Source of the DNA: a phage
Sequence record: PZ357121.2
DNA length: 64,000 nucleotides
Strand: one strand, 5' to 3'
The notes beneath the pieces are model-generated. The model did not search any database. It saw only the letters and a program-made list of their open reading frames with translations, and was not told where the DNA came from. How positions within the stretch are numbered: position 1 is the first letter of the stretch; every line of letters begins with the position of its first letter. Position numbers and translations under genes: made by a program. Below, piece after piece: positions 1 to 64,000 of the stretch.

Positions 1-1
1 G

Positions 2-259
2 GTGGATAAAACGGCCAATGAATATATAATTCATTTAAGTGGCCGTCATTTCTCATCTAAATCAGAATTTGCATTTTTGCCTACAAAATCTAAGACTGCT
101 GAACTTTCTTATATGTATAGTTGTCCATACTTTAATTTGGATAACATCTATGCTGGAACTGTGACGATGTATTGGTATAAGGGGAGTAATATACTTGAGG
201 AGGATCGCTTAGCGGCTATATGCAACCAAGCGGTCCGAATACTAGGAAGGGCTAAATAA
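2..259 (+). CDS. t: holin T, C-terminal fragment (5' end upstream of window)
   Basis: Open frame enters window on + strand; TAA at 257-259 abuts convergent asiA stop; C-terminus (...YMYSCPYFNLDNIYAG...RILGRAK) matches recalled T4 holin T; t-asiA adjacency as in T4. Confidence 0.55.
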   Translation: MDKTANEYIIHLSGRHFSSKSEFAFLPTKSKTAELSYMYSCPYFNLDNIYAGTVTMYWYKGSNILEEDRLAAICNQAVRILGRAK

Positions 260-532
260 TTAGTTGTTAGAATACATCGCTAAATGACGATAAATATTTT
301 CAAAACCTTCATTGAATTCACTAATTAGTGTTTTCTTTTCTTCGGCAGTTAAATTTGTAATTAGTTTTCTAAACGAATTCTGATTTAGCTGCCGACCATC
401 TTTTTTAATTCCAATCTCATTCAAGAATCCGATGAAACTTGCTCGGTCTTCAACAATATCTTCCCTAGAGAATTTAATCAAAATAGAAGCAATAGTAATA
501 ATTTCACGTACGATTTCAATGTCTTTATTCAT
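260..532 (-). CDS. asiA: anti-sigma70 factor AsiA (90 aa)
   Basis: ATG ORF; MNKDIEIVREIITIASILIKFSREDIVE... near-identical to recalled T4 AsiA; 90 aa as in T4. Confidence 0.9.
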   Translation of the reverse strand: MNKDIEIVREIITIASILIKFSREDIVEDRASFIGFLNEIGIKKDGRQLNQNSFRKLITNLTAEEKKTLISEFNEGFENIYRHLAMYSNN

Positions 533-566
533 AACGTTTTATTCATTCCATTTAGTTGATATGGAT

Positions 567-596
567 ATAGTACCAATATTAGTGTTGATTGTAAAC
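567..596 (-). promoter_or_regulatory. T4-type early promoter (-35 GTTTAC, 18 nt, -10 TACTAT) upstream of asiA
   Basis: Minus strand GTTTAC-N18-TACTAT followed by conserved leader ATCCATATCAAC; 35 nt upstream of asiA ATG. Confidence 0.5.
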
Positions 597-729
597 GGCC
601 TTTTCTACGCTTTTAACGTAATTGGTATAGTCTTCCTGTTCATACGAGTGTAAGGCCAAGAACGGAACTAATAGTTCATTATAGACTAAAGCCTCACGCT
701 CACGTTCGGCCTCTACTACGTTCTGGAGA

Positions 730-1029
730 TTATGACTCATATCGTTCCTTATAACTATCAATGTAGTCCTGTATGTCGAAGAATGACATTTCATATTCTA
801 GGGCATTAAGAGCCCGTTCTTCAGTATAGTCAGAACCAAAGACGATAGTGATTTCACCAGGCTTCATGTGATTGAAATCAACACTAAAAGGAATACGAGA
901 ACATACTTCGTCTGCCATATCTGCAACAACACTACGATATACTTCTCGGTTAACCTGATAAAGCTCTGCAAGTTCTTCGCATCGAATAACAAGTTCAGTG
1001 GCAGGATTTTCTTTGATTTTAGTAAGCAT
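730..1029 (-). CDS. hypothetical protein (99 aa, acidic; arn-region)
   Basis: ATG ORF on - strand between motB-region genes and asiA; acidic composition; T4 arn occupies this position but identity not verified. Confidence 0.5.
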   Translation of the reverse strand: MLTKIKENPATELVIRCEELAELYQVNREVYRSVVADMADEVCSRIPFSVDFNHMKPGEITIVFGSDYTEERALNALEYEMSFFDIQDYIDSYKERYES

Positions 1030-1103
1030 AGTCTTTACCCTTATGTTTTTGTTTACGTTTAGATTGAAGTTCTGATTTCTTCTTGTCCTTATGGACGGAA
1101 GCC

Positions 1104-1331
1104 TTATTGAAATCGTGTTTTGCTACAAGATTGTTCATAATGATTTATAACCTCATTTAAACATTTATCGGTAAAAGAAAACTTTTTAGCCACAGAACAT
1201 TCGATAATGTGCTCTTTCAAATCTTTAGAGTCGGTATATCCCATCTCAGTAATAAAGTGGCGAATTAAAGCTTTATTCTTATCATTAACAGAATTAAAAT
1301 AATCTACTTTAGAATCAATTATTCTCATCAT
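1104..1331 (-). CDS. hypothetical protein (75 aa)
   Basis: ATG ORF, short overlap with upstream gene. Confidence 0.5.
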   Translation of the reverse strand: MMRIIDSKVDYFNSVNDKNKALIRHFITEMGYTDSKDLKEHIIECSVAKKFSFTDKCLNEVINHYEQSCSKTRFQ

Positions 1332-1596
1332 CTAATTTCCTTAATTGGTATTGCAACGAGCTAATAATTTCTTCGTTCATTTTAATATACATGTCACGCA
1401 AGAAAGGTTTTAACCCGTCACGAATAATTGCTAATGTATCACCTTTACATAAATTAACCAAATAAGGATGGTCTAAAGCGTCCCAACCAGGCTGGTTAGC
1501 ATACATACCATAGTTTTCTTCCATCATATGATTAAGACGTTTGATATCTTGGATACGTGATTCAATAGCATCTTTCTGGAGTTGTTTAATATTCAT
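1315..1596 (-). CDS. hypothetical protein (93 aa)
   Basis: ATG ORF; start overlaps stop of upstream gene (1596). Confidence 0.55.
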   Translation of the reverse strand: MNIKQLQKDAIESRIQDIKRLNHMMEENYGMYANQPGWDALDHPYLVNLCKGDTLAIIRDGLKPFLRDMYIKMNEEIISSLQYQLRKLDDENN

Positions 1597-2057
1597 TAAT
1601 AAAGGTCCTCTGAATAAAGTTCTTTCTCACTTCCGCCACGTTCAATACGTACCTGTCCAGCATACGTTGCAATAATCATTGCTTCTTCGCGAGTCCAGTA
1701 ATTAGAGTATTGGTCGATAAAGCCTTGGTCGTCACCACAAACTTGTTGCGAGACTAATTGAGGACCAACTATATCAAGTACTTCAGCCATATCTTTAGAG
1801 TAATGACGAACTCCAGGAATAACCAGAGTTCCACCACTCTTCAATTTAAACCTATTAGCTGCACATACTATAACACGTTGAACTTTTTGGTCATTATTCC
1901 AATAGCACGTTTGCCAACAGATTTCAGGAACTTCATTCATTATATCATCAGCAGAATAATTATAACCGTAGGACTGGAATTTTTCTGCTAGACTTTCAGG
2001 GGTCTCACGAGACAAGGCCAAATCTAATAGCTCTAAACGTTCTTTAAATGATTTCAT
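1596..2057 (-). CDS. hypothetical protein (153 aa)
   Basis: ATG ORF; ATGA-type overlap with upstream gene. Confidence 0.6.
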
Positions 2058-2398
2058 TTAAACCATTCCTTAATACGTTGCCAAATAGATTTTTGTGCTT
2101 GTTTATTTACACCAATCGAACGAATAACCGGTTGTGACTGCTGATATTCTTTATAATCTTCTTTATAGATTTCGTAAGCGGCATCAACAAATGAACTGAT
2201 CGCTGCCATAAAGTTTTTACGTATACCGCCAGGAGCTACTCCATTAGGGAATTCAGAATTTTCGCGAATAATTAAATATAACCCAGCTTTAACTTTAACT
2301 ATAGTTCCAAGATAAGCCCCGTGGTACCAAATATCCCATCCTTCCTGAGTAGGTTCTGCACATTTACGAAGTTCGTTAATAATATTCAGCTTATTCAT
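2054..2398 (-). CDS. hypothetical protein (114 aa)
   Basis: ATG ORF tightly packed. Confidence 0.6.
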
Positions 2399-2408
2399 TA
2401 TGTATTCC

Positions 2409-3041
2409 TCACAGTACGTTAGTTACAAGGGTAATGATTTCTTTGGACACATTAGGGAAGTCAATGTAAGTATATTTACCACCGATCTTAATCTTAACAT
2501 CATTTTCAAGAGAAGTAAACAGCTTTGATTCAGTTTCTGACATGTTGTATGCAAAGATTCTAAGAGAACCATCTCGACGAATTTCGATCTGACGAATACC
2601 TAGAACTCGTTTTGCAAATCGAACTTCCAAGTTACTACGGTTTTCACCGATTTCTTTAACTTCAACTTTATCTTTAATATTTTCAAAAACAAAGTTTGCT
2701 AGTTCATGCATTTCAGGAGTAACTCCACGTGCTTTTCTGGTGTTACGTTTCTGAAGAAGTTCTGGAGCATTTTCTTGGGCAAAAAGGTCTGCAGCTTTTT
2801 GGATAATATCCATTGCTTCGCCTGTTGCTATAAGTCCATCACCAGATTTTTCGACTAAACCTTTCTTAATCAATACACCAATGTTAGAGTTAACAACCGA
2901 TGCATTGTATTCCGCTTCCAGAGCTTCACGGACATTGGCAGCAGTGGTGAAGTTGTTCTTAATGATATAAACCATTATTGCAGCAGTTTTTTCATTCAGA
3001 GCGTTTTCGGAAGCTTTGATGATGTAAGCAACTTTAGACAT
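2409..3041 (-). CDS. hypothetical protein (210 aa)
   Basis: ATG ORF with GGAG SD 8 nt upstream; early promoter upstream. Confidence 0.65.
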   Translation of the reverse strand: MSKVAYIIKASENALNEKTAAIMVYIIKNNFTTAANVREALEAEYNASVVNSNIGVLIKKGLVEKSGDGLIATGEAMDIIQKAADLFAQENAPELLQKRNTRKARGVTPEMHELANFVFENIKDKVEVKEIGENRSNLEVRFAKRVLGIRQIEIRRDGSLRIFAYNMSETESKLFTSLENDVKIKIGGKYTYIDFPNVSKEIITLVTNVL

Positions 3042-3080
3042 TTTATTTCTCCAATTTGGTTGTTTTGTTTTGATAGGTCT

Positions 3081-3109
3081 ATAATATCATGTTTGAAGCA
3101 CATGTAAAC
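3081..3109 (-). promoter_or_regulatory. T4-type early promoter (-35 GTTTAC, 17 nt, extended -10 TGaTATTAT)
   Basis: Minus strand GTTTAC-N17-TATTAT then AGACCTATCAAAAC leader, GGAG SD and ATG at 3041. Confidence 0.6.
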
Positions 3110-3136
3110 TGTTTTGTGAGAAAAAAATGCACAAAA

Positions 3137-3152
3137 GGGAGCTTCGGCTCCC
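3137..3152 (-). terminator. rho-independent terminator downstream of gene 52
   Basis: GGGAGC-TTCG-GCTCCC hairpin followed on - strand by TTTTGTGCATTTTTTT. Confidence 0.6.
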
Positions 3153-3228
3153 TAATCATGTTTGTCCAACCAATACAGCCAAATCACTAGTACAGCTATT
3201 GCACCGAGAAATCCTAAGGCTATGGCAC

Positions 3229-4554
3229 TCAAAGTGCCTCCAAGTCTTTAGTGTACTCTGTCACAACATCAGTAGACTTCCAATACTCATTTTCTTCTTT
3301 CTTAGCTTTAGCTTCTTCCGCTAGTTTACGTGCTTCGTCAGAAGTGATATGGAAGATGTTAAGGCCTACCAGTTTATCGACATGTTCTTTATACATTTCG
3401 ATTTGTGCTAGCTCTTCAGTCAAAGCTTTACGAGTCTTGCCCTGAATCACAATTTCGCCACTGATAACTTTTTTGATGAAGTGTGCCTTAGCAAAAGCCA
3501 GTTTAAATGCTTTTTCAGATTCAAGGATTTTGTTGTCAATACGTTTCTGAACGTAAGTCTTACGGACTTCAACAAAATCTTTGATTAAGTCCACTACATT
3601 ATCATAGACTGCTAATTTACCCTTTTCATTAATCACTGTGATGTTTTGTGAACGACGTTCGATGAGACTAAAATCTTTCATGATTTTTTCATGACGTAGC
3701 TCTTCATCATCAGGAAGCGAGTACTCTTTACGGAACTTCACCTTAAACCCAAAGCCGTGTTCACCGCAATCATCTTCCCATGAGATTAGACCTTTGTCTT
3801 CCAACGGGTCAAGAACCTTACTCACATACGTTTCACGGTCAAATTTATATGGGATTTCAGTTATCTGCATTTGAGTGCGAGATGTGAACTTATATGTTCC
3901 GTGAATCTCATAACGCCCATCAACTTCATGTACTTCACCACGGAATTCTGGGAATTCAACTTTTGGCTTAGTAACATTTTTACCTTGAAGAGCTTGTAAT
4001 ACAGCCTTTTTGACTGATTTAAAACTATGAGGCAGAATATTTGTTGCGTAACCGGTTGCAATACCAGAGACACCATTCAAAAGAACTGTCGGAATAATAG
4101 GAAGATAGAATTTTGGTGGAATGTGTTCTTTATCTTCATGAGCTGGAGCATATTCAGTATCTTTATATACGTTATAGAAATTTTTACTTACACGAGCAAA
4201 AATATAACGAGATGCTGCAGCTTTTTGGACTGTTCTAGAACCAAAGTTGCCTTGGCCATCTAACAGTGGATAGTTGTTGTTCCATGTGTTAGCCATCAAT
4301 GCACCTGCATCTTGTGCAGAGATTTCACCATGGTGATAACCTAAATCTGCAACACCGCCTGCAATTGACGCAAGTTTATGAAATTTTTCTTTATTACCAC
4401 GAGCCAAATCTAACGCACGATGAACCACAAAACGTTGAACCGGCTTAAATCCATCAATCATGTTTGGGATTGCACGGTTTTCAACGGTGTACATCGCATA
4501 TGCTAAGGCTTCGTTATCAATAATACTTTTTAGATTACGAGAATTCAATTGCAT
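3229..4554 (-). CDS. 52: DNA topoisomerase II medium subunit gp52 (441 aa)
   Basis: ATG ORF; GyrA-like N-terminal region; length and sequence match recalled T4 gp52. Confidence 0.9.
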   Translation of the reverse strand: MQLNSRNLKSIIDNEALAYAMYTVENRAIPNMIDGFKPVQRFVVHRALDLARGNKEKFHKLASIAGGVADLGYHHGEISAQDAGALMANTWNNNYPLLDGQGNFGSRTVQKAAASRYIFARVSKNFYNVYKDTEYAPAHEDKEHIPPKFYLPIIPTVLLNGVSGIATGYATNILPHSFKSVKKAVLQALQGKNVTKPKVEFPEFRGEVHEVDGRYEIHGTYKFTSRTQMQITEIPYKFDRETYVSKVLDPLEDKGLISWEDDCGEHGFGFKVKFRKEYSLPDDEELRHEKIMKDFSLIERRSQNITVINEKGKLAVYDNVVDLIKDFVEVRKTYVQKRIDNKILESEKAFKLAFAKAHFIKKVISGEIVIQGKTRKALTEELAQIEMYKEHVDKLVGLNIFHITSDEARKLAEEAKAKKEENEYWKSTDVVTEYTKDLEAL

Positions 4555-4558
4555 ATTT

Positions 4559-4699
4559 TCACCATATTAATGAACGAATAACCATTATAACATCTGAAAT
4601 GAAAAGCACTACTTGGATTAGCCCAAACATCACACCGTAGTACAGAACCGTAAGCAAAAACAAGAGCCCGAAGGCTCCTGCTAAGATTTTCTTAATCAT
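4559..4699 (-). CDS. putative small hydrophobic peptide (46 aa)
   Basis: ATG overlaps TGA of upstream small ORF; hydrophobic; ends 4 nt before gene 52 ATG; ORF contains a terminator-like hairpin so may be non-coding. Confidence 0.3.
   Translation of the reverse strand: MIKKILAGAFGLLFLLTVLYYGVMFGLIQVVLFISDVIMVIRSLIW
4664..4677 (-). terminator. terminator-like hairpin (GAGCC-CGAA-GGCTC + T-rich tail)
   Basis: Stem-loop followed on - strand by TTGTTTTTGCTT; lies inside the 46-aa ORF. Confidence 0.35.
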
Positions 4700-4845
4700 T
4701 GCTCGCCTTTTAATACGTTAAGAAGAGCTAAGACCGCTAAGGTACCTTGTGACACAGCCTGTTGAAATACTGTTGTTTCGCCTGTAACTAAAGTGTTAAC
4801 GAATAAAAACGACCAACACAGCAATGCAATAATCCATGCTACCAT
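4696..4845 (-). CDS. small membrane protein (49 aa; position of T4 ac/stp)
   Basis: ATG ORF missed by 60-aa cutoff; hydrophobic N-terminus MVAWIIALLCWSFLF; lies between ndd and 52 like T4 ac. Confidence 0.4.
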   Translation of the reverse strand: MVAWIIALLCWSFLFVNTLVTGETTVFQQAVSQGTLAVLALLNVLKGEQ

Positions 4846-4871
4846 TTTAATTACCTCAAAAATAAATTAAA

Positions 4872-4889
4872 GGCCTAACTTAATAGGCC
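4872..4889 (-). terminator. rho-independent terminator downstream of ndd
   Basis: GGCCTA-ACTTAA-TAGGCC hairpin followed on - strand by TTTAATTTATTTTT. Confidence 0.5.
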
Positions 4890-4897
4890 CGTATAAA

Positions 4898-5344
4898 TTA
4901 GTAACTCTGCAGAACGAATTTGAAATTATCTGCCAGAAGACGGTTCATTTCAGTGAGTGTTTGATATTCTGATGTATGATTGCGAGTGAATGCCAGAGCC
5001 AATTGTCCTTTACCATAACCAGTAGTCAGGGGTTTCATGTTCTTAGCTGCAACAAAGATTACATCATATTCAATATTGTTAGTGCCCATAGTACGGGCTA
5101 GTTGCGAACGGCCTTGACGAATGTGAGAAAGAATTGCATCCAACCCTTGTTTAGAACGTTGACGTCCTACAAAGAATCGTGCTGCTACTTGTCGCCAGTC
5201 AGATGAACCTTTAACAAAGAAGTAAAAACCTTCACGAGAACGAAACTCTTTAGAAACTTCAGAACCGTATTCGCCATTACGAACTACTGCAACAACTTCA
5301 CCGCCAACTGCCAGAAGGTCTTTACGAGTTAAATATTTGGACAT
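4898..5344 (-). CDS. ndd: nucleoid disruption protein Ndd (148 aa)
   Basis: ATG ORF; ...[22 protein letters not shown]...[28 protein letters not shown]...[12 protein letters not shown] matches recalled T4 Ndd. Confidence 0.85.
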
Positions 5345-5387
5345 GCTAATTTCCTCAATTGATTAATGTTTTGTAATCCATGAGAGC

Positions 5388-5416
5388 ATTATACTCTGCT
5401 CTCAAGAGTTTGTACA
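5388..5416 (-). promoter_or_regulatory. early promoter cassette (-35 TGTACA, 17 nt, -10 TATAAT) with 7-bp inverted repeat around -10
   Basis: Minus strand TGTACA-N17-TATAAT; GAGAGCA/TGCTCTC inverted repeat brackets the -10; near-identical copy at 49972-50006. Confidence 0.55.
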
Positions 5417-5419
5417 ATT

Positions 5420-5620
5420 TTATTCGGTTATATCAGAACGTTCAAAAAGCTCTTCAACAGTTAAACATTCGGTGTCATCCTCAATAAAGAATCGGGTCCA
5501 ACACGTTGGGGCGATGCAGTTATGAGTTTGTCCGGCTATAGAAGCTACACGAATAAGCTGCTGACCATTATTCAGGACAAATTTTTCACCAATTTCAACA
5601 TCTTTAAAAAGCTTAGCCAT
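5420..5620 (-). CDS. hypothetical protein (66 aa)
   Basis: ATG ORF with GAGGAA SD; promoter upstream. Confidence 0.55.
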   Translation of the reverse strand: MAKLFKDVEIGEKFVLNNGQQLIRVASIAGQTHNCIAPTCWTRFFIEDDTECLTVEELFERSDITE

Positions 5621-5648
5621 TTTGTATTCCTCGTGTTTTGATAGGACT

Positions 5649-5678
5649 ACTATACCATAATCCTACCTTGATGTAAAC
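5649..5678 (-). promoter_or_regulatory. T4-type early promoter (-35 GTTTAC, 18 nt, extended -10 TGgTATAGT)
   Basis: Minus strand motif then CCTATCAAAAC leader. Confidence 0.6.
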
Positions 5679-5870
5679 AATTAAATTACATTAAAATATG
5701 TCAAAGCCAACCATGTTCCAGTGAACGAACATGCGATGTAAAACCCCGTATCACAAATTGTTCTTAGTACAATAAGAAGTGCATTTTTCATAAGTACCTC
5801 AATACAATTGAAAATATTATACAAATCATAGGGATACTAAGCAACCATATTCCGATCCACATTTTAGAGC

Positions 5871-6134
5871 TCATATCTCAACTTCCGCGAGTTCCATATA
5901 TCCTTTGTTGATAACCTCTTTAAGGTCTTTAGAAAGAATAACACTAAAATGGTCGTTCATATGTCCATTAACCAGACGAGTTATTTCGGCTTCAGATGAC
6001 ATATAAGGCACGTCTGAGTCCCAATGAGATAGACCCAAATGGGTATAAATCATCCCTTCGTCATCTGCAGTGTTGTACATTGAAACAAATTCGCCTGTTA
6101 CTTTATGTTTTGCGTAGAAAAATTTAAATTTCAT
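5871..6134 (-). CDS. hypothetical protein (87 aa)
   Basis: ATG ORF with AGAGGA SD. Confidence 0.55.
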   Translation of the reverse strand: MKFKFFYAKHKVTGEFVSMYNTADDEGMIYTHLGLSHWDSDVPYMSSEAEITRLVNGHMNDHFSVILSKDLKEVINKGYMELAEVEI

Positions 6135-6160
6135 GATGTTATCCTCTTTTAGATAGGACT

Positions 6161-6190
6161 ACTATATCATAGTCCTACTTAGTTGTAAAC
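6161..6190 (-). promoter_or_regulatory. T4-type early promoter (-35 GTTTAC, 18 nt, -10 TATAGT)
   Basis: Minus strand motif; TAGGACT/AGTCCTA inverted repeat around -10. Confidence 0.55.
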
Positions 6191-6202
6191 ACTTTTATGA
6201 AA

Positions 6203-6679
6203 TTAAAGTTGAAGATACCACCCGTTGTAGTTGCTCTTGCGGACGATTTTCTTTAGGTCTTCATGGTCTCCCACGAACTTTATAGAATAAGAGAAGACGT
6301 CAGGTGAGGTTTCTTTGACATCTAATATAATAATGCAATCTGCGACTCGATGGTTCAAGAAGGGCCCTATGTTGATTCCGTTGCCGCCTGGATAATCACC
6401 ACTGTATCCTGTGGTAACAGAAATCCATTTAGAATCCATCTGATGTGTCTTGACTTCTACACGAATTCCACAATATTTGGGATGGGCCAACACGTCCCAT
6501 GCATACGTGTACGGGTCTTCTACGTCTTCAATACCTTTATTAACATATCCGTCTAGCCAATTTGCTACTACATACTCTGCAAAGACTGCAACCTTACAAC
6601 GTCGAACTACATCTTCTTTGTTTTGGTCTGGATTTTGGCTCAACGAATATCGAGCAGTGTCAGCAATCTTCACCTTCAT
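6203..6679 (-). CDS. hypothetical protein (158 aa; denB-region)
   Basis: Internal ATG (track ORF 6203-6823) chosen so the gene starts 16 nt after upstream stop; sits where T4 denB lies but sequence not verified. Confidence 0.45.
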   Translation of the reverse strand: MKVKIADTARYSLSQNPDQNKEDVVRRCKVAVFAEYVVANWLDGYVNKGIEDVEDPYTYAWDVLAHPKYCGIRVEVKTHQMDSKWISVTTGYSGDYPGGNGINIGPFLNHRVADCIIILDVKETSPDVFSYSIKFVGDHEDLKKIVRKSNYNGWYLQL

Positions 6680-6695
6680 TTCACTAGTCAAAAAC

Positions 6696-6983
6696 TCATT
6701 CGACAGGATAAATGTCGGAAGACTCTTCAGTCTCAACAATCCCAAGTTCGTCTTTACCATAGATACCTCTGATGTGTAGTTCGCCAAAATAAATGCGGTC
6801 ACCTTCTTCAAGATATTCTGCATCTACCGGTGGGATTTCAATAACAACTTCGTCGCATTCTAACCAGCCGTAGTGTGCATCACCAGGATGTTTTACCAAT
6901 TTAGCACAATAAACTGATTTACACTTATGATGACCACGAAGATTAGCAATTTTGGATTCTGACACGTCAAATGGATGAATCAT
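6696..6983 (-). CDS. hypothetical protein (95 aa)
   Basis: ATG at 6983 with AGGGG SD; upstream part of track ORF is encoded by the rIIB terminator hairpin. Confidence 0.5.
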   Translation of the reverse strand: MIHPFDVSESKIANLRGHHKCKSVYCAKLVKHPGDAHYGWLECDEVVIEIPPVDAEYLEEGDRIYFGELHIRGIYGKDELGIVETEESSDIYPVE

Positions 6984-7004
6984 AATTACCCCTAAAGAAA
7001 AAAG

Positions 7005-7020
7005 GGGGACCGAAGTCCCC
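7005..7020 (-). terminator. rho-independent terminator downstream of rIIB
   Basis: GGGGAC-CGAA-GTCCCC hairpin followed on - strand by TTTTTTCTTT. Confidence 0.6.
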
Positions 7021-7025
7021 AATTA

Positions 7026-7973
7026 TTATTCTGCAAATAATTCAGTAACATCTGAAATTACTTCATAACGGCAAGTACGCATCTTAGCATCACCATAGTC
7101 AACTGGGATGGATACAACATCACGTGGATGAACTTTAACTTTCACAACTTTATCTGAGCTTGAACCAAAGTGGCGAATATAAGATTTAGCACAAACGTGG
7201 AGACCGCGAGAACAGGTTTGAGTATCATCGTCATTAACTCGAGTACGAGGCATTGAAACAACTTTACCTGGGGAGTTATCAAATGTACCACTATAGCAGT
7301 CTAAATAGTCCTTACGAACTACTTTCCATGCATAGAAATACCCATCTTCAGTGATTTCAATATCATTTGCAACCAAGAAGTCGAATAAACGTTGTACAGC
7401 TTTTTCGCTTGGGTTTTCTAACAGGTTTTCAAGGAACGGCAGATAGAATTTAAAGTCTTCACCTTTTTCCATGGAATCAATAATACGATTAACCAGTCCT
7501 GAACGAATTTCTATACCTTGATAAAATAAACTACCACCTTCAATAGTAACATTACCATCAACAAACTTACTAATAGCTTTCTTGATGTTAATAAGTTCGA
7601 CAGCTTTACTAAGGTTTCCTGCGACCAGATTAGCTTTAATTTCTTCAAAATTTGCATGACTTGATGGGGTCGCATTGTATGCTACGCGTCCTTCAATAAT
7701 TGAAATAAATTTAGATGACGCGTTCCATACGATTTCAGGACGATGTCCGCCGATAATAGGTTCATCATTTTCTGGAACTTCTTCGATTACATAAGAGGCA
7801 TCGTTTGCTTCAGGGACAACGCCTTCTGCTTTAAAATTCTTAACAATCTTACGAAGAGTATCTGTTGAAATGTCGAAGTAATCGGCAATTTCTTTACGAG
7901 TCCATTTGCCTGATTCAACCAGGCCGTAAGCTTCTAACTGTTCTTCTTGGGACAAGCATTTGATATTGTACAT
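7026..7973 (-). CDS. rIIB: rIIB protein (315 aa)
   Basis: ATG ORF; N-terminus MYNIKCLSQEEQLEAYGLVESGKWTRKEIADYF and length match recalled T4 rIIB; adjacent to rIIA. Confidence 0.85.
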   Translation of the reverse strand: MYNIKCLSQEEQLEAYGLVESGKWTRKEIADYFDISTDTLRKIVKNFKAEGVVPEANDASYVIEEVPENDEPIIGGHRPEIVWNASSKFISIIEGRVAYNATPSSHANFEEIKANLVAGNLSKAVELINIKKAISKFVDGNVTIEGGSLFYQGIEIRSGLVNRIIDSMEKGEDFKFYLPFLENLLENPSEKAVQRLFDFLVANDIEITEDGYFYAWKVVRKDYLDCYSGTFDNSPGKVVSMPRTRVNDDDTQTCSRGLHVCAKSYIRHFGSSSDKVVKVKVHPRDVVSIPVDYGDAKMRTCRYEVISDVTELFAE

Positions 7974-7982
7974 AATGTTTCC

Positions 7983-10196
7983 TTATTTGGCCGCTTCCAC
8001 GGCCTTCATGAATTTAACGATTTGAGCGACCTGTTCTTTAGAAAGAGTACCACGTCGTCCCATGTATTCTGACACAATATGATAATTGGTTTCGAATTCA
8101 ATAACCATTTTATCATCATTATCGTAAGCATTATCTTTAAGCTTATCGAAAATTTTAGCACACAATTCTAACTTCCTGTTCAGGTCTCTGTTTTCAGCAC
8201 CTGCGAATCGATTCCATCCCCAACGATTATTTACTGTTGAGAGTTTTGCAAAATCTTTACTGATTTCTTTGTTTTTAGAGCTAAAATACTTACTAAGGAA
8301 GTTAAGCTCTTCATTACGAGTAATATGATTCAAATAAGGCTGTGCTCTACGACTTGGTGATACATACTCATCATAATCCACTTTATCGATTAGCGTAATA
8401 TAGTCATTAATTGATTTTTCGAACAAGCATTCTACTTCACCAAGTTTACGAACTTTCTTAGCAATCTGTGGACGAACTACAGTGAACTCTTTAATACCTG
8501 ACAAATCAGCAATACGAGTCAAGAAATTGGAGTCATAGTTCAACCAACCTTTATCTGCGTCAAGACATTCAGCGTTAGAACGATTACGAACTATAGCATA
8601 ACCTTGGATTTCATCTGCTTCACTTGCCGGAATAAAGAGGTCTTCTGATACCCAAACATCGTTTTCATTCTTAAAGAATCGATGAGCACTTGGCGATTTA
8701 GGACGAGGCTCATTAGTCCGTTTCCTGACTTCAATCCATGGCTTAACGATTTGTAAAAGCTCTGAAGTCTTGTACATGTTAATGTTGTCGCCATCAAAGA
8801 TAACTTTAAGGCGTTCCAGAAGTTTCATTGCATCTTCGTCTGTAGGGTCAACGAATAGTACGCTTTTACCAAAACCGCGTGGAACTTTACCAGTTAATTT
8901 AACCTCGTCTTTAGACATTTCAATTGAATTAAGAGCTCGCATTAATGGAACGCGTCCCTTAACGTCGTCAATAACGATTTCAACATTTTTAATGTTAATG
9001 CCAATCAGGCTGTTAATTGAAATGGTCGATGATGAGCTACCACTTTCACGAATACGACGAAGACGAGGGGATTCAACGATATCATATACGACGCCAAGAT
9101 TACACCACTCAGGCCCCATTTTAAAACGTTTGTACAACTCAGAATAAGTTAGTTGTTCTTTAGAGTATTTCAGTGATTCAATATTAGACCCGGCCTTTTC
9201 CATGTATTTACGAGCTGTATAGCCAAGAGAATCAATTTCACGGAACACATGACGTGGGTATTTACAATCAATCCATTTCTTAGAATCTTCAGCAAATAAT
9301 TTTGCATCGATTTCTGCAACACGTTTATGGATATTTGCTACTGTACGTTTATCAAATGACAATGCTTCACGAGACGGGGCGACATCTAGTTCACCCATAG
9401 GGAATTTAATATAAGCTGTAGTGCATCGCGTCATCATCCATGTTTGTTCTTTAATAACACTTCCGATTGGATATACAATACCACCGTAAACGGCCATGAT
9501 ATTACCACGTTCACCCCATGGAGCTTCCTTGGCCAAATATACATCGTCAAATTCAGGAAAGTATTTAATATCTTTAACACCACGAACTTCTGCAATATCA
9601 CCTAGAGGACGCATAACATATGCAATTTCAGATGCGAACTTTTCAAAATCTTCTGGGTTAACAGGCACAACTACTTCAACGCCAGTCCGGTCATCAGGAC
9701 CCATCTTATCTACGAAGGTCGGCTTAATCTGTGGACCACTGTCATCTTGATAAATTACATAACCACGAACTTCACCGTTGTGATAAGACGTAAGGTTAAA
9801 CGTATCGGTATATGCTAGTGGAGCTTTAGAGCCTAGTCCGAATCCACCAATGAAATCATTACTCGATGTTTTAGTTGAAGCAAAATATGAGTTATAGATT
9901 CCTGGCTCTTCGTCATTACCTCGAATGGTGAAATCACTCATACCAGGACCAAAGTCTCGAACTACAAAACGTGGGTCTAAACGACCTGGAGCCTGAACAA
10001 TAAACTTATCAGTGCAACCATTAAGAATTTGTCCATCGATACAGTTTGTGATTAATTCACGTACACAAGCCAATTCTTTGTTTGTATAAAGGTCATTAGA
10101 CAAAATCTTATAAACTTTACTATTGCCTTGAATAGTAAATGCTGTGCTCTTACCGCCTGAACCAATAATCGTTTCTTTAGCCGTTTCAATAATCAT
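7983..10196 (-). CDS. rIIA: rIIA protein (737 aa)
   Basis: ATG ORF; histidine-kinase-type ATPase fold motifs near N-terminus; size and context match T4 rIIA. Confidence 0.9.
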   Translation of the reverse strand: MIIETAKETIIGSGGKSTAFTIQGNSKVYKILSNDLYTNKELACVRELITNCIDGQILNGCTDKFIVQAPGRLDPRFVVRDFGPGMSDFTIRGNDEEPGIYNSYFASTKTSSNDFIGGFGLGSKAPLAYTDTFNLTSYHNGEVRGYVIYQDDSGPQIKPTFVDKMGPDDRTGVEVVVPVNPEDFEKFASEIAYVMRPLGDIAEVRGVKDIKYFPEFDDVYLAKEAPWGERGNIMAVYGGIVYPIGSVIKEQTWMMTRCTTAYIKFPMGELDVAPSREALSFDKRTVANIHKRVAEIDAKLFAEDSKKWIDCKYPRHVFREIDSLGYTARKYMEKAGSNIESLKYSKEQLTYSELYKRFKMGPEWCNLGVVYDIVESPRLRRIRESGSSSSTISINSLIGINIKNVEIVIDDVKGRVPLMRALNSIEMSKDEVKLTGKVPRGFGKSVLFVDPTDEDAMKLLERLKVIFDGDNINMYKTSELLQIVKPWIEVRKRTNEPRPKSPSAHRFFKNENDVWVSEDLFIPASEADEIQGYAIVRNRSNAECLDADKGWLNYDSNFLTRIADLSGIKEFTVVRPQIAKKVRKLGEVECLFEKSINDYITLIDKVDYDEYVSPSRRAQPYLNHITRNEELNFLSKYFSSKNKEISKDFAKLSTVNNRWGWNRFAGAENRDLNRKLELCAKIFDKLKDNAYDNDDKMVIEFETNYHIVSEYMGRRGTLSKEQVAQIVKFMKAVEAAK

Positions 10197-10208
10197 ATTT
10201 TTCTCTCA

Positions 10209-10409
10209 TCACAAGTTACGTTTAAAAATTTCTGCTACTTCAAGAAGTTCTTCTTTAGTAGCTGTATCGGTTTGTATTTTATATCGAATTTCCTTAAAGC
10301 GTTCTTTAAAGGCTTCGGCTGATTCGATATCAAAAAATCTTTGGATAAGCCGGAATTCCCGGAGCACTGCTTTATCAAAAAGTTCCAAGTCCACGTTATA
10401 TGTTCTCAT
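10209..10409 (-). CDS. hypothetical protein (66 aa; rIIA.1-like position)
   Basis: ATG ORF immediately upstream of rIIA. Confidence 0.5.
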   Translation of the reverse strand: MRTYNVDLELFDKAVLREFRLIQRFFDIESAEAFKERFKEIRYKIQTDTATKEELLEVAEIFKRNL

Positions 10410-10434
10410 AATATTCTCTTCAGTAGATTCCTAG

Positions 10435-10485
10435 GGCACTATTACTAAAGACCATATAATCTATCATCTTATGTGTAATAGTGCC
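10435..10485 (-). repeat. perfect 11-bp inverted repeat (GGCACTATTAC / GTAATAGTGCC) with 29-nt loop
   Basis: Seen directly; lies between glycosyltransferase stop and next gene start; loop contains TATAAT-like sequence. Confidence 0.6.
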
Positions 10486-10501
10486 TCAGGCGATTCAGGA
10501 T

Positions 10502-11602
10502 TTACGCTGTGAAGATTTTATCCCACATCGCAACAACTGCATCTCGATTATACTTCTTCCATACTGCTTCAGCACGTTTAACTCGAGCTTCGTATGTGTC
10601 AGTGAATTCTAATACAGCTTTTGTGTAAAGCGCAACTACTTCTTTCTTAGGAGTAGAGGAATCAATTTCTACACGCACAGTATCTGGGTCGTATTCGAAT
10701 GTCGCATGAGGATAATCCTTAAAAACTAACTGGATTACAGGGACACCTTTAGAGATGGCTTCAATAGAACTATTCTCTACCGTACCTGTGTCAGGACACG
10801 TATTAATAAGTGCTTTAGCTGTTTTAAGACGTTCCATGATTTCACTGTGTGGAGCATCAATAATAACAGGATACTTAGCCGGTGGTGCCCATTTGCTTGG
10901 ACAGTATCCTGCACCATTTTCGCCTAGTGCTTTAATAGCTTCAAGAGCAACATCAGTACGACGCATTTTAGTGTCATAACGTTGTGCACTAATAATCAGA
11001 TCAGTCGCCGGGAGAACTTCTGGCTTTTCAGTCAAACAAATAACCGGATAATCTTCGGCTTCAAACAACGGATTTGCTCGCCAATAATCATAATCAATTT
11101 TGTCAGTCAGACCTGAAGTCATATAACAATATTTGCGTTCAAATTCACGGAAGGCTTTAGTAGGAGCATAACTCTTACCACCATTCTTATGAATTTGAAT
11201 AGTTTGGTCCCAAATTTGAACAATGCCACGAGATACCGGTTCAAATGGTGTTGCCATAAAATTCTTATGAACTTTAGAGAGACCTACGTCTTTAATTGCC
11301 TGAACGGTTAGTTTAGTCGGTTCCATAGTAACAACAAAATCGTATTCATGGATGCCGGCTAGTTCAACAATCTTACGAGCCATAGTATAACTCATACCTA
11401 GACTGAATTTAGTCAGATGACCAACAGGATGGTGTGTAACTTTCCAGTCACCAAACGTGTCATTATCAAAGCCGATATAATCAATATCAGCACCGATGGA
11501 CACAAGATATTTCAACACATTTAAATGTACTGCTTCAAGGCCACCTTGTACACGGTCAGGATTAAATGGGACTGCACGAGATGGGATAAACATAACTTTC
11601 AT
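10502..11602 (-). CDS. GT-B family glycosyltransferase (366 aa); candidate hmC-DNA glycosyl/arabinosyl transferase
   Basis: ATG ORF; C-terminal motif TGTVENSSIEAISKGVPVI fits GT4-type E-x-E/G-x-PV signature; lies between rIIA and 39 where RB69-type phages are reported to carry their hmC arabinosyltransferase (not verified). Confidence 0.7.
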   Translation of the reverse strand: MKVMFIPSRAVPFNPDRVQGGLEAVHLNVLKYLVSIGADIDYIGFDNDTFGDWKVTHHPVGHLTKFSLGMSYTMARKIVELAGIHEYDFVVTMEPTKLTVQAIKDVGLSKVHKNFMATPFEPVSRGIVQIWDQTIQIHKNGGKSYAPTKAFREFERKYCYMTSGLTDKIDYDYWRANPLFEAEDYPVICLTEKPEVLPATDLIISAQRYDTKMRRTDVALEAIKALGENGAGYCPSKWAPPAKYPVIIDAPHSEIMERLKTAKALINTCPDTGTVENSSIEAISKGVPVIQLVFKDYPHATFEYDPDTVRVEIDSSTPKKEVVALYTKAVLEFTDTYEARVKRAEAVWKKYNRDAVVAMWDKIFTA

Positions 11603-11628
11603 AATTAAGCCTTATTAAAATTAAAATG

Positions 11629-11646
11629 AAGCTCCCGAAGGAGCTT
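11629..11646 (-). terminator. terminator-like hairpin downstream of gene 39
   Basis: AAGCTCC-CGAA-GGAGCTT hairpin followed on - strand by CATTTTAATTTT. Confidence 0.45.
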
Positions 11647-13462
11647 AGGACATCCATTCTTTACGAAGTTCTGAATCATCACCCAACAACATTTCAAAGA
11701 GTTCTTTCCAATTTTCAGGAAGTTTAACTACGTCGTACACAGGATTCTGAATCATTTCACGATATTCTGACTTTTCAAGGGAGCCCAATCCCTTGATGTA
11801 TCGAATACTATGCTTAGGCAGTGTATCTTTAACTTCTTCATACTCAGCTACAGTATAAAACCATTTTTGAGTTTTGCCAATTTGTGCAATAATTACAGGC
11901 GTTTTAACAAAGCGAATACGTCCTTGTTCGAACAATTCGGGCCAATTACTAAAGAAAGCAAGCAAAGCCGGATAAATACTTCCAAGACCATCATGATCGG
12001 CATCGGTCATAATTGCAATATTACGATAGTTCGTATTCTCTGCCTTTTCACCAAGAATAAGACCTGTGATAGCACAGATATCAAAGAGCTCTTTGTTCTT
12101 CATCATATCAGCATATGACATACCCCAGCTATTCATCACCTTACCACGTAATGGGAATCCACCGTGTAGTTCACGGTCACGAACATCAATGAGATAACCA
12201 ATTGCCGAATCACCTTCTGTTAAAAACAATGTCGTATCTGCATCTTTACCACATTGGTTAGCTTTAATATGCTTATGAACCTTAGCTTTAGTTGCCTTTT
12301 TAGCTGCTTTAGTTTCTGCAGCCTTTTCTGCTGCCAATTTACGAGCTAATGCTGCTTCAACAATAGGCATAATCAAGGCTTCGTTTTTAAGAAGTGCCTG
12401 AGCAATTTTCTTAGCATCTAATTGGATATGATTACGAATATCGCCATACGTTGACGTTAAACGTTCTTTAGTCTGAGAATCAAAACGCATGTTGCTCATG
12501 TCTCTAATAAACATCAACATTGTGAGACATTCTTTAACACGAGCTTTAGTGACTTCAATACCCTTATATTTCTTTTTAATGCCGGGCAAAAGATGTTCGC
12601 AGATATCATCCATTACACATTCAACATGATGACCACCATTTTTAGTATGGATGTTATTCACATAAGTTAAATGACGGAAGCCATCTGGTGATGTTGTGAA
12701 TGCTATAGAGACTTTATCATTTTCTTGAATGATGTTATCTTCGCCAAATTGTTTAGCAAATCGTTTAAAATTACCATCAACCTTTTTACCATTAAATGTG
12801 AACTTGATATCAGGATAAACGACTGCCAATGTTTGAAGACGGTCTAAAGTAATATCTAAATAAATTTGAGATAAATTATGCTCTTCAAATGAAGAGAAAT
12901 CAGGAGTGAAGATTACTTTAGTGCCTTTACCTTTAGATTTCTTAGAAGACCACGATTTGTTTTCCATTCCGTTTGAACAGTTAACAGTGATTTCATTTTC
13001 GCCATCTGACGTTATGCCTGTAAACAACGTAGAGAAGATATTAGTTAAACTACTCCCGACGCCGTTCATACCACCAGTCTTGCGTTCAGAGTCATCACCA
13101 AAGTTACCGCCGGCCTTTGGAATAGTCCAGGCTGCTACAGGCCCAGGAATTTGTTCACCTGTTTGGTCGGTAACTAAACCTTGAGGAATACCACGTCCGT
13201 TATCTTCCACCGAAACTTGATTATTTTTAATTTGCACATCAATTTTATTTGCAAACTTAAATGATGTACGAATAGCTTCATCAACCGAGTTGTCAATAAT
13301 CTCATCGATTAATTTAACCAGACCAGGAACATATTCAACTTGTTGATATTTACCAAACAAAAAACGCTCGTGGGCTTCTTTGGCCGAAGAACCAATATAC
13401 ATGCCACTACGTTTCTTAATATGTTCTACATCTGACAATACCTTAATTTCATTTTTAATCAT
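11645..13462 (-). CDS. 39: DNA topoisomerase II large (ATPase) subunit, fused gp39/gp60 type (605 aa)
   Basis: ATG ORF; GyrB-like ATPase motifs; 605 aa continuous, so no split gene 60 or bypass element as in T4. Confidence 0.9.
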   Translation of the reverse strand: MIKNEIKVLSDVEHIKKRSGMYIGSSAKEAHERFLFGKYQQVEYVPGLVKLIDEIIDNSVDEAIRTSFKFANKIDVQIKNNQVSVEDNGRGIPQGLVTDQTGEQIPGPVAAWTIPKAGGNFGDDSERKTGGMNGVGSSLTNIFSTLFTGITSDGENEITVNCSNGMENKSWSSKKSKGKGTKVIFTPDFSSFEEHNLSQIYLDITLDRLQTLAVVYPDIKFTFNGKKVDGNFKRFAKQFGEDNIIQENDKVSIAFTTSPDGFRHLTYVNNIHTKNGGHHVECVMDDICEHLLPGIKKKYKGIEVTKARVKECLTMLMFIRDMSNMRFDSQTKERLTSTYGDIRNHIQLDAKKIAQALLKNEALIMPIVEAALARKLAAEKAAETKAAKKATKAKVHKHIKANQCGKDADTTLFLTEGDSAIGYLIDVRDRELHGGFPLRGKVMNSWGMSYADMMKNKELFDICAITGLILGEKAENTNYRNIAIMTDADHDGLGSIYPALLAFFSNWPELFEQGRIRFVKTPVIIAQIGKTQKWFYTVAEYEEVKDTLPKHSIRYIKGLGSLEKSEYREMIQNPVYDVVKLPENWKELFEMLLGDDSELRKEWMS

Positions 13463-13511
13463 GTTGTCTCCTCGTTATGAAGGTATTCTATCATCCGAAA
13501 TCTAAAGCAAA

Positions 13512-13527
13512 AAGGGCCGAAGCCCTT
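13512..13527 (-). terminator. rho-independent terminator
   Basis: AAGGGC-CGAA-GCCCTT hairpin followed on - strand by TTTGCTTT. Confidence 0.5.
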
Positions 13528-13948
13528 ATTTAAATTTAATTTTCTGAAGTGCATCAATTGCAGCCAAACGCCCTTGTTCACTTTTAACTGTAATGACCAC
13601 ATCGCCTGATACGATCACCGAACCATCAACAAATTCTATAGAGCCTTTTTTGAAATCGACAGCTGTATCTGGTTCCGGAACTTCTTCAAAGAATTTAAAT
13701 TCTGCACCATAAAGCAGAATATCACCTTGCATACTAATGATTGTACGCCCAGGTCCATCGGTTTCAGCGGCAATCATTGAAACACCGTAACCAATCATCT
13801 CTTCTACAATAAAATCTCTTGATAATAAAACTGTATGCAGAGTAGTGTTAAGACGTTTACCAGTTGTATTAAGAATTCTCAAGAAATTATCTTCTTGACC
13901 TTTGATAATACGATATTTCTTACCAACTTCAAAACCTTTAAAAGCCAT
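13526..13948 (-). CDS. hypothetical protein (140 aa)
   Basis: ATG ORF. Confidence 0.6.
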   Translation of the reverse strand: MAFKGFEVGKKYRIIKGQEDNFLRILNTTGKRLNTTLHTVLLSRDFIVEEMIGYGVSMIAAETDGPGRTIISMQGDILLYGAEFKFFEEVPEPDTAVDFKKGSIEFVDGSVIVSGDVVITVKSEQGRLAAIDALQKIKFK

Positions 13949-13951
13949 AAT

Positions 13952-14131
13952 TAACCCTTCTTAAGTAAGTCGTAAAAACCACCGTTCACATGTTTAGGAG
14001 CAGAAACCCGACGAGTAGACAGACGATGACATTCAGGGCAAACATCGTTTTCTCGTTCAGAAATTCTTTTAATTTTTTCATATTCATGACCACAATCTTC
14101 AGATTGGCATTTATAGTCGTATAACGGCATT
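13952..14131 (-). CDS. zinc-ribbon protein (59 aa; two CxxC pairs)
   Basis: ORF below 60-aa cutoff found by reading the gap: MPLYDYKCQSEDCGHEYEKIKRISERENDVCPECHR...; fills the gap between flanking genes exactly. Confidence 0.6.
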
Positions 14132-14132
14132 A

Positions 14133-14543
14133 TTATTCCTTAAAATGTGCTTTCAACATTTGATACAAAGACCATGCCTGGTCATTATTTTCGATAGTAA
14201 TCGTCATCACAGGAAATTCAGACAATTCGCCAAGTTCACCAGAATCTTGCTCTTCAGACGCTTGATATGGATTTTCCACTTCATCAAAAAACTCTGCTTC
14301 GTTCGTGGAGAGCCAGATAAAGTTTTCATCAAGGATATCACCGCCTGTGGCGTATCCAACAGTGCCAGTAGATGTCACAATTTTAGTAGGACGTCCAAGA
14401 TGGTCAACATCTAATACTTTAAACGGTTCCATGCCAAGACGTCGTGCATAAATCCCATTATCAGTGTGGTCTTTAATAAACTCTTCTTGGGCACGTTTAT
14501 CTATAAATTGATACCATGAGTTAACGCGGAATTTATTAGCCAT
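14133..14543 (-). CDS. hypothetical protein (136 aa)
   Basis: Internal ATG (MANKF...) overlaps upstream TAA as TAATG; track ORF extends to 14561. Confidence 0.55.
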
Positions 14544-14770
14544 TAGTAAGTTTCCTTCCAATAAGTTGTACCATTTTCAGTGATTTCACGGAAGATACCA
14601 TAGATAGGCATTTTGTCACCGAGTTTTTCATAAACGTAAACCACTTCGGTGTAGCATAAAAATTCAGTCCAGTTTTTCTGTACAACAACTAAATCAGGAT
14701 TAAACAGAACATCTTCAAACTCATCGATGTTTGAATCAGTGGTTACGTTTTTAATGATTTGACGTTTCAT
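14543..14770 (-). CDS. hypothetical protein (75 aa)
   Basis: ATG at 14770 with GAGGAG SD; track N-terminal extension is encoded by the promoter. Confidence 0.5.
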
Positions 14771-14798
14771 AATATTCTCCTCTTGTTTTGATAGGTCT

Positions 14799-14827
14799 AT
14801 AGTATCATAGGCCATAGTTGTTGTACA
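14799..14827 (-). promoter_or_regulatory. T4-type early promoter (-35 TGTACA, 17 nt, -10 TACTAT)
   Basis: Minus strand motif followed by AGACCTATCAAAAC leader. Confidence 0.55.
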
Positions 14828-15352
14828 TCATTTTAGCAAAATAAAATCAACTTGTTCTGCCAATGAACGTCTAAACATTAATTGACAACTTCCGAGGATG
14901 AAATCAGGTGCTTCATAGACCGCGATGTAGTATCCTTTAGCTTTCAAAAGTTCAACATCCACCTGGTCATCAAACCATGCATAAACCGCGTCAACACTTT
15001 CAAATCCAAAATAGAACCCTTGGGCCCAATCTTCACTCAATTCAAATGTGTGCTCAATTCTATAGTATCTTAAGATATTTTGTTCAAGGAGTTTGTCTTC
15101 ATTTACTGTAGGACGATTAGGGACATTATAGTTGTCACCGTGATGGTAGAAGTTACCTGAGATTATTCCATGTTTATCAAGGAACTCCCATGTTTCTTCA
15201 GAGTTGTCGGTGCCCGACCAACCGTATGGCGAACGAGGTTCTTTATTCCAAGAGGTTTCCCAAATTCTGACGGCTTTACCATCTTCGATAGCAATTCCTG
15301 GTAATGATTCACGTTGAGTACAAAAACTACGTTCTACGCGGTAAACTAACAT
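14828..15352 (-). CDS. hypothetical protein (174 aa)
   Basis: ATG at 15352 (MLVYRVE...) with GAGGAG SD; track N-terminal extension overlaps promoter. Confidence 0.55.
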   Translation of the reverse strand: MLVYRVERSFCTQRESLPGIAIEDGKAVRIWETSWNKEPRSPYGWSGTDNSEETWEFLDKHGIISGNFYHHGDNYNVPNRPTVNEDKLLEQNILRYYRIEHTFELSEDWAQGFYFGFESVDAVYAWFDDQVDVELLKAKGYYIAVYEAPDFILGSCQLMFRRSLAEQVDFILLK

Positions 15353-15378
15353 ATTATTCTCCTCTGGTTGATATGGGT

Positions 15379-15407
15379 ATAATATCAAAACCAGAGGAGA
15401 AGTAAAC
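15379..15407 (-). promoter_or_regulatory. T4-type early promoter (-35 GTTTAC, 17 nt, -10 TATTAT) with 9-bp inverted repeat
   Basis: CCTCTGGTT/AACCAGAGG inverted repeat brackets the -10; downstream arm contains the SD. Confidence 0.55.
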
Positions 15408-15411
15408 AACT

Positions 15412-15831
15412 TTATGCGAAAGCAGCTGGGGTATATTTTTTAATTTGGAATTCAGGAACTACCATGAACTGACCAGCGAAAACGATGTTATAAAGCTTAA
15501 CACCATCTTCTACCCAACGGTCGCTGATAAATCCGGCGATTTGCTTAGTTTTCCACGGTGTTCCATCAGTTGCCGCAGCAATAGTGAATTCATGGTCTTT
15601 TTCAACAGAAACTGATCTGCATAGTCCCCATTTGAACGCTTTTTCTTCTGGTTCAATGAACTGGCTTGAGACGTAGCCAATATTACCATTAGCATCACGA
15701 ACTTTAACTTGGTTACGACCAAAAACCGGATCACTCACAGAAATAACTTCAACCAACTTCCCGGCAACTTTAGAGCGAGAAGCAACAGATACATATACGT
15801 AATCACCTGTAGAGAGATTTACAATATTCAT
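15412..15831 (-). CDS. hypothetical protein (139 aa), paralog of adjacent gene
   Basis: ATG ORF; shares SxASRSK.AGxLVEV, FKWxLC and GFISDxWVEDGxKLYNIVF motifs with 15841-16338. Confidence 0.65.
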   Translation of the reverse strand: MNIVNLSTGDYVYVSVASRSKVAGKLVEVISVSDPVFGRNQVKVRDANGNIGYVSSQFIEPEEKAFKWGLCRSVSVEKDHEFTIAAATDGTPWKTKQIAGFISDRWVEDGVKLYNIVFAGQFMVVPEFQIKKYTPAAFA

Positions 15832-15840
15832 AATAATTCC

Positions 15841-16338
15841 TTAAGCTTTATGAGGAGACACATAGCGAGTGATTTCAGATTCTTTAACAACTCGGAAGTC
15901 ACCTAAGAATACGATATTGTATAACTTTTCACCATCTTCAACCCATTGGTCACTAATGAAGCCACACATAGTATCAGTTTTGCTTGGATAACCGTATTCG
16001 TCGATGTAATCAAATTCTTTATCGGTTATAAATTCAACGCCTTTGCAAAGAGCCCATTTGAACTGTGTAGTAGGCTCAACGATATCGCTTGAAGCAAAGT
16101 GTGCAGGTGCAACTTCTTCGCTTGAAGCAAATTGGACTCGTATATGTTTTTCCAGGAATTTAGGACTTACGTAAGCATACTGGGCATCTTGTCCGCCAAA
16201 ACTGGGCATGATTCGAACTTTAACTTCTTTAATACGTCCCATGCCATTTGTGCGAAGTCCGACAACTTCAACCAGACGACCTGCGGCTTTAGACCGGGAT
16301 GCAGTTGATACACGCTTAATTTCACCAATAGTAATCAT
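15841..16338 (-). CDS. hypothetical protein (165 aa), paralog of adjacent gene
   Basis: ATG ORF; tandem paralog of 15412-15831. Confidence 0.65.
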   Translation of the reverse strand: MITIGEIKRVSTASRSKAAGRLVEVVGLRTNGMGRIKEVKVRIMPSFGGQDAQYAYVSPKFLEKHIRVQFASSEEVAPAHFASSDIVEPTTQFKWALCKGVEFITDKEFDYIDEYGYPSKTDTMCGFISDQWVEDGEKLYNIVFLGDFRVVKESEITRYVSPHKA

Positions 16339-16369
16339 AATTTTTTCTCTCTTTGTTTAAGTTGAATTC

Positions 16370-16399
16370 ATTATACTCCATCCATCCTTGGATGTAAAC
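16370..16399 (-). promoter_or_regulatory. early promoter (-35 GTTTAC, 18 nt, -10 TATAAT) with CCAAGGATGG spacer motif
   Basis: Minus strand GTTTACATCCAAGGATGGATGGAGTATAAT. Confidence 0.55.
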
Positions 16400-16404
16400 T
16401 GATT

Positions 16405-17082
16405 TTATCGCTGTTTTACACTTAACGGGTCAGGATTCTCAGGGACATCTTCAAGGCCAAGCGCATAACGCTGAGCATATTTTAACATCAAAATATCTTT
16501 AGCACAATCATGAATACTATCATGGGCAACGAATCCTTTTAGCGTACCCATCGGTAATGGACACATACTTAATCCTCGTGTCAACGAGTAAGCTTCGATT
16601 GCCGTACGAATATCGCGTTGAGCCCAGAATTTAACCGGTTCTAATTTATCAGTATCAATCTCTGGTTCAAGAACACCTTCATCACGATAGAGGTCACGAA
16701 TCAAATCGACCAAGATCGGGAAGTCAAAGCTCATACCACGGCACCACATCTGTGATTTCCATTGGTCAACTTTATTAGCTCGGCAATAGTCTAAAAAGAT
16801 TTTAATGCCTTCAAGCGTAGTGACGTCGTCTTCAGACGGAGCCAAGTTTTTACGTGCTTCAGCCGATTGTTCTTTCCACCATTTCATAGTGGATTTAGCG
16901 AAAACTCGCTTCCCTTTCTGAGAAGCTAAATTAAATTTAATTCGCTTACCTCGTTGAACAAGTTCTTCAAATGATTCAACAACTTCAGGGTCGGAATTAT
17001 ATGCAATAACCGCAAGGTCAATAACAGCCGCTTTTGATGTATTGCCGAATGTTTCAAAATCTATAATAACATCAGTGCTCAT
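16405..17082 (-). CDS. dexA: exonuclease A, DEDD 3'-5' exonuclease (225 aa)
   Basis: ATG ORF; N-terminal DFETFG exonuclease motif; adjacent to dda as in T4. Confidence 0.85.
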   Translation of the reverse strand: MSTDVIIDFETFGNTSKAAVIDLAVIAYNSDPEVVESFEELVQRGKRIKFNLASQKGKRVFAKSTMKWWKEQSAEARKNLAPSEDDVTTLEGIKIFLDYCRANKVDQWKSQMWCRGMSFDFPILVDLIRDLYRDEGVLEPEIDTDKLEPVKFWAQRDIRTAIEAYSLTRGLSMCPLPMGTLKGFVAHDSIHDCAKDILMLKYAQRYALGLEDVPENPDPLSVKQR

Positions 17083-17091
17083 AATTTTCTC

Positions 17092-18405
17092 TCAAATAAA
17101 ATGGACGTCAAACCGACCACGAGTTGTGCCGACATACAATAACTGTTTAGCTAATTCTGAATCGGCGTAATGGATACACGGTGTATAAACAAAGGCCGTG
17201 TCAACAGACATACCCTGGGCCTTATGGAAGGTCGATACTGGTAGTGCCTTCACCTTAGTGAACATACGTTTAGCATCCCAGAATTCGCTCCATGGGGCTT
17301 TACCACCTTTATTCCAAAATTTGTATGTTTCTGCGGTCTTAGCCAAAAACAAATTGAATTTATAAAGCTCTTCTTCAGAAGAAATAACCTTTATATCTTC
17401 GCGGATGTATTCTTCATCATCCCCATATGTTTCTACTGTAAGATTCCAGTATCGTATCATATATTCGCCTGAAACACCACGTGCTTTAACGAATGTAGAC
17501 GTTTCTACAGCATCTCGAATACGAACGAATTGACCGTTATTGAAAAGCATTTCGGTCATATTTTTACCATCTAGCTTATATGTCTTAGTAAATGGCTCTT
17601 GTAGAACAATGACTTCGTCTTTAATAAATGGTTTTTCTGTTTCAAGAAGTTTTCGGCGAATAATTGAATTTAACTTGTTCACCGACTTATTTGTGAATGC
17701 CATCATTCGATTTTCGAAAAGGTCTTCAGGAGTTTTAACGACGTTAAAATAGTTCATCATATACGATTTAAGGTCTGTATATCCGTGAACACCATGTCCA
17801 TCAACTACTTTATCATAAATCCATTTGCCATTACGAATATCAGTCGCAACATCAATAATCGGTGCATTGCTACGTTTAACTTCTGTAAGGTTGCATTGCA
17901 CGAAGTCTTTGTGGGTGAAGAAAGGACTTAGATACGCAGTTGATTCACCTGGGTCTACCGGACGAATCTGACATCGGTCGCCGATTCCAATTACTGTACA
18001 CCATTTAGGGATACTAGCTAACATTATTTTAAACAGAGAACGGTCGCACATTGACGCTTCATCAAATAACAGTACACGGCACAAGGCTAAGTCAGGAACC
18101 TTTTTCTGTTCAAACAATACGTTTTCTTCGTATGTAGTTGGGTTGATTTTAAGAATGCTATGAATAGTCGATGCTTCTTGACCCGCAAGTTTGCTTAGAA
18201 CCTTTTTAGCAGCATGTGTAGGGGCTGCTAAAATAATACCTGATTCTCCGGAAGAAATAAGGGCTTCAACGATGAATCTAGTAAGGGTTGTTTTACCTGT
18301 ACCAGCAGGCCCATTAATAGTTACGTGATGTTTCTTTTCTTTAATAGCGTTCATAACAACGTTGAAGGCGTTTTTCTGACCTTCAGTCAAATCATCAAAT
18401 GTCAT
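17092..18405 (-). CDS. dda: Dda DNA helicase (SF1, 437 aa)
   Basis: ATG ORF; MTFDDLTEGQKNAF...INGPAGTGKTT Walker A; near-identical to recalled T4 Dda. Confidence 0.95.
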   Translation of the reverse strand: MTFDDLTEGQKNAFNVVMNAIKEKKHHVTINGPAGTGKTTLTRFIVEALISSGESGIILAAPTHAAKKVLSKLAGQEASTIHSILKINPTTYEENVLFEQKKVPDLALCRVLLFDEASMCDRSLFKIMLASIPKWCTVIGIGDRCQIRPVDPGESTAYLSPFFTHKDFVQCNLTEVKRSNAPIIDVATDIRNGKWIYDKVVDGHGVHGYTDLKSYMMNYFNVVKTPEDLFENRMMAFTNKSVNKLNSIIRRKLLETEKPFIKDEVIVLQEPFTKTYKLDGKNMTEMLFNNGQFVRIRDAVETSTFVKARGVSGEYMIRYWNLTVETYGDDEEYIREDIKVISSEEELYKFNLFLAKTAETYKFWNKGGKAPWSEFWDAKRMFTKVKALPVSTFHKAQGMSVDTAFVYTPCIHYADSELAKQLLYVGTTRGRFDVHFI

Positions 18406-18713
18406 CGTAAAGTCCCTGCAATTGGAATACTAACAATACGGCCTGTATCCAGGATTCGTTGATACAATTTTTGCGTCTCCGCATCTAGTTTAATGTGTTT
18501 CATTTCAAGCTTATTAAACCAGAACTTACGCGGAGTTTCGACCATTCTTAGAACTCCCATTTTTAAATCTGTTTTATACTGTGTTTTCAAAGTATCGAAA
18601 ACTTTATCTGCAATATCCTTTCTAAAAAATACTGCAGGACGATGCTCATCAAGTGGAACCGGGACAGTAAATCCTTCCATATCTCGATAAACTATTGCAT
18701 ATACATAAACCAT
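18402..18713 (-). CDS. hypothetical protein (103 aa; dda.1-like position)
   Basis: ATG ORF overlapping dda start by 4 nt. Confidence 0.6.
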   Translation of the reverse strand: MVYVYAIVYRDMEGFTVPVPLDEHRPAVFFRKDIADKVFDTLKTQYKTDLKMGVLRMVETPRKFWFNKLEMKHIKLDAETQKLYQRILDTGRIVSIPIAGTLR

Positions 18714-18715
18714 AA

Positions 18716-19462
18716 TTAACCTTTAATCAGTTGGAATAATGATGCGCTAAGTGGTAAGCCACGTTTCAATTTTAATTTACCAATGAAACCAATCTTTTCA
18801 AAACGTTGCAGACCTTGGATAACTTTATCATATGTATCGAAAAGCGATTCAGCGTCAGTTAATTTAGTTTTAGTTTTCCAGTCAGAGCCTTTAAGAAGAA
18901 CGTTGAGTTTAGTAAGTTCATGGCCTTCTGCTTGATGTGAGCCATTAATGCGTGCTTTCAAAGCAACAATTCTAAGTTTAGATTCGTTAGATAAAGGTTG
19001 ATTTTTCATCATGTTCGCCATATGCTTAACACGATTTTCACGTTTTGCTCGGATTTTTAAAATAGTGCCATAAACCTTTTTAATTTGGGCCCATTTCTTC
19101 TCGTCGAGATTAAGTTTCTCTACTTTACGGACAGAAGGATTAGCGATACGTCTTGCAATGGCATCACGTTTCTCAATAAGTTCTTCTAATGTTAAATCAG
19201 AACGAGCCGTGTTATATTTTTTCTTAACTGGGATAACATTACCTTTAATGTAGCCGATATCGTTATTAAAACGTTCTAAGGATAATTTCTCACCTTCAAC
19301 AGAGTTATTGAAAGATTCACCTGAGTAAGCGCAGACCTTTTGATCAAGAATGTTTTTAAGGTAATTAAAGTCTAAGTTAAAATCCTTAGAGCGTCTCTTC
19401 GCAGAAGCTCTGGTGTGGTCAAGACGACGATTGATTTTGTTAATTTTATTATTTGATAACAT
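18716..19462 (-). CDS. hypothetical protein (248 aa; srd-like position)
   Basis: ATG ORF, basic/coiled-coil-rich; position between modA-like and dda as T4 srd; identity not verified. Confidence 0.55.
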   Translation of the reverse strand: MLSNNKINKINRRLDHTRASAKRRSKDFNLDFNYLKNILDQKVCAYSGESFNNSVEGEKLSLERFNNDIGYIKGNVIPVKKKYNTARSDLTLEELIEKRDAIARRIANPSVRKVEKLNLDEKKWAQIKKVYGTILKIRAKRENRVKHMANMMKNQPLSNESKLRIVALKARINGSHQAEGHELTKLNVLLKGSDWKTKTKLTDAESLFDTYDKVIQGLQRFEKIGFIGKLKLKRGLPLSASLFQLIKG

Positions 19463-19512
19463 AATATTTTCCTCTGTCTTACGGACGTTAAGGTCATTTA
19501 GCTGATAAGCTT

Positions 19513-19541
19513 ATAATATCATGCCCTCAGGTAGTGTACAC
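19513..19541 (-). promoter_or_regulatory. T4-type early promoter (-35 TGTACA, 17 nt, -10 TATTAT)
   Basis: Minus strand motif upstream of 18716-19462. Confidence 0.5.
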
Positions 19542-19615
19542 TCTTTTTTCATAAAATGCTTTAATTTTTTATGTGTTATAATGGTTCTGAATTCCATCCG
19601 GTTATTCCAATCCAG

Positions 19616-20224
19616 TCAGTAACCAACAATAGACAGATTCCAGATTGTATAACGTCCATCTTGAATAATAGAATCTACACGCAGTGTAGTCCCTATAGGG
19701 AGCATAAATTCACATTCGTCAGATATAAGTCTAGCATTAGACCGTCTTGTCGCTTCAGGGAAAGCTCCATTGAACTCACAAGATGGCGCAGCCAGAATCA
19801 TGTTAAGCATATGTTCACGGAAGTTGAAAGCAAATGGTGCATCTTTGATGCAGAACATAGTAAATGTTCCGTAAAAATTATACGAAGCAAAGTTACGTGC
19901 TACACCGAACACTGGGCTGAAGCTCATTACTCTGTCAAATTTAATAATACTACCAATGCCTTTATCATCGAGTGTGGCCATAGTTTTCTTAGAGATTCCA
20001 CGATACATTGTCTCAGGAACAGAAGACGTCCAATTTCTACGAACGATTGAACTTAACTCCTGTTGAATACAGTCTGGCTTGTTTTCCATACATTGCCATA
20101 GTACACTTTGTTCAATGTCGCTGAATTGACTATCAATTTCGTACTGCAATACATCTTGATATTCGGGGTTTTGAGCACGACGAACCATTTCTTCAATTTC
20201 ACACTCATTATACGGCATAAACAT
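19616..20224 (-). CDS. ADP-ribosyltransferase, ModA/ModB-like (202 aa)
   Basis: ATG ORF; R (MYRGIS), S-x-S (SFSP) and E-x-E (DECEF) motifs in the order typical of R-S-E ADP-ribosyltransferases; position matches T4 modA/modB. Confidence 0.7.
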   Translation of the reverse strand: MFMPYNECEIEEMVRRAQNPEYQDVLQYEIDSQFSDIEQSVLWQCMENKPDCIQQELSSIVRRNWTSSVPETMYRGISKKTMATLDDKGIGSIIKFDRVMSFSPVFGVARNFASYNFYGTFTMFCIKDAPFAFNFREHMLNMILAAPSCEFNGAFPEATRRSNARLISDECEFMLPIGTTLRVDSIIQDGRYTIWNLSIVGY

Positions 20225-20252
20225 TTAGGTTTCTCCTCTGGTTGATAAAAGT

Positions 20253-20281
20253 ATAGTATCATCGTCGGTAGAGTTTGTACA
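20253..20281 (-). promoter_or_regulatory. T4-type early promoter (-35 TGTACA, 17 nt, -10 TACTAT)
   Basis: Minus strand motif then TATCAACCAGAGGAG leader; first of two tandem promoters. Confidence 0.55.
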
Positions 20282-20382
20282 CTAAAAATTCAATATTTTC
20301 AAATGAATGATTTTGTTAGGTATTCGCGTTCTTGAAGTTCAGATTGACATGTCATGATAGACCTCCATTTAAAGATAAGCCT

Positions 20383-20411
20383 ATCATAACACGAGAGGAG
20401 GGAATGTAAAC
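20383..20411 (-). promoter_or_regulatory. T4-type early promoter (-35 GTTTAC, 17 nt, -10 TATGAT)
   Basis: Minus strand motif; second of tandem pair upstream of the ModA-like gene. Confidence 0.5.
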
Positions 20412-20575
20412 TACTTTTTAAGCTTTCCTACTAAAGGTCCTGATGGACCTGGTTGTTCTAACATGAATAATGATGCTTTAAAAAGCAATGCCAACCCTTT
20501 CACCATTCGATACCATGCCTCAAAGTCTTTTTCCTTGATTTCTAGTAAGAATTTCTCTTTAAATTTCTCTTTCAT
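20411..20575 (-). CDS. hypothetical protein (54 aa)
   Basis: ORF below cutoff; ATG overlaps upstream TGA (ATGA coupling). Confidence 0.45.
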   Translation of the reverse strand: MKEKFKEKFLLEIKEKDFEAWYRMVKGLALLFKASLFMLEQPGPSGPLVGKLKK

Positions 20576-20751
20576 TTCCAAGGACTCCATGGTGGAGGGT
20601 CGTCATAATAAGAGGCAAGGTCTTTCAGGGCTTCAACAGGTAAACTAAAGCCGTGACGTTGTATAATACTATCTAGTTCATCAACAAGTTCACTACGATG
20701 CACTTTAGGAGCCTCAACTTCGGGCTCATCAAACATACTCATCAAGTCCAT
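20572..20751 (-). CDS. hypothetical protein (59 aa)
   Basis: ATG at 20751; track start at 20760 is GTG. Confidence 0.45.
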   Translation of the reverse strand: MDLMSMFDEPEVEAPKVHRSELVDELDSIIQRHGFSLPVEALKDLASYYDDPPPWSPWK

Positions 20752-20752
20752 A

Positions 20753-21217
20753 TTATTCACCGAGATAAAAACTAGCAGGTTCAGAGAATGTTTCTAGTGC
20801 TACACCTTTTGTCTTAAAAAATTTCCAAATAGCCCGTTGCAAGTGGATTAAATCTGCTAATGATGTAATAAAGTATTTTTTGGCAAAATACTTATGGTCT
20901 CGCTTTTCAAACAAGTCTAAACGCTTTTCAGGATTCACATAAACTGCATTTTCCGTGGATTCATAACCTAAGTCCTTTATGCCTTCTTCAAGACTAAACG
21001 GAGAATTTTTAGAATGAGTAATAGCTCCAACTCGCTCTACACGAATTTTGTAACCTTTAGGAATCTGCAATTTACAGAATTCTTCTACGATATATTGCGG
21101 ATTATTTAGACTTTTGTTAATGAGAATAGCTATTTCTAGTGGAGTCTTATCTTCTACTGGTATATGTTTAAACGACTTGGCTTCAAGCAAATACATTTTA
21201 AATAACATAGCATCCAT
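20753..21217 (-). CDS. hypothetical protein (154 aa; mrh-region)
   Basis: ATG ORF. Confidence 0.6.
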   Translation of the reverse strand: MDAMLFKMYLLEAKSFKHIPVEDKTPLEIAILINKSLNNPQYIVEEFCKLQIPKGYKIRVERVGAITHSKNSPFSLEEGIKDLGYESTENAVYVNPEKRLDLFEKRDHKYFAKKYFITSLADLIHLQRAIWKFFKTKGVALETFSEPASFYLGE

Positions 21218-21392
21218 TATAATTTCCTCGATGGTTCACCCATATAAAGTTTTACAATACGTTCGCCTTCATCTTCGATGAGCTTCTCTTCGTGTTTCTG
21301 GAATTCTTTAGCCATATTCTCTTCAAGAACATCCAGCCAATCTTCTGGTTCGACTCCATCATTCCAGCTTTTAAACCATTTTACTATTTTGT

Positions 21393-21593
21393 TCATTCAC
21401 AGCTTCCTGAGCTTGAACCACAATCAGAATAACTTGACCCAGAATCACCAGGCCAAGACGATACATATGAATGATTATAATCGGAAGAGCTTGAAGCATT
21501 AACCTGTTTTGTTTTTGGACGAACAACTTCTTCCATCATTCCGTCACCGTTATATTCCCAACTTTTTTCATGTGTATCAGGAATAGGCATCAT
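21393..21593 (-). CDS. hypothetical Ser/Gly-rich protein (66 aa)
   Basis: Internal ATG chosen to avoid 110-nt overlap; low-complexity C-terminus. Confidence 0.35.
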   Translation of the reverse strand: MMPIPDTHEKSWEYNGDGMMEEVVRPKTKQVNASSSSDYNHSYVSSWPGDSGSSYSDCGSSSGSCE

Positions 21594-21606
21594 ACCTTCG
21601 CCTGGA

Positions 21607-21834
21607 TTAACAGCAAACAACTTCTTCAGCATCGTAAGCATTAATTGTTCCTCGAACAAAACGAACACCACCATCATCCCAACGAATTTCGGCATTAAAT
21701 TTGACGTCTTCACCATCCATCATGAATGAGTGTACGACTACATCATCATAGTATCCAAGACCGTATTTCAACGAAACTTCTTGAGCAATCAAAGCCCCTA
21801 ATGTGTTATTAGGTTTAATCCAACGATTTAACAT
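21607..21834 (-). CDS. hypothetical protein (75 aa)
   Basis: ATG at 21834 with GAGGAG SD; track N-terminal extension overlaps promoter. Confidence 0.5.
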   Translation of the reverse strand: MLNRWIKPNNTLGALIAQEVSLKYGLGYYDDVVVHSFMMDGEDVKFNAEIRWDDGGVRFVRGTINAYDAEEVVCC

Positions 21835-21862
21835 ATTGTTCTCCTCTTGAGTAAGTAAGAAT

Positions 21863-21892
21863 ATCTTAACACAGTTTTTAGTGGTTGTAAAC
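21863..21892 (-). promoter_or_regulatory. T4-type early promoter (-35 GTTTAC, 18 nt, -10 TAAGAT)
   Basis: Minus strand motif. Confidence 0.45.
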
Positions 21893-21910
21893 TGTAGAAA
21901 CAAAAAAAAA

Positions 21911-21932
21911 AAGGAATCCCGAAGGATTCCTT
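21911..21932. terminator. strong bidirectional rho-independent terminator downstream of soc
   Basis: AAGGAATCC-CGAA-GGATTCCTT hairpin flanked by A10 on one side and T-rich on the other. Confidence 0.7.
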
Positions 21933-21939
21933 AAATTAT

Positions 21940-22176
21940 TTAACCACTTACTGGTGTAGGGGTAAACATTGCAGCGTTCTTAGTTTTCCAGGCAGCCGCA
22001 TCAGAAACTACAGTAGAATAAGCTGCCTTTTCTGATGGAAAGATTTGGTAATGAGAATCTGCAATCCGATGTTCGTTTGAATAAATCTCAAACGGCACAG
22101 AAACTTCCATACCTTTAACTTCTTTGCCTTCACCAGCAGGATGCGTAAAGGTTTTGATGTTTACATAACCACCCAT
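21940..22176 (-). CDS. soc: small outer capsid protein Soc (78 aa)
   Basis: ATG ORF; ...GYVNIKTF...HYQIFPSEKAAYSTV... matches recalled T4 Soc. Confidence 0.85.
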   Translation of the reverse strand: MGGYVNIKTFTHPAGEGKEVKGMEVSVPFEIYSNEHRIADSHYQIFPSEKAAYSTVVSDAAAWKTKNAAMFTPTPVSG

Positions 22177-22207
22177 AATTAACTCCTTTGTTGTTTAATT
22201 ACAGGTG

Positions 22208-22215
22208 TATTTATA
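22208..22215 (-). promoter_or_regulatory. T4 late promoter TATAAATA upstream of soc
   Basis: Exact TATAAATA on - strand about 32 nt upstream of soc ATG. Confidence 0.6.
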
Positions 22216-22221
22216 ACTTAA

Positions 22222-22743
22222 TCAGTAACCATTATCCTGGCGTTCAAAGTTGTGTTGGTTTTTCAAGTAGTAAAGTTTAAAGATTTCTTCAGCGGAAAGA
22301 CCCAGACCTTGGAACATGTTCAGGACAAAGTGCAGAATATCAATCATCTCGAATTTAATTTCAAGCTGGTCTTCAGGAGACAGTTCATCGATACGACGAT
22401 TTCGATATTCAGCATGTTGAGCTTTCCACGGCTTCCATACAGAGCTAGCGGCTTTTTCACCATTGCTCATACCACCAAGTGAAGTCAACAGTTCACGGAA
22501 TTCATCATCAATATAATCTTTCTGATTACGCAGCCAATCAACAACATCACCAGCAGTGGCTAATTCATCGGGATGTTTGTTATGTTCAGGCTTGTCATTT
22601 GCCAGACGAACCTGTAAAGATTTCTGCATATCAAGCATTACCTGCAGAGGGTCTTTATCTTCGTGAATCAGAGCATTAAAATAAGCTTCTTCTGCTTTAT
22701 CAACACCAGAAATAAGTTGTGAACATTCGTTAAAGTGCGCCAT
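22222..22743 (-). CDS. 56: dCTP pyrophosphatase gp56 (173 aa)
   Basis: ATG at 22743 (MAHFNEC...); ...PLQVMLDMQ...ETAGDVVDWLR...IDDEFRELLTSLG...LSPEDQLEIKFE...HFVLNMF...EEIFKLYYLKN matches recalled T4 gp56. Confidence 0.9.
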   Translation of the reverse strand: MAHFNECSQLISGVDKAEEAYFNALIHEDKDPLQVMLDMQKSLQVRLANDKPEHNKHPDELATAGDVVDWLRNQKDYIDDEFRELLTSLGGMSNGEKAASSVWKPWKAQHAEYRNRRIDELSPEDQLEIKFEMIDILHFVLNMFQGLGLSAEEIFKLYYLKNQHNFERQDNGY

Positions 22744-22833
22744 TATTTTTCCTTTCAATTCAGTATAAGAGAGTTTAATTCTAACATTAATTTTATAAAG
22801 CGTAATAAATAATAAGGTAACTAAGGAGATATT

Positions 22834-23031
22834 ATGTTTAAACTTCCATCGTTAATCAACGCTATTAAAGGCAATAAAAAGAAAACTGCTATCGCTGCAA
22901 TAGTTGTAGGTGGCATTATTTCGTGGAACTTCGGGATTGCGCCATTGTTAGTTGCCCATGGTGTTATGGTTCCTTCTGTTCCATTGGATACTGTAGTTGA
23001 TTTGGCCTTTGCTATTATAGGGCTTGTTTAA
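22834..23031 (+). CDS. putative small membrane protein (65 aa), opposite strand
   Basis: ATG ORF on + strand with AAGGAG SD 7 nt upstream; hydrophobic; convergent with gene 61. Confidence 0.5.
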   Translation: MFKLPSLINAIKGNKKKTAIAAIVVGGIISWNFGIAPLLVAHGVMVPSVPLDTVVDLAFAIIGLV

Positions 23032-24050
23032 ATCTTAGAATAACGAGATAATCTCATTTTAGCATGCAACCCACTTGAAATATTCTGTTTCATATATTCT
23101 AAAATTTCTTGTGGTGTTGCATTTTCTTTCATTACCATATCATTCACATCCTTTGATCTCCACGGAGCTCGGTCCCAGAACATGACACGTTCGCCTGCAT
23201 CAACTAATCGCTTCATGCGAGCTATAGTATCTGGATGCCTAGGTTCATTATCCATTACCCATACCCTACGTTCTTTAAATGGTACCACATCTAAATCTAT
23301 TGAGCCGCCTGTAATAGCGATTGCATTGGGTATGAATAAACTATCAATAGGGCCTTCCATTACCCAGACGTCTCCTTCCTTAACACGTTCAACACCATAA
23401 ATTTTTGTTGCAGACTCAAACGCTTTAATAGTGATATATTTCTGAGGAGCATCTTTACGAAGTGCACGTCCTTGGAATGACTCAGCCTTCCCATCTTTAT
23501 TAAAAATAGGAATCACTAAACGTGGTTCGGGAATCTCTTTCTTATACGTACCAGGTTGAATCTTGTTGACCAATTTAGGCCATTCTAATGTGAACCATAG
23601 TCTATTCCATGATTCTTTAGGAATACACCGAGACTTAACATATTTCACAATAGGATGCTCTTCTGGCAGTTTGTCCAGGCGAGAACAAGACGGCAAAGAA
23701 TTTATAGTCTTTTTCTCTGGCTCCGGCTTAGCTTCAGGAACCTTTTCAATCTTTGGTTCCATTCTAGCTTTTTCTTTACGAACTTCCATTAGATATTCGC
23801 GATAAAGCTCTTCATCATATTCTTTTAAGTATCCGGAAATTGTATTGTGGTATTGGCAGTTATAGCAATGTACATTACCAGGAGTACCGCCATAATACCA
23901 ACCGCGAGCTTTCATTGCATCTGTCTGGGAGTCGCCACAAACTGGACATCGAAATGTTAATTTAAATGTGCTTGAATTATTGATTTGTCTAAAACGAGGT
24001 AGGTGAGAAAACGCACGATAAGCAAATTCATTATCTATCCATTCAGCCAT
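23028..24050 (-). CDS. 61: DNA primase gp61 (340 aa)
   Basis: ATG ORF; N-terminal zinc ribbon CPVCGD...CYNC and Toprim-like region; size matches T4 gp61. Confidence 0.9.
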   Translation of the reverse strand: MAEWIDNEFAYRAFSHLPRFRQINNSSTFKLTFRCPVCGDSQTDAMKARGWYYGGTPGNVHCYNCQYHNTISGYLKEYDEELYREYLMEVRKEKARMEPKIEKVPEAKPEPEKKTINSLPSCSRLDKLPEEHPIVKYVKSRCIPKESWNRLWFTLEWPKLVNKIQPGTYKKEIPEPRLVIPIFNKDGKAESFQGRALRKDAPQKYITIKAFESATKIYGVERVKEGDVWVMEGPIDSLFIPNAIAITGGSIDLDVVPFKERRVWVMDNEPRHPDTIARMKRLVDAGERVMFWDRAPWRSKDVNDMVMKENATPQEILEYMKQNISSGLHAKMRLSRYSKI

Positions 24051-24089
24051 AGTATTCTCCAGAGGCCTTAAATTAATAAGGCCATCATA

Positions 24090-24557
24090 TCACAACTTAT
24101 TAATATTTACTTTAATTCGCTTTCTTTTCTTGGAAGGAATTTGTTCTGGACCTTTATTTACTACTGCACCTGTAGTTGTTCCTGATGCAATAGCTTGAGG
24201 GTTGCCACCTGAATCACCAGCAACCATATCCTCAAATAAAGGGAGTTCTTTAAATATTTCTTTCTGCTGTTCTTCCGTAATGTTATAGCGTGAAGCTACA
24301 GCACTCCAGGCAGACATCATTGAGGCCATTCCATTAAGACCTGGAACAGTGCTCATCATTCGCTTCATTGAACGAACTGAAGCATGAAAAGGTGTATAAG
24401 CCGCTTTCTCTTCAGGAGTGGAAGGGCGTTTAAGAACACTTCCACGTTCATCGATGATTTTGGCTTCGTATGCTTTCCATTCGGTAAAAGGTTTTTGCAT
24501 TAGTCGAATAAACTTATATGCATAAACAGAATCTATTGCAGTGTTAATAATACCCAT
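24090..24557 (-). CDS. hypothetical protein (155 aa; 61.1-like position)
   Basis: ATG at 24557 with GGAGG SD; track start is TTG. Confidence 0.55.
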   Translation of the reverse strand: MGIINTAIDSVYAYKFIRLMQKPFTEWKAYEAKIIDERGSVLKRPSTPEEKAAYTPFHASVRSMKRMMSTVPGLNGMASMMSAWSAVASRYNITEEQQKEIFKELPLFEDMVAGDSGGNPQAIASGTTTGAVVNKGPEQIPSKKRKRIKVNINKL

Positions 24558-24576
24558 AGGTACCTCCTGAGTATAT

Positions 24577-24774
24577 TTAATCAATTACAAAGATTGCTTT
24601 GTCACCATTTATATCTGTGACTTCATACGTAGTGCCTTCATACTGTGGAATATTCCAAATTACACCATCATTAGCTTTTACGCTAATATGGCATTGGTGT
24701 TTTGAAACAACTTCATAATCTTCAAAACTTGTAAAAACACTAATTTTAGAACCCGTGCAAATTGCAGTAGTCAT
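24577..24774 (-). CDS. hypothetical protein (65 aa)
   Basis: ATG ORF. Confidence 0.5.
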   Translation of the reverse strand: MTTAICTGSKISVFTSFEDYEVVSKHQCHISVKANDGVIWNIPQYEGTTYEVTDINGDKAIFVID

Positions 24775-24775
24775 T

Positions 24776-25426
24776 TTAACCTCGATTCATAAATGCATTA
24801 AATATTTGGTCATCAACAGAAATTTCTAATTCGACTTCAATTGCTTCAGCCTTTTCTTCAGGTGGTAATTCGTATCCACACACTACAATTTTTTCATCGA
24901 TATCAAAATATACAGAAGCAATATGATTAATGTTATTTTCGGTTAAGTCTAAATCAACATCAACATCTTTTTGACCTACACTTAAAGGATAACTAATACG
25001 GGTTATTTTATTATCTTTAACAAAGAGTCCGCCAACATACTCTGTACTACGTTTGAAGTTTACACGTTTCCGAAATGAAAGATATGATGCATCTTTACCG
25101 TGAGCTCGGCTCATAGGACATAATGAATAGCTAGAATAAGAGATGTCAAATCCTACGCCTTCAATATGAGCCAACGTGTCATGAGTAAACCAATTATAAT
25201 CATATGCCAAATCCATTATATTGTAATATGTGAAAGGCACAGGATTAACATCATATGTTGTACCTTTAAAATCTGCCCAGGCAACGATTTCATTATCTTT
25301 AACAATTACAAAAATTACACCAATATGGTATCCGTTATTATTTTCATTCGGCGTTATATTATAACATTGTGCATTAGGAAATTTACCATATTTAAATGGT
25401 GCGTTTTTGTGCATGTAATAAATCAT
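24776..25426 (-). CDS. hypothetical protein (216 aa)
   Basis: ATG at 25426 just after sp stop; track start is GTG. Confidence 0.55.
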   Translation of the reverse strand: MIYYMHKNAPFKYGKFPNAQCYNITPNENNNGYHIGVIFVIVKDNEIVAWADFKGTTYDVNPVPFTYYNIMDLAYDYNWFTHDTLAHIEGVGFDISYSSYSLCPMSRAHGKDASYLSFRKRVNFKRSTEYVGGLFVKDNKITRISYPLSVGQKDVDVDLDLTENNINHIASVYFDIDEKIVVCGYELPPEEKAEAIEVELEISVDDQIFNAFMNRG

Positions 25427-25427
25427 A

Positions 25428-25721
25428 TTATTCACCTGTGATTTCGGTTACGATATCTTTGTTATCGAAATTAGGGTCACAATACAAAACATAGTTGTAC
25501 TGCATGATACCGCCAGACTTAAGTTGTTCAACAACTTTATTAACCATATTAGGACGGTCTCGTTTAGTGATGTTCATGATATCAGAGAAGATTTGTTGTT
25601 CAACATCTTCTTGATTTGCAGTCATTGACCACTCACAGAGGTCTTTATCATAACCTGCTGTAACTGGAGCCGGTGCACATGATACTGCAAGTAAGATTGC
25701 TGCCAATGATAACTTTTTCAT
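25428..25721 (-). CDS. sp: spackle periplasmic protein Sp (97 aa, signal peptide)
   Basis: ATG ORF with AAGGAG SD; MKKLSLAAILLAVSCA...GYDKDLCEWSMTA...KSGGIMQYNYVLYCD... matches recalled T4 Sp (61.3). Confidence 0.85.
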   Translation of the reverse strand: MKKLSLAAILLAVSCAPAPVTAGYDKDLCEWSMTANQEDVEQQIFSDIMNITKRDRPNMVNKVVEQLKSGGIMQYNYVLYCDPNFDNKDIVTEITGE

Positions 25722-25750
25722 TTTAACTCCTTAGTTGATTTGATAGGACT

Positions 25751-25780
25751 ACTATACTATAGTCCATTTATAATGTAAAC
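25751..25780 (-). promoter_or_regulatory. T4-type early promoter (-35 GTTTAC, 18 nt, -10 TATAGT)
   Basis: Minus strand motif then AGTCCTATCAAATCAAC leader. Confidence 0.55.
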
Positions 25781-25784
25781 AACT

Positions 25785-26033
25785 TTATTCTTTTTCGCGA
25801 ATAATAATTACTTGTTGAGGCTGCTGAGCAGATTTCTTTTCGGCAACGATAGACCAAATTAAAGTTCCAATCCAACCAATCATCGTCCAGTTAAAGAGTA
25901 AAGATACAAAGAAGATTGCCGTTGTGCTTTTTGTGCCACGAATAAGTGCGATTACCCAAGGCAACATGTAAATGATGATTGAACCAATACCTGCGATTAA
26001 AACTGCTACTGAACTAGCCACGAATAATTCCAT
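25785..26033 (-). CDS. small membrane protein (82 aa, 2 predicted TM helices)
   Basis: ATG ORF; hydrophobic segments. Confidence 0.6.
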   Translation of the reverse strand: MELFVASSVAVLIAGIGSIIIYMLPWVIALIRGTKSTTAIFFVSLLFNWTMIGWIGTLIWSIVAEKKSAQQPQQVIIIREKE

Positions 26034-26061
26034 GTTAATTTCCTCTTGATTTGTTATGTTT

Positions 26062-26091
26062 ATAGTATCTTATTTTAACTTTGGTGTAAAC
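26062..26091 (-). promoter_or_regulatory. T4-type early promoter (-35 GTTTAC, 18 nt, -10 TACTAT)
   Basis: Minus strand motif. Confidence 0.5.
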
Positions 26092-26094
26092 CAA

Positions 26095-26463
26095 TTAATT
26101 AAATTTGTTTAAACGTTCAATACACTGGACGTAGTTATTTGCGATTTGTTTCTGGGTAGGCTCTTTACCAGTTGTTTCAACATAGCGAATGAATGCGATT
26201 TCAGTAGCCTGTAAGCAATGTTCTTTAACGCGCTGTTCTTTTGACATAGCTACAGTATCGGAATCACGATAACGTTGAGCATGAGCATCAGCTTGAATCA
26301 TTCGATTACCTACAGTAACCGGGTCTTCCACTTCAACTTTAGGTTGTTCATACTGTTTAACATTCGGATTGTAAATCAGTTGGCCGACGTTATTAGGAAT
26401 AAAGCCATGGGCACCACATCCGGTTAATCCAAATACCATTGCTAAAGCGATTAATTTTTTCAT
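26095..26463 (-). CDS. putative lipoprotein (122 aa)
   Basis: ATG ORF; signal peptide with lipobox-like LTGC. Confidence 0.6.
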   Translation of the reverse strand: MKKLIALAMVFGLTGCGAHGFIPNNVGQLIYNPNVKQYEQPKVEVEDPVTVGNRMIQADAHAQRYRDSDTVAMSKEQRVKEHCLQATEIAFIRYVETTGKEPTQKQIANNYVQCIERLNKFN

Positions 26464-26523
26464 TTCAATTTCCTCTGTAGTTGATAGAAAGATAGTAACA
26501 CAGTATGTGGGGCTTGTAAACAG

Positions 26524-26736
26524 TTATTTTAAACTTTTGCGAAATTTGCGTTTTTCTTGACGAATCTGTCGTTTAGTCGGACGTACAGCAAATTTAACGA
26601 AGTCCACTTTGCCGTGTGGAAACTTTTCAGATGCTTCACAGTCCATCATTAGTTCCCATCCTTCCAGAATAAGAGCTTTCCATTGTGTAGTTGATGCAAA
26701 TTCGTATGTTGATGGTTTAAACACAGTTGAATACAT
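26524..26736 (-). CDS. hypothetical protein with basic VRPTKRQIR tail (70 aa)
   Basis: ATG at 26736 (track start is TTG); C-terminal motif shared with 57553-57723. Confidence 0.5.
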   Translation of the reverse strand: MYSTVFKPSTYEFASTTQWKALILEGWELMMDCEASEKFPHGKVDFVKFAVRPTKRQIRQEKRKFRKSLK

Positions 26737-26737
26737 A

Positions 26738-26929
26738 TTATCCTCTGAAATCAGCTTCGAAAACTTTCTCGTCATTAACAAATGCTTTAACTAATGCGTT
26801 GTTCACTTCAGCAAGTTGTACCGCAACCCACTCGATTTCTTCACGGTCGCCTGATAACATGATATCTTTAGTGAACGTATTATCATTTTTAAACCAGCCA
26901 ATAAAAGTAACTTTAGTTAATTTGCTCAT
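26738..26929 (-). CDS. hypothetical protein (63 aa)
   Basis: ATG overlapping upstream stop (ATGA); track ORF extends to 26950. Confidence 0.45.
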   Translation of the reverse strand: MSKLTKVTFIGWFKNDNTFTKDIMLSGDREEIEWVAVQLAEVNNALVKAFVNDEKVFEADFRG

Positions 26930-27243
26930 ATTTCCTCGCAAAATGCCCATTCAGCGTGATAAACTGTAGCACCTTTAGTATTATTCATTTGAACTACATC
27001 TACCGGAGAAATTACTCGATAGAGACGTGGTTCACCTCCATAAGAGCGTGCTGCTCGTCCTGCATAAATCTTTGCTAAACCGATATCTTCGGTAAAGAAT
27101 ACACGATCCAAGTTTTTCTTACGTCCTGTTTCAGACAGAACTCCTGTTTCTTCAGGAGGACAAAGCATGTTTTCGATGTTAGCTGAACTACTTGAACCGT
27201 GATAAAAAATCTTAAATTCTGCTTTACAATCGATGGTTTTCAT
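26926..27243 (-). CDS. hypothetical protein (105 aa)
   Basis: ATG ORF with GGAG SD. Confidence 0.55.
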   Translation of the reverse strand: MKTIDCKAEFKIFYHGSSSSANIENMLCPPEETGVLSETGRKKNLDRVFFTEDIGLAKIYAGRAARSYGGEPRLYRVISPVDVVQMNNTKGATVYHAEWAFCEEI

Positions 27244-27269
27244 TTTGTTCTCCAGTAGTTGATAGGTCT

Positions 27270-27298
27270 ATAATAACACAACTACTGGAGAAGTAAAC
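27270..27298 (-). promoter_or_regulatory. T4-type early promoter (-35 GTTTAC, 17 nt, -10 TATTAT) inside a 12-bp perfect inverted repeat
   Basis: CTCCAGTAGTTG / CAACTACTGGAG brackets the -10; downstream arm includes the GGAG SD. Confidence 0.6.
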
Positions 27299-27673
27299 TT
27301 AAAAACGTAATTTAGATATATCTGCGTTGATTTCGTTTTGGTTTGCGTCGTATGCAATTAAACGAACCGCTTTAGATGGGTCATTCAATGCATAGAAATG
27401 ATGGAACATTGCTCGAACGATATCACCATTTACGAGTTCTACCTGGACAGGAGAACCTTTTTCGAGTTGGAAATGTTCATAAGCTTTGATGGTTCGCAGA
27501 TAATCAAGTTTTTGATTTCCGGCTCCAACAATTTGTACGATACGTTTGCCCATGTTTTCCATACGAGATACAATAGTTTTAGGAGCAAGAATAACGTAGG
27601 TTGCCAGCGGAGAAACTACTTCAACAGTTGTGTTTTCGGTGATTGCAGTAAAAATTGCTTGAGACATATTCAT
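27299..27673 (-). CDS. hypothetical protein (124 aa)
   Basis: ATG ORF. Confidence 0.6.
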   Translation of the reverse strand: MNMSQAIFTAITENTTVEVVSPLATYVILAPKTIVSRMENMGKRIVQIVGAGNQKLDYLRTIKAYEHFQLEKGSPVQVELVNGDIVRAMFHHFYALNDPSKAVRLIAYDANQNEINADISKLRF

Positions 27674-27702
27674 AATGTTTTCCTCTTGGTTTGTGTAAGT
27701 AC

Positions 27703-27732
27703 ATCATATCATGCCTAGAGGAAGATGTAAAC
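27703..27732 (-). promoter_or_regulatory. T4-type early promoter (-35 GTTTAC, 18 nt, -10 TATGAT)
   Basis: Minus strand motif immediately after the gene 41 terminator hairpin. Confidence 0.5.
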
Positions 27733-27739
27733 CCCGAAA

Positions 27740-27756
27740 GGAGACCGAAGGTCTCC
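27740..27756 (-). terminator. terminator-like hairpin downstream of gene 41
   Basis: GGAGAC-CGAAG-GTCTCC hairpin; T-rich on both sides. Confidence 0.5.
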
Positions 27757-27762
27757 TTTTTA

Positions 27763-29205
27763 TTAAAATTTTAACTCATTGGCTAAGCTATCTAGGTCAG
27801 CACGTGTTGCTTTGGCTTTACCTACGCGTTCCGTACGATTCACCTCTGCCTGACGCATCTGAGCACCTGCGTTTTCATTTACTGTGTTAGGTGTGTTCAT
27901 GCCTTCTTGCTCAATCTCAATCCATTTCTGGTTGCCTTTGCGTACACCCATAAGGAATTTATTCCACTTATTTTTATCACCATATCGTGATTTGATTTGT
28001 TTGATAAGTTGTTGTTCAGCTTGTGCAAGTTCTTCGGTTTCAATTACAGCCAACATGAAATCTGCCGTTGCTGGTAAACCTGCTGATTCTGCAATATCAC
28101 TCATGTTCATATCCGAAGCATCCCATGCTGCACGTCCTACTTGAGCTGCAGTCCATAGAACTGTTTCAGATTCTACTGCTAATGCACGAAGTTCTTCTGC
28201 GATAGCTTTAACTAATGTGTAGCTATTTTCAGTGTAAACTCTGATACGACAAGACCCACAAATACCTAAGTAATCAACCATGATTACAGACGGCACAAAG
28301 TTCTTCTTAAGTTTTAACTCATTAAGCAATGCACGGAATGTATTAGCATTAGCTCCACCAGTAGGATACTGCTTAACTACTAAACGTCCTAATGTGGATT
28401 TTGAACGCCATTTTTCCATCTTGGCTTTATATTCAGCATAAGATACGTTACCATCATCGATATCGTCGAGCGATACGTCAAGCATGTTTGCATCTATACG
28501 CTTAGCACAAACTTCTTCAGCCATTTCCATAGAAATATAAAGAACATTATGACCTGTTTGAAGATAATCTGCAGCAAGTGAACAAAGGCCTAAAGATTTA
28601 CCAACGTTAACGCCTGCCATTAAAACGTTTAGTGTACCGGTTTCAGCACCACCTTTAGTGATTTTATTCAGAATGTTTAATTTGAACGGGACCTTACGTG
28701 CTTTGTTCAGATAAGAAAGCCAGCGTGCTTCATAGTCTTCCATCCAGTCGTGTCCAACATAACTATCAAACGAAATTGAAAGTGCTTGACGCATAATATC
28801 AGGAATAGCTCCTACGTCAGGCATTTTCTTGTTACGTTGTTCTGGAGGTAGTTCAGCATTAGACTGAATCTCAATGATTTTGGACGTAGCGTTATACATC
28901 GCTTTTTGCTGGACATATTTCTCAGTTTCTTTAACCAACCATTCGTGGTCTTCAGGAGTATCAGCCAATTTTTCAATTAGGTCTGAAGTTCCTTTATATT
29001 CGGCTTCAGTTAAAGAACTGTTATCTAAAGCCACCTTTAACGCATTGATAGATGGCATTGCATTATATTCGTTAACGTGGCTCTTTATAATTTTAAAGAC
29101 GTTTTTTGCCGGTCCACGCTCAAAATACTCAGAATCCATATAAGGCCAGACCTTAGAAAAATAAGCCTGGTCATATACTAGATGAGACAAAATAATTTCT
29201 ACCAC
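27763..29205 (-). CDS. 41: replicative DNA helicase gp41 (DnaB-like, 480 aa), GTG start
   Basis: ORF MVEIILSHLVYDQAYF... matches recalled T4 gp41; start codon is GTG preceded by AAGGAG SD. Confidence 0.9.
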   Translation of the reverse strand: MVEIILSHLVYDQAYFSKVWPYMDSEYFERGPAKNVFKIIKSHVNEYNAMPSINALKVALDNSSLTEAEYKGTSDLIEKLADTPEDHEWLVKETEKYVQQKAMYNATSKIIEIQSNAELPPEQRNKKMPDVGAIPDIMRQALSISFDSYVGHDWMEDYEARWLSYLNKARKVPFKLNILNKITKGGAETGTLNVLMAGVNVGKSLGLCSLAADYLQTGHNVLYISMEMAEEVCAKRIDANMLDVSLDDIDDGNVSYAEYKAKMEKWRSKSTLGRLVVKQYPTGGANANTFRALLNELKLKKNFVPSVIMVDYLGICGSCRIRVYTENSYTLVKAIAEELRALAVESETVLWTAAQVGRAAWDASDMNMSDIAESAGLPATADFMLAVIETEELAQAEQQLIKQIKSRYGDKNKWNKFLMGVRKGNQKWIEIEQEGMNTPNTVNENAGAQMRQAEVNRTERVGKAKATRADLDSLANELKF

Positions 29206-29214
29206 GATAACTCC

Positions 29215-29556
29215 TTAAAAGAATTTAAATTTTTTCTTGGTCCGTTCATTAAAAGCTTGTTGTACTTGCATTGTAACACATTTTTCAACATGTGGTGCAA
29301 GTTCTGCTTTTCTGTCCTGGTCAAGAACTGCAAAGTCCATTACGATTTTACCATCAACCCAGTCTAGTTTTGTAATATAGACTATATGATGAGAACCATC
29401 TTCAAGTGTAATCAGAATCTCTTGAATGACATTTTCCATTGCTGAACGGATAATTTTAAGAGATTCATTAAACACTCGTTCTTTGCGAATGTCTTCCCCT
29501 TCCGAAGAAGGGGATTCATCAACGATTTCTAGATTTAAATCATCGAGATTATTCAT
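29215..29556 (-). CDS. 40: gp40-like protein (113 aa)
   Basis: ATG at 29556, 2 nt after uvsX stop (track start is TTG); position uvsX-40-41 and size as T4 gp40. Confidence 0.6.
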   Translation of the reverse strand: MNNLDDLNLEIVDESPSSEGEDIRKERVFNESLKIIRSAMENVIQEILITLEDGSHHIVYITKLDWVDGKIVMDFAVLDQDRKAELAPHVEKCVTMQVQQAFNERTKKKFKFF

Positions 29557-30721
29557 CGAAATCTTCCATTTCGTCAAGGTCGTTTTCTATATCTGCTGCA
29601 GACGGAGCATCAGAAGTTTTAACCGGAACTTTAGTTGTTGCTTTGCAATTAATAAGGTCGTTAACAGCGTCATCAACTTCTTTAATAGAAGAGATAGCAC
29701 CTAGTTTATATTTAGTTTCAATTGCATCTCGGAAAGGTTTGTGTTTAAACAACGGTCCCCAGAATTCTACACAATCAGTAGCTTTAGCACGCCATGATTT
29801 TTCTTCACGAATCATTTCGCCTGTTTCTTCGTCAAGGAATTCTCGAGCATACCACCCGGCTTTAGGCTTAACTACAAAACCAATTTCAGTTGCCATTTCT
29901 AACAAGCCACTGAATGGGTCAATACCACCATCGAAATTAACCGTGATTGGGAAAGTAGATTTTTCTTTAACGGTGCGAGATTTTTCTGCTTTCAACGTGA
30001 AGTCATAACCGGTCAATTCTGTACCTTCTTTAACCTGACGTTTAGAGATAAAGAATACAGTGTTAGCAGAGTAAAGAATACCTGTACCACCACCCATAAT
30101 CTCTTTAGGATACAATCCGCCGATTTCCATTGCTGTATGGTTGATTGCAACACATGGAATATCTTTAATAGTCAGATAAGGAGTCACAATGCGGAACAGA
30201 GATTTAAGTGCCTTAGCACGAGACATATCACCTACAACTTTCTCGTTCAATGCATCTTCAGTTTCTTTCTTAGATGCAGTATTACCGATTGAATCGATAA
30301 AGATAATAACTTTATCACCGCGTTCAATCGCGTCAAGCTGATTAGTCATATCAACTTTAAGTTGTTCGACAGATTGAATCGGAGTATGAACTACACGGTC
30401 TAAATCAACACCCATTGAACGAAAATAAGATTCTGAAGCACCAAATTCCGAATCATAGAACAAACAAATTGCATCTTTATATTTCTTCATATATGCTGCA
30501 ACCATGGTCAGTCCAAACAACGTTTTAAAGTGTTTAGAAGGAGCAGCAAAAATAGTTAAGCCTGATTGCAACCCAGCATTCAGTGCACCACCTAATGCAA
30601 TATTCAACATCGGAATACGAGTAGGGACTTCATCACGATTATTAAACAGCTTAGACTTAGTCAAGTCTGCAGTCATTTTAGAAGTAGAAGCTTTAATCAG
30701 ACGAGATTTTAAATCAGACAT
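29549..30721 (-). CDS. uvsX: UvsX recombinase (RecA-like, 390 aa)
   Basis: ATG ORF; MSDLKSRLIKASTSK... and RecA-fold motifs match recalled T4 UvsX. Confidence 0.95.
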   Translation of the reverse strand: MSDLKSRLIKASTSKMTADLTKSKLFNNRDEVPTRIPMLNIALGGALNAGLQSGLTIFAAPSKHFKTLFGLTMVAAYMKKYKDAICLFYDSEFGASESYFRSMGVDLDRVVHTPIQSVEQLKVDMTNQLDAIERGDKVIIFIDSIGNTASKKETEDALNEKVVGDMSRAKALKSLFRIVTPYLTIKDIPCVAINHTAMEIGGLYPKEIMGGGTGILYSANTVFFISKRQVKEGTELTGYDFTLKAEKSRTVKEKSTFPITVNFDGGIDPFSGLLEMATEIGFVVKPKAGWYAREFLDEETGEMIREEKSWRAKATDCVEFWGPLFKHKPFRDAIETKYKLGAISSIKEVDDAVNDLINCKATTKVPVKTSDAPSAADIENDLDEMEDFDE

Positions 30722-30820
30722 TGTATTTTTCCATAGGCATCATTATATTTTACTCATGTTTAAAAGATAAGACGATTATATACTAAGGGTTATACAGCAT
30801 TTAAAACTTTAAACAGGCTC

Positions 30821-31369
30821 TTAACGAGCCCATTTGATAATTTCTGTAATCAAATTATTACGTTCGCTTGCATTAAATCCTATAACTTTGTTAGCACCAT
30901 CATGATTAAGTAATTGATACGTTTGGATTTCGTTATGAATTGCAAACTCTTCAAAATACGAAATGACTGTATTAAACCTGAATGAAGACAAAGTAATAAG
31001 GTCGTCTTCAAAACTTTCAGTCATTTCGTTACGTGTTAAAATAATTGTGAACACATCATGGTTTTGGCAAAGACGAACATAATCCTGTTCATAAACGTCA
31101 AGAACCGAGTCCGCATCTTGTCGAATACGTCCATAAACCCAGTTACTAATATATCCACGGTCTAACAGATAAATCTTAGTAGGGTCTAAATAATTCAACA
31201 TCGTTTCGAAACAGCCAACTTCATTTCGAGACTTAACATCGAAACGTCCATCAACTGTTCGTTTAGGGAAATCAATCTTTACATATCTTTCACTAATTTC
31301 CATTATGTCATTAATGAAAGTTGTTTTACCAGCATTATCCGGGCCATCTACTAAAATAATTTTAGCCAT
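30821..31369 (-). CDS. P-loop nucleotide kinase, thymidylate-kinase-like (182 aa)
   Basis: ATG ORF; Walker A VDGPDNAGKTT and LLDRGY (DRY-type) motif typical of Tmk-like dNMP kinases. Confidence 0.65.
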   Translation of the reverse strand: MAKIILVDGPDNAGKTTFINDIMEISERYVKIDFPKRTVDGRFDVKSRNEVGCFETMLNYLDPTKIYLLDRGYISNWVYGRIRQDADSVLDVYEQDYVRLCQNHDVFTIILTRNEMTESFEDDLITLSSFRFNTVISYFEEFAIHNEIQTYQLLNHDGANKVIGFNASERNNLITEIIKWAR

Positions 31370-31370
31370 T

Positions 31371-32270
31371 TTATTCCTCGATTACGACATCTTCATATTT
31401 AGGTATATTATACGGCGAAGAAATTAAAGCATTAAAGTAGATGAACTCGCCAAGACCTGGATGGAATACTTCTTCAGGATTTTCGAAGTATTGAATCTTC
31501 GGACGTCCTTTAAGAATTTGATAGTACTCAGTTTTAGTTGGTTTAAAAATTCGAATCAGCGCTTCTTCAGGATACTTATTTCTGTCGAAGCTATTATTTG
31601 GATCGGTTATATAAAGCGGTTGACCTAATTGAATTGCACATTCAACCACTTGTTCAAAACGATAGCACGGGTCACTAATTCGAAATGGATGAAAAATACC
31701 ATCTAGATGAATAGGAGCCAAATCACCTACAAGACGCTGCATGATGGAAGGACGTATAACTTTCTGCGTTACGATAATCTTATTACCATCTGCACCTGCG
31801 TTAACCAGCACTTCTTTTTGACGTTCATTCAACACAGTAGTTTGAAGTGAACGATTAACAGACAACATGTCGGTTTTTAAGAATTCGTCAATATAAAAAC
31901 GTGGTTTATTAGGGTCTGCAGTGATATTGAAATTGAATTCTACGTCAAAATTGCCGTCATATCCAGTGATATCTGTGATTAGAAAATCACAATCATAATA
32001 ATCAATTAATGAATCAACCACAAATTCATTTTCAGACCAGAAATATTTACGAGTGTTATATGCGTTATCTTTATACCATAATGGAACAAACTTAAATTCT
32101 GGGAAAAGACGTTCGCATTCTTTAATATCAGATGCATTACGTGGATATGTAATCACATCACCCGGATTAGCACGGTGCAAATGAAGTTGGAAGTTGCCAT
32201 CCTTAAGGATAGCATACTGTCCAGTTTCATAAGACCGCATACTCAAGATAGGTACGCGGAAAATAGCCAT
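31371..32270 (-). CDS. hypothetical protein (299 aa) at the beta-gt locus
   Basis: ATG ORF between uvsX and gene 42 where T4 has beta-glucosyltransferase; no motif recognised. Confidence 0.6.
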   Translation of the reverse strand: MAIFRVPILSMRSYETGQYAILKDGNFQLHLHRANPGDVITYPRNASDIKECERLFPEFKFVPLWYKDNAYNTRKYFWSENEFVVDSLIDYYDCDFLITDITGYDGNFDVEFNFNITADPNKPRFYIDEFLKTDMLSVNRSLQTTVLNERQKEVLVNAGADGNKIIVTQKVIRPSIMQRLVGDLAPIHLDGIFHPFRISDPCYRFEQVVECAIQLGQPLYITDPNNSFDRNKYPEEALIRIFKPTKTEYYQILKGRPKIQYFENPEEVFHPGLGEFIYFNALISSPYNIPKYEDVVIEE

Positions 32271-32986
32271 TAGTCAAGGAATCCTTTAACATAATCAAAA
32301 TCACGGTCAAACACATGGGCACTTACCATGGTATGAGTATAATCACCAACTTCTACACCACATTCTTTAGCGATATAATGAAGTAATTTTCCTTGGAGAT
32401 AAAAATCCAACTGCATAACAACAGCACAGTTCTGAGAACGCATATGACAGTGGGTATAAAGCTTACCATCACGAATATAATAAGTCACTGAGTCAGTACA
32501 TGGATATTCAAGTGTTTCGTCCGAATCAAGCAAAGCCTGATCTGAACTTTCAAGAATTTGAAACACAACTCTTCGTGAATTAGGTTTCTCTTTAAGTTCT
32601 TTGAGAAGAGCTGGTAACTGGGCCGCAATTCGTGGACCATAGAAAGTGTTGAAGTTTGCAGGCAAAGCGTCTGATTTAGGTTTAGAAATAAATTTAGCAA
32701 CGTTAGGATATGCCTTAAATGCTTCTTCTGCGTCGGTACCACCAGAAATCATAAATTTCCAGAAGTCTTCGGCATATTCATAAGAGATGCGGTTAATACG
32801 TGGGTCGGTCATTTTGAATGATGATGGAGTGTCAACAACTACTGTCATAGACCCAATTTCATTACAACGTCCAATACGAGAATCAGTTACGAATTCCGGG
32901 TTTTCTAAAATTTCACGATTGACTGCTTTAAATGCGGATTGAAAATCTGCGGCTTTGATATATTTCATTGTGTTATGTTTTCCCAT
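32270..32986 (-). CDS. 42: deoxypyrimidylate hydroxymethylase, gp42-like (238 aa)
   Basis: ATG ORF with GAGGT SD; catalytic-site region EYPCTDSVTYYIRDGKLYTHCHMRSQN resembles the CT(N/D)xVQYxIRD...MRSND core of T4 dCMP hydroxymethylase; divergent elsewhere. Confidence 0.7.
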   Translation of the reverse strand: MGKHNTMKYIKAADFQSAFKAVNREILENPEFVTDSRIGRCNEIGSMTVVVDTPSSFKMTDPRINRISYEYAEDFWKFMISGGTDAEEAFKAYPNVAKFISKPKSDALPANFNTFYGPRIAAQLPALLKELKEKPNSRRVVFQILESSDQALLDSDETLEYPCTDSVTYYIRDGKLYTHCHMRSQNCAVVMQLDFYLQGKLLHYIAKECGVEVGDYTHTMVSAHVFDRDFDYVKGFLD

Positions 32987-33091
32987 GTTTACCTCAATAC
33001 AGTTATTATATACTCAATTCATAAAGCTTATTTGAATTTCTTAGCGATGTTGATATAACGTAAAGCTTCAGCATCGATACTTCCAAGAACA

Positions 33092-33265
33092 CTATGAAGA
33101 AATGCATCAGCGTAGTATTCTAGTTGAACAGGTTTTAATCACTTTAGCCGCTTTAGTTTCAAACAGGCCCTTATGGGCCTTTTTAAGAATTTGTTCGTTG
33201 CTGTTAATTTTCGTAGTCAAAATCTCTTCGTTAAGTTGGTGGTTAAAAGTTTTTCTAGAAATCAT
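33092..33265 (-). CDS. hypothetical protein (57 aa)
   Basis: ORF below cutoff; ATG overlaps upstream TGA (ATGA coupling). Confidence 0.4.
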
Positions 33266-34422
33266 TCTGGGTACCTCAAAGCGTCGTCAGAGTTAGTTAT
33301 ATCAATAATAGATATAGAATTTTCTGATAACCCATTTTTAGATAACTGACGTTTATAATATCTTTCACAATATGTACACGTCGTCCCGCAGATTTCATTA
33401 GCACAATCGAAATCTGGATGTTTGAACCACCTTTTTTCTAAAAAGCCATCTAACAAAGAGGTTTCAATATTTACCGTATGTGAAAACTCAGTTTCGTTTT
33501 CAAGAGTGAAAATGGTCTCTAAAGGCTTCCACAATTCCAACAAATTACCTTCAAATTTTTCAGAAGCATAAGCTTCAAGAACTTTCAAAATGTAGTCTGT
33601 GCTACCTGTACGTCCCGAAACTTTAAATTGGGTGATACCAATATCGTTATAAAGTTTCAAATCTTGTGGACGAACAAAACGAGTTCTCAACCAGTTAAAT
33701 GGGTCTGTATCACGAGCTTTAATACAGTGCTGCATTGGATATCCATTTAAGGATTTGGCATCATCTACTGTAACATCGGTGCTATGGAAAATATAGCAAG
33801 AGTCACGATAACTACAATGTGTTGTATACCCTTTACCAGCATTAGAACAGAACTCATTTACAAGAACTTCAAATATTATATTGTTCTTATTGCAAAACTC
33901 TGCTGCACGCTTCAGGAAAGAAACTGAACGGTTCTTATGAATTCCACAGCAGACCTTTTTGATATTATATTGGTCATGCAAGTATTTGATTTGAGTTACA
34001 GCATCGACATGTAGAATTGTTGAAACTTCAATCTCAATGTCTTTATTGACTTCACGAACAATTTCCATAACAACAGGGTTAGCGATAGTAATACGCCATA
34101 CGCCTATTGACCAAAGATACTGAACATAATCCTGAATAGCTTTCTTCTTCCACTCAACTAGTTCTCTTTTTGAACCAGGATTTATCGTGTTGAGTGTATA
34201 GTTAAAGCAAATACCTAATTCGTTACAACGTTTAACGTAATCTTCTAACATCTTTTTGTCAACGTCGGGAAGCCTAAAATCAGGTCTGGCTGCTACAAAA
34301 GCCATTTCTCTTGTAGAGCCGTATACTTCGTTTATCAAGCTATTAGGATAAGTTTTATTGAGCTCTACGATTTTATCAAGAAGAGCTAAATCAAAATTCG
34401 TTCCGATTTTAAAGGTATTCAT
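33262..34422 (-). CDS. hypothetical protein (386 aa) with C-terminal Cys cluster
   Basis: ATG ORF; C-terminus CANEICGTTCTYCERYY (Cx4Cx3Cx2C); no family recognised. Confidence 0.65.
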   Translation of the reverse strand: MNTFKIGTNFDLALLDKIVELNKTYPNSLINEVYGSTREMAFVAARPDFRLPDVDKKMLEDYVKRCNELGICFNYTLNTINPGSKRELVEWKKKAIQDYVQYLWSIGVWRITIANPVVMEIVREVNKDIEIEVSTILHVDAVTQIKYLHDQYNIKKVCCGIHKNRSVSFLKRAAEFCNKNNIIFEVLVNEFCSNAGKGYTTHCSYRDSCYIFHSTDVTVDDAKSLNGYPMQHCIKARDTDPFNWLRTRFVRPQDLKLYNDIGITQFKVSGRTGSTDYILKVLEAYASEKFEGNLLELWKPLETIFTLENETEFSHTVNIETSLLDGFLEKRWFKHPDFDCANEICGTTCTYCERYYKRQLSKNGLSENSISIIDITNSDDALRYPE

Positions 34423-34476
34423 TTTTGCATCTCGCGTTAATTGTTGCGATGGTTTTTGCAGGTCTTACTTAAATTA

Positions 34477-34863
34477 TTATAGATTCGGTTTATATGATTT
34501 AAATGTTTCGAATTCGCCTTTATTCATAAGAGCTTTGAATTCGTCAGGACGCATAGCTTTGTCGTCGATAATCCAATCATATACTGGTTTATGTGTTAGC
34601 AAATTATGGTACTTCAATCCAATGTTTGCCAAGTTCTGAATCAGACTTGGGAGAATGTCAATTGCTATACGACCAGGACCGACTGACTTCATACCGCGAG
34701 CAGTGTAAAGCGTTATGGTATGCCCTGCATCATACAGGGCATTAATGGCAGACACCATTTCGACGTCTGGTTTGAAGTTCACGTAATCACGATTGTTATT
34801 CCACTCTGTTATACAATCATCGACATCAAAACAAAGATTAAGCATGTTTTCTACACGGTGCAT
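34477..34863 (-). CDS. HAD-superfamily phosphatase (128 aa)
   Basis: Motif I FDVDDCIT (DxDxT) near N-terminus; start at 34863 overlaps upstream TAA (alternative ATGs at 34878 and 34845). Confidence 0.65.
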   Translation of the reverse strand: MHRVENMLNLCFDVDDCITEWNNNRDYVNFKPDVEMVSAINALYDAGHTITLYTARGMKSVGPGRIAIDILPSLIQNLANIGLKYHNLLTHKPVYDWIIDDKAMRPDEFKALMNKGEFETFKSYKPNL

Positions 34864-36548
34864 TAGATTCGTTCCCATTGATGAGTGATATCGCCACCGA
34901 TTGGACGATAAGAAACACCAGTTTCTTTATCAGTTAGTACCCATTTACCAGGATTTTTTGTAATCAGAGTAGCCGTTACAGGTTCTGCTACATCATAACT
35001 AATAGTGCCGTCCTGAAGTACACGGCCCATGTTACGTAATTGCTTAGTCAGAAGTTCCATACCTTTATAATATGCGGCTACCGCTTTAAGTGGATTATTC
35101 TTGAAATAACCACCTAATGCAATCCAGATAATTGCCACTGCCAAATGATGATACTCGTTAAACGAACTCATCTTTCCATATTTGTAAACTAACGGATTGA
35201 TGTTAATAGTCACATTACAAGTTGTTTCATCAATAGTAAACTGTCCCCAAGTCGGATTAGCGTTGAATTCATCATAACCTGAAACAGCGTAAAGCACTTT
35301 AGCTTCATCATACAATTTTGGCCCATAAATCTTGGTTTCACCAAAATATCCACGAGGGTCGATAAACTTGACTTCACCATTATCAGTAATCATAGTATTA
35401 CTGAAGTTCGGGTCACCATGAATAACAGAGTACTGTCCCTGAGAACGGTTATGATAACGAATAAGGTGTTCTAAAGCTTGTTTCAACATTGGCTTCAGAC
35501 GCCCAATCTTAGTGTAGTTCACATGTGTGATTTTACCAAATGAATCAATCAATGGTTGAATACTTTCACAACGATCAATAACTTTAGTATAGAATTCTTT
35601 AGTGAAATCACGACGAACAGTTTCAGGACTTACAAAATAAGTGTCTGTGCTGAATTTCAGTGCATCTAAAATTGCATCAACAATTTGTGGACGAGCAAGA
35701 CTTGATTTGGATTTAATATATTCAAATGCCGGCTTACCTTTAATGCGTTCCATTTCAAAGTTATTTTCATTAACAGAAACTAACTGAGGAACTGAATCTG
35801 ATTTCACTTTAAGATACCATGAAATCTCATCTTTCTGAAGAGCTCGGCCCTGTTCGGTTAATGCGAATTTAGTTACAGTTTCTTCACCAATTTCAACTGC
35901 ATTAAAACTACGATTAAGTTCACGAACTTCATGAGCTTTTTCAAGTTTAGGCATATCACCTAAATCAATTAGATTCATAAGCTCTGATTTATTGAATGCG
36001 CTGCCGTAAAGGAATTCTACGAAATCACGTCCTTTGCAGTATTCATGAATTTCCTCATCAGTAGAACCCATATAGAATTCCCAGTCTTTGAACTGATAAA
36101 TTCCTACAACATTACCACCTGTTGAACCTACATTAGTGATATTTTCACCGTCGAAATTATATCGACATTCGTCACCCTTAACATAGATTGCGTTAACATT
36201 CCAAGACCACGAACCAAAATCAGGAATAATATCACACCAGTTAACAATTACATTATGGCCGTCTAAATCTTTGTGCAATTTAGCAAGAGCATAAGCAGAA
36301 CCATACGCTTCATCAACTGTACGAATAGTCACATTGAACCCTTCTTGCTCACAATAAGCTCGAACAGTTTCAGCAAATTTTGAATGAACTACTACAATAA
36401 TTTCATCTGCGCCAAGGTCAGAATAAATTGTATACAAATTGCTCAGAATAGTGTCTTGTTTATAGTTAACAAGCACCTTAGGAATATGATGCGTTATTGG
36501 ATACAAACGAGTTGCCAGTCCAGCACCAAGAATAACAGCTTTTTTCAT
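34863..36548 (-). CDS. bifunctional sugar-1-phosphate nucleotidyltransferase / sugar kinase (561 aa)
   Basis: N-terminus MKKAVILGAGLATRL is the nucleotidyltransferase G-x-G-x-R signature; C-terminal IHGDPNFSNTMIT is an APH/choline-kinase-type catalytic loop. Confidence 0.75.
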   Translation of the reverse strand: MKKAVILGAGLATRLYPITHHIPKVLVNYKQDTILSNLYTIYSDLGADEIIVVVHSKFAETVRAYCEQEGFNVTIRTVDEAYGSAYALAKLHKDLDGHNVIVNWCDIIPDFGSWSWNVNAIYVKGDECRYNFDGENITNVGSTGGNVVGIYQFKDWEFYMGSTDEEIHEYCKGRDFVEFLYGSAFNKSELMNLIDLGDMPKLEKAHEVRELNRSFNAVEIGEETVTKFALTEQGRALQKDEISWYLKVKSDSVPQLVSVNENNFEMERIKGKPAFEYIKSKSSLARPQIVDAILDALKFSTDTYFVSPETVRRDFTKEFYTKVIDRCESIQPLIDSFGKITHVNYTKIGRLKPMLKQALEHLIRYHNRSQGQYSVIHGDPNFSNTMITDNGEVKFIDPRGYFGETKIYGPKLYDEAKVLYAVSGYDEFNANPTWGQFTIDETTCNVTININPLVYKYGKMSSFNEYHHLAVAIIWIALGGYFKNNPLKAVAAYYKGMELLTKQLRNMGRVLQDGTISYDVAEPVTATLITKNPGKWVLTDKETGVSYRPIGGDITHQWERI

Positions 36549-36589
36549 GTTGTGGTCCTCATTGGTAAGTAGGAGTATTGTACACTATT

Positions 36590-36733
36590 CTAGTTAAAGC
36601 ATTCATACTTTGCTTGTAGTCCAATCATAATCCATCCGATTATAAGAGTCGGAATCATTACTGGAGCCGTTAAGCTCCAGTAGATAGTCATGACAAGCAT
36701 CAATAGTAAAAGTCCTATTGTTATTGCTTTCAT
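36590..36733 (-). CDS. small membrane peptide (47 aa, 2 TM)
   Basis: ORF below cutoff; ATG overlaps SIS gene TGA (ATGA coupling); hydrophobic. Confidence 0.45.
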   Translation of the reverse strand: MKAITIGLLLLMLVMTIYWSLTAPVMIPTLIIGWIMIGLQAKYECFN

Positions 36734-37365
36734 TGTTCGCCTCGTAACATGGCACCTAGTGCACCACCAGGGTGGAACTTAAGGAAGTCATTAGAGGTAA
36801 ATCCACGTTCAGACGAAAGGTTGATAGCAAACGTATCGATAAGCGCTAACAACAATGTAGTGGACATGGTCGGAGCCAGAGAATTCTCATCAACCTCTAC
36901 TGCGATGCCTGTACAGAACGTATAATCAAAAAGAGCTTCGTATTCTTGTGGAATGTCCGGGTTACAATGCAACAGAATCTGTTTGACGTTCGGACGAATC
37001 ATTTTAAGATGCTTAGCCACGCCTATCATTTCTTCAGTTTTACCAGAACGACTAATATGAATCAACACATCATTAGGCGCAATGAATCCTGCATCACCGT
37101 GAGAATAATGCCCAGTGTTCAAGTACATACTCGGGATACCAAGTGAAGCAAATGTCTCAGAAGCTTTAGTTGCAATATTAGCATTCTTACCAACACCTGT
37201 AATAATTACTCGGCTTTCATAATTACTAAGTCCTGGGCGTCGAAGAGTTTCTAGAATAGCATTATAACGAGCAGGGTTTTGACTAATTACTTTGGCCATA
37301 GCGGCCAAAGAAGAAGCTTGTTTTATGATTGCGTCAATAGCGATAGTAATAGGAGTAGTTTTCAT
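36730..37365 (-). CDS. SIS-domain sugar-phosphate isomerase (211 aa)
   Basis: ATG ORF; SIS signatures GVGKNANIA and HISRSGKTEEM as in GmhA/KdsD-type isomerases. Confidence 0.75.
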   Translation of the reverse strand: MKTTPITIAIDAIIKQASSLAAMAKVISQNPARYNAILETLRRPGLSNYESRVIITGVGKNANIATKASETFASLGIPSMYLNTGHYSHGDAGFIAPNDVLIHISRSGKTEEMIGVAKHLKMIRPNVKQILLHCNPDIPQEYEALFDYTFCTGIAVEVDENSLAPTMSTTLLLALIDTFAINLSSERGFTSNDFLKFHPGGALGAMLRGEQ

Positions 37366-37405
37366 ATTTCTCTCATTTAATTAGTTTACCGTCCATGTCA
37401 TTATA

Positions 37406-40117
37406 TCAAAAATCGAACATATCGAACAGAGATGCTTTCTTCTCGTAATCGAGTTTCGCTGCTGATGTGAATCCTTCAAGTGGTTTAATAAATGTCTTCT
37501 CAAGGAGAACAGTGTAGTCCATCCAATGAAGTACATCGTCTTTAATTAAATCTGTGATTTCAGTACCAGAAGGCCATGCGATACATTTATCACCGAATGG
37601 GTTTCCTTCACGTAAAGGCAGAACATATACTTTTTCACCTTCTACAACTTGCGGTGCATCGATATTACCTTTGATAGCCCGGTTATACGTCAGAATTCCA
37701 CGAATATGGAACGGGCATTTAGGACCAGGGAATCCACCTACATCATATTTAGCAATGTTATTCGCAGAAGATACCGACGCGATGCTAATATAATTCAATT
37801 GACGGAATTCTTTTTCAAACTCTTTAAAATATTCTTGTAATGATTCTTCACCTTCTTGAAGCATACGACGAATACATTCTTTAAGAGCTTTCTGTACTGC
37901 TTTAGGAGTCGAAGATTTCTGAGTCTCTAGACCCATGATTTTGAGTTTAGGCTCAGCGTATCTGGTTCCTTCCATATCCCACACGTTTAATGCATAACGT
38001 TTCTTACCAGTCCAGAATCCACCAATACCTTTAGAACCGAGTGGAGGACCAGCGATAGCTTCTCGGTCCATGAACATTAAGTGTTGTTTATTGTTCATGT
38101 ATTCACACATTTCACGGAAACCTCTATCAATAGCAGGTTCCATACGTTCACGTGCAAACTTATCTAAGAAGTCTACCCAATGGTTGGTATCACGGAATTT
38201 AGATTCACCAACCTTATCGATAATTTTATCAGCAGATACGTAAATAGAGTCCGTATCACCATAAAGAACGAAAGCTTCACCTTCCGTACCACAAACTTCA
38301 TTCAGATATTCATTAACTTTACGTTCAATCCACTGTAAAGCCATTTGACCAAATGTTGTGATTGCAGTAGCATTACGCAAATCATAATAACGGAACCAAA
38401 CGTTGCCAAGTGCACCATAAAGTGAGTTGATAAGCAATTTACGGTTAATTTGGGCAGTCATACCTGCAACTTCAGTACGTTGAGCTCTAAACAACATTTC
38501 GTTAAGAGATTTAGCGGACAACTTTTTAATCTTTTCTTTAATCTCATCACTGAAGTCGAAACGATAATCAACATCTAATGGTTCGTCAACAGAAAGATTA
38601 GGATTATGCAATGCCTCTTTAATTATTTCACCATTACGTTGAGCTGCAAGCATGTAACCTTTATGTTCTTTACGTTGATTAAAGACCTTAGTGATTTCAG
38701 TTGGAACAACACCGTCACGGTCTTTATAATACATCATGCCGTTAGGAGAGCAACTATACACATCTGAAGGACGTTCAGCAACAGCGTTAATATAATCATG
38801 CAATGGAGCTACTTTAAACGTTCCTGCTATTGTTTCTGGGCTAATATTCACTTGGCGAATAATACTTGGATACAGAGATGTAAGGTCGAAACTCATTACA
38901 TATTTGTATCGATTTGGAATAGGTTCCTTAACAAAAGCGCCGGGATAAGGTTGAACCGGGTGAGAACGACCTTGTGGAATCACCTTGTTCTGCTCTTTAA
39001 GGCTATTAAAAATAATAGCATCCCATGTTTTAATTGGGCTAAACACAGATTGAATCTGAATTTTAGCATAATAACCCATGTCCAAACTCAAGTTGATGAA
39101 CTGACGCTTAGCATCAATTTGCAATACACGATACACGTCGATAATGTTATAAGAAATATATCGTTGGTGATTGCTTTCACGAAGCTTAGAAATAGGGCCG
39201 TCATATTTCAGTTTACCAACGTTCAATTCAAATTCTGAAATGTAATCCAGAGAATATGATGGTTGATTGGTAAAAGAGAATTTTTTGTAAAGGTCAATGT
39301 AATCAAGAACAGAGATACCGAACAATGTAATGATTTCACGAGAACCATACATGTTTTCGATAACTTTAACACGAGTTTTACGATGTGGTGACAAACGTTT
39401 CGCAGTAGATTCGCCAAAAATATTCTTGATTCGGTTATACACATATGGAATATCAAATGACTCAACGTTCCATCCAGTCAAAATGACAGGAGTTTTTTGT
39501 TGCCAGAAGTTGAGATATTCCATCAACAATTCTTTTTCGTTATCGAACGGCATATAAATGATTTTATCGATAATTTCGGATGGAACTTCATCACCACCTT
39601 GTTCTTGAAGCTTAGCCGCAATTTCAATAGACCATTCTTCTACATTACCATATGGAGAATTCAATAGATCAAATACGTAGAACCTGTCATCAATTGAGTC
39701 ATAATGGGTGATAGCATCAATTGGATGTTTTGCTTGTGACGGCTCAGGGAACCCATCTGGAGATGTTACTTCGATGTCGAAGTTAGCCACACGAATTTTT
39801 GTATGGTCGTATTTAATTTCATAGTTATAAGTGTCAGACAAATACGCCAATTTGAAATCGTCCATGCCAAGTGCTTCAAGTCCGATATCTTCCATGCGTT
39901 TAATCCATTGGGAGGCATCACGCATATTAGCGAACAACTTACGAGTACACGGCTTACCATAGATATCGAAATATTTCGTAGCCTGACTTTCCGGACAATG
40001 AGCAAACAGTGATGGTTTATATTCTACTTCACGAGTACGTTCACGGCCGTTAGAATCGATGTAACGTTCAAAAATTGAATCACCAATCTGTTCAACCGTT
40101 AAGTAAAATTCTTTCAT
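37406..40117 (-). CDS. 43: DNA polymerase gp43 (family B, 903 aa)
   Basis: ATG ORF; MKEFYLTVEQIGDSIFERYIDSNGRERTRE..., exonuclease and YGDTDS polymerase motifs; 903 aa and sequence match recalled RB69 polymerase. Confidence 0.95.
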   Translation of the reverse strand: MKEFYLTVEQIGDSIFERYIDSNGRERTREVEYKPSLFAHCPESQATKYFDIYGKPCTRKLFANMRDASQWIKRMEDIGLEALGMDDFKLAYLSDTYNYEIKYDHTKIRVANFDIEVTSPDGFPEPSQAKHPIDAITHYDSIDDRFYVFDLLNSPYGNVEEWSIEIAAKLQEQGGDEVPSEIIDKIIYMPFDNEKELLMEYLNFWQQKTPVILTGWNVESFDIPYVYNRIKNIFGESTAKRLSPHRKTRVKVIENMYGSREIITLFGISVLDYIDLYKKFSFTNQPSYSLDYISEFELNVGKLKYDGPISKLRESNHQRYISYNIIDVYRVLQIDAKRQFINLSLDMGYYAKIQIQSVFSPIKTWDAIIFNSLKEQNKVIPQGRSHPVQPYPGAFVKEPIPNRYKYVMSFDLTSLYPSIIRQVNISPETIAGTFKVAPLHDYINAVAERPSDVYSCSPNGMMYYKDRDGVVPTEITKVFNQRKEHKGYMLAAQRNGEIIKEALHNPNLSVDEPLDVDYRFDFSDEIKEKIKKLSAKSLNEMLFRAQRTEVAGMTAQINRKLLINSLYGALGNVWFRYYDLRNATAITTFGQMALQWIERKVNEYLNEVCGTEGEAFVLYGDTDSIYVSADKIIDKVGESKFRDTNHWVDFLDKFARERMEPAIDRGFREMCEYMNNKQHLMFMDREAIAGPPLGSKGIGGFWTGKKRYALNVWDMEGTRYAEPKLKIMGLETQKSSTPKAVQKALKECIRRMLQEGEESLQEYFKEFEKEFRQLNYISIASVSSANNIAKYDVGGFPGPKCPFHIRGILTYNRAIKGNIDAPQVVEGEKVYVLPLREGNPFGDKCIAWPSGTEITDLIKDDVLHWMDYTVLLEKTFIKPLEGFTSAAKLDYEKKASLFDMFDF

Positions 40118-40198
40118 TTAATTTCCTTTAGACGAGTTATTGTCTTTTGTTTGTTGATGAACTTATTATACTCCAAATGGGACCGAAGTCCCATTGCT

Positions 40199-40567
40199 TT
40201 AATTACCAATTGTATATTTTGCTTTCAAAGTCCAGTCATCTTTCTGTTTAAAAGAGATAACACGGAAGTTATTAGTCAGGCCAAACAGATCTTCACGAGC
40301 AGAGTCTTCAATAACAATCAACCCCCAGTCTTCAAGCAACTGAGCAATCGAATCACGTCGCTGATAGTCTTCACCATCAATATCAACCTGACGTCCGTCC
40401 ATACGCAGCATTTCTTTAAAGTGGACGATGTAGTATTTACCTTGCTTTTGGAGGATATGACAGGACTGATAAAGAACTTTATCCTTGTTATTAGCGATGC
40501 CCATACGGGTCAAAGTCTCTTTGACTTTCAGAAAATCTTCAGGGTTCTTCAATTTAATTTCAATCAT
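40199..40567 (-). CDS. regA: translational repressor RegA (122 aa)
   Basis: ATG at 40567 (MIEIKLKNPEDFLKVKETLTRMGIANNKDKVLYQSCHILQK...) matches recalled T4 RegA; follows gene 62. Confidence 0.85.
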   Translation of the reverse strand: MIEIKLKNPEDFLKVKETLTRMGIANNKDKVLYQSCHILQKQGKYYIVHFKEMLRMDGRQVDIDGEDYQRRDSIAQLLEDWGLIVIEDSAREDLFGLTNNFRVISFKQKDDWTLKAKYTIGN

Positions 40568-40569
40568 TT

Positions 40570-41133
40570 TTACCATTCCAATGCTAATTTTTTAAATTGT
40601 TTTTGTTCTTTCACATTTTTTGTAACTTCTTTGAGAAACTCATCAGTGACCATGGCCTTCAGCTCTTTAAGGACTATTGGCAACTTGTTATTTTTTTCAA
40701 GGAGCCGCTTATACTCGGTAGCATCATTCATGTTGATTGTGTAATGTTTCATCAACAGTTTGATAACTAGTAACTCTGAAGTGTCTTCGACTAGTTTAGC
40801 CCATTTAGAGAATCGACGACCACGCGGAATTGCCGCCATCATATAGTTGAAGTGCGCTTCATCACTTAATTCAGAACCTACTAAGTTCATCATGTAAACA
40901 GCTGGCATACATTCCGGGAACTGGGATAATGAGTTCTCAACCATAAATTTTGAGTAGTCGACCTGAGCAATTGACATAGATTTCTTTTCATTAATAGCAT
41001 TAATGATTTTAAAGAATTCATTCTCAGGTTTTTCTTTAAACATGTCAGCACATTTTTGAATCGCATCAGCGTCATTAGACTTCCATGCAATTTGGTGCTC
41101 GTTAAGTTGGACGTCATCATCAAATAAGTTCAT
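40570..41133 (-). CDS. 62: clamp loader small subunit gp62 (187 aa)
   Basis: ATG ORF; ...QLNEHQ...[25 protein letters not shown]... matches recalled T4 gp62. Confidence 0.9.
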
Positions 41134-41134
41134 A

Positions 41135-42097
41135 TTATTTCCAAGTCAGTTCGCAGGTCAGTTGAAGAAGCATATACATAACATGTAATTCAATATTACT
41201 TGCTAATCCATGAAACTTATTATTTTCGCCTGCAATTTCATAAAGCGAAATAATACTTTTACCTGGTGCAACTTTGTCATAACACTCAGAAACTAATTTA
41301 TCGATGAACCATGAATAATCAGCGGCATATTTTGGAGCTAATGCACGAAGTTGTTTGATATCTTTATTCTTCATTGCTTCGATAACGTCAGAGACTGTGC
41401 CACGATCATTGGTTACAATCGACAAAATACCTGCATCAAGAACACCTTTAGACGAGTACTGGTCTAATTGGCCAATTGTACGACGAAAGTCTGGGAAGTT
41501 CTTTTTAACCAGAGCTGCAACAACTTTCATATCAGCGATTTCGATATTTTCGTTCTTACAGATTTCAACCATGCGATGAATCATTTTCTTCATCATTGAG
41601 ATTTTATCTTCTTCGGTTGGACGTCCGAATTCGATAACTCGACAACGACTACGTAACGGTTCAATAATTCCATCGATGTTGTTAGCAGTAATAATAATAG
41701 AACAGTTACTAGAGAATTCTTCCATAAATGTACGAAGGTGTCGTTGTGATTCAGCAAGGCCACTACGGTCAAATTCATCGATAACGATAACTTTCGGCTT
41801 GCCTTCCATTGAGACTGAACGAGCGAATGCAGTTAACGGACCGCGTACAAAATCAATCTTACAATCAGAACCGTTGACGAACATCATTTCGGCGTTGATA
41901 TCGTTACATAATGCTTTTGCTACGGTTGTTTTACCGGTACCAGGAGATGGAGAGTGTAAAATAATATGAGGAAGTTTTCCTTTAGATACTAAAGACTTGA
42001 ATGTTTCATGGTCATACGCAGGCAGAATACATTCGTCAATGGAAGAAGGACGATATTTCTGTTCCAGAATGTGTTCTTTAGAATTGATAGTAATCAT
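41135..42097 (-). CDS. 44: clamp loader large subunit gp44 (AAA+ ATPase, 320 aa)
   Basis: ATG ORF; Walker [18 protein letters not shown] motif. Confidence 0.95.
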
Positions 42098-42172
42098 GTA
42101 ATTTTCCTCATTGTCATTAAACTGGAGGATTTCTCCTCCATAATCATACTACATTAAACGTAAAGCTTTGTC

Positions 42173-42859
42173 TTAGAAGTCGTGGGTAGAATCAGCTTCC
42201 ATTGCAATAACATAACTTACTTGAGAGCTTTCAAACTTAGCTGCAACTTTATCACCAGCTCCCCACAACATTACTTTATAGTTACCTGGCTGGATTTTCA
42301 TATTAGCCATATTGATTACGAAGTTAAAGTTGTTAGAACCATCATAATCGGTAAGAGTCAAAGAATACTTAGGACGAGTTAGTCCGGAATCTTCAACTTT
42401 ATTATAGCCATTGATAACAATTTTACCATCTTTATTTGTAATAGCAATTGTATCAATCTGAAGACCACGTGAAACTCGAAGCAATTGTTGAAGGTCTTCA
42501 GCTTTAATTTCAGTAATCACAGAAGCCACTGGGAATTGAATTGGCTTATTAGGAAAAACAATGGTGCTCTTGTCAGCGGCAGGCCAATAAACTGTGGAAC
42601 GTGTATCTGCAATTTTAATATTGCCATCAGTGTGCATTGAAATTTCAGCATCATCAGACACTAGACTCAAAATGCTTAAGAAGCTATTCAAATCATAAAG
42701 TGCTACGTCAAAATCAATTTCATCAGAGATATTTGCTTCCGCATAAGTGGTGCCATTAACTGCACGAGTCATAATAAATTTACCTTGACTCAGCAGAATA
42801 CCAGAGTTAATAGAGGCAAAGTTTTTCAGAATAGCGATAGTATCTTTAGACAGTTTCAT
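42173..42859 (-). CDS. 45: sliding clamp gp45 (228 aa)
   Basis: ATG at 42859 (MKLSKDTIAILKNFASINSGI...) matches recalled T4 gp45; track ORF has a 5-codon extension. Confidence 0.9.
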   Translation of the reverse strand: MKLSKDTIAILKNFASINSGILLSQGKFIMTRAVNGTTYAEANISDEIDFDVALYDLNSFLSILSLVSDDAEISMHTDGNIKIADTRSTVYWPAADKSTIVFPNKPIQFPVASVITEIKAEDLQQLLRVSRGLQIDTIAITNKDGKIVINGYNKVEDSGLTRPKYSLTLTDYDGSNNFNFVINMANMKIQPGNYKVMLWGAGDKVAAKFESSQVSYVIAMEADSTHDF

Positions 42860-42901
42860 TTTATTTCCTTTCAAGACAATTCAAAGTTTATAACAAATTT
42901 A

Positions 42902-43318
42902 TTATGCAGCAACCATCTGCTTTTTAATAGCTTCAGGCAGTGATTCAATATATTCTGGAATTTTAGAAGCAACAATTTCGCCAGCTGCAATTAGTTGTTC
43001 GTCGGCATCAACACAGTAAAAATCTTCAAGGCGCTCAGAACCGTCTTTATCAAGAACGATTTTAGCACCTGCTTCGATAGAATCTTTATAGTGTTTACGC
43101 ATCAGATGAATCCACATATCAGATACATCGTTATCAATAAAACCATAAATCATAAAACGAGTTTCTTGCGGCAAAGATTGGAGTTTTTTAGCACTTGCGT
43201 CATCACAATGCAGGACCCATGCTTTACGAACACGATTATGGTTATGTGGGTTAGCGTCAGTACGGATAGAAGTAACTTTCAGATCAGCAGCAGTGAAACC
43301 TTTAGCAGTAGTAAACAT
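42902..43318 (-). CDS. hypothetical protein (138 aa; rpbA-like position)
   Basis: ATG ORF between 45.2-like and 45, where T4 rpbA lies; identity not verified. Confidence 0.55.
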   Translation of the reverse strand: MFTTAKGFTAADLKVTSIRTDANPHNHNRVRKAWVLHCDDASAKKLQSLPQETRFMIYGFIDNDVSDMWIHLMRKHYKDSIEAGAKIVLDKDGSERLEDFYCVDADEQLIAAGEIVASKIPEYIESLPEAIKKQMVAA

Positions 43319-43330
43319 ATTATTTCTCTC

Positions 43331-43522
43331 TTATTCGTAGAAGTCGGTAACTGTCCATGCGGAATTGCGATTAGACATTATTTTATTATACTCATCTTTA
43401 AAAGCAGATTTGAGCATTTGTTCAGTAACAATATGTTCTTCACCTGAAAACGTATTGGTCAAAACATATTTTTTAATTTCAGGGACAACGAGAAGATGTT
43501 GTCCGGTTGAATACTCCGCCAT
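43331..43522 (-). CDS. hypothetical protein (63 aa; 45.2-like position)
   Basis: ATG ORF. Confidence 0.5.
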   Translation of the reverse strand: MAEYSTGQHLLVVPEIKKYVLTNTFSGEEHIVTEQMLKSAFKDEYNKIMSNRNSAWTVTDFYE

Positions 43523-43546
43523 TATAAATCTCCGTGTTTAAAGCAA

Positions 43547-43554
43547 TATAAATA
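43547..43554 (+). promoter_or_regulatory. T4 late promoter TATAAATA on + strand upstream of HNH endonuclease
   Basis: Exact TATAAATA about 45 nt upstream of the + strand ATG at 43600. Confidence 0.5.
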
Positions 43555-43599
43555 GGTTTATCAATTTATCTGTTGCTGTATCAAATAAGGATTTAGTAA

Positions 43600-44316
43600 A
43601 TGAATTATAACTCAATATACGAAAAGCTTATCACCAATGCTAAATCAAGAAGTTTAGATGGTTATACAGAACGTCATCACATTATACCACAATGTTTAGG
43701 TGGAAGTGATGATGCTTTAAACTTAGTAGACTTAACACCAGAAGAACATTATTTGGCACATCAACTGTTGGTAAAAATCCATCCAGATAATGCCTCTTTA
43801 ATATATGCTGCTCGTATGATGACTATCTCATCTCCTAAAGCAGATAGAAGCAAAAACAAATTATTTGGATGGCTTCGACGTAAGAATCAAGAAGTTCAAA
43901 AGAACAAAGAATTCACTGCTGAAACCCGTAAGAAAATGTCCGAGTCTGCAAAAAATAAACCAAAGATTACATGTCCACACTGCGGTTTAACCGGCACTGA
44001 AGGAAACATGAGACGTTGGCATTTTGATAACTGTAAACAGGGCCCTACGCCTAAAATAGTAAAACTTGATCAAGAAACAAAGGATAAAATAATTAAAACC
44101 ATGGCCACGAAAATTTGGAAAGAAGATTCTTGCCCGTTTTGTGGCTTAACTACTAAGTTATCGGCGTTAAAGCCGCATATAAAATTCTGTAAATCAAATC
44201 CTAACAGAAAGAAAAAAGAGGACAAGAAAATTAAATGTCCTCATTGCGATAAAATAGGGATCCCTGCTAATATGCATCGTTGGCATTTTGATAACTGTAA
44301 ACATAAGCCTCATTAA
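43600..44316 (+). CDS. free-standing HNH homing endonuclease with three C-terminal zinc-knuckle repeats (238 aa)
   Basis: ATG ORF on + strand with AAGGA SD; HNH core ERHHIIPQCLGGSDDALNLVDLTPEEHYLAH; three copies of CP(H/F)CG...(NM(R/H)RWHFDNCK). Confidence 0.8.
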   Translation: MNYNSIYEKLITNAKSRSLDGYTERHHIIPQCLGGSDDALNLVDLTPEEHYLAHQLLVKIHPDNASLIYAARMMTISSPKADRSKNKLFGWLRRKNQEVQKNKEFTAETRKKMSESAKNKPKITCPHCGLTGTEGNMRRWHFDNCKQGPTPKIVKLDQETKDKIIKTMATKIWKEDSCPFCGLTTKLSALKPHIKFCKSNPNRKKKEDKKIKCPHCDKIGIPANMHRWHFDNCKHKPH

Positions 44317-46001
44317 GAGGCTTTCATTACAGTAAATCGTCCAACTTTGCTCATTTGCAAATGTTGTCCATAAGCTTGTGGGTCATGGTCTCTGTGGCTA
44401 ATTATAAACACGTTTGCATCGGTTAGAGAGTTAAGAATTGTTGAAATAGCTTTAATACCTTCAGAATCAGTCGCGGAATCCATGACTTCGTCCATAATTA
44501 ATGTATTGATTCTAACACCAGAAACCTTTTCAGCAATATCTCGCCATGTAAACAACAGTGCGATATCGATACGTGCCTTTTCACCTTGACTAAATGAAGC
44601 ATAACTAAAGTCTTCACGACCACGTGATTTTATAGATTCATTGAATTCTTCGTCAATAGAAAACACGTAATCAGCTTCCATGATTTTAAGATAATGGTTA
44701 ATCTGCTTATTAAACAGAGGCACATATTTTTTAATGATAGCACCTTTAATACCAGAATCTTTTAACATATCTGTGATAATACCACGATGGTATTTTTCAA
44801 GAACGATATCCGATTTTGTTTTAATGATTTTATCAAGTTCTTTTTGAAGCAAAGCTATCTCATCGGCATGGTCGATAAATTCTGCTGAGGCTTGCTCTAT
44901 TGCAGCTTTAACTTTCTTAGCTTTATCAATAGTGGCAATCATTGCTTGTTTCTTGGTACGAATATCAGATGCAAGGTCCTGCTTAGTCTTAACATTAGCT
45001 CTATATTCATCAACTAGGACACTCAGATTATCTCTGTGACAGGTAAGTTGCTCGAATGAGTGATTACATTCATGAAGCTTATCGGTAATCTTAGAGACAA
45101 TAGGGTCACCCTGGTGCAACTGTGATGCACAAGTAGGACATGTCCCGCCATCATGATACATCTTAATAACTTTGTTGTATGAGTCAATTTTAGATTTAAT
45201 CAAGAATGCTTCTTGTCCTATCTTGTTGAATGCCTCAGTAGGGTCTTCATCAAGAACGATATTAAGTAGACGCTCATTAGCTTCTTCGATTTCTGCTTTT
45301 AATGAACGAGCTTCTTTGGCTAGGTCGTCATACATATTCTGTAGACGCGCTACATTATCGCCAGATAATTTCTTTTGACGTTCGATATTCTCGTTATAAA
45401 TCTTAATTTGTTGGATAATACCATCTTTCTTGGCATCAAGAACTTGTCCCTGAGAATTAAGTTCTCGAACTTGAGACTTATTGATTTTATCCATTTCAGC
45501 GAGTGTGCCGACTTCTAAAAGGTCTTCGACAAGTTTTCTACGAGCAGGGGTGCTAAGAGCCATGAAAGGGGTATACCCTGCCGTCCCAAGCACAACGATC
45601 TGTTTAAAAGACGCGTATGACATTCCGATGCTACGTTCAAATTCTTCTTGGAAGTCACGACTGCTGGCAGATTCATCAAGACGAACACCGTCAACGGAGA
45701 TTTCGAAAATATTGGGCTTTTGGCCACGTTTAATGAAGTATTTTTTATCATCGAATTCCATCCAAAGCTCAACTAAGAGCTCTTTCTTGTTCGTGCTATT
45801 AATGATTTGTCCTTTCTTAACATCACGAAATGGTTTACCGAAAAGTCCGAAAGTAATGGCTTCTAACATCGTAGATTTACCACCGCCATTTTTACCAGTG
45901 ATTAATGTCTTTTGGACTTTATCTAATTGGATATCAATAGGATTCCCACCTACCGACATGATGTTTTGATAACGAACACGATTTAATTTAAATGATTTCA
46001 T
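44313..46001 (-). CDS. 46: recombination nuclease subunit gp46 (Rad50/SbcC-like, 562 aa)
   Basis: ATG ORF; Walker A GKNGGGKST; central coiled coil; C-terminal signature/Walker B region. Confidence 0.95.
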   Translation of the reverse strand: MKSFKLNRVRYQNIMSVGGNPIDIQLDKVQKTLITGKNGGGKSTMLEAITFGLFGKPFRDVKKGQIINSTNKKELLVELWMEFDDKKYFIKRGQKPNIFEISVDGVRLDESASSRDFQEEFERSIGMSYASFKQIVVLGTAGYTPFMALSTPARRKLVEDLLEVGTLAEMDKINKSQVRELNSQGQVLDAKKDGIIQQIKIYNENIERQKKLSGDNVARLQNMYDDLAKEARSLKAEIEEANERLLNIVLDEDPTEAFNKIGQEAFLIKSKIDSYNKVIKMYHDGGTCPTCASQLHQGDPIVSKITDKLHECNHSFEQLTCHRDNLSVLVDEYRANVKTKQDLASDIRTKKQAMIATIDKAKKVKAAIEQASAEFIDHADEIALLQKELDKIIKTKSDIVLEKYHRGIITDMLKDSGIKGAIIKKYVPLFNKQINHYLKIMEADYVFSIDEEFNESIKSRGREDFSYASFSQGEKARIDIALLFTWRDIAEKVSGVRINTLIMDEVMDSATDSEGIKAISTILNSLTDANVFIISHRDHDPQAYGQHLQMSKVGRFTVMKAS

Positions 46002-46249
46002 ATGTATTCTCTTCGAATGAAGTCCTCTACATATTTTAACATGTCATCCCTATCAGCAAAATATTCATCTAGTTCTGCATACATAACAACACCTGGTGCG
46101 TACTCACAGGTAACATACATTGTTCCGAAGAAACGAGGAGATGATTCCTCGTAATTCTCAGTCCATTCAACGATACCAATATAACCGTCACCAATACTAA
46201 ATTCATGACGATGGATTTCATAGTCAGTCTTCGTAGTCATTATAAGCAT
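45998..46249 (-). CDS. hypothetical protein (83 aa)
   Basis: ATG ORF between 47 and 46. Confidence 0.55.
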   Translation of the reverse strand: MLIMTTKTDYEIHRHEFSIGDGYIGIVEWTENYEESSPRFFGTMYVTCEYAPGVVMYAELDEYFADRDDMLKYVEDFIRREYI

Positions 46250-46484
46250 CCTCGATGCAGGCTTCAGCCATTTTCAGAAGAGAACCAGGAGTATCACCGT
46301 CCATTACATTGAAACTGAATTCCACAGCCCAGTCTGTACAGACACGAACTGCTTTAACTTCACCGTCTTCAACTCGTAATGGTTCAATCCAGTATTTCAC
46401 TGTGTTCTCGAATCCGTCGTCGTCAATAACGTCTATTTCAACTTCAAGCCCGAGCCCAGCATTGTTAAATTCATCTAAAGTCAT
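46224..46484 (-). CDS. hypothetical protein (86 aa)
   Basis: ATG ORF overlapping gene 47 stop. Confidence 0.55.
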   Translation of the reverse strand: MTLDEFNNAGLGLEVEIDVIDDDGFENTVKYWIEPLRVEDGEVKAVRVCTDWAVEFSFNVMDGDTPGSLLKMAEACIEDAYNDYED

Positions 46485-47500
46485 TGTGTTGCCTCAATAT
46501 AAAGTTCGTTGGAATATTTGACCAGCGCTTCTCTGTCTTCGTCTGAGATATCTGGAATCGCGTCAATATATTCTTTAATGATATCTTGAAGTGATTTAAT
46601 CTCGATTTCCTGGTCGTCATCAGATTCAACACTGTTATCAACTTTAGAAACCATACGAAGAGAGTGAACTACTTTTTCAAGTTCAGATTCAAACTTAGTC
46701 AAATCTGAATCAATTTCTGATACTATAACACGTACGGCTAGATTAGTATAATCAGAATAATTGATTTTGCCTTTAAACGGATAAGTGATTCGTCGATGCC
46801 ATGTTGTTTCATTAGGAATAAATTCCATACGTTCGACATCAGTGTCAAATACCCAGAATCCGCGCGGGTCGTTCTCATCACCTGCAGTAAGAGTCCATGG
46901 TGTCCCAATATATTTGACGTTAGCAGCTTCAGAGATTGTGTGGAAGTGGCCGGACCAGACTTGTTTATAGGTCTTTAAGAAATCAGGTTCAAGCCCATGA
47001 GACTTCATTCCTTTATAGAAATAAAAGCCGTTCAGTTCCCAGTGACCAACACAATATGCAGCAGAAGAAGTCTTGATGTGCTCTAAGATTTCACCTGTAT
47101 TTTCTTCACACATCCATGGAACGATATCAATCAGGCATCCGTCAAAATCTACAGTAGTTGGATGTTCGTAAATAGTAAAGTTTTCAAATTGAGTTAACAA
47201 TTCAGAAACAGTGTTAGGTGTTATTGTATTCTTAAACGCCATGTCATGGTTTCCTATCGTGACATGAACGTGAATGCCTGCTTTAGAAATCATATCAACG
47301 ATTTCACGATTGAATTCCATTGTACGATGTGTTATTGCTTTACGGACGTCAAACCAATCACCGTACTGAATCCAAGTTTTAATCCCGTGTTTCTTAGAGT
47401 ATTCAATTGCTTGTCGAATACCATCACGTTGAATATCTTGAACCCATGGGTCGTCTTGTTTGACTCCGATATGGAAGTCGCCTAAGTGCAAAATTTTCAT
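46481..47500 (-). CDS. 47: recombination nuclease subunit gp47 (Mre11/SbcD-like, 339 aa)
   Basis: ATG ORF with GAGGAA SD; calcineurin-type phosphoesterase motifs (LHLGDFH, GNHD). Confidence 0.95.
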   Translation of the reverse strand: MKILHLGDFHIGVKQDDPWVQDIQRDGIRQAIEYSKKHGIKTWIQYGDWFDVRKAITHRTMEFNREIVDMISKAGIHVHVTIGNHDMAFKNTITPNTVSELLTQFENFTIYEHPTTVDFDGCLIDIVPWMCEENTGEILEHIKTSSAAYCVGHWELNGFYFYKGMKSHGLEPDFLKTYKQVWSGHFHTISEAANVKYIGTPWTLTAGDENDPRGFWVFDTDVERMEFIPNETTWHRRITYPFKGKINYSDYTNLAVRVIVSEIDSDLTKFESELEKVVHSLRMVSKVDNSVESDDDQEIEIKSLQDIIKEYIDAIPDISDEDREALVKYSNELYIEATQ

Positions 47501-47552
47501 ATTATTTCCTCATTAGTTAATTCATTCTATCATCCGTTTATAAAGCAAAAAA

Positions 47553-47570
47553 GGAACTCCGAAGAGTTCC
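47553..47570 (-). terminator. rho-independent terminator
   Basis: GGAACTC-CGAA-GAGTTCC hairpin followed on - strand by TTTTTTGCTTT. Confidence 0.6.
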
Positions 47571-47743
47571 TATCCACATAGTACACCGTACAGAGGCTCA
47601 TTTGAACTTTTAAATCGAATGGGCTTGTACGTAATAGTTCCTTCGGCTTTAGCTTTATCATAAGACTCTTTAAAACGTCTCATTCTTTCTGCTTTGCCTT
47701 TACGGATTTTATCAAAATTTTCAGAAGTCGGGATGTTCGTCAT
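47570..47743 (-). CDS. hypothetical basic protein (57 aa)
   Basis: ORF below cutoff with GAGAGGTG SD; stop immediately precedes terminator. Confidence 0.45.
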   Translation of the reverse strand: MTNIPTSENFDKIRKGKAERMRRFKESYDKAKAEGTITYKPIRFKSSNEPLYGVLCG

Positions 47744-47782
47744 GCATAAGCACCTCTCAGAAAATGCCTAAATCGATTTCTC

Positions 47783-47989
47783 TCATCGTTTCCACCATTT
47801 CTTAACTTGAAATGAATCAACCCACACGAGTTGTTTTGGATCTGCCTTTACAATAGGCGGACAAATTTCTGTAATAGAACCGTCGTGATATTCCTTTTCG
47901 GAAATTTTAACACAAAGAGGACCACCCAATTTAACGGTGAACCCTGCGTTCAGCTTCAGACGTTTAAACTTTGTTTGAACTAGCGCCAT
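47783..47989 (-). CDS. hypothetical protein (68 aa)
   Basis: ATG at 47989 (track start is TTG); 26-nt overlap with upstream gene; weak SD. Confidence 0.3.
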   Translation of the reverse strand: MALVQTKFKRLKLNAGFTVKLGGPLCVKISEKEYHDGSITEICPPIVKADPKQLVWVDSFQVKKWWKR

Positions 47990-48287
47990 TAATGATGTCC
48001 TCAATAGCCTGACGAGTAGTAACCCACTGGATTTTAATTAACTTGTCATTATACGGTTGTCGTAGAATATCCCGAGATTTCTTAATAGCATATTCGTAAG
48101 CTTCGAAGTTGTTTTGAATTGCTGCTTCTTGAGCATGTGCATAAAGACGGTTTAGTTCAAAACGATTCTTTTTAAGAATCTTTTCGGATTTTTTACGTGC
48201 TTCAGCTTCATTTTTCTTTTGGATTTCTTGTAGCATTTTAGCTACTGCATCTTCTGCTTCTTTATTTTCAATAATCTCGGTAGTCAT
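47964..48287 (-). CDS. hypothetical protein (107 aa)
   Basis: ATG ORF, charged/helical. Confidence 0.55.
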   Translation of the reverse strand: MTTEIIENKEAEDAVAKMLQEIQKKNEAEARKKSEKILKKNRFELNRLYAHAQEAAIQNNFEAYEYAIKKSRDILRQPYNDKLIKIQWVTTRQAIEDIINGASSNKV

Positions 48288-48288
48288 A

Positions 48289-48498
48289 TTATCTCATTAA
48301 ATTAAAATAAAAACGTCCATCCTCTTCAATACAGAACTCATACTCAACTGGAGTCCCATTTATTGAAAATGACACGTCATGTGGGTTCAAAGGGTCGATG
48401 TCAAAATTAATTTTAAATTCACGACCCAACAGTTTTACCAAATAAGGGATTGCTTCGTCAAAAGGTTCTTCTAAGTAGTTAGAGATGTCAATTGTCAT
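48289..48498 (-). CDS. hypothetical protein (69 aa)
   Basis: Internal ATG chosen (11-nt overlap with gene 55); track ORF overlaps gene 55 by 95 nt. Confidence 0.45.
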
Positions 48499-49045
48499 CC
48501 TCATATAAAAAATCCAAACTAGGCGAATCGCTAACAACTTCCTTCTTTTCAGCCCCAGGAGCTTTATAAGCGGATTCTTCATAATGCGTCATTTTATCGT
48601 AGATGTCTTGAATAAACGTTTCATCTACCAACGCTACCATATCATCGTCATGACTGTCGTAGACATTATGAACGAAGTAACTATATTTCTTTGCAACTTC
48701 CTTACGTTCTTTTTTGATACGTTGGACAAAAGCATTAAAACAAGCTCGAGTTATGTATGCATGTGGGTTATTGTACTTAGTTTCGTCGAAATTATGAAGT
48801 CCCTTAATAGAGGCTTCAATCCCATCTGCAATCATCTCCTGCTTCCAAGACTGGGTATATCCTGAAAAGTTGAAACGTTTGGACAGGCCTTCGGCGATAA
48901 GCATAATTGCTAAACCGATGGTATCATTCTGACGAATAATTTTGTTTGGGTCTTTATTATTTAAGAGCTCCTTTTTCCACTCGATTATAGCGGCGAGAAG
49001 CTCTTTATTATTCACATAGTTATTTTTAGGTTTTTGTTCAGTCAT
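48488..49045 (-). CDS. 55: late sigma factor gp55 (185 aa)
   Basis: ATG at 49045 with AAGAGGT SD; ...[10 protein letters not shown]...[52 protein letters not shown]... matches recalled T4 gp55; 185 aa. Confidence 0.9.
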
Positions 49046-49117
49046 AAGTACCTCTTGGCTCAATTCATAGGTCTATTATATCATAATATTTAGAGACCTA
49101 TCTTAAAGCACGAGATA

Positions 49118-49387
49118 CTATCGGAGCAAACAATAAGCCTGAAACACTTTTTCCATTAAACGTTTGAACTCATGGATATCGATATAAAGCTCAGTAAGAC
49201 CGGCATTATAAAGAAAATCTAAAAAGTTCTCATGTGTTTCGTTATAGTCGCCTTCGTTTAATTGAGATACATGAGTTTCCCAAAAACCAACACCTTTAAC
49301 AAATGGAAAATACGTAACTTTCATAAAGTTGTCGACGTAAAATTCACCCAGCTTTTCTTCAGTTATACTGATTCGAGTTAATTTCAT
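49118..49387 (-). CDS. hypothetical protein (89 aa)
   Basis: ATG ORF. Confidence 0.55.
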   Translation of the reverse strand: MKLTRISITEEKLGEFYVDNFMKVTYFPFVKGVGFWETHVSQLNEGDYNETHENFLDFLYNAGLTELYIDIHEFKRLMEKVFQAYCLLR

Positions 49388-49611
49388 TCTAGTTCCTTTG
49401 CTGCTTCAAGAGCAACATCCAGCGAATCAAATTGGTCTACGAAATCAATATTCAACGCATCATCAACCGTAGCATATAACCACCATTGTTTGAATTCGTA
49501 TTCTAGAATAAATCCAGGACCTTCAATCTGAGGAAGACCTAGGCTATTTGTACCAACTTCGTAACCAGCTAGACGCAGGTCATTAATCAAAGTTTCTGTT
49601 AATACGCTCAT
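49384..49611 (-). CDS. hypothetical protein (75 aa)
   Basis: ATG ORF with ATGA-type overlap. Confidence 0.55.
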   Translation of the reverse strand: MSVLTETLINDLRLAGYEVGTNSLGLPQIEGPGFILEYEFKQWWLYATVDDALNIDFVDQFDSLDVALEAAKELE

Positions 49612-49940
49612 TTTGCCGCCTTAACAATTTTCAGGTCAACGAATTTTTTCTTACGTTGATTTTTCATACGACGGATAGTCTTTTCAGAGATTTCATGTTT
49701 CTGATAAGCTTTAGATTCAACACCAAATGCAGCAACGTCAAATTCAGAAAGAATATATTGTACTAGAATTTCACGAATAGAATTACGTCCAATTTTCTGG
49801 TCGTGTTTTTGCATGATTTCATAAAGACGGAATTCCCACGCATCAAGAACTTGAGGAGTAACAATATTGCCAGATTCCAGAAGAGCAACAACTTTATCGA
49901 AAGCGAAAGAATTAACTACGTTTTTGATTTTAGTAGACAT
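49608..49940 (-). CDS. hypothetical protein (110 aa)
   Basis: ATG at 49940 with GAGGAA SD; track N-terminal extension overlaps promoter. Confidence 0.55.
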   Translation of the reverse strand: MSTKIKNVVNSFAFDKVVALLESGNIVTPQVLDAWEFRLYEIMQKHDQKIGRNSIREILVQYILSEFDVAAFGVESKAYQKHEISEKTIRRMKNQRKKKFVDLKIVKAAK

Positions 49941-49977
49941 ATTATTTTCCTCGGTTATTTTATTATCCAACGAGAGA

Positions 49978-50006
49978 ATTATACTCATCTCTCAAGAGTT
50001 TGTATA
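49978..50006 (-). promoter_or_regulatory. early promoter cassette (-35 TATACA, 17 nt, -10 TATAAT) with 6-bp inverted repeat
   Basis: About 35-bp near-identical copy of the ndd promoter at 5382-5416. Confidence 0.55.
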
Positions 50007-50246
50007 CTATTTTTTAAGCATGAAAAGTAAGTAATTTGTATCACGTGGAGTAATATCAACACCCATATCAAAGATGCCTTTATAGATTGGGTATTTGTTT
50101 TCGGTTGTATCGAAGCTGAAACTATTTCCATCACAACTAACAGTAATAGCATCTGTTAAAATGTCATACTCAATCCTAACAATTGAATCCCCAATTTTAA
50201 CGTCGAGGTGTTTTTTGAATTTGATAAAATCTAATTCTTGGGCCAT
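50007..50246 (-). CDS. hypothetical protein (79 aa)
   Basis: ATG ORF. Confidence 0.55.
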   Translation of the reverse strand: MAQELDFIKFKKHLDVKIGDSIVRIEYDILTDAITVSCDGNSFSFDTTENKYPIYKGIFDMGVDITPRDTNYLLFMLKK

Positions 50247-50277
50247 GATATTTTCCTCATTTTAAGACGATAGGAAG

Positions 50278-50306
50278 ATAATAACATGTCTTCCTATCGT
50301 TGTACA
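50278..50306 (-). promoter_or_regulatory. T4-type early promoter (-35 TGTACA, 17 nt, -10 TATTAT) inside 10-bp inverted repeat
   Basis: GATAGGAAGA / TCTTCCTATC brackets the -10. Confidence 0.55.
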
Positions 50307-50309
50307 TTA

Positions 50310-50510
50310 TTAACCGAACTTTTTAGCGCCTTTCCAGCCTTCGTACATAACTGCACAAGTCAGTAGTACAGCGTGCTGGCATTCTTTGTATTTGTAAATC
50401 CAGAACCAGCGTAAGAAGTCTTCATCCTCAACGCCGTTGAGTTTCATATTGGCAAAGAATTCGGCACGTTCTTCACGAAGCTTTTGCGATAACATAGATT
50501 CAGGATTCAT
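50310..50510 (-). CDS. hypothetical protein (66 aa)
   Basis: ATG ORF. Confidence 0.5.
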   Translation of the reverse strand: MNPESMLSQKLREERAEFFANMKLNGVEDEDFLRWFWIYKYKECQHAVLLTCAVMYEGWKGAKKFG

Positions 50511-50641
50511 TTTGTGTTCCAGGCCCCATTTTCATCGATGAACTTAATCCAGTCATTTACAGACCATTTAGTTGTATCACCCTTTGGATTAACATTTAAA
50601 GTATATAATCCCTGCTTAAAAAGCATTCGTTTGATATTCAT
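50507..50641 (-). CDS. hypothetical protein (44 aa)
   Basis: Internal ATG with GAGGAAAT SD; track ORF 50507-50734 overlaps upstream gene. Confidence 0.4.
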   Translation of the reverse strand: MNIKRMLFKQGLYTLNVNPKGDTTKWSVNDWIKFIDENGAWNTK

Positions 50642-50648
50642 AATTTCC

Positions 50649-50942
50649 TCAACTGTAACGATAACATTCGTTAGCTTTACGTTTGGCTTCAGTATGAGAA
50701 GTATTATAATCATACTCTTCTTTACTGTAAACATCTTTTTTCAACTTACGAACTTCTTTGCGGAGTTGTCGATTCATTTCATTCTTGACTTCAGAATCAA
50801 CGCCTTTCATACGCTTCCATTTATCAGAGCGGAATATGTTTTCAACCATGTCTTTGTGGCTAACACCGTCAGGAGCTTTACGCTTACCAAAATAGTCGTA
50901 ATCGCGAACTTTCAAATCTTTACGACGATATGTTTTACCCAT
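50649..50942 (-). CDS. hypothetical basic protein (97 aa)
   Basis: ATG at 50942 with GAGGT SD (track start is TTG). Confidence 0.5.
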   Translation of the reverse strand: MGKTYRRKDLKVRDYDYFGKRKAPDGVSHKDMVENIFRSDKWKRMKGVDSEVKNEMNRQLRKEVRKLKKDVYSKEEYDYNTSHTEAKRKANECYRYS

Positions 50943-50949
50943 AAGTACC

Positions 50950-51198
50950 TCAGAGGTTGATTGATACAACGCGTTTGATAAAATTCACTTCACTTACTGA
51001 AAGGTCTTTAAGACCGATTGATTCTAAACGCTGAGTAAGCGTCAACATCGGGATATAATCCCAATGAGTTTTATTTGCTTGATAAGTACGAACGCCATTA
51101 GCAATTTCAACGTTCAAATCAGAAATGGTAATGAATATCGGACGTTCGTCATTAACTTTAAGGGTTAGAACAACTTTCTTTGAATCTAAACTAATCAT
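50950..51198 (-). CDS. hypothetical protein (82 aa)
   Basis: ATG ORF. Confidence 0.5.
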   Translation of the reverse strand: MISLDSKKVVLTLKVNDERPIFITISDLNVEIANGVRTYQANKTHWDYIPMLTLTQRLESIGLKDLSVSEVNFIKRVVSINL

Positions 51199-51377
51199 GA
51201 CTTAATTTCCTTCGCAATTGAACAGAAGATACCACGGTCACAAAGCATTTCACCAATTTCTGGATATTTGATTGAACGGTACCAAACATCCAGGTTTGAA
51301 ACTTTGGTTATCTGTACTGCATTACCGTTGACAGAATAGTACTGGTCAACCTTAATTTCTTTATCTTCAATTGTCAT
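51195..51377 (-). CDS. hypothetical protein (60 aa)
   Basis: ATG at 51377 with GAGGAA SD; track N-terminal extension overlaps promoter. Confidence 0.45.
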   Translation of the reverse strand: MTIEDKEIKVDQYYSVNGNAVQITKVSNLDVWYRSIKYPEIGEMLCDRGIFCSIAKEIKS

Positions 51378-51405
51378 TTTATTTTCCTCTATAGTAGATG
51401 GTTTA

Positions 51406-51434
51406 ATCTTAACACATTTATTGAGGATGTAAAC
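51406..51434 (-). promoter_or_regulatory. T4-type early promoter (-35 GTTTAC, 17 nt, -10 TAAGAT)
   Basis: Minus strand motif. Confidence 0.45.
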
Positions 51435-51543
51435 TGTTTTATGAAAATATTTTTTGATTTGAGAGGGGCACAAGGAGATAGTGAAGTGAAGATTCCAATG
51501 GATTATATTAGAAATGAGATAAAGAAGACCAGGCGGCACCTGG

Positions 51544-51867
51544 TCAATCTTCTATGATATCAGAGTCATATCCTAATGAAATCAAGGACTTTTTAAACTC
51601 TGCAATATTCTTTTGTTTCTTATCATTTAAAAATATGACAGGATAACGAATATTAAGTGAAGTGAATCCTGCACGTTTAGCAAGAGATACGATTAAAGGA
51701 CGGTCATATTCAATCTTACCATTATTAGTGAGGACTTTATAAAATGTATAAGGAGCATTGAGCTCCTTTAAAAGTTTTGTAACAGTATAACATCCTGGAC
51801 AACGTCCAACTTCTTCAGGGATGCCATAAATTTCAATCTTGTTCTTTAAGTTCGAGTTTTGTTCCAC
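51544..51867 (-). CDS. nrdH: glutaredoxin-like protein, NrdH-like (about 107 aa; start uncertain)
   Basis: Thioredoxin-fold pattern IEIYG...CPGC; no in-frame ATG after upstream stop, so GTG at 51867 with AAGGA SD is proposed; position next to nrdG as T4 nrdH. Confidence 0.45.
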   Translation of the reverse strand: MEQNSNLKNKIEIYGIPEEVGRCPGCYTVTKLLKELNAPYTFYKVLTNNGKIEYDRPLIVSLAKRAGFTSLNIRYPVIFLNDKKQKNIAEFKKSLISLGYDSDIIED

Positions 51868-52150
51868 GAGAAATAATTCCTTGGTAAGCCCAATAAGGAG
51901 GATTAACAGAATCCTCGCCAGAGTTTTCTTCAGGAAAATAAACCTGGATAACGAAGCCGGATTCATCAAAGGTAAAATAAACCGTAGGCAGTTCACCTAA
52001 CAAATCGGCACGAGCGTTGATTTCTTCGAGGTCTTGTTCACGTCCAGCCCAGAAGCTTGGGTTCAGACTACATTCATAGAAATAATAGTCATTACCGAAC
52101 ATATCAAAACCATTCCAACTCTCTACTACATACCGCTCAAAACTAATCAT
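51833..52150 (-). CDS. hypothetical protein (105 aa)
   Basis: ATG ORF. Confidence 0.55.
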   Translation of the reverse strand: MISFERYVVESWNGFDMFGNDYYFYECSLNPSFWAGREQDLEEINARADLLGELPTVYFTFDESGFVIQVYFPEENSGEDSVNPPYWAYQGIISRGTKLELKEQD

Positions 52151-52152
52151 AA

Positions 52153-52368
52153 TTAAGCCTTTTTATCAAGAACAGAGTTCAGTTTATTAGTAATTTTGTC
52201 CAAACGTTCATTGAATTCGCTGGAGGATAAACCCTTTTCTGGAGAAATTAAACTAATCACGAAAAATACACCAGTAAAAGGAATAAGAAAAATAGCTCCA
52301 ACTGCCATAAACAAAAAGAACGTTACAGTTGTAAGAAAATCAGCTAAACCTTTACGAAATTTGTACAT
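52153..52368 (-). CDS. small membrane protein (71 aa)
   Basis: ATG ORF with hydrophobic core. Confidence 0.5.
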   Translation of the reverse strand: MYKFRKGLADFLTTVTFFLFMAVGAIFLIPFTGVFFVISLISPEKGLSSSEFNERLDKITNKLNSVLDKKA

Positions 52369-52478
52369 ATTTACCCTTAATTAACTAAGCATTGATAATC
52401 ATTAAACTATATTGCGAATAAAATTCTGGACCAAAACGAAAAATCATATCATTTATAGTATCCATAATGTAATTCAAT

Positions 52479-52949
52479 TTAATCATGTTTCCACACCCCA
52501 TCGGTATTTGACCAAAGTCGCTGATTATCTGATCCTCGCCACAGCTTTTTAGTCGGAAGATTTTTCTCATACTTCCCATCAATAATAACATCAACATATT
52601 TAAGCATTTCTAGTTGTTTAATATCTTCAAACTTATATCCTGTCCACAACCAAATGCTTTTATTGGGATAAAGATTTTTTACTGTTTGAGCAATGCAATG
52701 AATAACATCTCGGTTATCAGGATAGAGAGGGTCACCTCCGGTTATAGTTAATCCTTCTATATAATCATTATTCAAACATTCAATTAATTGTTCTAGTGTT
52801 TCACCAGTGAATGGAACACCATTTCTAGCATTCCATGTTGATTTATTATAACACCCTTCGCATTTATGCAAACAACCTGTAACGAAAAGAACGACCCTGC
52901 ATCCAGGACCATTCACAAAATCGCAAGGATAAAATCTATCATAATTCAT
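52479..52949 (-). CDS. nrdG: anaerobic ribonucleotide reductase activating protein NrdG (radical SAM, 156 aa)
   Basis: ATG ORF; N-terminal Cys cluster CLHKCEGCYN typical of RNR activases; overlaps nrdD stop. Confidence 0.9.
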   Translation of the reverse strand: MNYDRFYPCDFVNGPGCRVVLFVTGCLHKCEGCYNKSTWNARNGVPFTGETLEQLIECLNNDYIEGLTITGGDPLYPDNRDVIHCIAQTVKNLYPNKSIWLWTGYKFEDIKQLEMLKYVDVIIDGKYEKNLPTKKLWRGSDNQRLWSNTDGVWKHD

Positions 52950-54225
52950 TGGTGTTTAACCCTATGCATGATTTCTTTATTTTTACCGAGATTAAATCCG
53001 CGTTCGTTCGGATTTCCCAAATAACCACATGTTCTTCTTATTGTGTTCATCTTTTTAGGATCAGTTTCTCCACAAACTGAACAAACAAATCCGTTTTCAG
53101 TAGGAGTCATTTCATGGGTACTTCCGCATGTAAAACATTTATCTACTGGCATATTAACACCAAAATAATCTAAATGTTGTGCAGCATAATCCCATACGGC
53201 CTCAAGACCTTTTAGGTTATTTTTCATATCAGGAAGTTCAACATAAGAAATGTGACCGCCGGTCGCTATGAAATGATATGGCGCTTCACGAGAAATCTTT
53301 TCAAACGGAGTAATATTTTCTTCTACTGAAACGTGGAAACTGTTAGTGTACCAGCCTTTATCGGTAACATCCTTTACACTTCCATATTTTTCTGTATCGA
53401 GTTTACAGAAGCGATAACAAAGGTTTTCAGCAGGAGTCGAATATAAACTAAAAGCAAAACCGGTTCTTTCAGTCCACTGCTTAAGATGAGCATTCATTTT
53501 AGTTAAAATTTCTTGTCCAATATCACGACCGACAAGAATATTCAATTCGTGAATACCAATGTATCCTAAGGACACTGAACTTCTACCGTTTTTAAATAAC
53601 TCAATTATATCGTCATCAGGTTTAAGACGAACCCCGAATGCACCTTCTTGGTAAAGAATAGGAGCAACAGTCGCTTTAACACCCTTTAAAGAACTAATTC
53701 TACACATCAAGGCTTCAAAACACAGATCCATTCGTTCATTAAACAACTCGATAAATTTCTGTTCATTGAACTGTGTTCCAATATAAGAATCTAATGCGAT
53801 GCGAGGAAGATTCAGCGTTACAACACCGAGATTATTACGTCCATCAAGAATTTCATTACCAGTCGAATCTTTCCATACGCTCAAGAAACTACGGCAACCC
53901 ATTGGAGAAACTGGAACTGAAGAACCGGTAATAGCTTTATTATTCTTAACCGAAATAATGTCAGGATACATTCTTTTGCTTGCGCATTCTAACGCAAGTT
54001 GTTTAATATCATAGTTCGGATCATCTTTATAAAGATTAACACCTTCTTCAACAAACATAACAAGTTTAGGAAAAATAGGAGTTATTCCATCACGACCAAG
54101 ACCTTTAATGCGGTTTTTAAGAATTGCCTTCTGAATAATTCGTTCAGTCCAGTCAATTCCCGTACCAAATGTAATTGTCACAAAAGGCGTTTGTCCATTA
54201 GAGCTGAAAAGTGTATTTACTTCAT
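52946..54225 (-). CDS. nrdD: anaerobic ribonucleotide reductase NrdD, exon 2
   Basis: Reading frame continues NrdD (...EVNTLFSSNGQTPF...) to the glycyl-radical C-terminus; 3' splice site placed after intron-terminal G so that exon1 T + AT GAA GTA gives ...QAYEYEVNTLF; spliced product 605 aa as T4 NrdD. Confidence 0.8.
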
Positions 54226-55270
54226 CATTATATTCAGCATGAGTCGCAAATTCATGCCCGTTTATATGAAACAACAAAATTTGGATAGTCCATAGATATG
54301 CAACGTTCTTTTATAGTGCTAGGATGAAAATTTAGCGCTTTAGCTGCTTCTATATAAGACGTATACTTAATACCGTCAACAACCACATATTCAGGAACTT
54401 TATGAATAGTAGTCTTAATACTCAAAACAAGAGGATGAGTTTCGACTTCACTTTCAGTGCAATTTAAATATTCCGCTGCTTTTTTAAAACTTCTAAAAGT
54501 TTTATTTTTAAGCTTTATCGATACTTGTTTTTTACTTTTTCGACTATTGATATTATTTTGCACATGTTCCTTAGATCTTCCGTTTTTAGCATAATATTCA
54601 GCTACAGAAGATTTTATATTGTTTTTATGAGATTCGGATAACACTTTACCCTTATGAGCATCTCTTAATTTTTGAATATGTTCTTCAGTATCCGGATGCT
54701 TATAAAACTTTTTACCGCCTATGGATTTATTTAAACATTTTTTGCTATAAAAATATTTACGTATGACCTCTTCTTCATGTTTTAATGCATCTTTATAACT
54801 ATCAAATGTTTTTAAAATTATCCATTTAGTAGGTGTATCAGTTTTTAAGCGTTCATTTATATACTTAGATGACGTTGTGTAAGTTTTCCAGTTTGTGGGC
54901 TTGTTTTTAATTGTTCTAAATTTTTTATAACCGATATAAATGTCACCATTAGAAAACTTAACTAAGTATGTAAATGCGTCTTTATCTTTTATTTTAGTAC
55001 AACGTCTTTTTATCCATTTCATTGTTTCACCTCGTATTCATAAGATAATCTTATTTATACAAGATGACTGCTGCATGTCGCCATGCAGATTAGACTATAT
55101 CTTCATCTTTCGATGCCGGCCGTTTCGAATAGCATTAGCTTCTATTCTACACCGCTACATTCATCACGGTTAGTCGTTAGGCATTTAGTTCAAAAGAACA
55201 TTTAGCACGGGATTGTCTACTAGAGAGGTTCCCCGTTTAGACCGGTTTTACATGAGCCTGAATTAAATTA
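54226..55270 (-). mobile_element. group I self-splicing intron (nrdD/sunY-type) carrying a homing endonuclease ORF
   Basis: Interrupts nrdD reading frame; 5' intron sequence ...TAAACGGGGAACCTCTCTAGTAGACAATCCCGTGCTAAA... matches recalled T4 sunY intron core; exon 1 ends in U, intron ends in G. Confidence 0.8.
54252..55022 (-). CDS. GIY-YIG homing endonuclease, I-TevII-like (256 aa), intron-encoded
   Basis: ATG ORF inside the intron; N-terminal GDIYIGY...KF GIY-YIG motif; basic C-terminal DNA-binding region. Confidence 0.8.
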   Translation of the reverse strand: MKWIKRRCTKIKDKDAFTYLVKFSNGDIYIGYKKFRTIKNKPTNWKTYTTSSKYINERLKTDTPTKWIILKTFDSYKDALKHEEEVIRKYFYSKKCLNKSIGGKKFYKHPDTEEHIQKLRDAHKGKVLSESHKNNIKSSVAEYYAKNGRSKEHVQNNINSRKSKKQVSIKLKNKTFRSFKKAAEYLNCTESEVETHPLVLSIKTTIHKVPEYVVVDGIKYTSYIEAAKALNFHPSTIKERCISMDYPNFVVSYKRA

Positions 55271-55808
55271 ACTCATACGCCTGGAATGCATCGTATACGT
55301 CTTTTTCTGTTTTAGATTGGGCATAATTCAACGCATCAGCGATTTGCCATTTTTCTGCATCCTCAATATGTTTTGCATAGGTGCGTTTAACATAAGGAGA
55401 AAGAACTTTATCGACATTCGCAAATGTAGTTCCACCATACTGATGCGAAGCAACTTGTGCAGTAATTTGTGCCATAATTGCAGTAGCAACACCAATAGAT
55501 TTAGGCGTTTCAATTTGAGCATTGCCGAGCTTAAATCCGTTTTCAAGCATTCCTTTTAAATCTACTAAACAGCAATTAGTAAAAGGCAATGATATACTGT
55601 AATCTAAATCATGAAAATGAATTAATCCAACATTATGGGCATTTACAATATGACTTGGAAGAATACGACAAGCGATATGTTTAGAAACAATACCGGCCAT
55701 TAAATCTCTTTTTGTTGGAAAGACGCGAGAATCTTTGTTGGCGTTTTCTGTATTTAATTCTTTATCTTTATTTGAAATAAAATTTAAAACATCTTTTTCT
55801 AAAGACAT
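55271..55808 (-). CDS. nrdD: anaerobic ribonucleotide reductase NrdD, exon 1
   Basis: ATG ORF; MSLEKDVLNF...NENANKDSRVFPTKRDLMAGIVSKHIA...CCLVDLKGMLENGFKLGNAQIETPKSIGVATAIMAQI... matches recalled T4 NrdD N-terminus; frame ends in intron stop. Confidence 0.85.
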
Positions 55809-56620
55809 AATTCTAATTTATCCTTTTGAAATTCTTCGTCTAAATATGGGTTCCAACCCATTTTAAACCTTTTGATGAAATTATCAATTCTAAATTTCGG
55901 TAAGTTTAAATCCGCAAAAATAGATGATTTACTTTTAAAATCTGGACTTAAATAATCATATAAAATTTCTGCGTATTTTAACCATAATATACAAGTACCA
56001 GATTTAATTGCTCTCGGAGTTTTCCAAGGTTTTACACCATACATCGGATTTCCACTTCCTTTATGCCTGATAGAAGATGAAATTCCAATTTTAATTTTAG
56101 CTTCCTTTGTATGCGAAAATCCACGATGTGGATTTTCTTTCCAGTATTTTTTAGAAGCTTCTGATATTTTCTTTCTGGCTAAATTAGTATGATGCTTTCC
56201 ATAAAATCCATGATTTTTGCCTTTATTACGATTTCTTTTAATCATGGTTATTGATTGCTTTTCTCTAGTTTCTTTAGAAGGAGAAATACCATATGTCGTA
56301 AATTGGCCATCAGCATATGCTAAATTAAAATACTCTTTATTCCATACATCTTTTTCTATATTCTTTTGAAATTCAGCTTCAATGCTAGTTATTTGTTCAT
56401 CTCCGACTAATTGAAAATATAATATCTCAACTTTCGGCGTTTCTTTCAATAAGGCTTTTTGAAATTCGGAAGATGACGAAGACGAATAATAAAATTTACC
56501 ATTTTTATCAATAATATTCGTTCCGTCAAAAGTGCAATTGGTTTTACTTCCAATGTAATAATATGGCGGGGTTTTAGCATTAATTCTACTAATAAACGAT
56601 AGTTTATATACTACATTCAT
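55799..56620 (-). CDS. free-standing GIY-YIG homing endonuclease, Seg-like (273 aa)
   Basis: ATG ORF; N-terminal YYYIGSKT...(GIY-YIG-type) and repeated basic helix (NUMOD-like) segments; inserted between 49 and nrdD. Confidence 0.7.
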   Translation of the reverse strand: MNVVYKLSFISRINAKTPPYYYIGSKTNCTFDGTNIIDKNGKFYYSSSSSSEFQKALLKETPKVEILYFQLVGDEQITSIEAEFQKNIEKDVWNKEYFNLAYADGQFTTYGISPSKETREKQSITMIKRNRNKGKNHGFYGKHHTNLARKKISEASKKYWKENPHRGFSHTKEAKIKIGISSSIRHKGSGNPMYGVKPWKTPRAIKSGTCILWLKYAEILYDYLSPDFKSKSSIFADLNLPKFRIDNFIKRFKMGWNPYLDEEFQKDKLELCL

Positions 56621-57090
56621 TTTAAACTCTTTCTAAGCTGCTTTTTGAATGAAGCTATTAATTGTGTTTTAGTATCAGATTCATTATATTCAAATCCTCT
56701 TTGAAGCATCTCGGCCATCATTTCCTCTTTACCTAGTCTCGAGAACTCTTTAGTTTTGTCTGGAACAAAATTAGGATGGATATTATTATCAGAATAATCT
56801 TGTTTCAAATAAGCAAGAAGAGCTTCAAGCCATTCGAGGTAGTTGACATCACGGCCTTTAAGACCGGAACGGTTGAACTTATGCTTCATTTGACCTTCTG
56901 CTGCGTTGCACAGATTACAGAGTAACCCACGAACTCTACCGGCTTTTGGCCCGTTTAATTCGTGGTCGTGGTCAAGATGGTTACCTTGAACATCAGGGTC
57001 TAATTCACGGTGGCAAATAGGACACTTACCGTTCTGTGCATCATAAAATTTTTGTTTTTCTTCTTTATATTTTGCGCCTGATAATAACAT
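56617..57090 (-). CDS. 49: recombination endonuclease VII gp49 (157 aa)
   Basis: ATG ORF; ...KQKFYDAQNGKCPICHRELDPDVQGNHLDHDHELNGPKAGRVRGLLCNLCNAAEGQMKHKFNRSGLKG... near-identical to recalled T4 endo VII. Confidence 0.95.
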   Translation of the reverse strand: MLLSGAKYKEEKQKFYDAQNGKCPICHRELDPDVQGNHLDHDHELNGPKAGRVRGLLCNLCNAAEGQMKHKFNRSGLKGRDVNYLEWLEALLAYLKQDYSDNNIHPNFVPDKTKEFSRLGKEEMMAEMLQRGFEYNESDTKTQLIASFKKQLRKSLK

Positions 57091-57125
57091 GATAAACCCT
57101 TACCTTAAATAGATAAGGGTATTTA

Positions 57126-57551
57126 TTAACTTAAACGTCTTTCTAAATATTCAATGTATTCTGCGGCTGCTTGCATCAGGTTACCTTCATAGCCGTCGTT
57201 ATTTTCTTGTCCAGCTAATTTAGCTAATGCATAAGAAATTCGTTCACCTTCGAATTCACCAAGTTTACTACCTAGCACATCCGCAATATCAGCCGAATCA
57301 ATTTCTTCGAGTTCATCTATTGAATGTGATTCCCAGAAGCACCAAAGAGAAGTATCACGGTCATAGATGCAAAGTTTCTCACCAGTGTTCAACATCACTT
57401 CAATAATGCCATGGTCGCCATAACCATCTTCGGTCGTAGTACCAATTACCTTGATGATTGTTCCTTTCTTTAATTCAGGAAACTTGACTTGTAGTTCTTC
57501 ATCTTCTTTAACAATCTTGAACCATTTACCACGTGTGTCAGAAATATTCAT
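57126..57551 (-). CDS. hypothetical protein (141 aa)
   Basis: Internal ATG with AGAGGA SD chosen to avoid 137-nt overlap; between nrdC and 49 where T4 pin lies (not verified). Confidence 0.45.
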   Translation of the reverse strand: MNISDTRGKWFKIVKEDEELQVKFPELKKGTIIKVIGTTTEDGYGDHGIIEVMLNTGEKLCIYDRDTSLWCFWESHSIDELEEIDSADIADVLGSKLGEFEGERISYALAKLAGQENNDGYEGNLMQAAAEYIEYLERRLS

Positions 57552-57552
57552 A

Positions 57553-57723
57553 TCAATATCCTCTATAAAAGTTACGATGAGAACGTTTAGCTTTGCGAAG
57601 CTGACGTTTAGTAGGACGAACTGTAAATGGTTGTCCAGAGAAAAAATTCGGATCTGTTTTAATAAGCAAATACCAATCATGCTTGCCATTTTTTAATAAA
57701 CGGTACAATAATTTAACTTGCAT
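57553..57723 (-). CDS. hypothetical protein with basic VRPTKRQLR tail (56 aa)
   Basis: ATG at 57723 with GGAAGAGA SD (track start is TTG); C-terminal motif shared with 26524-26736. Confidence 0.45.
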   Translation of the reverse strand: MQVKLLYRLLKNGKHDWYLLIKTDPNFFSGQPFTVRPTKRQLRKAKRSHRNFYRGY

Positions 57724-57851
57724 AATAATCTCTTCCCATTTCCATATCAATCATATCGTTTACTGTAGGTTCATCATAACACGTTTCTTCGTCGTTGTAA
57801 ACTGTTTCGACGTCTGGCTCGACAGTTTCCCATCGAGCCGAATACCATGGC

Positions 57852-58208
57852 TTAACCCCGGAGTTTATTGAGCTCTTCATAATCAATCCAGGATTCTAGC
57901 CCTGACGGCAGGTCACATTCAATGTTCCACAGAAGCTCTTCAATGGCTTGCAGGCGATTATATTCTTCAACGGTAATGGTAACCATTGGTGTAACCGGTT
58001 CTGCCTTTTTAACCATCATGTCGTTCATCAGGACGTAAAGGTCATCACGAACGACAGTGTCGTTCCAACCCCATGATTTGGCTTCGTAAGCTAATGATGA
58101 AGGGAGCACATTTAAAACTTCAATAATAGTTGGAGCATCAGGACCAAGTTCATTGGCACAAACTTCGTATACATCTTGGAAATCTTTAAGATTTAATGAA
58201 TATGTCAT
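57852..58208 (-). CDS. hypothetical protein (118 aa)
   Basis: ATG ORF; shares an identical 23-nt translation-initiation region with the next gene. Confidence 0.55.
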   Translation of the reverse strand: MTYSLNLKDFQDVYEVCANELGPDAPTIIEVLNVLPSSLAYEAKSWGWNDTVVRDDLYVLMNDMMVKKAEPVTPMVTITVEEYNRLQAIEELLWNIECDLPSGLESWIDYEELNKLRG

Positions 58209-58227
58209 TTAAAATATTCTCGCAGTT
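58205..58227 (-). repeat. 23-bp direct repeat, copy A (tcatttaaaatattctcgcagtt)
   Basis: Identical to 58520-58542; covers SD and start codon of the downstream gene. Confidence 0.7.
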
Positions 58228-58523
58228 TATTGTTCTACACATGCACAGGAAACTTCGAAATCAGGACCGTCGTACTTCCAGTGATATTCACCAACAGGAA
58301 TCCAGTCACCATGCTCGTTTTCTTCATAGTCCTCAGGCTCAAGGCCAACGAATCGCCATTGGACACCGATGATTCTATTACCCATCATTACTCGAAATTC
58401 GCCCCATGGATTATCAATAGCATACTGAATATCGTTCTTAGCACGAGAACACATTTCTTGATATAACAAAGTTTCTAATTCGTCCTGGTCATAAGGGCCT
58501 GGGAAAGTTAAATCGATATTCAT
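58227..58523 (-). CDS. hypothetical protein (98 aa)
   Basis: ATG ORF. Confidence 0.55.
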   Translation of the reverse strand: MNIDLTFPGPYDQDELETLLYQEMCSRAKNDIQYAIDNPWGEFRVMMGNRIIGVQWRFVGLEPEDYEENEHGDWIPVGEYHWKYDGPDFEVSCACVEQ

Positions 58524-58542
58524 TTAAAATATTCTCGCAGTT
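58520..58542 (-). repeat. 23-bp direct repeat, copy B
   Basis: Identical to 58205-58227. Confidence 0.7.
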
Positions 58543-58783
58543 GGTCAAATCCACCAATGTGACTTCCGTCAGGAGCAAACACTTGAGGCATCGTCAATCC
58601 AACATGTGTTTCACGTCCAAGCTTAGCCAGAAGCTCAGCAATTTTTTCTTCATCGAATACACCTTTTTCTGGCATAACATTAATGAATTCGAACGGCTGT
58701 TTCTTAACAGTCAGCAATCGTTTCGCATTATCACAATAAATGCATTTATGAATAGTAGAGTCATACCCGTACACTTTAAACAT
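58520..58783 (-). CDS. nrdC: glutaredoxin NrdC (87 aa)
   Basis: ATG at 58783 (MFKVYGYDSTIHKCIYCDNAKRLL...GGFDQLREYFK) matches recalled T4 NrdC thioredoxin; track ORF has a 6-codon extension. Confidence 0.9.
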   Translation of the reverse strand: MFKVYGYDSTIHKCIYCDNAKRLLTVKKQPFEFINVMPEKGVFDEEKIAELLAKLGRETHVGLTMPQVFAPDGSHIGGFDQLREYFK

Positions 58784-59189
58784 TATTTTTCCTTTCATCA
58801 ATTAAATATGCAATGCCAAATACAATACATGTAATAAAACCTGTGATACAGATAGAAACCAACAACACTGTACCAAAGAACCAAATCAAGTTATCTTTAG
58901 TAGTTTGTTTGATATCCATCTCACGAATTTCTATAGCTATCGTATCACCTTTATTCAGAAGCGTATAAAACGATGGCGATACACGCCTGTCAAAAACTCG
59001 TCCTTGCTCATCTTTATAGACTGCAATAAATTCTAATTTAGAATATTTTCCTGTAGATTGACCTGAGATTAGCTCTACTACCTCCACAGGAATTACTTTA
59101 GTTTCCATGTAAGTATTCTGGCTGTTCCAAATGAATGGAATGATGGCAAAAACTAAAGCTGCAATAAAGCAACGAAGGCTATATCTCAT
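58776..59189 (-). CDS. membrane protein (137 aa, N- and C-terminal TM segments)
   Basis: ATG ORF; hydrophobic termini. Confidence 0.6.
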   Translation of the reverse strand: MRYSLRCFIAALVFAIIPFIWNSQNTYMETKVIPVEVVELISGQSTGKYSKLEFIAVYKDEQGRVFDRRVSPSFYTLLNKGDTIAIEIREMDIKQTTKDNLIWFFGTVLLVSICITGFITCIVFGIAYLIDERKNNV

Positions 59190-59494
59190 TATAATGTTCT
59201 CTCAAATTTGTGGAAGCATTTACGGCATTTCAATTTCAAGTTATCAGTGGTCCAGTTAACCAGTTGGACTTGGATAGTTCCACATTCCGGACATGGATGT
59301 TTTGCTGCCGATTTGGCAGCATTTTCACGTCGTTCAACCATTTTCATGATTTCGTTCCATGCCGGAGGAACGAACTCTTCTTCACTGTGGATTTTATCTC
59401 GCTGAACAAATTCAATCTTTGAACTATCGTCAATAAACTTAACCAAGCCGTGATTAGTGCTCATATCAATATCCTCTAAAAGACGTAGTTTCAT
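59189..59494 (-). CDS. zinc-ribbon protein (101 aa)
   Basis: ATG ORF; C-terminal CPECG...CRKC. Confidence 0.6.
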   Translation of the reverse strand: MKLRLLEDIDMSTNHGLVKFIDDSSKIEFVQRDKIHSEEEFVPPAWNEIMKMVERRENAAKSAAKHPCPECGTIQVQLVNWTTDNLKLKCRKCFHKFERTL

Positions 59495-60444
59495 TATAAA
59501 ACCTCAATGGCATTTCGTAAACCGTCCGCTTTCGCATTCAGAGCTTTTAACGATTTAGTTTGTTCTGCAATCTGGGCTTCGACTTCTTTCAGACGAGATT
59601 TGAGATATTCGCGTTCTTCTCTTAAGTTATCAACTTTTTCTGCTTTAGGCTCTTTAATAGGCTTAGGCTTATACTCGTTAGGGTTCTTCAGCTTAATTTG
59701 AATACGAGAACTGAATAACATTGAACCGTTATCTTCGGTTTCATCATACATTTCTACCACGTCCATGATTCTTAACATCATGCGAAGTTTATAAGACAGC
59801 GAACGAATGGTTTTGTTGCGCTTATTAATTTCTTCGGCTTTCATGGTACCGAGATTACGTGAGTAGTAATAAGGAACCTGGATATCAATTGTCAATGATG
59901 CGTTACCATTACCGGTTGGTTTGAATACTGCAGTAACCCAATCTTTAACATGAACTTTATTTGTACGACCATCGCCGCCTGTGAATAATTTACGTGAATG
60001 TTTAAAAAGCATATTCACTTGGTTATTGAATTCACAAGCAAATTTATCGGCAAATTTAGTTTCAGGAATGGTAGATAACCAATCAGCCAAATGAGTCTTT
60101 TTAACATCGTTAATAATAGTAAATTCAACTAAATCAGTTTTAGGTGTCACAGATTTAATAAAGCTCGGCTTCATAAAGTTTTTAATGTTATCACGAGCTA
60201 CAGTAGAAGATAATAAACGAGAACGTTTGAACCATTGAAGCAGTGTCCCTAATGAATGAGAATACGCATTCTGAGTATCTTTACAGATATGATTTTCTTG
60301 GCCTGTGTATGTACCAAAATCGCGAAGAATACCACTTACTACAACTCGGTGTGGAACATCAAATCCTAATGAACCAGAAGCACGTTGGGCATGAACGTTA
60401 GCGATAAGACCTGCAAAATAATCAATGTAATGTGAACGTGTCAT
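59494..60444 (-). CDS. hypothetical protein with C-terminal coiled coil (316 aa)
   Basis: ATG ORF; heptad-rich charged C-terminus; own upstream promoter. Confidence 0.65.
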   Translation of the reverse strand: MTRSHYIDYFAGLIANVHAQRASGSLGFDVPHRVVVSGILRDFGTYTGQENHICKDTQNAYSHSLGTLLQWFKRSRLLSSTVARDNIKNFMKPSFIKSVTPKTDLVEFTIINDVKKTHLADWLSTIPETKFADKFACEFNNQVNMLFKHSRKLFTGGDGRTNKVHVKDWVTAVFKPTGNGNASLTIDIQVPYYYSRNLGTMKAEEINKRNKTIRSLSYKLRMMLRIMDVVEMYDETEDNGSMLFSSRIQIKLKNPNEYKPKPIKEPKAEKVDNLREEREYLKSRLKEVEAQIAEQTKSLKALNAKADGLRNAIEVL

Positions 60445-60472
60445 AATATTTTCCTCTCGTTAAGATAGAAAG

Positions 60473-60502
60473 ATTATACTCCAACCGTCCTTGGTTGTAA
60501 AC
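60473..60502 (-). promoter_or_regulatory. early promoter (-35 GTTTAC, 18 nt, -10 TATAAT) with CCAAGGACGG spacer motif
   Basis: Minus strand GTTTACAACCAAGGACGGTTGGAGTATAAT. Confidence 0.55.
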
Positions 60503-60506
60503 TGAT

Positions 60507-61439
60507 TTATGATTTTAATGCATTCATTGCGTTAAAAAGTTTAGAGTACTGCAACTGGAGCTTGGTAACTACTTGTTGAGCATCACGAAGCTTAGCTTGT
60601 GCTTTGTCAAGTTCAACAGACAGTTGGTCCACAGTGGCTTTGATTTGATTATAATAGTAATCTTCTGCAGGAAGAAGACCGTTAGAGATTTCCAGTTTAG
60701 ACGACGGTGTGCCGTTAAACATAACAGGTTGTGCTGAAGCTGAATTAATCTTACCGATAGTCGGGGCGACAATAATTGACGCTTCGAACGTTGCATTTTC
60801 CTTTTTAAGATTTTTATAATATTCAGAGTCTTTGTGCCACCATGGCGCAGGAACCTTTTTACCAATAGATACACGAGCCTGGATAGCGATATGGCCCTTA
60901 TTCTTGATAACGTCGATAATATTAAGCTCACGAGAATAAATTGCTTTAATCTGGTGAATATTATCACCTAACACTTCCAACGCTTGGTGGAATACACGAG
61001 CAACGTTATCATTCTTAGGTTTATACGTAAGAGTGAACTCGTTCTCACTGATAACCATGATTTCCAACTTATCGTAAGTATATTTCAAATGTTTCATGTT
61101 AATTGCTTGAGGACGAATACGAGAAGCAATGGCCATCAGATTGTTAAGGTTATTCCGGAACTGCTTAGCGAAATATTGTCCTTCACCACCAATACAAAAA
61201 TTACGAAGTTTCTGTTTGGCTAATAAACGGCTGAACTCACCATTTTTAATGAACTCTTTAACGGGGGTGTTAGTAACGCATTCAAATTGAGTAAACTTAC
61301 GAGAAGTAATTCCATAATACGAACAGATTTCCTCAATCTCTTCAGGAGTCTTTACAGGCATACGGATAGGATTAGGACCTGGGGTATATGCGTTCGAGGT
61401 AAATTCTTTGATAAGTTCTCTACGTGTAATAAAAGCCAT
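60507..61439 (-). CDS. hypothetical protein with C-terminal coiled coil (310 aa)
   Basis: ATG ORF; C-terminal heptad region. Confidence 0.65.
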   Translation of the reverse strand: MAFITRRELIKEFTSNAYTPGPNPIRMPVKTPEEIEEICSYYGITSRKFTQFECVTNTPVKEFIKNGEFSRLLAKQKLRNFCIGGEGQYFAKQFRNNLNNLMAIASRIRPQAINMKHLKYTYDKLEIMVISENEFTLTYKPKNDNVARVFHQALEVLGDNIHQIKAIYSRELNIIDVIKNKGHIAIQARVSIGKKVPAPWWHKDSEYYKNLKKENATFEASIIVAPTIGKINSASAQPVMFNGTPSSKLEISNGLLPAEDYYYNQIKATVDQLSVELDKAQAKLRDAQQVVTKLQLQYSKLFNAMNALKS

Positions 61440-61465
61440 TTTATATTCCTCATGTTGAAAAATTT

Positions 61466-61494
61466 ATTATACTCCAACCATCCTTGGTTGTACA
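61466..61494 (-). promoter_or_regulatory. early promoter (-35 TGTACA, 17 nt, -10 TATAAT) with CCAAGGATGG spacer motif
   Basis: Minus strand TGTACAACCAAGGATGGTTGGAGTATAAT. Confidence 0.55.
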
Positions 61495-62490
61495 TCATTC
61501 CTTAAGAAGTTTTACTACCTGAATAAGATTAGCTCGTTCTGTTTTATTTTTACCGTTTAAGCCTGCTAATCGTGAGATTTCATCGTCAGTCTGTTGAATA
61601 GTTACATTAAGTTCGTTAATCAAAGCTTCAAAGTATTTGATTTGCTCAGCATGTTTTGATTCAAATTTCTGAACTGGAATAACGTCTTGGTTTAGTTCAT
61701 CAATAAGGTCTTTAAGAGCATCTTCTTGGTTGATATCATATTCAACTTCTTTTATTTCTTCAATGAGCTCGTCTTTATATCTAACGTCTTTTAGTCCTGG
61801 TGCTGGTCCTGAAATCTCTTCTTTAGGAGTACAAACATATCCAATACGGTATCCAATGCCGTCTCGCTTGATATCAACTTCGTCAATAAATCCACAATGT
61901 TTAAGACCAGAGCCGATTAGGTCAAAATATCCTTGACGTCGTCCTTCAAACGTTACACGAACTACTAAGACAGTTTTACCTGCAACCTTTTGAAGCTCAC
62001 ATTTATAAAAGTCTGTTGAACCTGAATAACGTGGATGAGTTTTAAAGTTCATCTGACGATCTAGGCCCATTTGTAAGCGTGCTGATACGGCCATAAAACG
62101 TGTTTGGTTCTCGTTAAGATGAGCAACAATCCATTTCAAAGGCATTTTACACTGTTCACGACCGAACAAATCAGTATATCCTAGATTACGCAGAATGTTG
62201 TTAGAGTTAATCATCGACAGAACGTTAAGTTTATTCAGCGCGCTGAAGATTCCATCGGCCATTGATTTTCCGTAACCTTTACACGCTTTAATAAGCGCTC
62301 GCGGTAGATTAGTATAGATTTCAGACGGCATATGAAAATCAAATTTACTAGTCAGTAATTGATGAACTTGGATAGCAATTTGCTCATAATTAAGCGCTCT
62401 GCGATCATTATGGTCTTTAAACCACACTTTAATCTGTGAAGCACATAAACCGTTAATTTCATGTTTTACCGCATCAGATGTAATGCTCAT
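61495..62490 (-). CDS. hypothetical protein with C-terminal coiled coil (331 aa)
   Basis: ATG ORF; C-terminal heptad region. Confidence 0.65.
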   Translation of the reverse strand: MSITSDAVKHEINGLCASQIKVWFKDHNDRRALNYEQIAIQVHQLLTSKFDFHMPSEIYTNLPRALIKACKGYGKSMADGIFSALNKLNVLSMINSNNILRNLGYTDLFGREQCKMPLKWIVAHLNENQTRFMAVSARLQMGLDRQMNFKTHPRYSGSTDFYKCELQKVAGKTVLVVRVTFEGRRQGYFDLIGSGLKHCGFIDEVDIKRDGIGYRIGYVCTPKEEISGPAPGLKDVRYKDELIEEIKEVEYDINQEDALKDLIDELNQDVIPVQKFESKHAEQIKYFEALINELNVTIQQTDDEISRLAGLNGKNKTERANLIQVVKLLKE

Positions 62491-62552
62491 AACTATTTCC
62501 TCAGATTGAATTGGAACTCAAAACCATTATAACCCGTCCTTGGGTAAAGCGT

Positions 62553-63080
62553 TTATGCGTGAACCGTCTTTAAACGTTCTTCAAATTTCCGAAGAGTACT
62601 AATACGTTCTGCTTTCTGTTTTGTATAGTTTGCAATACGTTCTGAAGTGAGAGCGTATCGTTCGTTTACTGTTTCTTTCATGAAGTCAGGGATTTCACGA
62701 GAAGCTTTAATTTCATCAAACTTATCGAGTACTGCCTGGTCTTCAGCGATTAAATTTTCGTACATCTCGATATCTTTCTTGATAAACTCGATATCTTCCT
62801 GGGTTACTTTGGATAAACGAGATGCTTTATCCTTTTTGTACTGCTCGTTAGTTTCACGAGACCAGAATAATGTACGTTTTTTGTTAGTGTTTTTGTAGAC
62901 TTCCACAATTCCAACTGAATCGATGATAGCAATCCAATTCCAGCGAGATTTGAAAATCTGACCTCCGTCCACGGTAATCTCGTTACCATAAGCAACGTCA
63001 TTAAAGAACTTGCTTTGTGCTTCAGATTTAAATTTACCGTCGTTATAATTTACCAGGTTGAAAATATCTTTAGCGTTCAT
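62553..63080 (-). CDS. hypothetical protein (175 aa)
   Basis: ATG ORF; leader identical to that of 26926-27243. Confidence 0.6.
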   Translation of the reverse strand: MNAKDIFNLVNYNDGKFKSEAQSKFFNDVAYGNEITVDGGQIFKSRWNWIAIIDSVGIVEVYKNTNKKRTLFWSRETNEQYKKDKASRLSKVTQEDIEFIKKDIEMYENLIAEDQAVLDKFDEIKASREIPDFMKETVNERYALTSERIANYTKQKAERISTLRKFEERLKTVHA

Positions 63081-63101
63081 GTTTTACCTCCAGTAGTTGA
63101 T

Positions 63102-63130
63102 AGGTCTATAATAACATAACCATAGACCTT
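63102..63130 (-). promoter_or_regulatory. T4-type early promoter (-35 GTTTAC, 17 nt, -10 TATTAT)
   Basis: Minus strand motif then AGACCTATCAACTACTGGAG leader. Confidence 0.6.
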
Positions 63131-63138
63131 GTAAACAA

Positions 63139-63426
63139 CTAAAAGAAACTTTTTTCGGTATTTTTTCCACTGAACCAAACCGATTTCGGAATTTTCTGTA
63201 ATTTTTCAGATTTAAGTTTCTCTTCCTGTTCTTTCTTATATGCATCCTTGTCGTACCGGAACAACTCTAGGGCATTCTTTTGTAGACGGTCTAAGGTAAT
63301 TAAGGCTTTAGTTTTTCCTTTCAAGGAAGAGTCCTGGCGAACCTCCTCGCTATATTGCATCGTAGAACTAACCATACGATGAGCATAGAGTTCGACTGCG
63401 GCTTTAATTTTTTGCATAAAATCCAT
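63139..63426 (-). CDS. hypothetical protein (95 aa)
   Basis: ATG ORF. Confidence 0.55.
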   Translation of the reverse strand: MDFMQKIKAAVELYAHRMVSSTMQYSEEVRQDSSLKGKTKALITLDRLQKNALELFRYDKDAYKKEQEEKLKSEKLQKIPKSVWFSGKNTEKSFF

Positions 63427-63564
63427 AACATATCCTCTTTGATTTGTACATCATTATTTTTAAATATTTCTATGCCCTCAGTAGGTTCCTGGTGTCCTTA
63501 TTTGAGGTAAGCCATATGATTATTCATCTTTATGGCTTTTGTTACCTCAGAACTTCCTATAAGC

Positions 63565-64000
63565 TTATTTCAGTAAAGTTACTTCAGAGATTTCCTCCCA
63601 ACCATCTTTGTCAGTTGAAATAAAATCTGCTACGTAAAGAGCCGTACGTAATGATACATTGCGAAGACGAGATACGTTAGCCTTCATCCAGGACAAGGCT
63701 TTATACGTTTCTGCATCTGTCAGACCACGTTTCTGCATCATGTCAGTAGATAATATTACATCTTCAACTCGAACCATAATCTCTTCATTAGAGTGTACTC
63801 CAAGGTCGAGATACACTGAACGAGATACTAAAGCTTGAAGGTGTGGGGCAAGTTTCGAACCGCGTTCTAACTCTTTATCGATATCAACGTTTGTAATGAA
63901 AACGATAGTACCTTCAAACTCAAATTCTTTATCAATACCCTTATCATCGAGATAAGATGACGCAGTGCTCCAGCAAACTTTGCGTTTATCTCCAGTATCT
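63565..64000 (-). CDS. hypothetical protein, C-terminal 145 codons (5' end beyond window)
   Basis: Frame is open from window edge to stop at 63565; track lists only the part after an internal GTG. Confidence 0.5.
   Translation of the reverse strand, partial: DTGDKRKVCWSTASSYLDDKGIDKEFEFEGTIVFITNVDIDKELERGSKLAPHLQALVSRSVYLDLGVHSNEEIMVRVEDVILSTDMMQKRGLTDAETYKALSWMKANVSRLRNVSLRTALYVADFISTDKDGWEEISEVTLLK

Follow-up and report, generated by a model that had tools for sequence, protein, structure and literature searches.

Which enzyme places sugar on the DNA of this phage, and on which acceptor does it act? The question is raised by the junction of rIIA.1 and gene 39, where a 64,000-nucleotide stretch of phage DNA (the window in what follows) carries an open reading frame for a 366-aa protein. 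The original prediction took this protein for the only clear glycosyltransferase in the window and proposed that it transfers the NDP-sugar of a sugar-nucleotide island to hmC in DNA. Our analysis agrees that the frame encodes a nucleotide-sugar glycosyltransferase, and that this protein is linked to the island and to DNA modification. Its step in the pathway is probably a later one: we propose that it is a UDP-arabinofuranose (UDP-Araf)-dependent transferase that adds a second arabinose, through a beta-1,3 bond, onto arabinosyl-5-hydroxycytosine in DNA. The argument draws on orthology, the GT-B fold, the match to a UDP-bound structure, the phyletic pattern, gene linkage and the 5-hydroxy signature of the synthase, all from the present analysis; the modification chemistry, the UDP-Araf donor and the activity of Acinetobacter phage paralogs on arabinosylated DNA are taken from published papers. 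The beta-1,3 Araf-Araf bond and the action on DNA are what we infer for this enzyme.

The gene and its second-arabinose role are already known, from work published between 2018 and 2026, and the original prediction is a correct rediscovery whose interpretation is in part out of date. Thomas et al. 2018 (PMC6024577) named RB69 ORF003c, of 366 residues, as a GT-B candidate arabinosyltransferase by means of custom HMMs, HHpred and Phyre2, and listed homologs in JS09, Shf125875 and Acinetobacter phages; the gene has since been proposed as the second arabinosyltransferase in PMC13326640 (Table 1) and PMC13390438. What is newly corrected here is the reading of the window itself: there are two transferases instead of one, the base is predicted to be 5-hydroxycytosine instead of hmC, and the 366-aa enzyme most likely carries out the second step.

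The gene at the rIIA.1/39 junction

The window is a Mosigvirus (RB69-like) genome, and the region in question is 98-99% identical at the DNA level to HX01, F2 and APCEc01. The 366-aa open reading frame starts with ATG and lies on the minus strand, its limits being exactly 10502-11602. This places it between rIIA.1 and gene 39, where the glycosyltransferase had been predicted to lie. Its downstream neighbour rIIA.1 (66 aa; 10209-10409, minus) is named from the annotation of the HX01 and JK45 orthologs. The upstream neighbour, gene 39 (topoisomerase II large subunit, 605 aa; 11645-13462, minus), matches both T4 gp39 and gp60 and is unsplit, residues 1-474 corresponding to T4 gp39 and residues 473-605 to T4 gp60. 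A consensus scan and direct reading of the short intergenic leader (11603-11646, minus) found a GC-rich stem-loop at 11629-11646 that spans the gene 39 stop codon, followed toward the ATG of the 366-aa frame by TAAGG; the AAGG within it, 8 nt before the ATG, is a putative ribosome-binding site.

The frame is a real gene under purifying selection, since its codon differences are mostly synonymous, both against HX01 (12 synonymous, 3 non-synonymous) and against JK45 (16 synonymous, 2 non-synonymous). We also considered whether the gene is an interrupted or mobile insertion and rejected this; the additional piece in JK45 repeats part of the 3' end in tandem.

In T4, a-gt occupies the interval between genes 47 and 55. 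The corresponding interval of the window (47501-48487), bounded by gene 47 (Metallophos; 46481-47500) and the gene 55 homolog (48488-49063), holds only small open reading frames of 57, 73, 107 and 97 aa, so the predicted lack of an alpha-gt there stands. Across the whole window, tblastn with T4 alpha-gt and beta-gt found no homolog (best E 2.7 and 3.3), and blastp gave no match; E values for alpha-gt in tblastn and blastp were at least 0.09. The 366-aa protein shares neither homology with T4 alpha-glucosyltransferase (CAZy GT72; PDB 1Y6F) nor its location between genes 47 and 55, and the acceptor of the T4 enzyme is hmC in DNA, which is not expected in the DNA of this phage. Sequence similarity or close structural similarity to T4 beta-glucosyltransferase (GT63) was likewise not found.

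A small phage family with a GT-B fold

The 366-aa protein is 98.9% identical over its full length to RB69 ORF003c/gp3 and about 98% identical (E 5e-249) to the phage HY126 glycosyltransferase (PDB 9IQZ/9IR0). These are effectively the same protein, with 98-99% identity, the same length and the same rIIA.1/gene 39 locus; they differ by a handful of substitutions, with no sign of a functional difference. In the fold libraries, 9IQZ is entered as "phage HY126 glycosyltransferase" in the apo form and 9IR0 as the same protein with UDP, both released on 2025-07-16. We presume that 9IQZ belongs to the work of He et al. 2026, the tie being only the common phage name HY126.

By sequence, the family stands alone. 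The protein matches PHROG 8302 from end to end, a PHROG without an assigned function. A Pfam search gave nothing even at E<=10 and an NCBIfam search gave no match; among PDB sequences, neither the single protein nor a family profile as query found a glycosyltransferase other than the HY126 ortholog. When 10 family members were compared with Pfam, Glycos_transf_1 was matched by 0 of the 10, and one gave a weak match (E 0.0028) to GT4-conflict. The profile search against glycosyltransferase families by which the original prediction was to be checked thus returned nothing in Pfam, NCBIfam or the PDB sequences beyond the protein's own ortholog. The family is tiny: a single-sequence search of 5.8 billion sequences yielded 5 clusters at 90% identity, and 10 with a profile, while 11 representatives were found at E<=0.001 among 1.84 billion proteins. 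It is essentially restricted to T4-like phages, with amino acid identities of 95-100% in 156 Mosigvirus records and about 42% in Acinetobacter phages, and the homolog and profile searches found no bridge to cellular glycosyltransferase families. Database names for its members vary; RefSeq calls the HX01 ortholog "DNA alpha-glucosyltransferase", and some GenBank orthologs are labelled phosphatidylinositol mannosyltransferase.

Because the profile searches gave only its own ortholog, the glycosyltransferase call rests on fold and not on sequence. Structure prediction bore the call out: the AlphaFold model has the two Rossmann domains of the GT-B fold with a UDP site and matches the UDP-bound 9IR0 with a TM-score of 0.95 (0.95-0.96 for 9IQZ and 9IR0 together). 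The 98%-identical ortholog was crystallised with UDP. The description "clear glycosyltransferase" does not hold for the sequence, in which no glycosyltransferase is recognised.

After HY126, the next-best structural matches are bacterial retaining GT-B enzymes of the GT4 type (sucrose-phosphate synthase 6KIH, BshA, PimA, MshA and WaaG), the closest fold outside the family. The likeness has its limits: the 366-aa protein has no Pfam GT4/Glycos_transf_1 match, and the acceptors of the GT4 enzymes are small molecules and lipids instead of DNA. The non-phage structural neighbours all act on small molecules, lipids or glycans. Residues invariant across the family include an N-terminal G20-G21-L22, D88, E94, R125, Q207-R208, D210, R214 and K263, followed by the block N267-T-C-x-x-T-G-T-V-E276-x-x-S-x-E281-A-I-S-x-G-x-P-V. 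When compared by spacing alone, the invariant E276 and E281 are four residues apart (E276-x4-E281), whereas the canonical GT4 motif, E-x7-E, has seven.

The arabinose island and the modified base

The island lies between uvsX and gene 43, and its genes are 98-99% identical to RB69 gp45-gp55. In ascending coordinates, all on the minus strand, it comprises a 182-aa P-loop nucleotide-kinase-like protein (RB69 gp45 equivalent; 30821-31369); a 299-aa compact GT-B glycosyltransferase (RB69 gp46:47 equivalent; 31371-32270), the candidate first, base-proximal arabinosyltransferase; a thymidylate-synthase homolog in the T4 gene 42 slot (Pfam Thymidylat_synt; 32270-32986); a 386-aa Peptidase_U32-family protein (RB69 gp50 equivalent; 33262-34422); a 133-aa phosphatase-like protein (RB69 gp51/HY126 AfhF equivalent; 34477-34878), 99% identical to RB69 gp51 and with its role assigned after PMC13326640; a 561-aa bifunctional sugar-1-phosphate nucleotidyltransferase and kinase (RB69 gp52:53/HY126 AfhE equivalent; 34863-36548), with Pfam NTP_transferase and a kinase-like C-terminus; and a 211-aa SIS-domain arabinose-5-phosphate isomerase (RB69 gp55 equivalent; 36730-37365). 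The 561-aa protein has uridylyltransferase-type NCBIfam matches and is 99% identical to its RB69 counterpart; from these, the Pfam domains and PMC13326640, it is predicted to make UDP-arabinofuranose. The sugar-nucleotide route itself comes from the work of He et al. on HY126 AfhE/AfhF, in the form in which PMC13326640 summarises it.

The thymidylate-synthase homolog is predicted to be a 5-hydroxy-dCMP synthase and not a dCMP hydroxymethylase. Aligned with E. coli ThyA, it retains the catalytic Cys146; the position of N177 is occupied by Asp, and that of D169, where both ThyA and T4 gp42 have Asp, by Asn. According to PMC13326640, D169N is the diagnostic signature of 5hodCMP synthases, and RB69 gp48, to which the window's homolog is 98.7% identical, was experimentally shown to convert dCMP to 5-hydroxy-dCMP. 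Since the synthase carries the Asn signature and this degree of identity to RB69 gp48, the base is predicted to be 5-hydroxycytosine (5hoC), and hmC as the acceptor is not upheld. The published chemistry is in line with this. The RB69 modification is beta-D-Araf-(1->3)-alpha-D-Araf, joined by an ether to C5 of 5-hydroxy-deoxycytidine, plus a mono-arabinosyl form (PMC13326640); the Mosigvirus phage NP has the same two species in a ratio of about 1:4 (PMC13390438), and the latter paper considers the earlier assignment as arabinosyl-hmC erroneous.

We propose the following pathway for the window phage. The thymidylate-synthase homolog would produce 5-hydroxy-dCMP, and cytosine in DNA would be replaced by 5-hydroxycytosine; the SIS isomerase, the kinase/uridylyltransferase and the phosphatase would together supply UDP-D-arabinofuranose. 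The 299-aa GT-B enzyme would attach the first alpha-D-Araf to O5 of the base, a step for which PMC13326640 leaves both the nucleotide and the DNA level possible. The 366-aa enzyme, with UDP-Araf bound in its C-terminal Rossmann domain, would then add the second Araf, beta-1,3, onto the first, converting arabinosyl- to arabinobiosyl-5-hydroxycytosine on DNA. The likely benefit would be that the DNA is further shielded against nucleases and glycosylases of the host. In RB69 virions, some bases of the DNA still carry a single arabinose, and the second step would therefore be incomplete or regulated.

Two transferases and the number of arabinoses

The 366-aa protein is not the only glycosyltransferase in the window, as the 299-aa island protein has a GT-B fold as well, with 6kih, BshA and PimA as its top structural neighbours, as for the 366-aa protein. 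It corresponds to RB69 gp47 plus gp46, split in GenBank and intact in the window (98-100% identity), and its counterparts elsewhere are DLP3 gp79 and the single glycosyltransferase of Thanatos. The two transferases have no detectable sequence similarity to each other (E 8.6). They share a pathway, but the 299-aa protein is shorter, universal in the island, adjoins the 5hodCMP synthase and is proposed to form the alpha linkage.

The two families differ in distribution, as determined by tblastn against 50,697 phage records. The 366-aa family was found at 268 places in 212 records, with one copy in each of the 156 Mosigvirus records (156/156) and two copies in each of the 56 Acinetobacter-type records (56/56), one of which is labelled Tegunavirus. 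No copy was found among the Shewanella, Serratia, Klebsiella, Yersinia, Proteus, Enterobacter and Dhakavirus-type records of the same set. The 299-aa family reaches 349 records, including Dhakavirus (JS98, JS10 and IME08), phages of Klebsiella, Enterobacter, Edwardsiella, Yersinia, Pectobacterium, Serratia, Proteus and Acinetobacter, and Shewanella phage Thanatos; where the listed records annotate the neighbour, the thymidylate-synthase homolog adjoins the 299-family gene. Every phage group in which the 366-aa family occurs has the 299-aa family as well. From this distribution, with the 299-aa family universal with the island and the 366-aa family restricted, we take the former for the core transferase and the latter for an accessory one. 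The record labelled Tegunavirus scores like the Acinetobacter phages and is probably mislabelled; as an exception to the host pattern, it was rejected.

The copy number of the 366-aa family tracks the number of sugars. Thanatos is mono-arabinosylated and has a single glycosyltransferase (PMC13326640; PMC12838424), RB69 and NP have one or two arabinoses (PMC13326640; PMC13390438), the di-arabinosylated phages being RB69, NP and Bas46/47 (PMC13326640, PMC13390438, PMC12923530), and DLP3 has up to three (PMC13326640). Thus, 0, 1 and 2 copies go with 1, 2 and 3 arabinoses on DNA, and it is this match on which the proposed second-sugar role rests. By the same reasoning, the 366-aa protein is probably not the first-sugar enzyme, because the 299-aa family is universal and includes mono-arabinosylated Thanatos, whereas the 366-aa family is limited to di- and tri-arabinosylated phages; the same order, 299-aa first and 366-aa second, is proposed in PMC13326640 and PMC13390438.

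The gene neighbourhoods agree with this assignment. Acinetobacter phages bring the family into the operon itself. In Maestro, the order is SIS, NTP-transferase/kinase, phosphatase, thymidylate-synthase homolog, glycosyltransferase (315 aa), kinase, glycosyltransferase and glycosyltransferase; its two 366-family paralogs thus come right behind the kinase and the 315-aa core transferase. They share 43% and 41% identity with the window protein, and 56% with one another. In an uncultured relative, a 366-family gene and a 299-family gene overlap by 4 nt; the product of the latter has 48% identity to the 299-aa protein of the window. The third-arabinose enzymes DLP3 gp76/gp77 (Maestro gp077/078), at 41-43% identity over the full length, share the invariant motifs, the pathway and the UDP-Araf donor, and act on already arabinosylated DNA. 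DLP3 gp76 and gp77 together, with UDP-Araf, added a further arabinose onto RB69 DNA, and no single DLP3 enzyme acted on 5hoC-DNA (PMC13326640). In DLP3, the two paralogs inside the operon were both required in vitro and the product is tri-arabinosylated, while the Mosigvirus gene is a single copy about 20 kb from the island. The need for two paralogs together tells against the second-step role to this extent, that a lone Mosigvirus copy may behave differently.

Three other readings were weighed against the second-step role. [quoted passage not shown] The second GT-B protein is universal, and in those of the listed records that annotate its neighbour, it adjoins the base-modifying synthase. The predicted 5-hydroxycytosine speaks against the hmC form, and the inactivity of single DLP3 enzymes on 5hoC-DNA (PMC13326640) against the corrected one. 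Of the idea of a DNA-sugar enzyme, the tie to the sugar-nucleotide island survives, given the Acinetobacter paralogs in the operon; the first sugar is probably added by the 299-aa enzyme.

The joint requirement in DLP3, where detectable activity needed two glycosyltransferases and none sufficed alone (PMC13326640), could also mean that the 366-aa protein is only a partner, complexed with the 299-aa transferase or another factor for arabinosylation in general and with no second step of its own. The 4-nt overlap of a 366- and a 299-family gene in the one uncultured contig would fit, as it suggests coupled expression of the two. However, the genes lie about 20 kb apart in Mosigvirus, DNA is arabinosylated even in phages that lack the 366-aa family (Thanatos; PMC13326640, PMC12838424), the copy number follows the sugar number, and residues near the nucleotide-binding region are invariant, as expected of an active enzyme; we therefore give the partner-only role as little credence as primary transfer. 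Glycosylation of a target other than DNA, such as a host envelope glycan, lipid or protein, seems very unlikely. It is suggested by the acceptors of the closest non-phage structural relatives (PimA, BshA and WaaG) and by the mannosyltransferase label on some orthologs, but the paralogs sit within the DNA-arabinosylation operon, the family strictly co-occurs with that operon and with multi-arabinosylated DNA, its DLP3 members act on DNA in vitro (PMC13326640), and its 11 representatives among 1.84 billion proteins come essentially from T4-like phages. Transfer of a second arabinose onto DNA thus remains our preferred reading.

A second phage transferase that extends a sugar has a parallel in the T-even phages. 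In T2 and T6, a second-sugar transferase produces gentiobiosyl-hmC. Like the proposed 366-aa enzyme, it extends the sugar on a modified cytosine in DNA; it differs in the sugar (glucose, not arabinofuranose), in the base (hmC, not 5hoC) and in its unrelated sequence, the two being likened by description. The T2/T6 enzyme is mentioned in PMC6024577 and PMC13390438.

If the second-step role is correct, the 366-aa gene would decide between one and two arabinoses on every cytosine of an RB69-like phage, and by the rule that 0, 1 or 2 copies mean 1, 2 or 3 arabinoses, a sequence alone would suffice for predicting the modification state. According to the literature, the restriction enzymes, CRISPR systems and DNA glycosylases able to attack phage DNA vary with the number of arabinoses on it; this is relevant to the choice of therapeutic phages, a point also made there already. 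PMC13216743, citing Mahler et al. 2025, states that Bas46 stays viable when an arabinosyltransferase named Aat is deleted.

The linkages raise a further question of mechanism. The bond of the first sugar is alpha and that of the second beta, with what seems to be a single donor for both, and the two enzymes resemble retaining GT4-type folds; a beta-linked product is unexpected for a retaining GT4 enzyme if the donor is the alpha anomer. These opposite anomeric linkages, the apparently single UDP-Araf donor and the two retaining-type folds lead us to a tentative proposal, which we think less likely than not: the 366-aa enzyme may be an inverting transferase that recognises sugar on DNA, its scaffold GT4-like and its catalytic motif rearranged to E-x4-E. 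If so, the inverting mechanism would be directly testable on the solved structures 9IQZ and 9IR0.

A U32-family protein as a possible anaerobic hydroxylase

The island between uvsX and gene 43 includes a gene for a 386-aa protein of the Peptidase_U32 family (33262-34422, minus strand); the loci L009 4983-6394 and L002 were considered with it. The U32-family proteins of Escherichia, Klebsiella, Proteus, Providencia, Edwardsiella, Serratia and Shewanella phages (222 records) share at least 82% identity, and this protein is much more conserved than either the 366-aa or the 299-aa glycosyltransferase. The gene is absent from every Acinetobacter phage that has the rest of the island, Acinetobacter being strictly aerobic, and roughly 40 of the Escherichia records also lack it.

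In PMC13326640, the phage protein is named only as a "sugar or heterocycle reductase". The U32 proteins of cells, RlhA, TrhP and UbiU/V, are prephenate-using, O2-independent hydroxylases, and the product of RlhA is the 5-hydroxycytidine in 23S rRNA (PMC5727448, PMC6599085, PMC10990095). The phage protein could thus provide an anaerobic route to 5-hydroxycytosine, serving as a backup for the O2- and flavin-dependent synthase.

In Klebsiella phage KLB31, a gene for a genuine chorismate mutase (Pfam CM_2, 38.5 bits) lies between the U32 gene and the homolog of the 5-hydroxy-dCMP synthase. The same slot is occupied in RB69 by ORF049c (79 aa), which has no Pfam match, and in the window by a small ORF (33028-33265, minus strand). 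A 2-nt deletion relative to RB69 shortens the window copy to 52 aa; the gene has either decayed to a pseudogene or been misread in sequencing.

Reading frames split in RB69

Two genes are intact in the window and split in RB69. The 299-aa glycosyltransferase is encoded in one piece (31371-32270, minus strand), whereas the RB69 reference record (L003 4098-4998) has ORF046c and ORF047c; likewise, the 561-aa nucleotidyltransferase-kinase is unbroken in the window and divided into two ORFs (ORF052c/053c) in RB69. The RB69 splits have been explained by sequencing error (PMC13326640), and the intact frames agree with that explanation.

The gene 39 junction and the 366-aa glycosyltransferase family

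Gene 39 is unsplit, its 605-aa ORF (11645-13462, minus strand) spanning both T4 gp39 and T4 gp60; thus, this phage has no gene 60 split, no translational bypass and no mobA insertion. At the position where T4 carries gene 60, the window has the gene for the 366-aa glycosyltransferase, and it lacks the HNH endonuclease gene that HX01 has just past gene 39.

In Shigella phage JK45, the full-length 366-aa gene is followed by a 136-aa ORF (L008 1594-2004), in which the first five codons of rIIA.1 are joined to the C-terminal 131 residues of the glycosyltransferase. The linear record thus begins with a tandem duplication of about 500 bp, which terminal redundancy may have produced as an artefact during assembly.

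The names of the 366-aa orthologs in public records are inconsistent and partly wrong. The commonest is "hypothetical protein"; RefSeq HX01 and several Acinetobacter phages have "DNA alpha-glucosyltransferase", and others read "ATP-binding protein", "glycosyltransferase" or [quoted passage not shown]. A genus label also looks wrong, judging from sequence matches: OZ038340.1, "Tegunavirus sp. BRC001", contains the 366-aa family twice, with scores identical to those of Acinetobacter phages.

Follow-up and report, generated by a model that had tools for sequence, protein, structure and literature searches.

Six short reading frames in the early-gene region

The DNA analysed here, a single stretch of 64 kb referred to as the window, is, judging by sequence similarity, the early-gene region of a Mosigvirus, an RB69-like coliphage of the T4 type. 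The 3 kb around ORF A (see below) share 97–98% nucleotide identity with many Mosigvirus genomes (the RB69/JS09/moskry group). The genome of moskry is collinear with the whole window at 95–98% identity, with a few insertions and deletions as the exceptions. The minus strand carries nearly all genes in tight packing, and 12 junctions between genes of at least 60 aa are 4-nt overlaps of the ATGA type.

Within this layout, six open reading frames (ORFs) shorter than 60 aa, here called A to F, had been singled out in a first-pass annotation as plausible genes that exactly fill gaps between their neighbours. All six exist, lie on the minus strand and start with ATG. The coordinates proposed for B, D, E, and F were exact, whereas those of A were off by +1. 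The limits of C had to be corrected, as no ORF ends at 33092 and none therefore fits the proposed 33092-33265. The positions of the six ORFs, of associated features and of further small genes are compiled in Table 1.

Table 1. Small genes and associated features in the 64-kb window
Feature	Coordinates	Strand	Length (aa)	Description	Basis
Further small gene	579..740		53		
52.1	4559..4699	-	46	Membrane peptide, rest of the ac gap; not in the first-pass list	
ORF F	4696..4845	-	49	ac (acridine sensitivity/resistance) membrane peptide	phrog_2501, gene order
Further small gene	5681..5791		36		
ORF A	13951..14130	-	59	T4/RB69 gene 39.2 (nwgI) orthologue	annotation, Pfam, synteny
ORF B	20411..20575	-	54	RB69ORF020c-type Mosigvirus gene	annotation, phrog_5790
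modA.2	20572..20751	-	59	Upstream partner of ORF B; not in the first-pass list	
Further small gene	21217..21396		59		
Remnant	32987..33106	-		Last 35 codons of the 79-aa form of ORF C, now out of frame, plus short spacer	alignment
ORF C	33107..33265	-	52	Mosigvirus gene of 79 aa at the RB69 gp49 position, here as an allele truncated by a frameshift	
ORF D	36590..36733	-	47	Two hydrophobic segments; RB69 gp54 position; RB14 'gp42.1' family	phrog_3610
Terminator-like hairpin	47552..47571	-		8-bp stem (4 G-C), TTCG loop, T-run	starts at the stop codon of ORF E
ORF E	47570..47743	-	57	T4 a-gt.2 orthologue, DUF5486	Pfam PF17588, T4 identity
55.4	50507..50641		44	Further small gene	
Further small gene	57553..57723		56		

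The fit of the ORFs to their gaps was assessed by 2000 dinucleotide shuffles of each gap, counting those that gave an ORF at least as long. Exact filling held strictly for A only; in the 184-nt gap next to goF, it takes up 180 nt and leaves a 2-nt spacer on each side (5 of 2000 shuffles). It was approximate for D (80% of the gap; 23/2000) and, when taken together with 52.1, with which it shares one larger gap, for F (155/2000 for the length of F). The claim failed for the other three ORFs. E covers 62% of its gap (28/2000), the remainder of which contains a terminator-like hairpin, and C covers 58% (38/2000). The gap of B measures 528 nt and also holds modA.2 and 186 nt of non-coding DNA with a promoter-like site inside (149/2000 for the length of B). 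The ORF length alone is not unusual for B and F.

Several of the ORFs had been said to have ATGA overlaps. B, C, and D begin with such an overlap and F ends with one, shared with 52.1, but A and E have none; E starts with ATGA, yet no upstream gene stops there. A Shine-Dalgarno 4-mer is located 5–16 nt 5' of the ATG in all six ORFs, compared to 10.2% of all 1652 minus-strand ATGs. Judged from these signals, the six ORFs would be translated from polycistronic minus-strand mRNAs, each using its own Shine-Dalgarno site, and four of them would be tied to a neighbour through an ATGA stop/start overlap.

Conservation and selection in relatives

Orthologues were taken from 11 Mosigvirus genomes, T4, and about 30 T-even-like IMG/VR contigs. 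Good ortholog sets were obtained from IMG/VR for A and E only, and the sets for B, C, D, and F came from GenBank phage records. ECCR664 (OL631257.1) was left out of the codon tests on account of simultaneous frameshifts in A, B, C, and F and its sparse annotation. Four of the six small genes are frameshifted or truncated in this 134-kb record, which has just 100 annotated features; it has the look of a low-quality assembly full of errors and is unfit for conservation tests.

The reading frames of A, B, D, E, and F were intact, and their length constant or near-constant, in every good-quality relative, including lineages with a protein identity of only ~50–85%. Pooled Nei-Gojobori dN/dS values in the sense frame amounted to 0.08 for A (24 unique sequences), 0.22 for B (11), 0.27 for E (17), and 0.20 for the 79-aa forms of C, as well as 0.29 for D (7) and 0.31 for F (6), the codon tests of the last two comprising few unique sequences (6–7 and 5–6, respectively). 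The same alignment columns read in two shifted frames gave dN/dS values of ~0.6–2. In a comparison of all six frames, the sense frame had the lowest dN/dS for every ORF (0.04–0.35). It was also the sole stop-free frame in relatives, except over B, where one antisense frame is open. The test suggested along with the ORFs, conservation and codon substitution across relatives, thus returned conserved reading frames under purifying selection, and the initial judgement that these are plausible real genes is borne out.

Some of the ORFs, B and C above all, might instead be intergenic or regulatory DNA that is open by chance, or might mask a real gene on the opposite strand. Plus-strand ORFs indeed overlap B and C (20463..20648, 61 aa, and 33102..33296, 64 aa), both genes are confined to Mosigvirus, and shuffled sequence matched the lengths of B and F in the numbers given above. 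Moreover, all 11 relatives keep one antisense frame over B free of stops, with a dN/dS of 0.38, compared to 0.22 in sense. Against this, the sense frame had the lowest dN/dS of the six frames for all ORFs, and the antisense frame over C contains up to five stops in relatives. Both B and C have a Shine-Dalgarno site and ATGA coupling to an upstream minus-strand gene, in a region in which the minus strand holds nearly every gene. For B, the strand was chosen not by dN/dS alone but also by its Shine-Dalgarno site, its coupling to modA.2, the common orientation of the genes around it and the C-terminal motif GPxGPLVGK, which is common to B and T4 ModA.4, a protein detected in T4 (PMC9697503 Table S2). 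Chance frames or a hidden opposite-strand gene are extremely unlikely on balance, and the six ORFs are treated as minus-strand genes in what follows.

The description of the ORFs as unannotated was true only with respect to the 60-aa cutoff of the first-pass list itself. All six are CDSs in moskry (MN850651; moskry_13, 26, 39, 67, 71, and 84) and in other relatives, and they are annotated in JS09, O157 typing phage 6, and DCP548 as well. Each of the six matches a PHROG family, and the T4 counterparts fall into the same PHROGs. There is nothing new in this respect: all six were already annotated, and functions have been published for A and F. The ORFs are very probably ordinary, already catalogued small accessory genes of Mosigvirus early/middle transcription units, for whose biochemical functions we infer what follows from the T4 literature or from sequence.

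Individual genes and their T4 counterparts

ORF A is flanked by goF (14133..14543) and an RB69ORF005c-like gene (13526..13948); gene 39 lies at 11645..13462. T4 has its 39.2 in the corresponding place of the early cluster, with goF to one side and gene 39 further along on the other. The annotations of JS09, moskry, and typing phage 6 call the gene gp39.2, zinc ribbon or FmdB-like. The zinc-ribbon label assigned at first sight was corroborated by matches to Pfam PF09723 (Zn_ribbon_8; E=5e-13, 49.3 bits at a cutoff of 34.4) and TIGR02605 (E=9e-13, 48 bits at a cutoff of 31.3). The cysteines Cys8, Cys13, Cys31, and Cys34 are arranged as C8-x4-C13 and C31-x2-C34, an arrangement that is invariant in 24 of 24 unique orthologues; the first pair is spaced by 4 and not by 2, and the ribbon itself is a prediction from sequence.

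In a tblastn comparison with T4 39.2, residues 1-44 of A aligned with 73% identity (E=7e-21). For residues 45-57, the T4 record offers its match in an adjacent frame, and all other T-even relatives have it in frame (81–93% identity); the C-terminal 13 residues of A are 85% identical to those of T4 39.2. The alignment revealed one extra T in 39.2 of the T4 record (NC_000866, 5668..5839), where GCTTCCTAA stands against GC-TCCTAA in all relatives. The extra T shortens the annotated T4 product to 45 aa, whereas without it the product has 58 aa, the length given in the literature. It is likely a sequence error, the other possibility being a strain-specific frameshift of the reference.

Two papers that cite Ang & Georgopoulos (Genetics 2012) describe T4 Gp39.2/NwgI as a 58-aa peptide that is reported to shift GroEL to an open conformation accepting the co-chaperonin (GroES/Gp31), and to be required for the growth of T4 on particular groEL mutant hosts (PMC5153855, PMC4396842). 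By analogy, A would act on GroEL as T4 NwgI does, a GroEL-related function that we infer for the RB69-type 39.2 orthologue from its orthology. The two genes are alike in their position after goF, their size (59 aa here, 58 aa in T4), the four cysteines, and their membership in PHROG 1076 and the Pfam zinc-ribbon family. They differ in the two residues that follow the second cysteine (GH in the RB69-type protein, AK in T4), in the basic tail, which the RB69-type protein has in a slightly longer form, and in the downstream neighbour, which is an RB69ORF005c-type gene here and 39.1 in T4. An early transcript was reported for T4 39.2, while its protein was undetected in T4 proteomics, the database entry used there being the 45-aa form (PMC9697503 Table S2).

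The label 'FmdB-like transcriptional regulator', found in phrog_1076 and in RefSeq product names, would make A a DNA-binding transcriptional regulator rather than a chaperonin modulator. This label, however, is carried over from the family name, and Pfam and NCBIfam say zinc ribbon only. Apart from the ribbon, A contains no recognisable DNA-binding domain, and the sole experimental work cited on the T4 orthologue concerns genetic and biochemical effects on GroEL. A role as regulator is thus very unlikely, and A is preferably read as an NwgI-type chaperonin modulator.

ORF B is annotated in JS09 (with the note RB69ORF020c) and as moskry_39. Its ATG is overlapped by the TGA stop of modA.2 (ATGA), and a promoter-like TTTACA-16-TATGAT directly follows the gene. 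B is intact at 54 aa in all 11 unique sequences and was found in 154 phage records, all of them Mosigvirus-like. It matches phrog_5790 (E=1e-21) and no other PHROG family. The similarity to T4 ModA.4 amounts to 37% identity (pairwise E=6e-6); ModA.4 itself has a strong match to phrog_2681 and a secondary one to phrog_5790 (E=2.5e-8). These comparisons point to a distant relationship between B and ModA.4 rather than family membership. The two have the same length (54 aa), the neighbourhood of the mod/mrh cluster and a C-terminal P-x-GPLVGK-x-K motif in common. In contrast, their primary PHROGs differ (2681 for ModA.4, 5790 for B), and T4 modA.4 precedes modA.3, whereas B follows modA.2.

ORF D is an annotated CDS in relatives (moskry_71 and ECTP6_00944) and matches phrog_3610 over positions 1-47 of 47 (E=4.5e-27). 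Its ATGA start overlaps the stop of an arabinose-5-phosphate isomerase (SIS) gene (36730..37365, RB69 gp55). With hydrophobic stretches at about residues 1-23 and 21-41, the peptide would form a hairpin and is probably membrane-inserted. A tblastn search of the phage collection retrieved the family from 576 phage records with hosts in Escherichia, Shigella, Yersinia, Klebsiella, Serratia, Salmonella, and others, and dN/dS values ranged from 0.13 to 0.29.

A homologue of D was also found in T4, as a 49-aa ORF with two hydrophobic segments (26227..26376, minus strand; phrog_3610 E=1e-25). It starts by an ATGA overlap with the stop of imm, ends 7 nt before gene 42, and is unannotated in NC_000866 and in many Tequatrovirus records. 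A relationship of D to Imm itself was considered and rejected (BLASTP E=0.07).

The first-pass annotation had described D as a two-TM peptide coupled to the SIS gene. The two hydrophobic segments and the ATGA overlap were confirmed, but the coupling is not specific to SIS, as the family always has an ATGA coupling with whichever gene precedes it, imm in T4 and the arabinose-5-phosphate isomerase gene here. In RB14, a member of the family is annotated as gp42.1. D resembles the T4 ORF in sequence (54% identity over 46 residues), in the full-length match to PHROG 3610, in the ATGA overlap with the upstream gene and in its location in the segment between genes 43 and 42. The neighbours differ: the T4 homologue lies after imm and before 42, whereas D lies after the isomerase gene and before the gp52-53 nucleotidyltransferase/kinase gene of the arabinosylation cluster. 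The upstream partner of D belongs to the cytosine-arabinosylation cluster (PMC6024577, PMC13326640), and neither of these papers mentions gp54 or gp49. Because its place in the 43-to-42 interval is kept while the neighbours change, D is not specific to the sugar pathway.

ORF E is located between a-gt.3 (47783..47989) and gene 47 (46481..47500); it is directly upstream of gene 47 because Mosigvirus has neither glucosyltransferase genes such as a-gt nor mobB. The match to Pfam PF17588 reached 97.3 bits (cutoff 27), the identity to T4 a-gt.2 is 76%, and the gene is named a-gt.2 in ECCR664. An assignment to T4 47.1 was rejected, as E matches a-gt.2 instead. The peptide is basic and soluble, and the T4 a-gt.2 protein was found by mass spectrometry in a time-resolved proteome (PMC9697503 Table S2). 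E and its T4 counterpart belong to the same Pfam and PHROG families and share a position beside a-gt.3/a-gt.4/a-gt.5/55. They differ in length (63 aa in T4, 57 aa in E) and in the hairpin that follows E. The search for terminator-like hairpins yielded two sites, compared to 0.3 expected in shuffles.

The a-gt.2/DUF5486 motif (DYxKIR...YDKAKAEGTITY) was also observed in more distant T4-like phages (IMG/VR contigs L093..L098, match at 3001..3102), in which it forms the C-terminal end of reading frames with different beginnings. Both E and T4 a-gt.2 have an additional match to phrog_17354, confined to its final ~35 positions. As that family bears the label 'head maturation protease', either the C-terminal module is shared or the PHROG may be mislabelled.

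The product name of ORF F in moskry (moskry_13) and many other records is acridine resistance protein. The proposal of an ac-like membrane peptide was well founded: F is ac according to phrog_2501 (E=2.9e-22 for F and 2.2e-25 for T4 Ac), gene order and a strongly hydrophobic N-terminal segment. The pairwise BLASTP comparison of F with T4 Ac gave E=2e-7. T4 and the window have the order 52, 52.1, ac, ndd in common, as well as the overlap of the ac stop with the 52.1 start by ATGA, PHROG 2501, and two segments in the product, the N-terminal one hydrophobic and the second amphipathic. On the other hand, the identity of F to T4 Ac is only 37% (35 residues compared), and there is no stp between ac and ndd here. 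At 49 aa, F is slightly longer than its counterpart in most Mosigvirus genomes (48 aa).

In T4, ac is a non-essential gene for a predicted membrane protein of 51 aa, the loss of which leads to acriflavine resistance, and a 2025 preprint proposes that Ac interferes with AcrAB-TolC efflux (bioRxiv 10.1101/2025.06.30.662393). By analogy, F would be a small inner-membrane peptide, the presence of which would make the infection acriflavine-sensitive. T4 ac and 52.1 are transcribed early, and their proteins were undetected in T4 proteomics (PMC9697503 Table S2).

ORF C had been put forward as a gap-filling gene and turned out to be a frameshift-truncated allele of a 79-aa gene instead. Its ATGA start overlaps the stop of a U32-peptidase-like gene (33262..34422). 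The 79-aa form is present in moskry, typing phage 6, BEU50, TH12, and ECO111 5-P. In the nucleotide alignment, the window, DCP548, and EP02SG have a +1 insertion of an A after codon 44, and the window allele has a further 3-nt deletion. LNA2 contains an independent nonsense codon, five codons further on. The 120 nt after the stop of C, up to the start of the gene 42-like gene (gp48) at 32986, align base for base with the 3' part of the gene in moskry and typing phage 6. As this remnant shows almost no extra changes, the truncation is recent. C is a recently truncated allele, and its 52-aa product may be non-functional. Programmed frameshifting or transcriptional slippage that would restore the 79-aa product is unlikely, as there is only a run of 4-5 A and a +1 shift would be needed, and no evidence for either was found at this site.

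Whether C is a decaying pseudogene here or a working 52-aa gene is a closer question. The insertion common to DCP548 and EP02SG, the additional 3-nt deletion relative to the 79-aa form and the independent nonsense codon of LNA2 speak for decay. So do the match to phrog_8601, which extends over positions 1-46 of 79 only and not over the full length of the family, and the 120-nt remnant left untranslated. However, the truncated allele retains the 44 N-terminal codons as well as its Shine-Dalgarno site and ATGA coupling, and it is present in several independent isolates. In addition, the two different lesions fall in one short stretch, as they might if the C-terminal part alone were dispensable. 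Decay into a pseudogene is given slightly less than an even chance.

A reading in which D is an overlooked membrane effector (e.g., in superinfection exclusion or envelope remodelling) and, separately, the recurrent disruption of the C-terminal half of C, within the arabinosylation cluster, marks a gene lost or remodelled in some Mosigvirus lineages seems rather unlikely. The description of the six as ordinary small accessory genes, with C in a truncated allele, is preferred.

Differences from moskry and further small genes

Several insertions distinguish the window from moskry. A 1040-nt insertion at 54233..55306 in nrdD (52946..55808), absent from moskry, encodes a GIY-YIG/NUMOD1 homing-endonuclease ORF (54252..55022). 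A full-length match to the group I intron RF00028 was obtained at 55071..55306 in an Rfam scan of a small region (70.6 bits at a gathering score of 50); the whole-window Rfam scan at the gathering threshold reported nothing, so that the intron was seen in the small-region scan only. At the 5' end of nrdD, a segment of 1032 nt (55584..56615) stands in place of 220 nt of moskry, and a 273-aa ORF between gene 49 and nrdD (55799..56620) is homing-endonuclease-like with NUMOD3 (phrog_7504, E=3e-34). A further insertion of 806 nt at 43518..44323, between 45.2 and gene 46, contains a plus-strand homing endonuclease ORF of 238 aa (43600..44316; phrog_655, E=7e-67), the end of which overlaps the gene 46 stop.

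Three deletions relative to moskry were observed as well. They comprise ~503 nt inside modB (window ~20225..20410), of which only short remnants are left between ORF B and modA, ~489 nt covering a motB.1-like gene (~16332..16400), and ~386 nt covering soc.1/soc.2 (~22217..22258). In the denB region, the window has a single ATG ORF of 206 aa (6203..6823), where moskry has denB (477 nt) and a separate gene of 288 nt. A Pfam search of the 206-aa ORF gave no match; it may be a fusion or may simply result from the longest ORF having been chosen.

Apart from the six ORFs, the window contains at least seven more intact genes of less than 60 aa, all of which are annotated in moskry and absent from the first-pass list (Table 1). 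An ORF cutoff of 60 aa consequently hides at least 13 genuine genes in a 64-kb stretch of a T4-type genome. Simple criteria, namely gap fit, a Shine-Dalgarno site and ATGA coupling, recover such genes. This matters little beyond annotation hygiene, from which the T4 reference record would also benefit, as its 39.2 is cut to 45 aa and the conserved 49-aa ORF between imm and 42 is absent. For the RB69-type DNA-modification cluster, the finding means that gene C is polymorphic for truncation, which is relevant to anyone dissecting this cluster.

What the first reader, a model, noticed from the sequence alone, without database searches (positions are those of the whole stretch)
15412..16338. Tandem paralog pair downstream of a CCAAGGATGG promoter
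The 139-aa and 165-aa proteins share three conserved blocks, indicating local duplication and divergence. Duplicated accessory genes in T4-like phages are often host-interaction factors.
Basis: seen in the sequence. Interest (0 to 1): 0.45.

Follow-up and report, generated by a model that had tools for sequence, protein, structure and literature searches.

The report
Tandem motB genes in RB69-like phage
The two neighbouring genes are the phage's motB gene, whose T4 counterpart encodes a DNA-coating protein that acts on the host chromosome, and an old, shortened copy of it; the same pair was noted in phage RB69 in 2006, so the finding is real but ordinary.

Summary
Two minus-strand ORFs, 16338..15841 (165 aa) and 15831..15412 (139 aa), are true paralogs (41% identity, E 5e-30). 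Both pass Pfam's cut-off for the MotB family, PF17613.

The window comes from a Mosigvirus, an RB69/HX01-like T4-type coliphage. The 165-aa gene is the ortholog of T4 motB. The 139-aa gene is the ortholog of RB69 ORF010c (RB69p010), which was described in 2006 as a paralogous duplication of the adjacent motB.

- **Age:** the duplication is ancient. Synonymous sites are saturated, and the N-terminal-domain tree puts the short copy outside all coliphage MotB orthologs.
- **Selection:** both copies are under purifying selection (dN/dS 0.12-0.31).
- **Architecture:** the short copy keeps every family-invariant residue. It lacks the disordered linker (about 25 aa) and most of the N-terminal positive charge.
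- **Promoter:** CCAAGGATGG is the spacer of a near-consensus early promoter (TTTACA-17-TATAAT), not a promoter element. This promoter looks like a hybrid left when a third relative, motB.1, was deleted between two promoter copies.

By homology, both proteins are probably early, nonspecific DNA-binding proteins that act on the nucleoid. The distinct role of the short copy is untested. This is already known, and interest is low.

The parts
16370..16398 (-). Early (sigma-70-type) promoter TTTACA-17-TATAAT serving the pair. CCAAGGATGG (16382-16391) lies in its spacer, which also holds a 6-bp inverted repeat, CATCCA-AGGA-TGGATG.
   Evidence: 11 of 12 consensus matches, the best site in the region; the same cassette recurs in relatives and elsewhere in the window. 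A-tracts upstream (AAAAC, ATAAAAT) resemble T4 early promoters; this last point rests on my own knowledge and on PMC1524935.
15841..16338 (-). motB ortholog, 165 aa: basic N-terminal KOW/SH3-like domain, disordered linker (about residues 66-90), C-terminal beta-barrel domain.
   Evidence: Pfam PF17613 E 2.8e-37, full length. phrog_1671 E 6.7e-64. 45% identity to T4 MotB, E 2e-41. AF2 pLDDT 77.7, with residues 66-90 below 50.
16072..16134 (-). Two imperfect 33-bp (11-codon) tandem copies inside the motB linker (FASSEEVAPAH / FASSDIVEPTT). HX01 (154 aa) and RB69 (151 aa) MotB lack the duplication.
   Evidence: repeat D2 (spacing 33, 77% identity). Searches show the linker length differences among orthologs (151-191 aa).
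15412..15831 (-). Short motB paralog, 139 aa, ortholog of RB69 ORF010c / RB69p010. Same two domains, joined by only about 5 residues; N-terminal domain nearly neutral. Its Shine-Dalgarno (AAGGA) overlaps the motB stop codon.
   Evidence: Pfam PF17613 E 1.5e-20. phrog_1671 E 1.5e-50. All 35 family-invariant columns retained. AF2 pLDDT 87.8, pTM 0.76. dN/dS 0.12-0.22. RB69 locus. RBS context.
15353..15405 (-). Downstream boundary of the pair: a 13-bp perfect inverted repeat (UUCUCCUCUGGUU / AACCAGAGGAGAA) whose 3' arm contains the SD of the next gene. A weaker promoter-like site, TTTACT-16-TATTAT (15406..15379), has its -10 in the loop.
   Evidence: -24.6 kcal/mol, z -5.8, 0 of 200 shuffles fold as well; 9 of 12 promoter-like site.
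14828..15352 (-). Homolog of T4 motB.2 (174 aa from the ATG at 15352). Despite the name it is not a MotB-family protein.
   Evidence: 34% identity to T4 MotB.2, E 3e-15. phrog_1106. No PF17613 hit.
16405..17082 (-). dexA (exonuclease A), the gene immediately upstream. In most relatives a motB.1-like gene lies between dexA and motB; it is absent here.
   Evidence: Rv2179c-like exonuclease, phrog_255. (relatives carry the extra gene). (junction sequences).

Best explanation
The pair is the motB gene of a Mosigvirus (165 aa) followed by an ancient, conserved motB paralog (139 aa, the ortholog of RB69 ORF010c).

Shown here:
- Both proteins belong to the MotB family. Each has an N-terminal KOW/SH3-like barrel and a C-terminal beta-barrel.
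- Both sit in the early region in the order dda-dexA-motB-paralog-motB.2-cef-goF.
- They are preceded by one near-consensus early promoter. No MotA-box or late promoter was found. The two genes are 9 nt apart, and the second gene's ribosome-binding site overlaps the first gene's stop codon, so they are very probably co-transcribed early and translated from one mRNA.
- Both are under purifying selection.

Inferred by homology to T4 MotB: both are abundant early, sequence-nonspecific DNA-binding proteins. They would coat DNA in the infected cell and alter how H-NS/StpA sit on it, which improves phage yield.

Inferred from the models: the copies are not equivalent. MotB has a basic N-terminal domain (+6) tethered to the C-terminal domain by a flexible, length-variable linker of about 25 residues. 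The paralog is a compact, rigidly joined, nearly uncharged version (+1/+1) that keeps all invariant residues. The most likely reading is subfunctionalisation: the same DNA- or nucleoprotein-binding chemistry, with a different reach, affinity or target.

The array is evolutionarily fluid. The window has lost the third member (motB.1), apparently by recombination between two copies of the promoter cassette. Elsewhere, natural fusions join a MotB N-terminus to a paralog C-terminus.
For: - Paralogy: E 5e-30.
- Family: PF17613 above the 25-bit cut-off for both, at 128.5 and 74.1 bits; phrog_1671.
- Orthology: the 165-aa protein is 45% identical to T4 MotB, E 2e-41. The RB69 locus has the same order, with RB69p011 (motB) followed by RB69p010 (139 aa).
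- Conservation: the 139-aa type is found at 80% identity or more in 208 of 778 MotB-bearing phage records, with a sharp gap down to below 60%. It also occurs in RB3-group Tequatroviruses, directly after motB.
- Selection: dN/dS 0.15-0.31 for motB and 0.12-0.22 for the paralog; paralog-to-paralog dS about 2.1.
- Age: 96% bootstrap support that coliphage MotB N-terminal domains exclude the paralog.
- Residues: all 35 invariant columns are kept.
- Structure: AF2 gives pTM 0.76 (compact) for the 139-aa protein, against 0.52 with a disordered 66-90 for the 165-aa protein. Tandem Tudor/KOW/SH3-like barrels are the best fold matches.
- Charge.
- Promoter. No MotA box or late promoter.
- Hybrid promoter and motB.1 deletion.
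- Chimeras: P0029 is 98% T4 MotB in the N-terminal part and 94% paralog in the C-terminal part. It occurs on at least 5 contigs from 4 listed sequencing runs, and in the one contig that extends downstream no separate 139-aa gene follows it.
- Function of T4 MotB: PMC6070864, PMC7827196.
- Prior notice of the pair: PMC1524935, PMC7827196.
Against: - No experiment exists for the 139-aa protein or for any Mosigvirus MotB. DNA binding is inferred only from 36-45% identity to T4 MotB.
- The window's MotB is much less basic overall than T4 MotB (net -1 against +6), and the paralog is nearly neutral. Strong nonspecific DNA binding is therefore not guaranteed for either.
- The C-terminal-domain tree does not resolve when the duplication happened (40% support for a grouping with Mosigvirus-type MotB). 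Gene conversion or a younger origin of that domain cannot be excluded.
- Co-transcription and the transcription start are predicted, not measured.
- Promoter-like sites as a class are not enriched in the region (14 found, 13.2 expected).
- The published domain call for the C-terminal domain is OB-fold (PMC7827196), whereas my fold searches favour SH3/Tudor-like barrels. This is unresolved.
Confidence: 0.8

Rival explanations
1. Recent local tandem duplication (a 'genomic accordion'-type amplification) that is now diverging. The second copy would be a young, possibly transient extra dose of motB.
For: The genes are adjacent, in the same orientation and paralogous. Short stretches of DNA similarity remain between the copies: 71% over 49 nt and 89% over 18 nt. 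The C-terminal domain groups weakly with Mosigvirus-type MotB (40% bootstrap).
Against: Only 41% amino-acid identity, and synonymous sites are saturated (dS about 2.1). The N-terminal domain of the short copy branches outside all coliphage MotB orthologs (96%). Its short hairpin matches distant family members rather than its neighbour. The 139-aa form is conserved at 80-99% identity in 208 records in two genera.
Confidence: 0.04
2. The 139-aa gene is a decaying, functionless remnant of motB, a truncated copy that lost its linker and part of its N-terminal domain.
For: It is shorter than every MotB ortholog (151-191 aa). Its N-terminal domain has lost about 5 positive charges. Its neighbour motB.1 is clearly dispensable: it is deleted in the window and frameshifted in the T4 and RB69 reference sequences.
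Against: The reading frame is intact at exactly 139 aa in nearly all cluster representatives found. dN/dS is 0.12-0.22. All invariant family residues are retained. The AF2 model is confident and compact (pLDDT 87.8). It has its own Shine-Dalgarno. Its C-terminal domain was kept in natural fusions that replace the MotB C-terminal domain.
Confidence: 0.05
3. The short paralog is a modulator or antagonist of MotB rather than a second DNA coater. It would compete for the same DNA or H-NS nucleoprotein sites, or pair with MotB through the shared C-terminal domain. Lacking the flexible linker and the basic N-terminal domain, it would cap or limit MotB-driven compaction and toxicity.
For: It is always encoded immediately after motB, with the ribosome-binding site overlapping the motB stop codon, which favours fixed stoichiometry. 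The C-terminal core is conserved while the linker and N-terminal charge are lost. T4 MotB is highly toxic (PMC6070864), so a brake is plausible. T4 and most other Tequatroviruses manage without the paralog.
Against: There is no evidence that MotB oligomerises through its C-terminal domain, and no heteromer prediction could be run here. Natural fusions put the paralog's C-terminal domain on a MotB N-terminus as the only copy, which fits interchangeable modules better than an antagonist. The SRSKxAG motif of the N-terminal domain is also fully conserved in the paralog.
Confidence: 0.1

Closest known systems
T4 MotB (gene motB, Pfam PF17613 'Modifier of transcription')
   Same: The 165-aa protein is its ortholog: 45% identity, full-length PF17613 match, same position in the early dda-dexA...cef-goF region, and same domain order (KOW/SH3-like N-terminal domain, flexible linker, C-terminal barrel). 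The 139-aa protein is 36% identical and keeps all invariant residues.
   Different: T4 has a single motB. The window's MotB is far less basic (net -1 against +6) and has an acidic C-terminal domain. The 139-aa copy lacks the linker and a 6-residue hairpin insertion in the N-terminal domain. Biochemistry is known only for the T4 protein (PMC6070864, PMC7827196).
RB69 ORF010c / RB69p010 with RB69 motB (RB69p011)
   Same: The same two genes in the same order and spacing in the type Mosigvirus. Described as a paralogous duplication of the adjacent motB (PMC1524935) and as 'two copies of motB' (PMC7827196).
   Different: RB69 keeps a (frameshifted) motB.1 between dexA and motB; the window has none. 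RB69 MotB is 151 aa; the window's is 165 aa, owing in part to a 33-bp tandem duplication in the linker.
T4 MotB.1 family (full-length forms of 144-181 aa)
   Same: Shares the C-terminal core motif GWVTDQWIEDGVELLNVV...VVPRS with both window proteins (E about 1e-8 to 1e-10). It is encoded in the same array in most relatives.
   Different: Its N-terminal domain is different (LSm-like according to PMC12152347). It is absent from the window. The T4 and RB69 reference copies are truncated by frameshifts.
PeSL cassettes (promoter-early stem-loop) of T4-type phages
   Same: A near-identical early-promoter cassette is repeated in front of neighbouring non-essential genes, and recombination between copies deletes the gene in between. 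The window's promoter looks like such a recombinant (PMC2839356, PMC4122927).
   Different: In the cited papers a PeSL pairs an early promoter with a separate stem-loop. Here the only inverted repeat is a 6-bp one inside the promoter spacer. Membership was therefore not established.
Tandem Tudor / tandem KOW double-barrel proteins (53BP1 tandem Tudor, Spt5 KOW6-KOW7)
   Different: The scores are weak, with no sequence similarity and no shared function implied. The literature calls the MotB C-terminal domain an OB-fold (PMC7827196).

Membership tests
MotB family (Pfam PF17613) | Significant match to the family profile above Pfam's gathering score (25 bits) | tested here: met
   165 aa: 128.5 bits, E 2.8e-37, profile positions 2-157 of 162. 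139 aa: 74.1 bits, E 1.5e-20. phrog_1671 'MotB-like' E 6.7e-64 and 1.5e-50.
MotB family (Pfam PF17613) | Two-domain architecture: N-terminal KOW/SH3-like barrel plus C-terminal beta-barrel | tested here: met
   AF2 models give beta-strand-only domains in both proteins. Best fold matches are KOW, Tudor and tandem SH3-like barrels. Whether the C-terminal domain is OB or SH3-like is not settled.
MotB family (Pfam PF17613) | Flexible, variable-length linker between the two domains | tested here: inconclusive
   Met for the 165-aa protein (residues 66-90, pLDDT below 50). Not met for the 139-aa protein, whose domains are joined by about 5 residues and which models as one compact body (pTM 0.76). 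Distant full-length family members of 142-152 aa also have short linkers, so this is probably not a defining feature.
MotB family (Pfam PF17613) | Family-invariant residues (SRS..AG..VE, VKVR, YV, FK, D.W.E.G.KLYN.VF.G) | tested here: met
   All 35 invariant columns of a 31-sequence alignment are present in both window proteins.
MotB family (Pfam PF17613) | Position in the early, non-essential region between dexA and cef/goF of T4-type phages | tested here: met
   Window order is dda, dexA, motB, paralog, motB.2 homolog, cef, goF-like, 39.2-like. The same holds in T4 and RB69.
MotB family (Pfam PF17613) | Sequence-nonspecific DNA binding, toxicity in E. coli, co-purification with H-NS/StpA | not testable with these tools
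   Known only for T4 MotB (PMC6070864, PMC7827196). Net charge differs markedly from T4 MotB.
Recent tandem (accordion-type) gene amplification | High nucleotide identity between copies, with unsaturated synonymous divergence | tested here: not met
   dS about 2.1 and dN 0.51 between the copies. The longest similar DNA stretch is 49 nt at 71% identity.
PeSL mobile regulatory cassette | Near-identical early promoter repeated at the borders of variable genes | tested here: met
   GADS24 and HX01 carry two copies flanking motB.1. The window carries a hybrid of the two. Further copies lie in the window at 60501 and about 61494.
PeSL mobile regulatory cassette | Associated stem-loop element forming the composite motif | tested here: inconclusive
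   No terminator-like hairpin was found between dexA and motB on the minus strand. There is only a 6-bp inverted repeat inside the promoter spacer, which shows compensatory differences between cassette copies (CATCCA/TGGATG against CAACCA/TGGTTG).

The most novel reading that the evidence does not exclude
The 139-aa protein is not a spare MotB. It would be a long-retained specialist: a rigid, linker-less, nearly uncharged double-barrel that uses the shared C-terminal core on a different target from MotB, or that tunes MotB/H-NS nucleoprotein assemblies. One possible target is the phage's own glucosyl-hydroxymethyl-C DNA rather than host DNA. On this reading the motB.1-motB-paralog array is a toolkit of interchangeable N- and C-terminal modules that phages reshuffle in nature, as shown by the fusions P0028, P0029 and P0031 and by distant homologs that combine a MotB-type N-terminus with a MotB.1-type C-terminus.
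Probability: 0.2. Interest if true: 0.45.

Novelty: already known. Interest (0 to 1): 0.18.

Why it matters
MotB is one of the few phage-encoded nucleoid-associated proteins studied so far, and all experiments used T4, which has one copy. About a quarter of MotB-bearing phage records (208 of 778) carry a second, compact copy under purifying selection. Comparing the two could show which parts of MotB (basic N-terminal domain, flexible linker, C-terminal core) are needed for DNA coating, compaction and H-NS displacement. The locus is also a clear small example of how repeated early-promoter cassettes and conserved protein blocks drive gene loss and domain swapping in T4-type phages. None of this is surprising to specialists: the pair is annotated in GenBank and was noted in print in 2006 and 2021.

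Tried and rejected
- **PDB sequence search** with the 165-aa protein found nothing meaningful (best E 0.56, a ribosomal protein).
- **PADLOC defence-system profiles:** no hits for either protein or for the downstream gene, so there is no support for a defence or anti-defence label.
- **MotA-box middle promoters and TATAAATA late promoters:** none on the minus strand in 14000-18600.
- **Tandem Repeats Finder:** nothing in the region. The 33-bp linker duplication was seen only with the direct-repeat tool.
- **IMG/VR scan** with the 139-aa protein returned only 3 loci, too few for population statistics.
- **Chimeric proteins P0028 and P0029:** I searched GenBank phages to see whether complete genomes carry them. 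None does; the best matches are 76-80% identical. Their reality rests on Logan contigs: several independent runs for P0029, but only one contig for P0028. P0031 was not looked up; its cluster entry lists one short contig.
- **C-terminal-domain tree:** it did not resolve the timing of the duplication.
- **Son et al. 2021, Nucleic Acids Research (PMC8450097),** on MotB compaction of DNA is not held in the library. Only its title, as cited in PMC12152347, could be used.
- **First bootstrap script** timed out and was rewritten.
- **CCAAGGATGG as a specific regulatory motif:** rejected as a stand-alone signal, because the decamer count is not above chance and the decamer sits in the promoter spacer.

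Full report
**1. What is at the coordinates**

The interval 15412-16338 holds two minus-strand ORFs: 16338..15841 (165 aa) and 15831..15412 (139 aa), separated by 9 nt. BLASTP of one against the other gives 41% identity, E 5e-30. They are:
- SRSK[AV]AG[RK]LVEV;
- FKWxLC;
- GFISDxWVEDGxKLYNIVFxGxFxVV.

**2. Which phage, and which genes**

Over 14800-17100 the window is 95-98% identical to many Escherichia phages of the genus Mosigvirus, including GADS24, JN02 and HX01. The gene order on the minus strand is dda, dexA, the two ORFs, a homolog of T4 motB.2, cef, a goF-like gene and a 39.2-like zinc-ribbon gene. This is the early, non-essential region known from T4.

Both ORFs match Pfam PF17613 (motB) above the curated cut-off, with E 2.8e-37 and 1.5e-20. 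Both also match phrog_1671, 'MotB-like transcriptional regulator'.
- The 165-aa protein is 45% identical to T4 MotB (E 2e-41) and is its ortholog.
- The 139-aa protein is 36% identical to T4 MotB.
- In RB69, the type Mosigvirus, the same two genes are RB69p011 (motB) and RB69p010 (139 aa).

**3. This is already in the literature**
- Nolan et al. [quoted passage not shown]
- Patterson-West et al. [quoted passage not shown]
- Many GenBank records annotate both genes as 'MotB-like transcriptional regulator'.

**4. Age and selection**
- Between the two window genes, dN is 0.51 and dS is about 2.1, which is saturated.
- Against orthologs in eight other phages or contigs, dN/dS is 0.15-0.31 for motB and 0.12-0.22 for the short copy.
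- tblastn with the 139-aa protein finds 778 phage records carrying a MotB-family gene. Of these, 208 have an ortholog at 80% identity or more, and all the rest are below 60%. The short form is therefore a distinct, conserved lineage.
- It also occurs in the RB3 group of Tequatrovirus (RB10, Sf23), again directly downstream of a Mosigvirus-type motB. The two genes travel as a module.
- In a neighbour-joining analysis of the N-terminal domain, all coliphage MotB orthologs (T4-, Mosigvirus- and Gaprivervirus-type, plus the longer JS98-type forms) form a clade that excludes the short copy in 96% of bootstraps. The C-terminal domain is unresolved.
- The short copy's N-terminal domain lacks a 6-residue hairpin insertion. 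In this it resembles distant family members rather than its neighbour.

The duplication is old, not a recent local event.

**5. Structure and differences between the copies**
- An alignment of 31 family members has 35 invariant columns, and both window proteins keep all of them.
- The AlphaFold2 model of the 165-aa protein shows two beta domains and a disordered segment at 66-90 (mean pLDDT 77.7, pTM 0.52).
- The 139-aa protein models as one compact two-barrel body (pLDDT 87.8, pTM 0.76), because its domains are joined by only about five residues.
- Linker length varies widely among orthologs (151-191 aa). In the window it contains a 33-bp tandem duplication.
- Net charge differs between the proteins:

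| Protein | N-terminal domain | C-terminal domain |
|---|---|---|
| Window MotB (165 aa) | +6 | -5 |
| Short copy (139 aa) | +1 | +1 |
| T4 MotB | +5 | +2 |

- The family is small and phage-restricted: 32 clusters at 50% identity among 1.84 billion representatives. Structural relatives in BFVD are MotB-like proteins of other T4-type phages.

**6. The promoter**

On the minus strand, the sequence between dexA and motB reads GTTTACA-TCCAAGGATGGATGGAG-TATAAT. That is TTTACA, a 17-nt spacer and TATAAT, matching 11 of 12 consensus positions, at 16398..16370. CCAAGGATGG is spacer sequence. This matches the early-promoter form described for T4-type phages (PMC1524935). No MotA-box or late promoter is present on this strand. 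The second gene's Shine-Dalgarno (AAGGA) overlaps the stop codon of the first. Early co-transcription of the pair is therefore the likely arrangement, but it has not been measured.

**7. A gene is missing here**

Relatives such as GADS24, HX01 and RB69 carry a further gene between dexA and motB.
- It is the full-length homolog of T4 motB.1, about 164 aa.
- Its C-terminus shares the MotB core motif.
- In those phages the gene is flanked by two nearly identical promoter cassettes: GTTTACA-ACCAAGGATGGTTGGAG-TATAAT upstream of it, and TGTTGTACA-TCCAAGGATGGATGGAG-TATAAT upstream of motB.
- The window has the left flank of the first cassette joined to the spacer and downstream sequence of the second. 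That is what a deletion by recombination between the two cassettes would leave.
- The join also improves the -35 element in front of motB, from TGTACA to TTTACA.
- NHEP36 and PTK have the same two-gene arrangement.
- This resembles the promoter-cassette (PeSL) shuffling described for T4-type phages (PMC2839356, PMC4122927). No separate stem-loop was found, so membership is not claimed.

**8. Natural fusions**

Three proteins from public assemblies are chimeras of MotB and the short paralog:

| Protein | N-terminal part | C-terminal part |
|---|---|---|
| P0029 | 98% identical to T4 MotB, up to FKWKL | 94% identical to the short paralog |
| P0028 | 91% identical to Mosigvirus MotB | 96% identical to the short paralog |
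| P0031 | Mosigvirus MotB up to WVEDG | tail 100% identical to the short paralog |

- P0029 occurs on at least five contigs from four listed sequencing runs. In the one contig that extends downstream it is followed by an 89-aa gene, cef and goF, with no separate short paralog.
- None of the three is in the 50,697 GenBank phage records. P0028 and P0031 rest on single short contigs.
- The conserved blocks therefore seem to act as crossover points that collapse the pair into one hybrid gene.

**9. Mechanism**

For T4 MotB the following is shown experimentally: it is toxic in E. coli, it binds host and modified T4 DNA tightly and nonspecifically, it copurifies with H-NS and StpA, it doubles burst size, and when overexpressed it de-represses part of the H-NS regulon (PMC6070864, PMC7827196).

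By homology, the window's MotB most likely does the same. The short copy keeps the conserved cores of both domains but lacks the flexible tether and most of the N-terminal positive charge. I therefore infer a related activity, binding to DNA or to a DNA-protein complex, with different geometry or affinity. Whether it acts in parallel with MotB, on a different DNA, or as a modulator of MotB cannot be decided here.

**10. Verdict**

However, the genes are well-known family members, the duplication is ancient, and the pair has been noted in print and in annotations. Interest is low. The small additions here are:
- the compact, linker-less architecture of the short copy;
- the evidence for purifying selection on both copies;
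- the hybrid promoter left by the motB.1 deletion;
- the natural MotB-paralog fusions.

Noticed in passing
window 16339-16404, compared with L003 3031-3126 and 3588-3683, and L001 2998-3095 and 3557-3651: The window lacks the motB.1-like gene (about 164 aa) that GADS24, HX01 and RB69 carry between dexA and motB. Its dexA-motB intergenic promoter is a hybrid of the two near-identical promoter cassettes that flank that gene in the relatives, as expected from a deletion by recombination between them. NHEP36 and PTK show the same two-gene state.
   Followed up: yes
window 15353-15405 (minus strand): A perfect 13-bp inverted repeat lies between the 139-aa gene and the motB.2 homolog. It folds at -24.6 kcal/mol (z -5.8) and pairs the Shine-Dalgarno GAGGAG of the downstream gene. 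A promoter-like TTTACT-16-TATTAT has its -10 in the loop, so long upstream transcripts would hide the ribosome-binding site while transcripts from the proximal promoter would not.
   Followed up: partly
window 60485-60501, 61478-61494, 62534-62543 (minus strand): Further copies of the CCAAGGA[TC]GG promoter cassette lie 32-44 nt upstream of three consecutive minus-strand ORFs of 316, 310 and 331 aa with unknown function (phrog_1435, phrog_2351, phrog_2257). The 60501 copy also shares the 5' leader (ctttctatcttaac) of the promoter in front of motB.1 in GADS24 and HX01. The 62534 copy has too short a spacer to be a standard promoter.
   Followed up: partly
L004 (T4) 1700-2151; L016 (RB69) 3370-3880: The reference T4 motB.1 (119 aa) ends at ...GWVTDQWIGRWR because of one extra G. 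The next frame encodes the conserved tail EDGVELLNVVHAGEYSVVPRSAVVAILN, which is intact in 144-181-aa homologs. RB69 motB.1 carries two indels in the same region, which explains the 29-aa 'peptide' RB69p012. Published work on T4 MotB.1 therefore concerns a truncated protein.
   Followed up: partly
P0028 (L015 1373-1894), P0029 (L011-L014), P0031: Natural chimeras join a MotB N-terminus and linker to the C-terminal domain of the 139-aa paralog, with crossovers at the conserved FKW or WVEDG blocks. P0029 is found in four listed sequencing runs and replaces the pair. None is present in GenBank phage genomes.
   Followed up: yes
window 16072-16134: A 33-bp (11-codon) tandem duplication lies in the disordered linker of the 165-aa MotB (FASSEEVAPAH / FASSDIVEPTT). 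It is absent from HX01 and RB69. Linker length is the most variable feature of MotB orthologs (151-191 aa).
   Followed up: yes
P0133, P0134, P0136, P0137, P0143, P0145: Distant family members combine a MotB-type KOW N-terminal domain (VYVS..SRSKVAGE) with a MotB.1-type C-terminal domain (DPTDLLC...GWVTDQWIEDGVELLNVV...VVPRS). The N- and C-terminal modules of MotB and MotB.1 have therefore been recombined in other phage lineages.
   Followed up: partly
L010 2443-2991 (IMGVR_UViG_2974739009_000001): This MotB is a mosaic: a T4-type patch (KSRSKAAGKLVEVVSIQLKEGVKDEDSEVKVRIIP) sits inside an otherwise Mosigvirus-type protein, indicating recombination between MotB types within the N-terminal domain.
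   Followed up: no
window 16376-16391 and L003/L001 promoter copies: The promoter spacer contains a 6-bp inverted repeat with a 4-nt centre. It differs between cassette copies by a compensatory pair of changes (CATCCA-AGGA-TGGATG against CAACCA-AGGA-TGGTTG). This might be chance or might mark a binding site for a dimeric factor.
   Followed up: no
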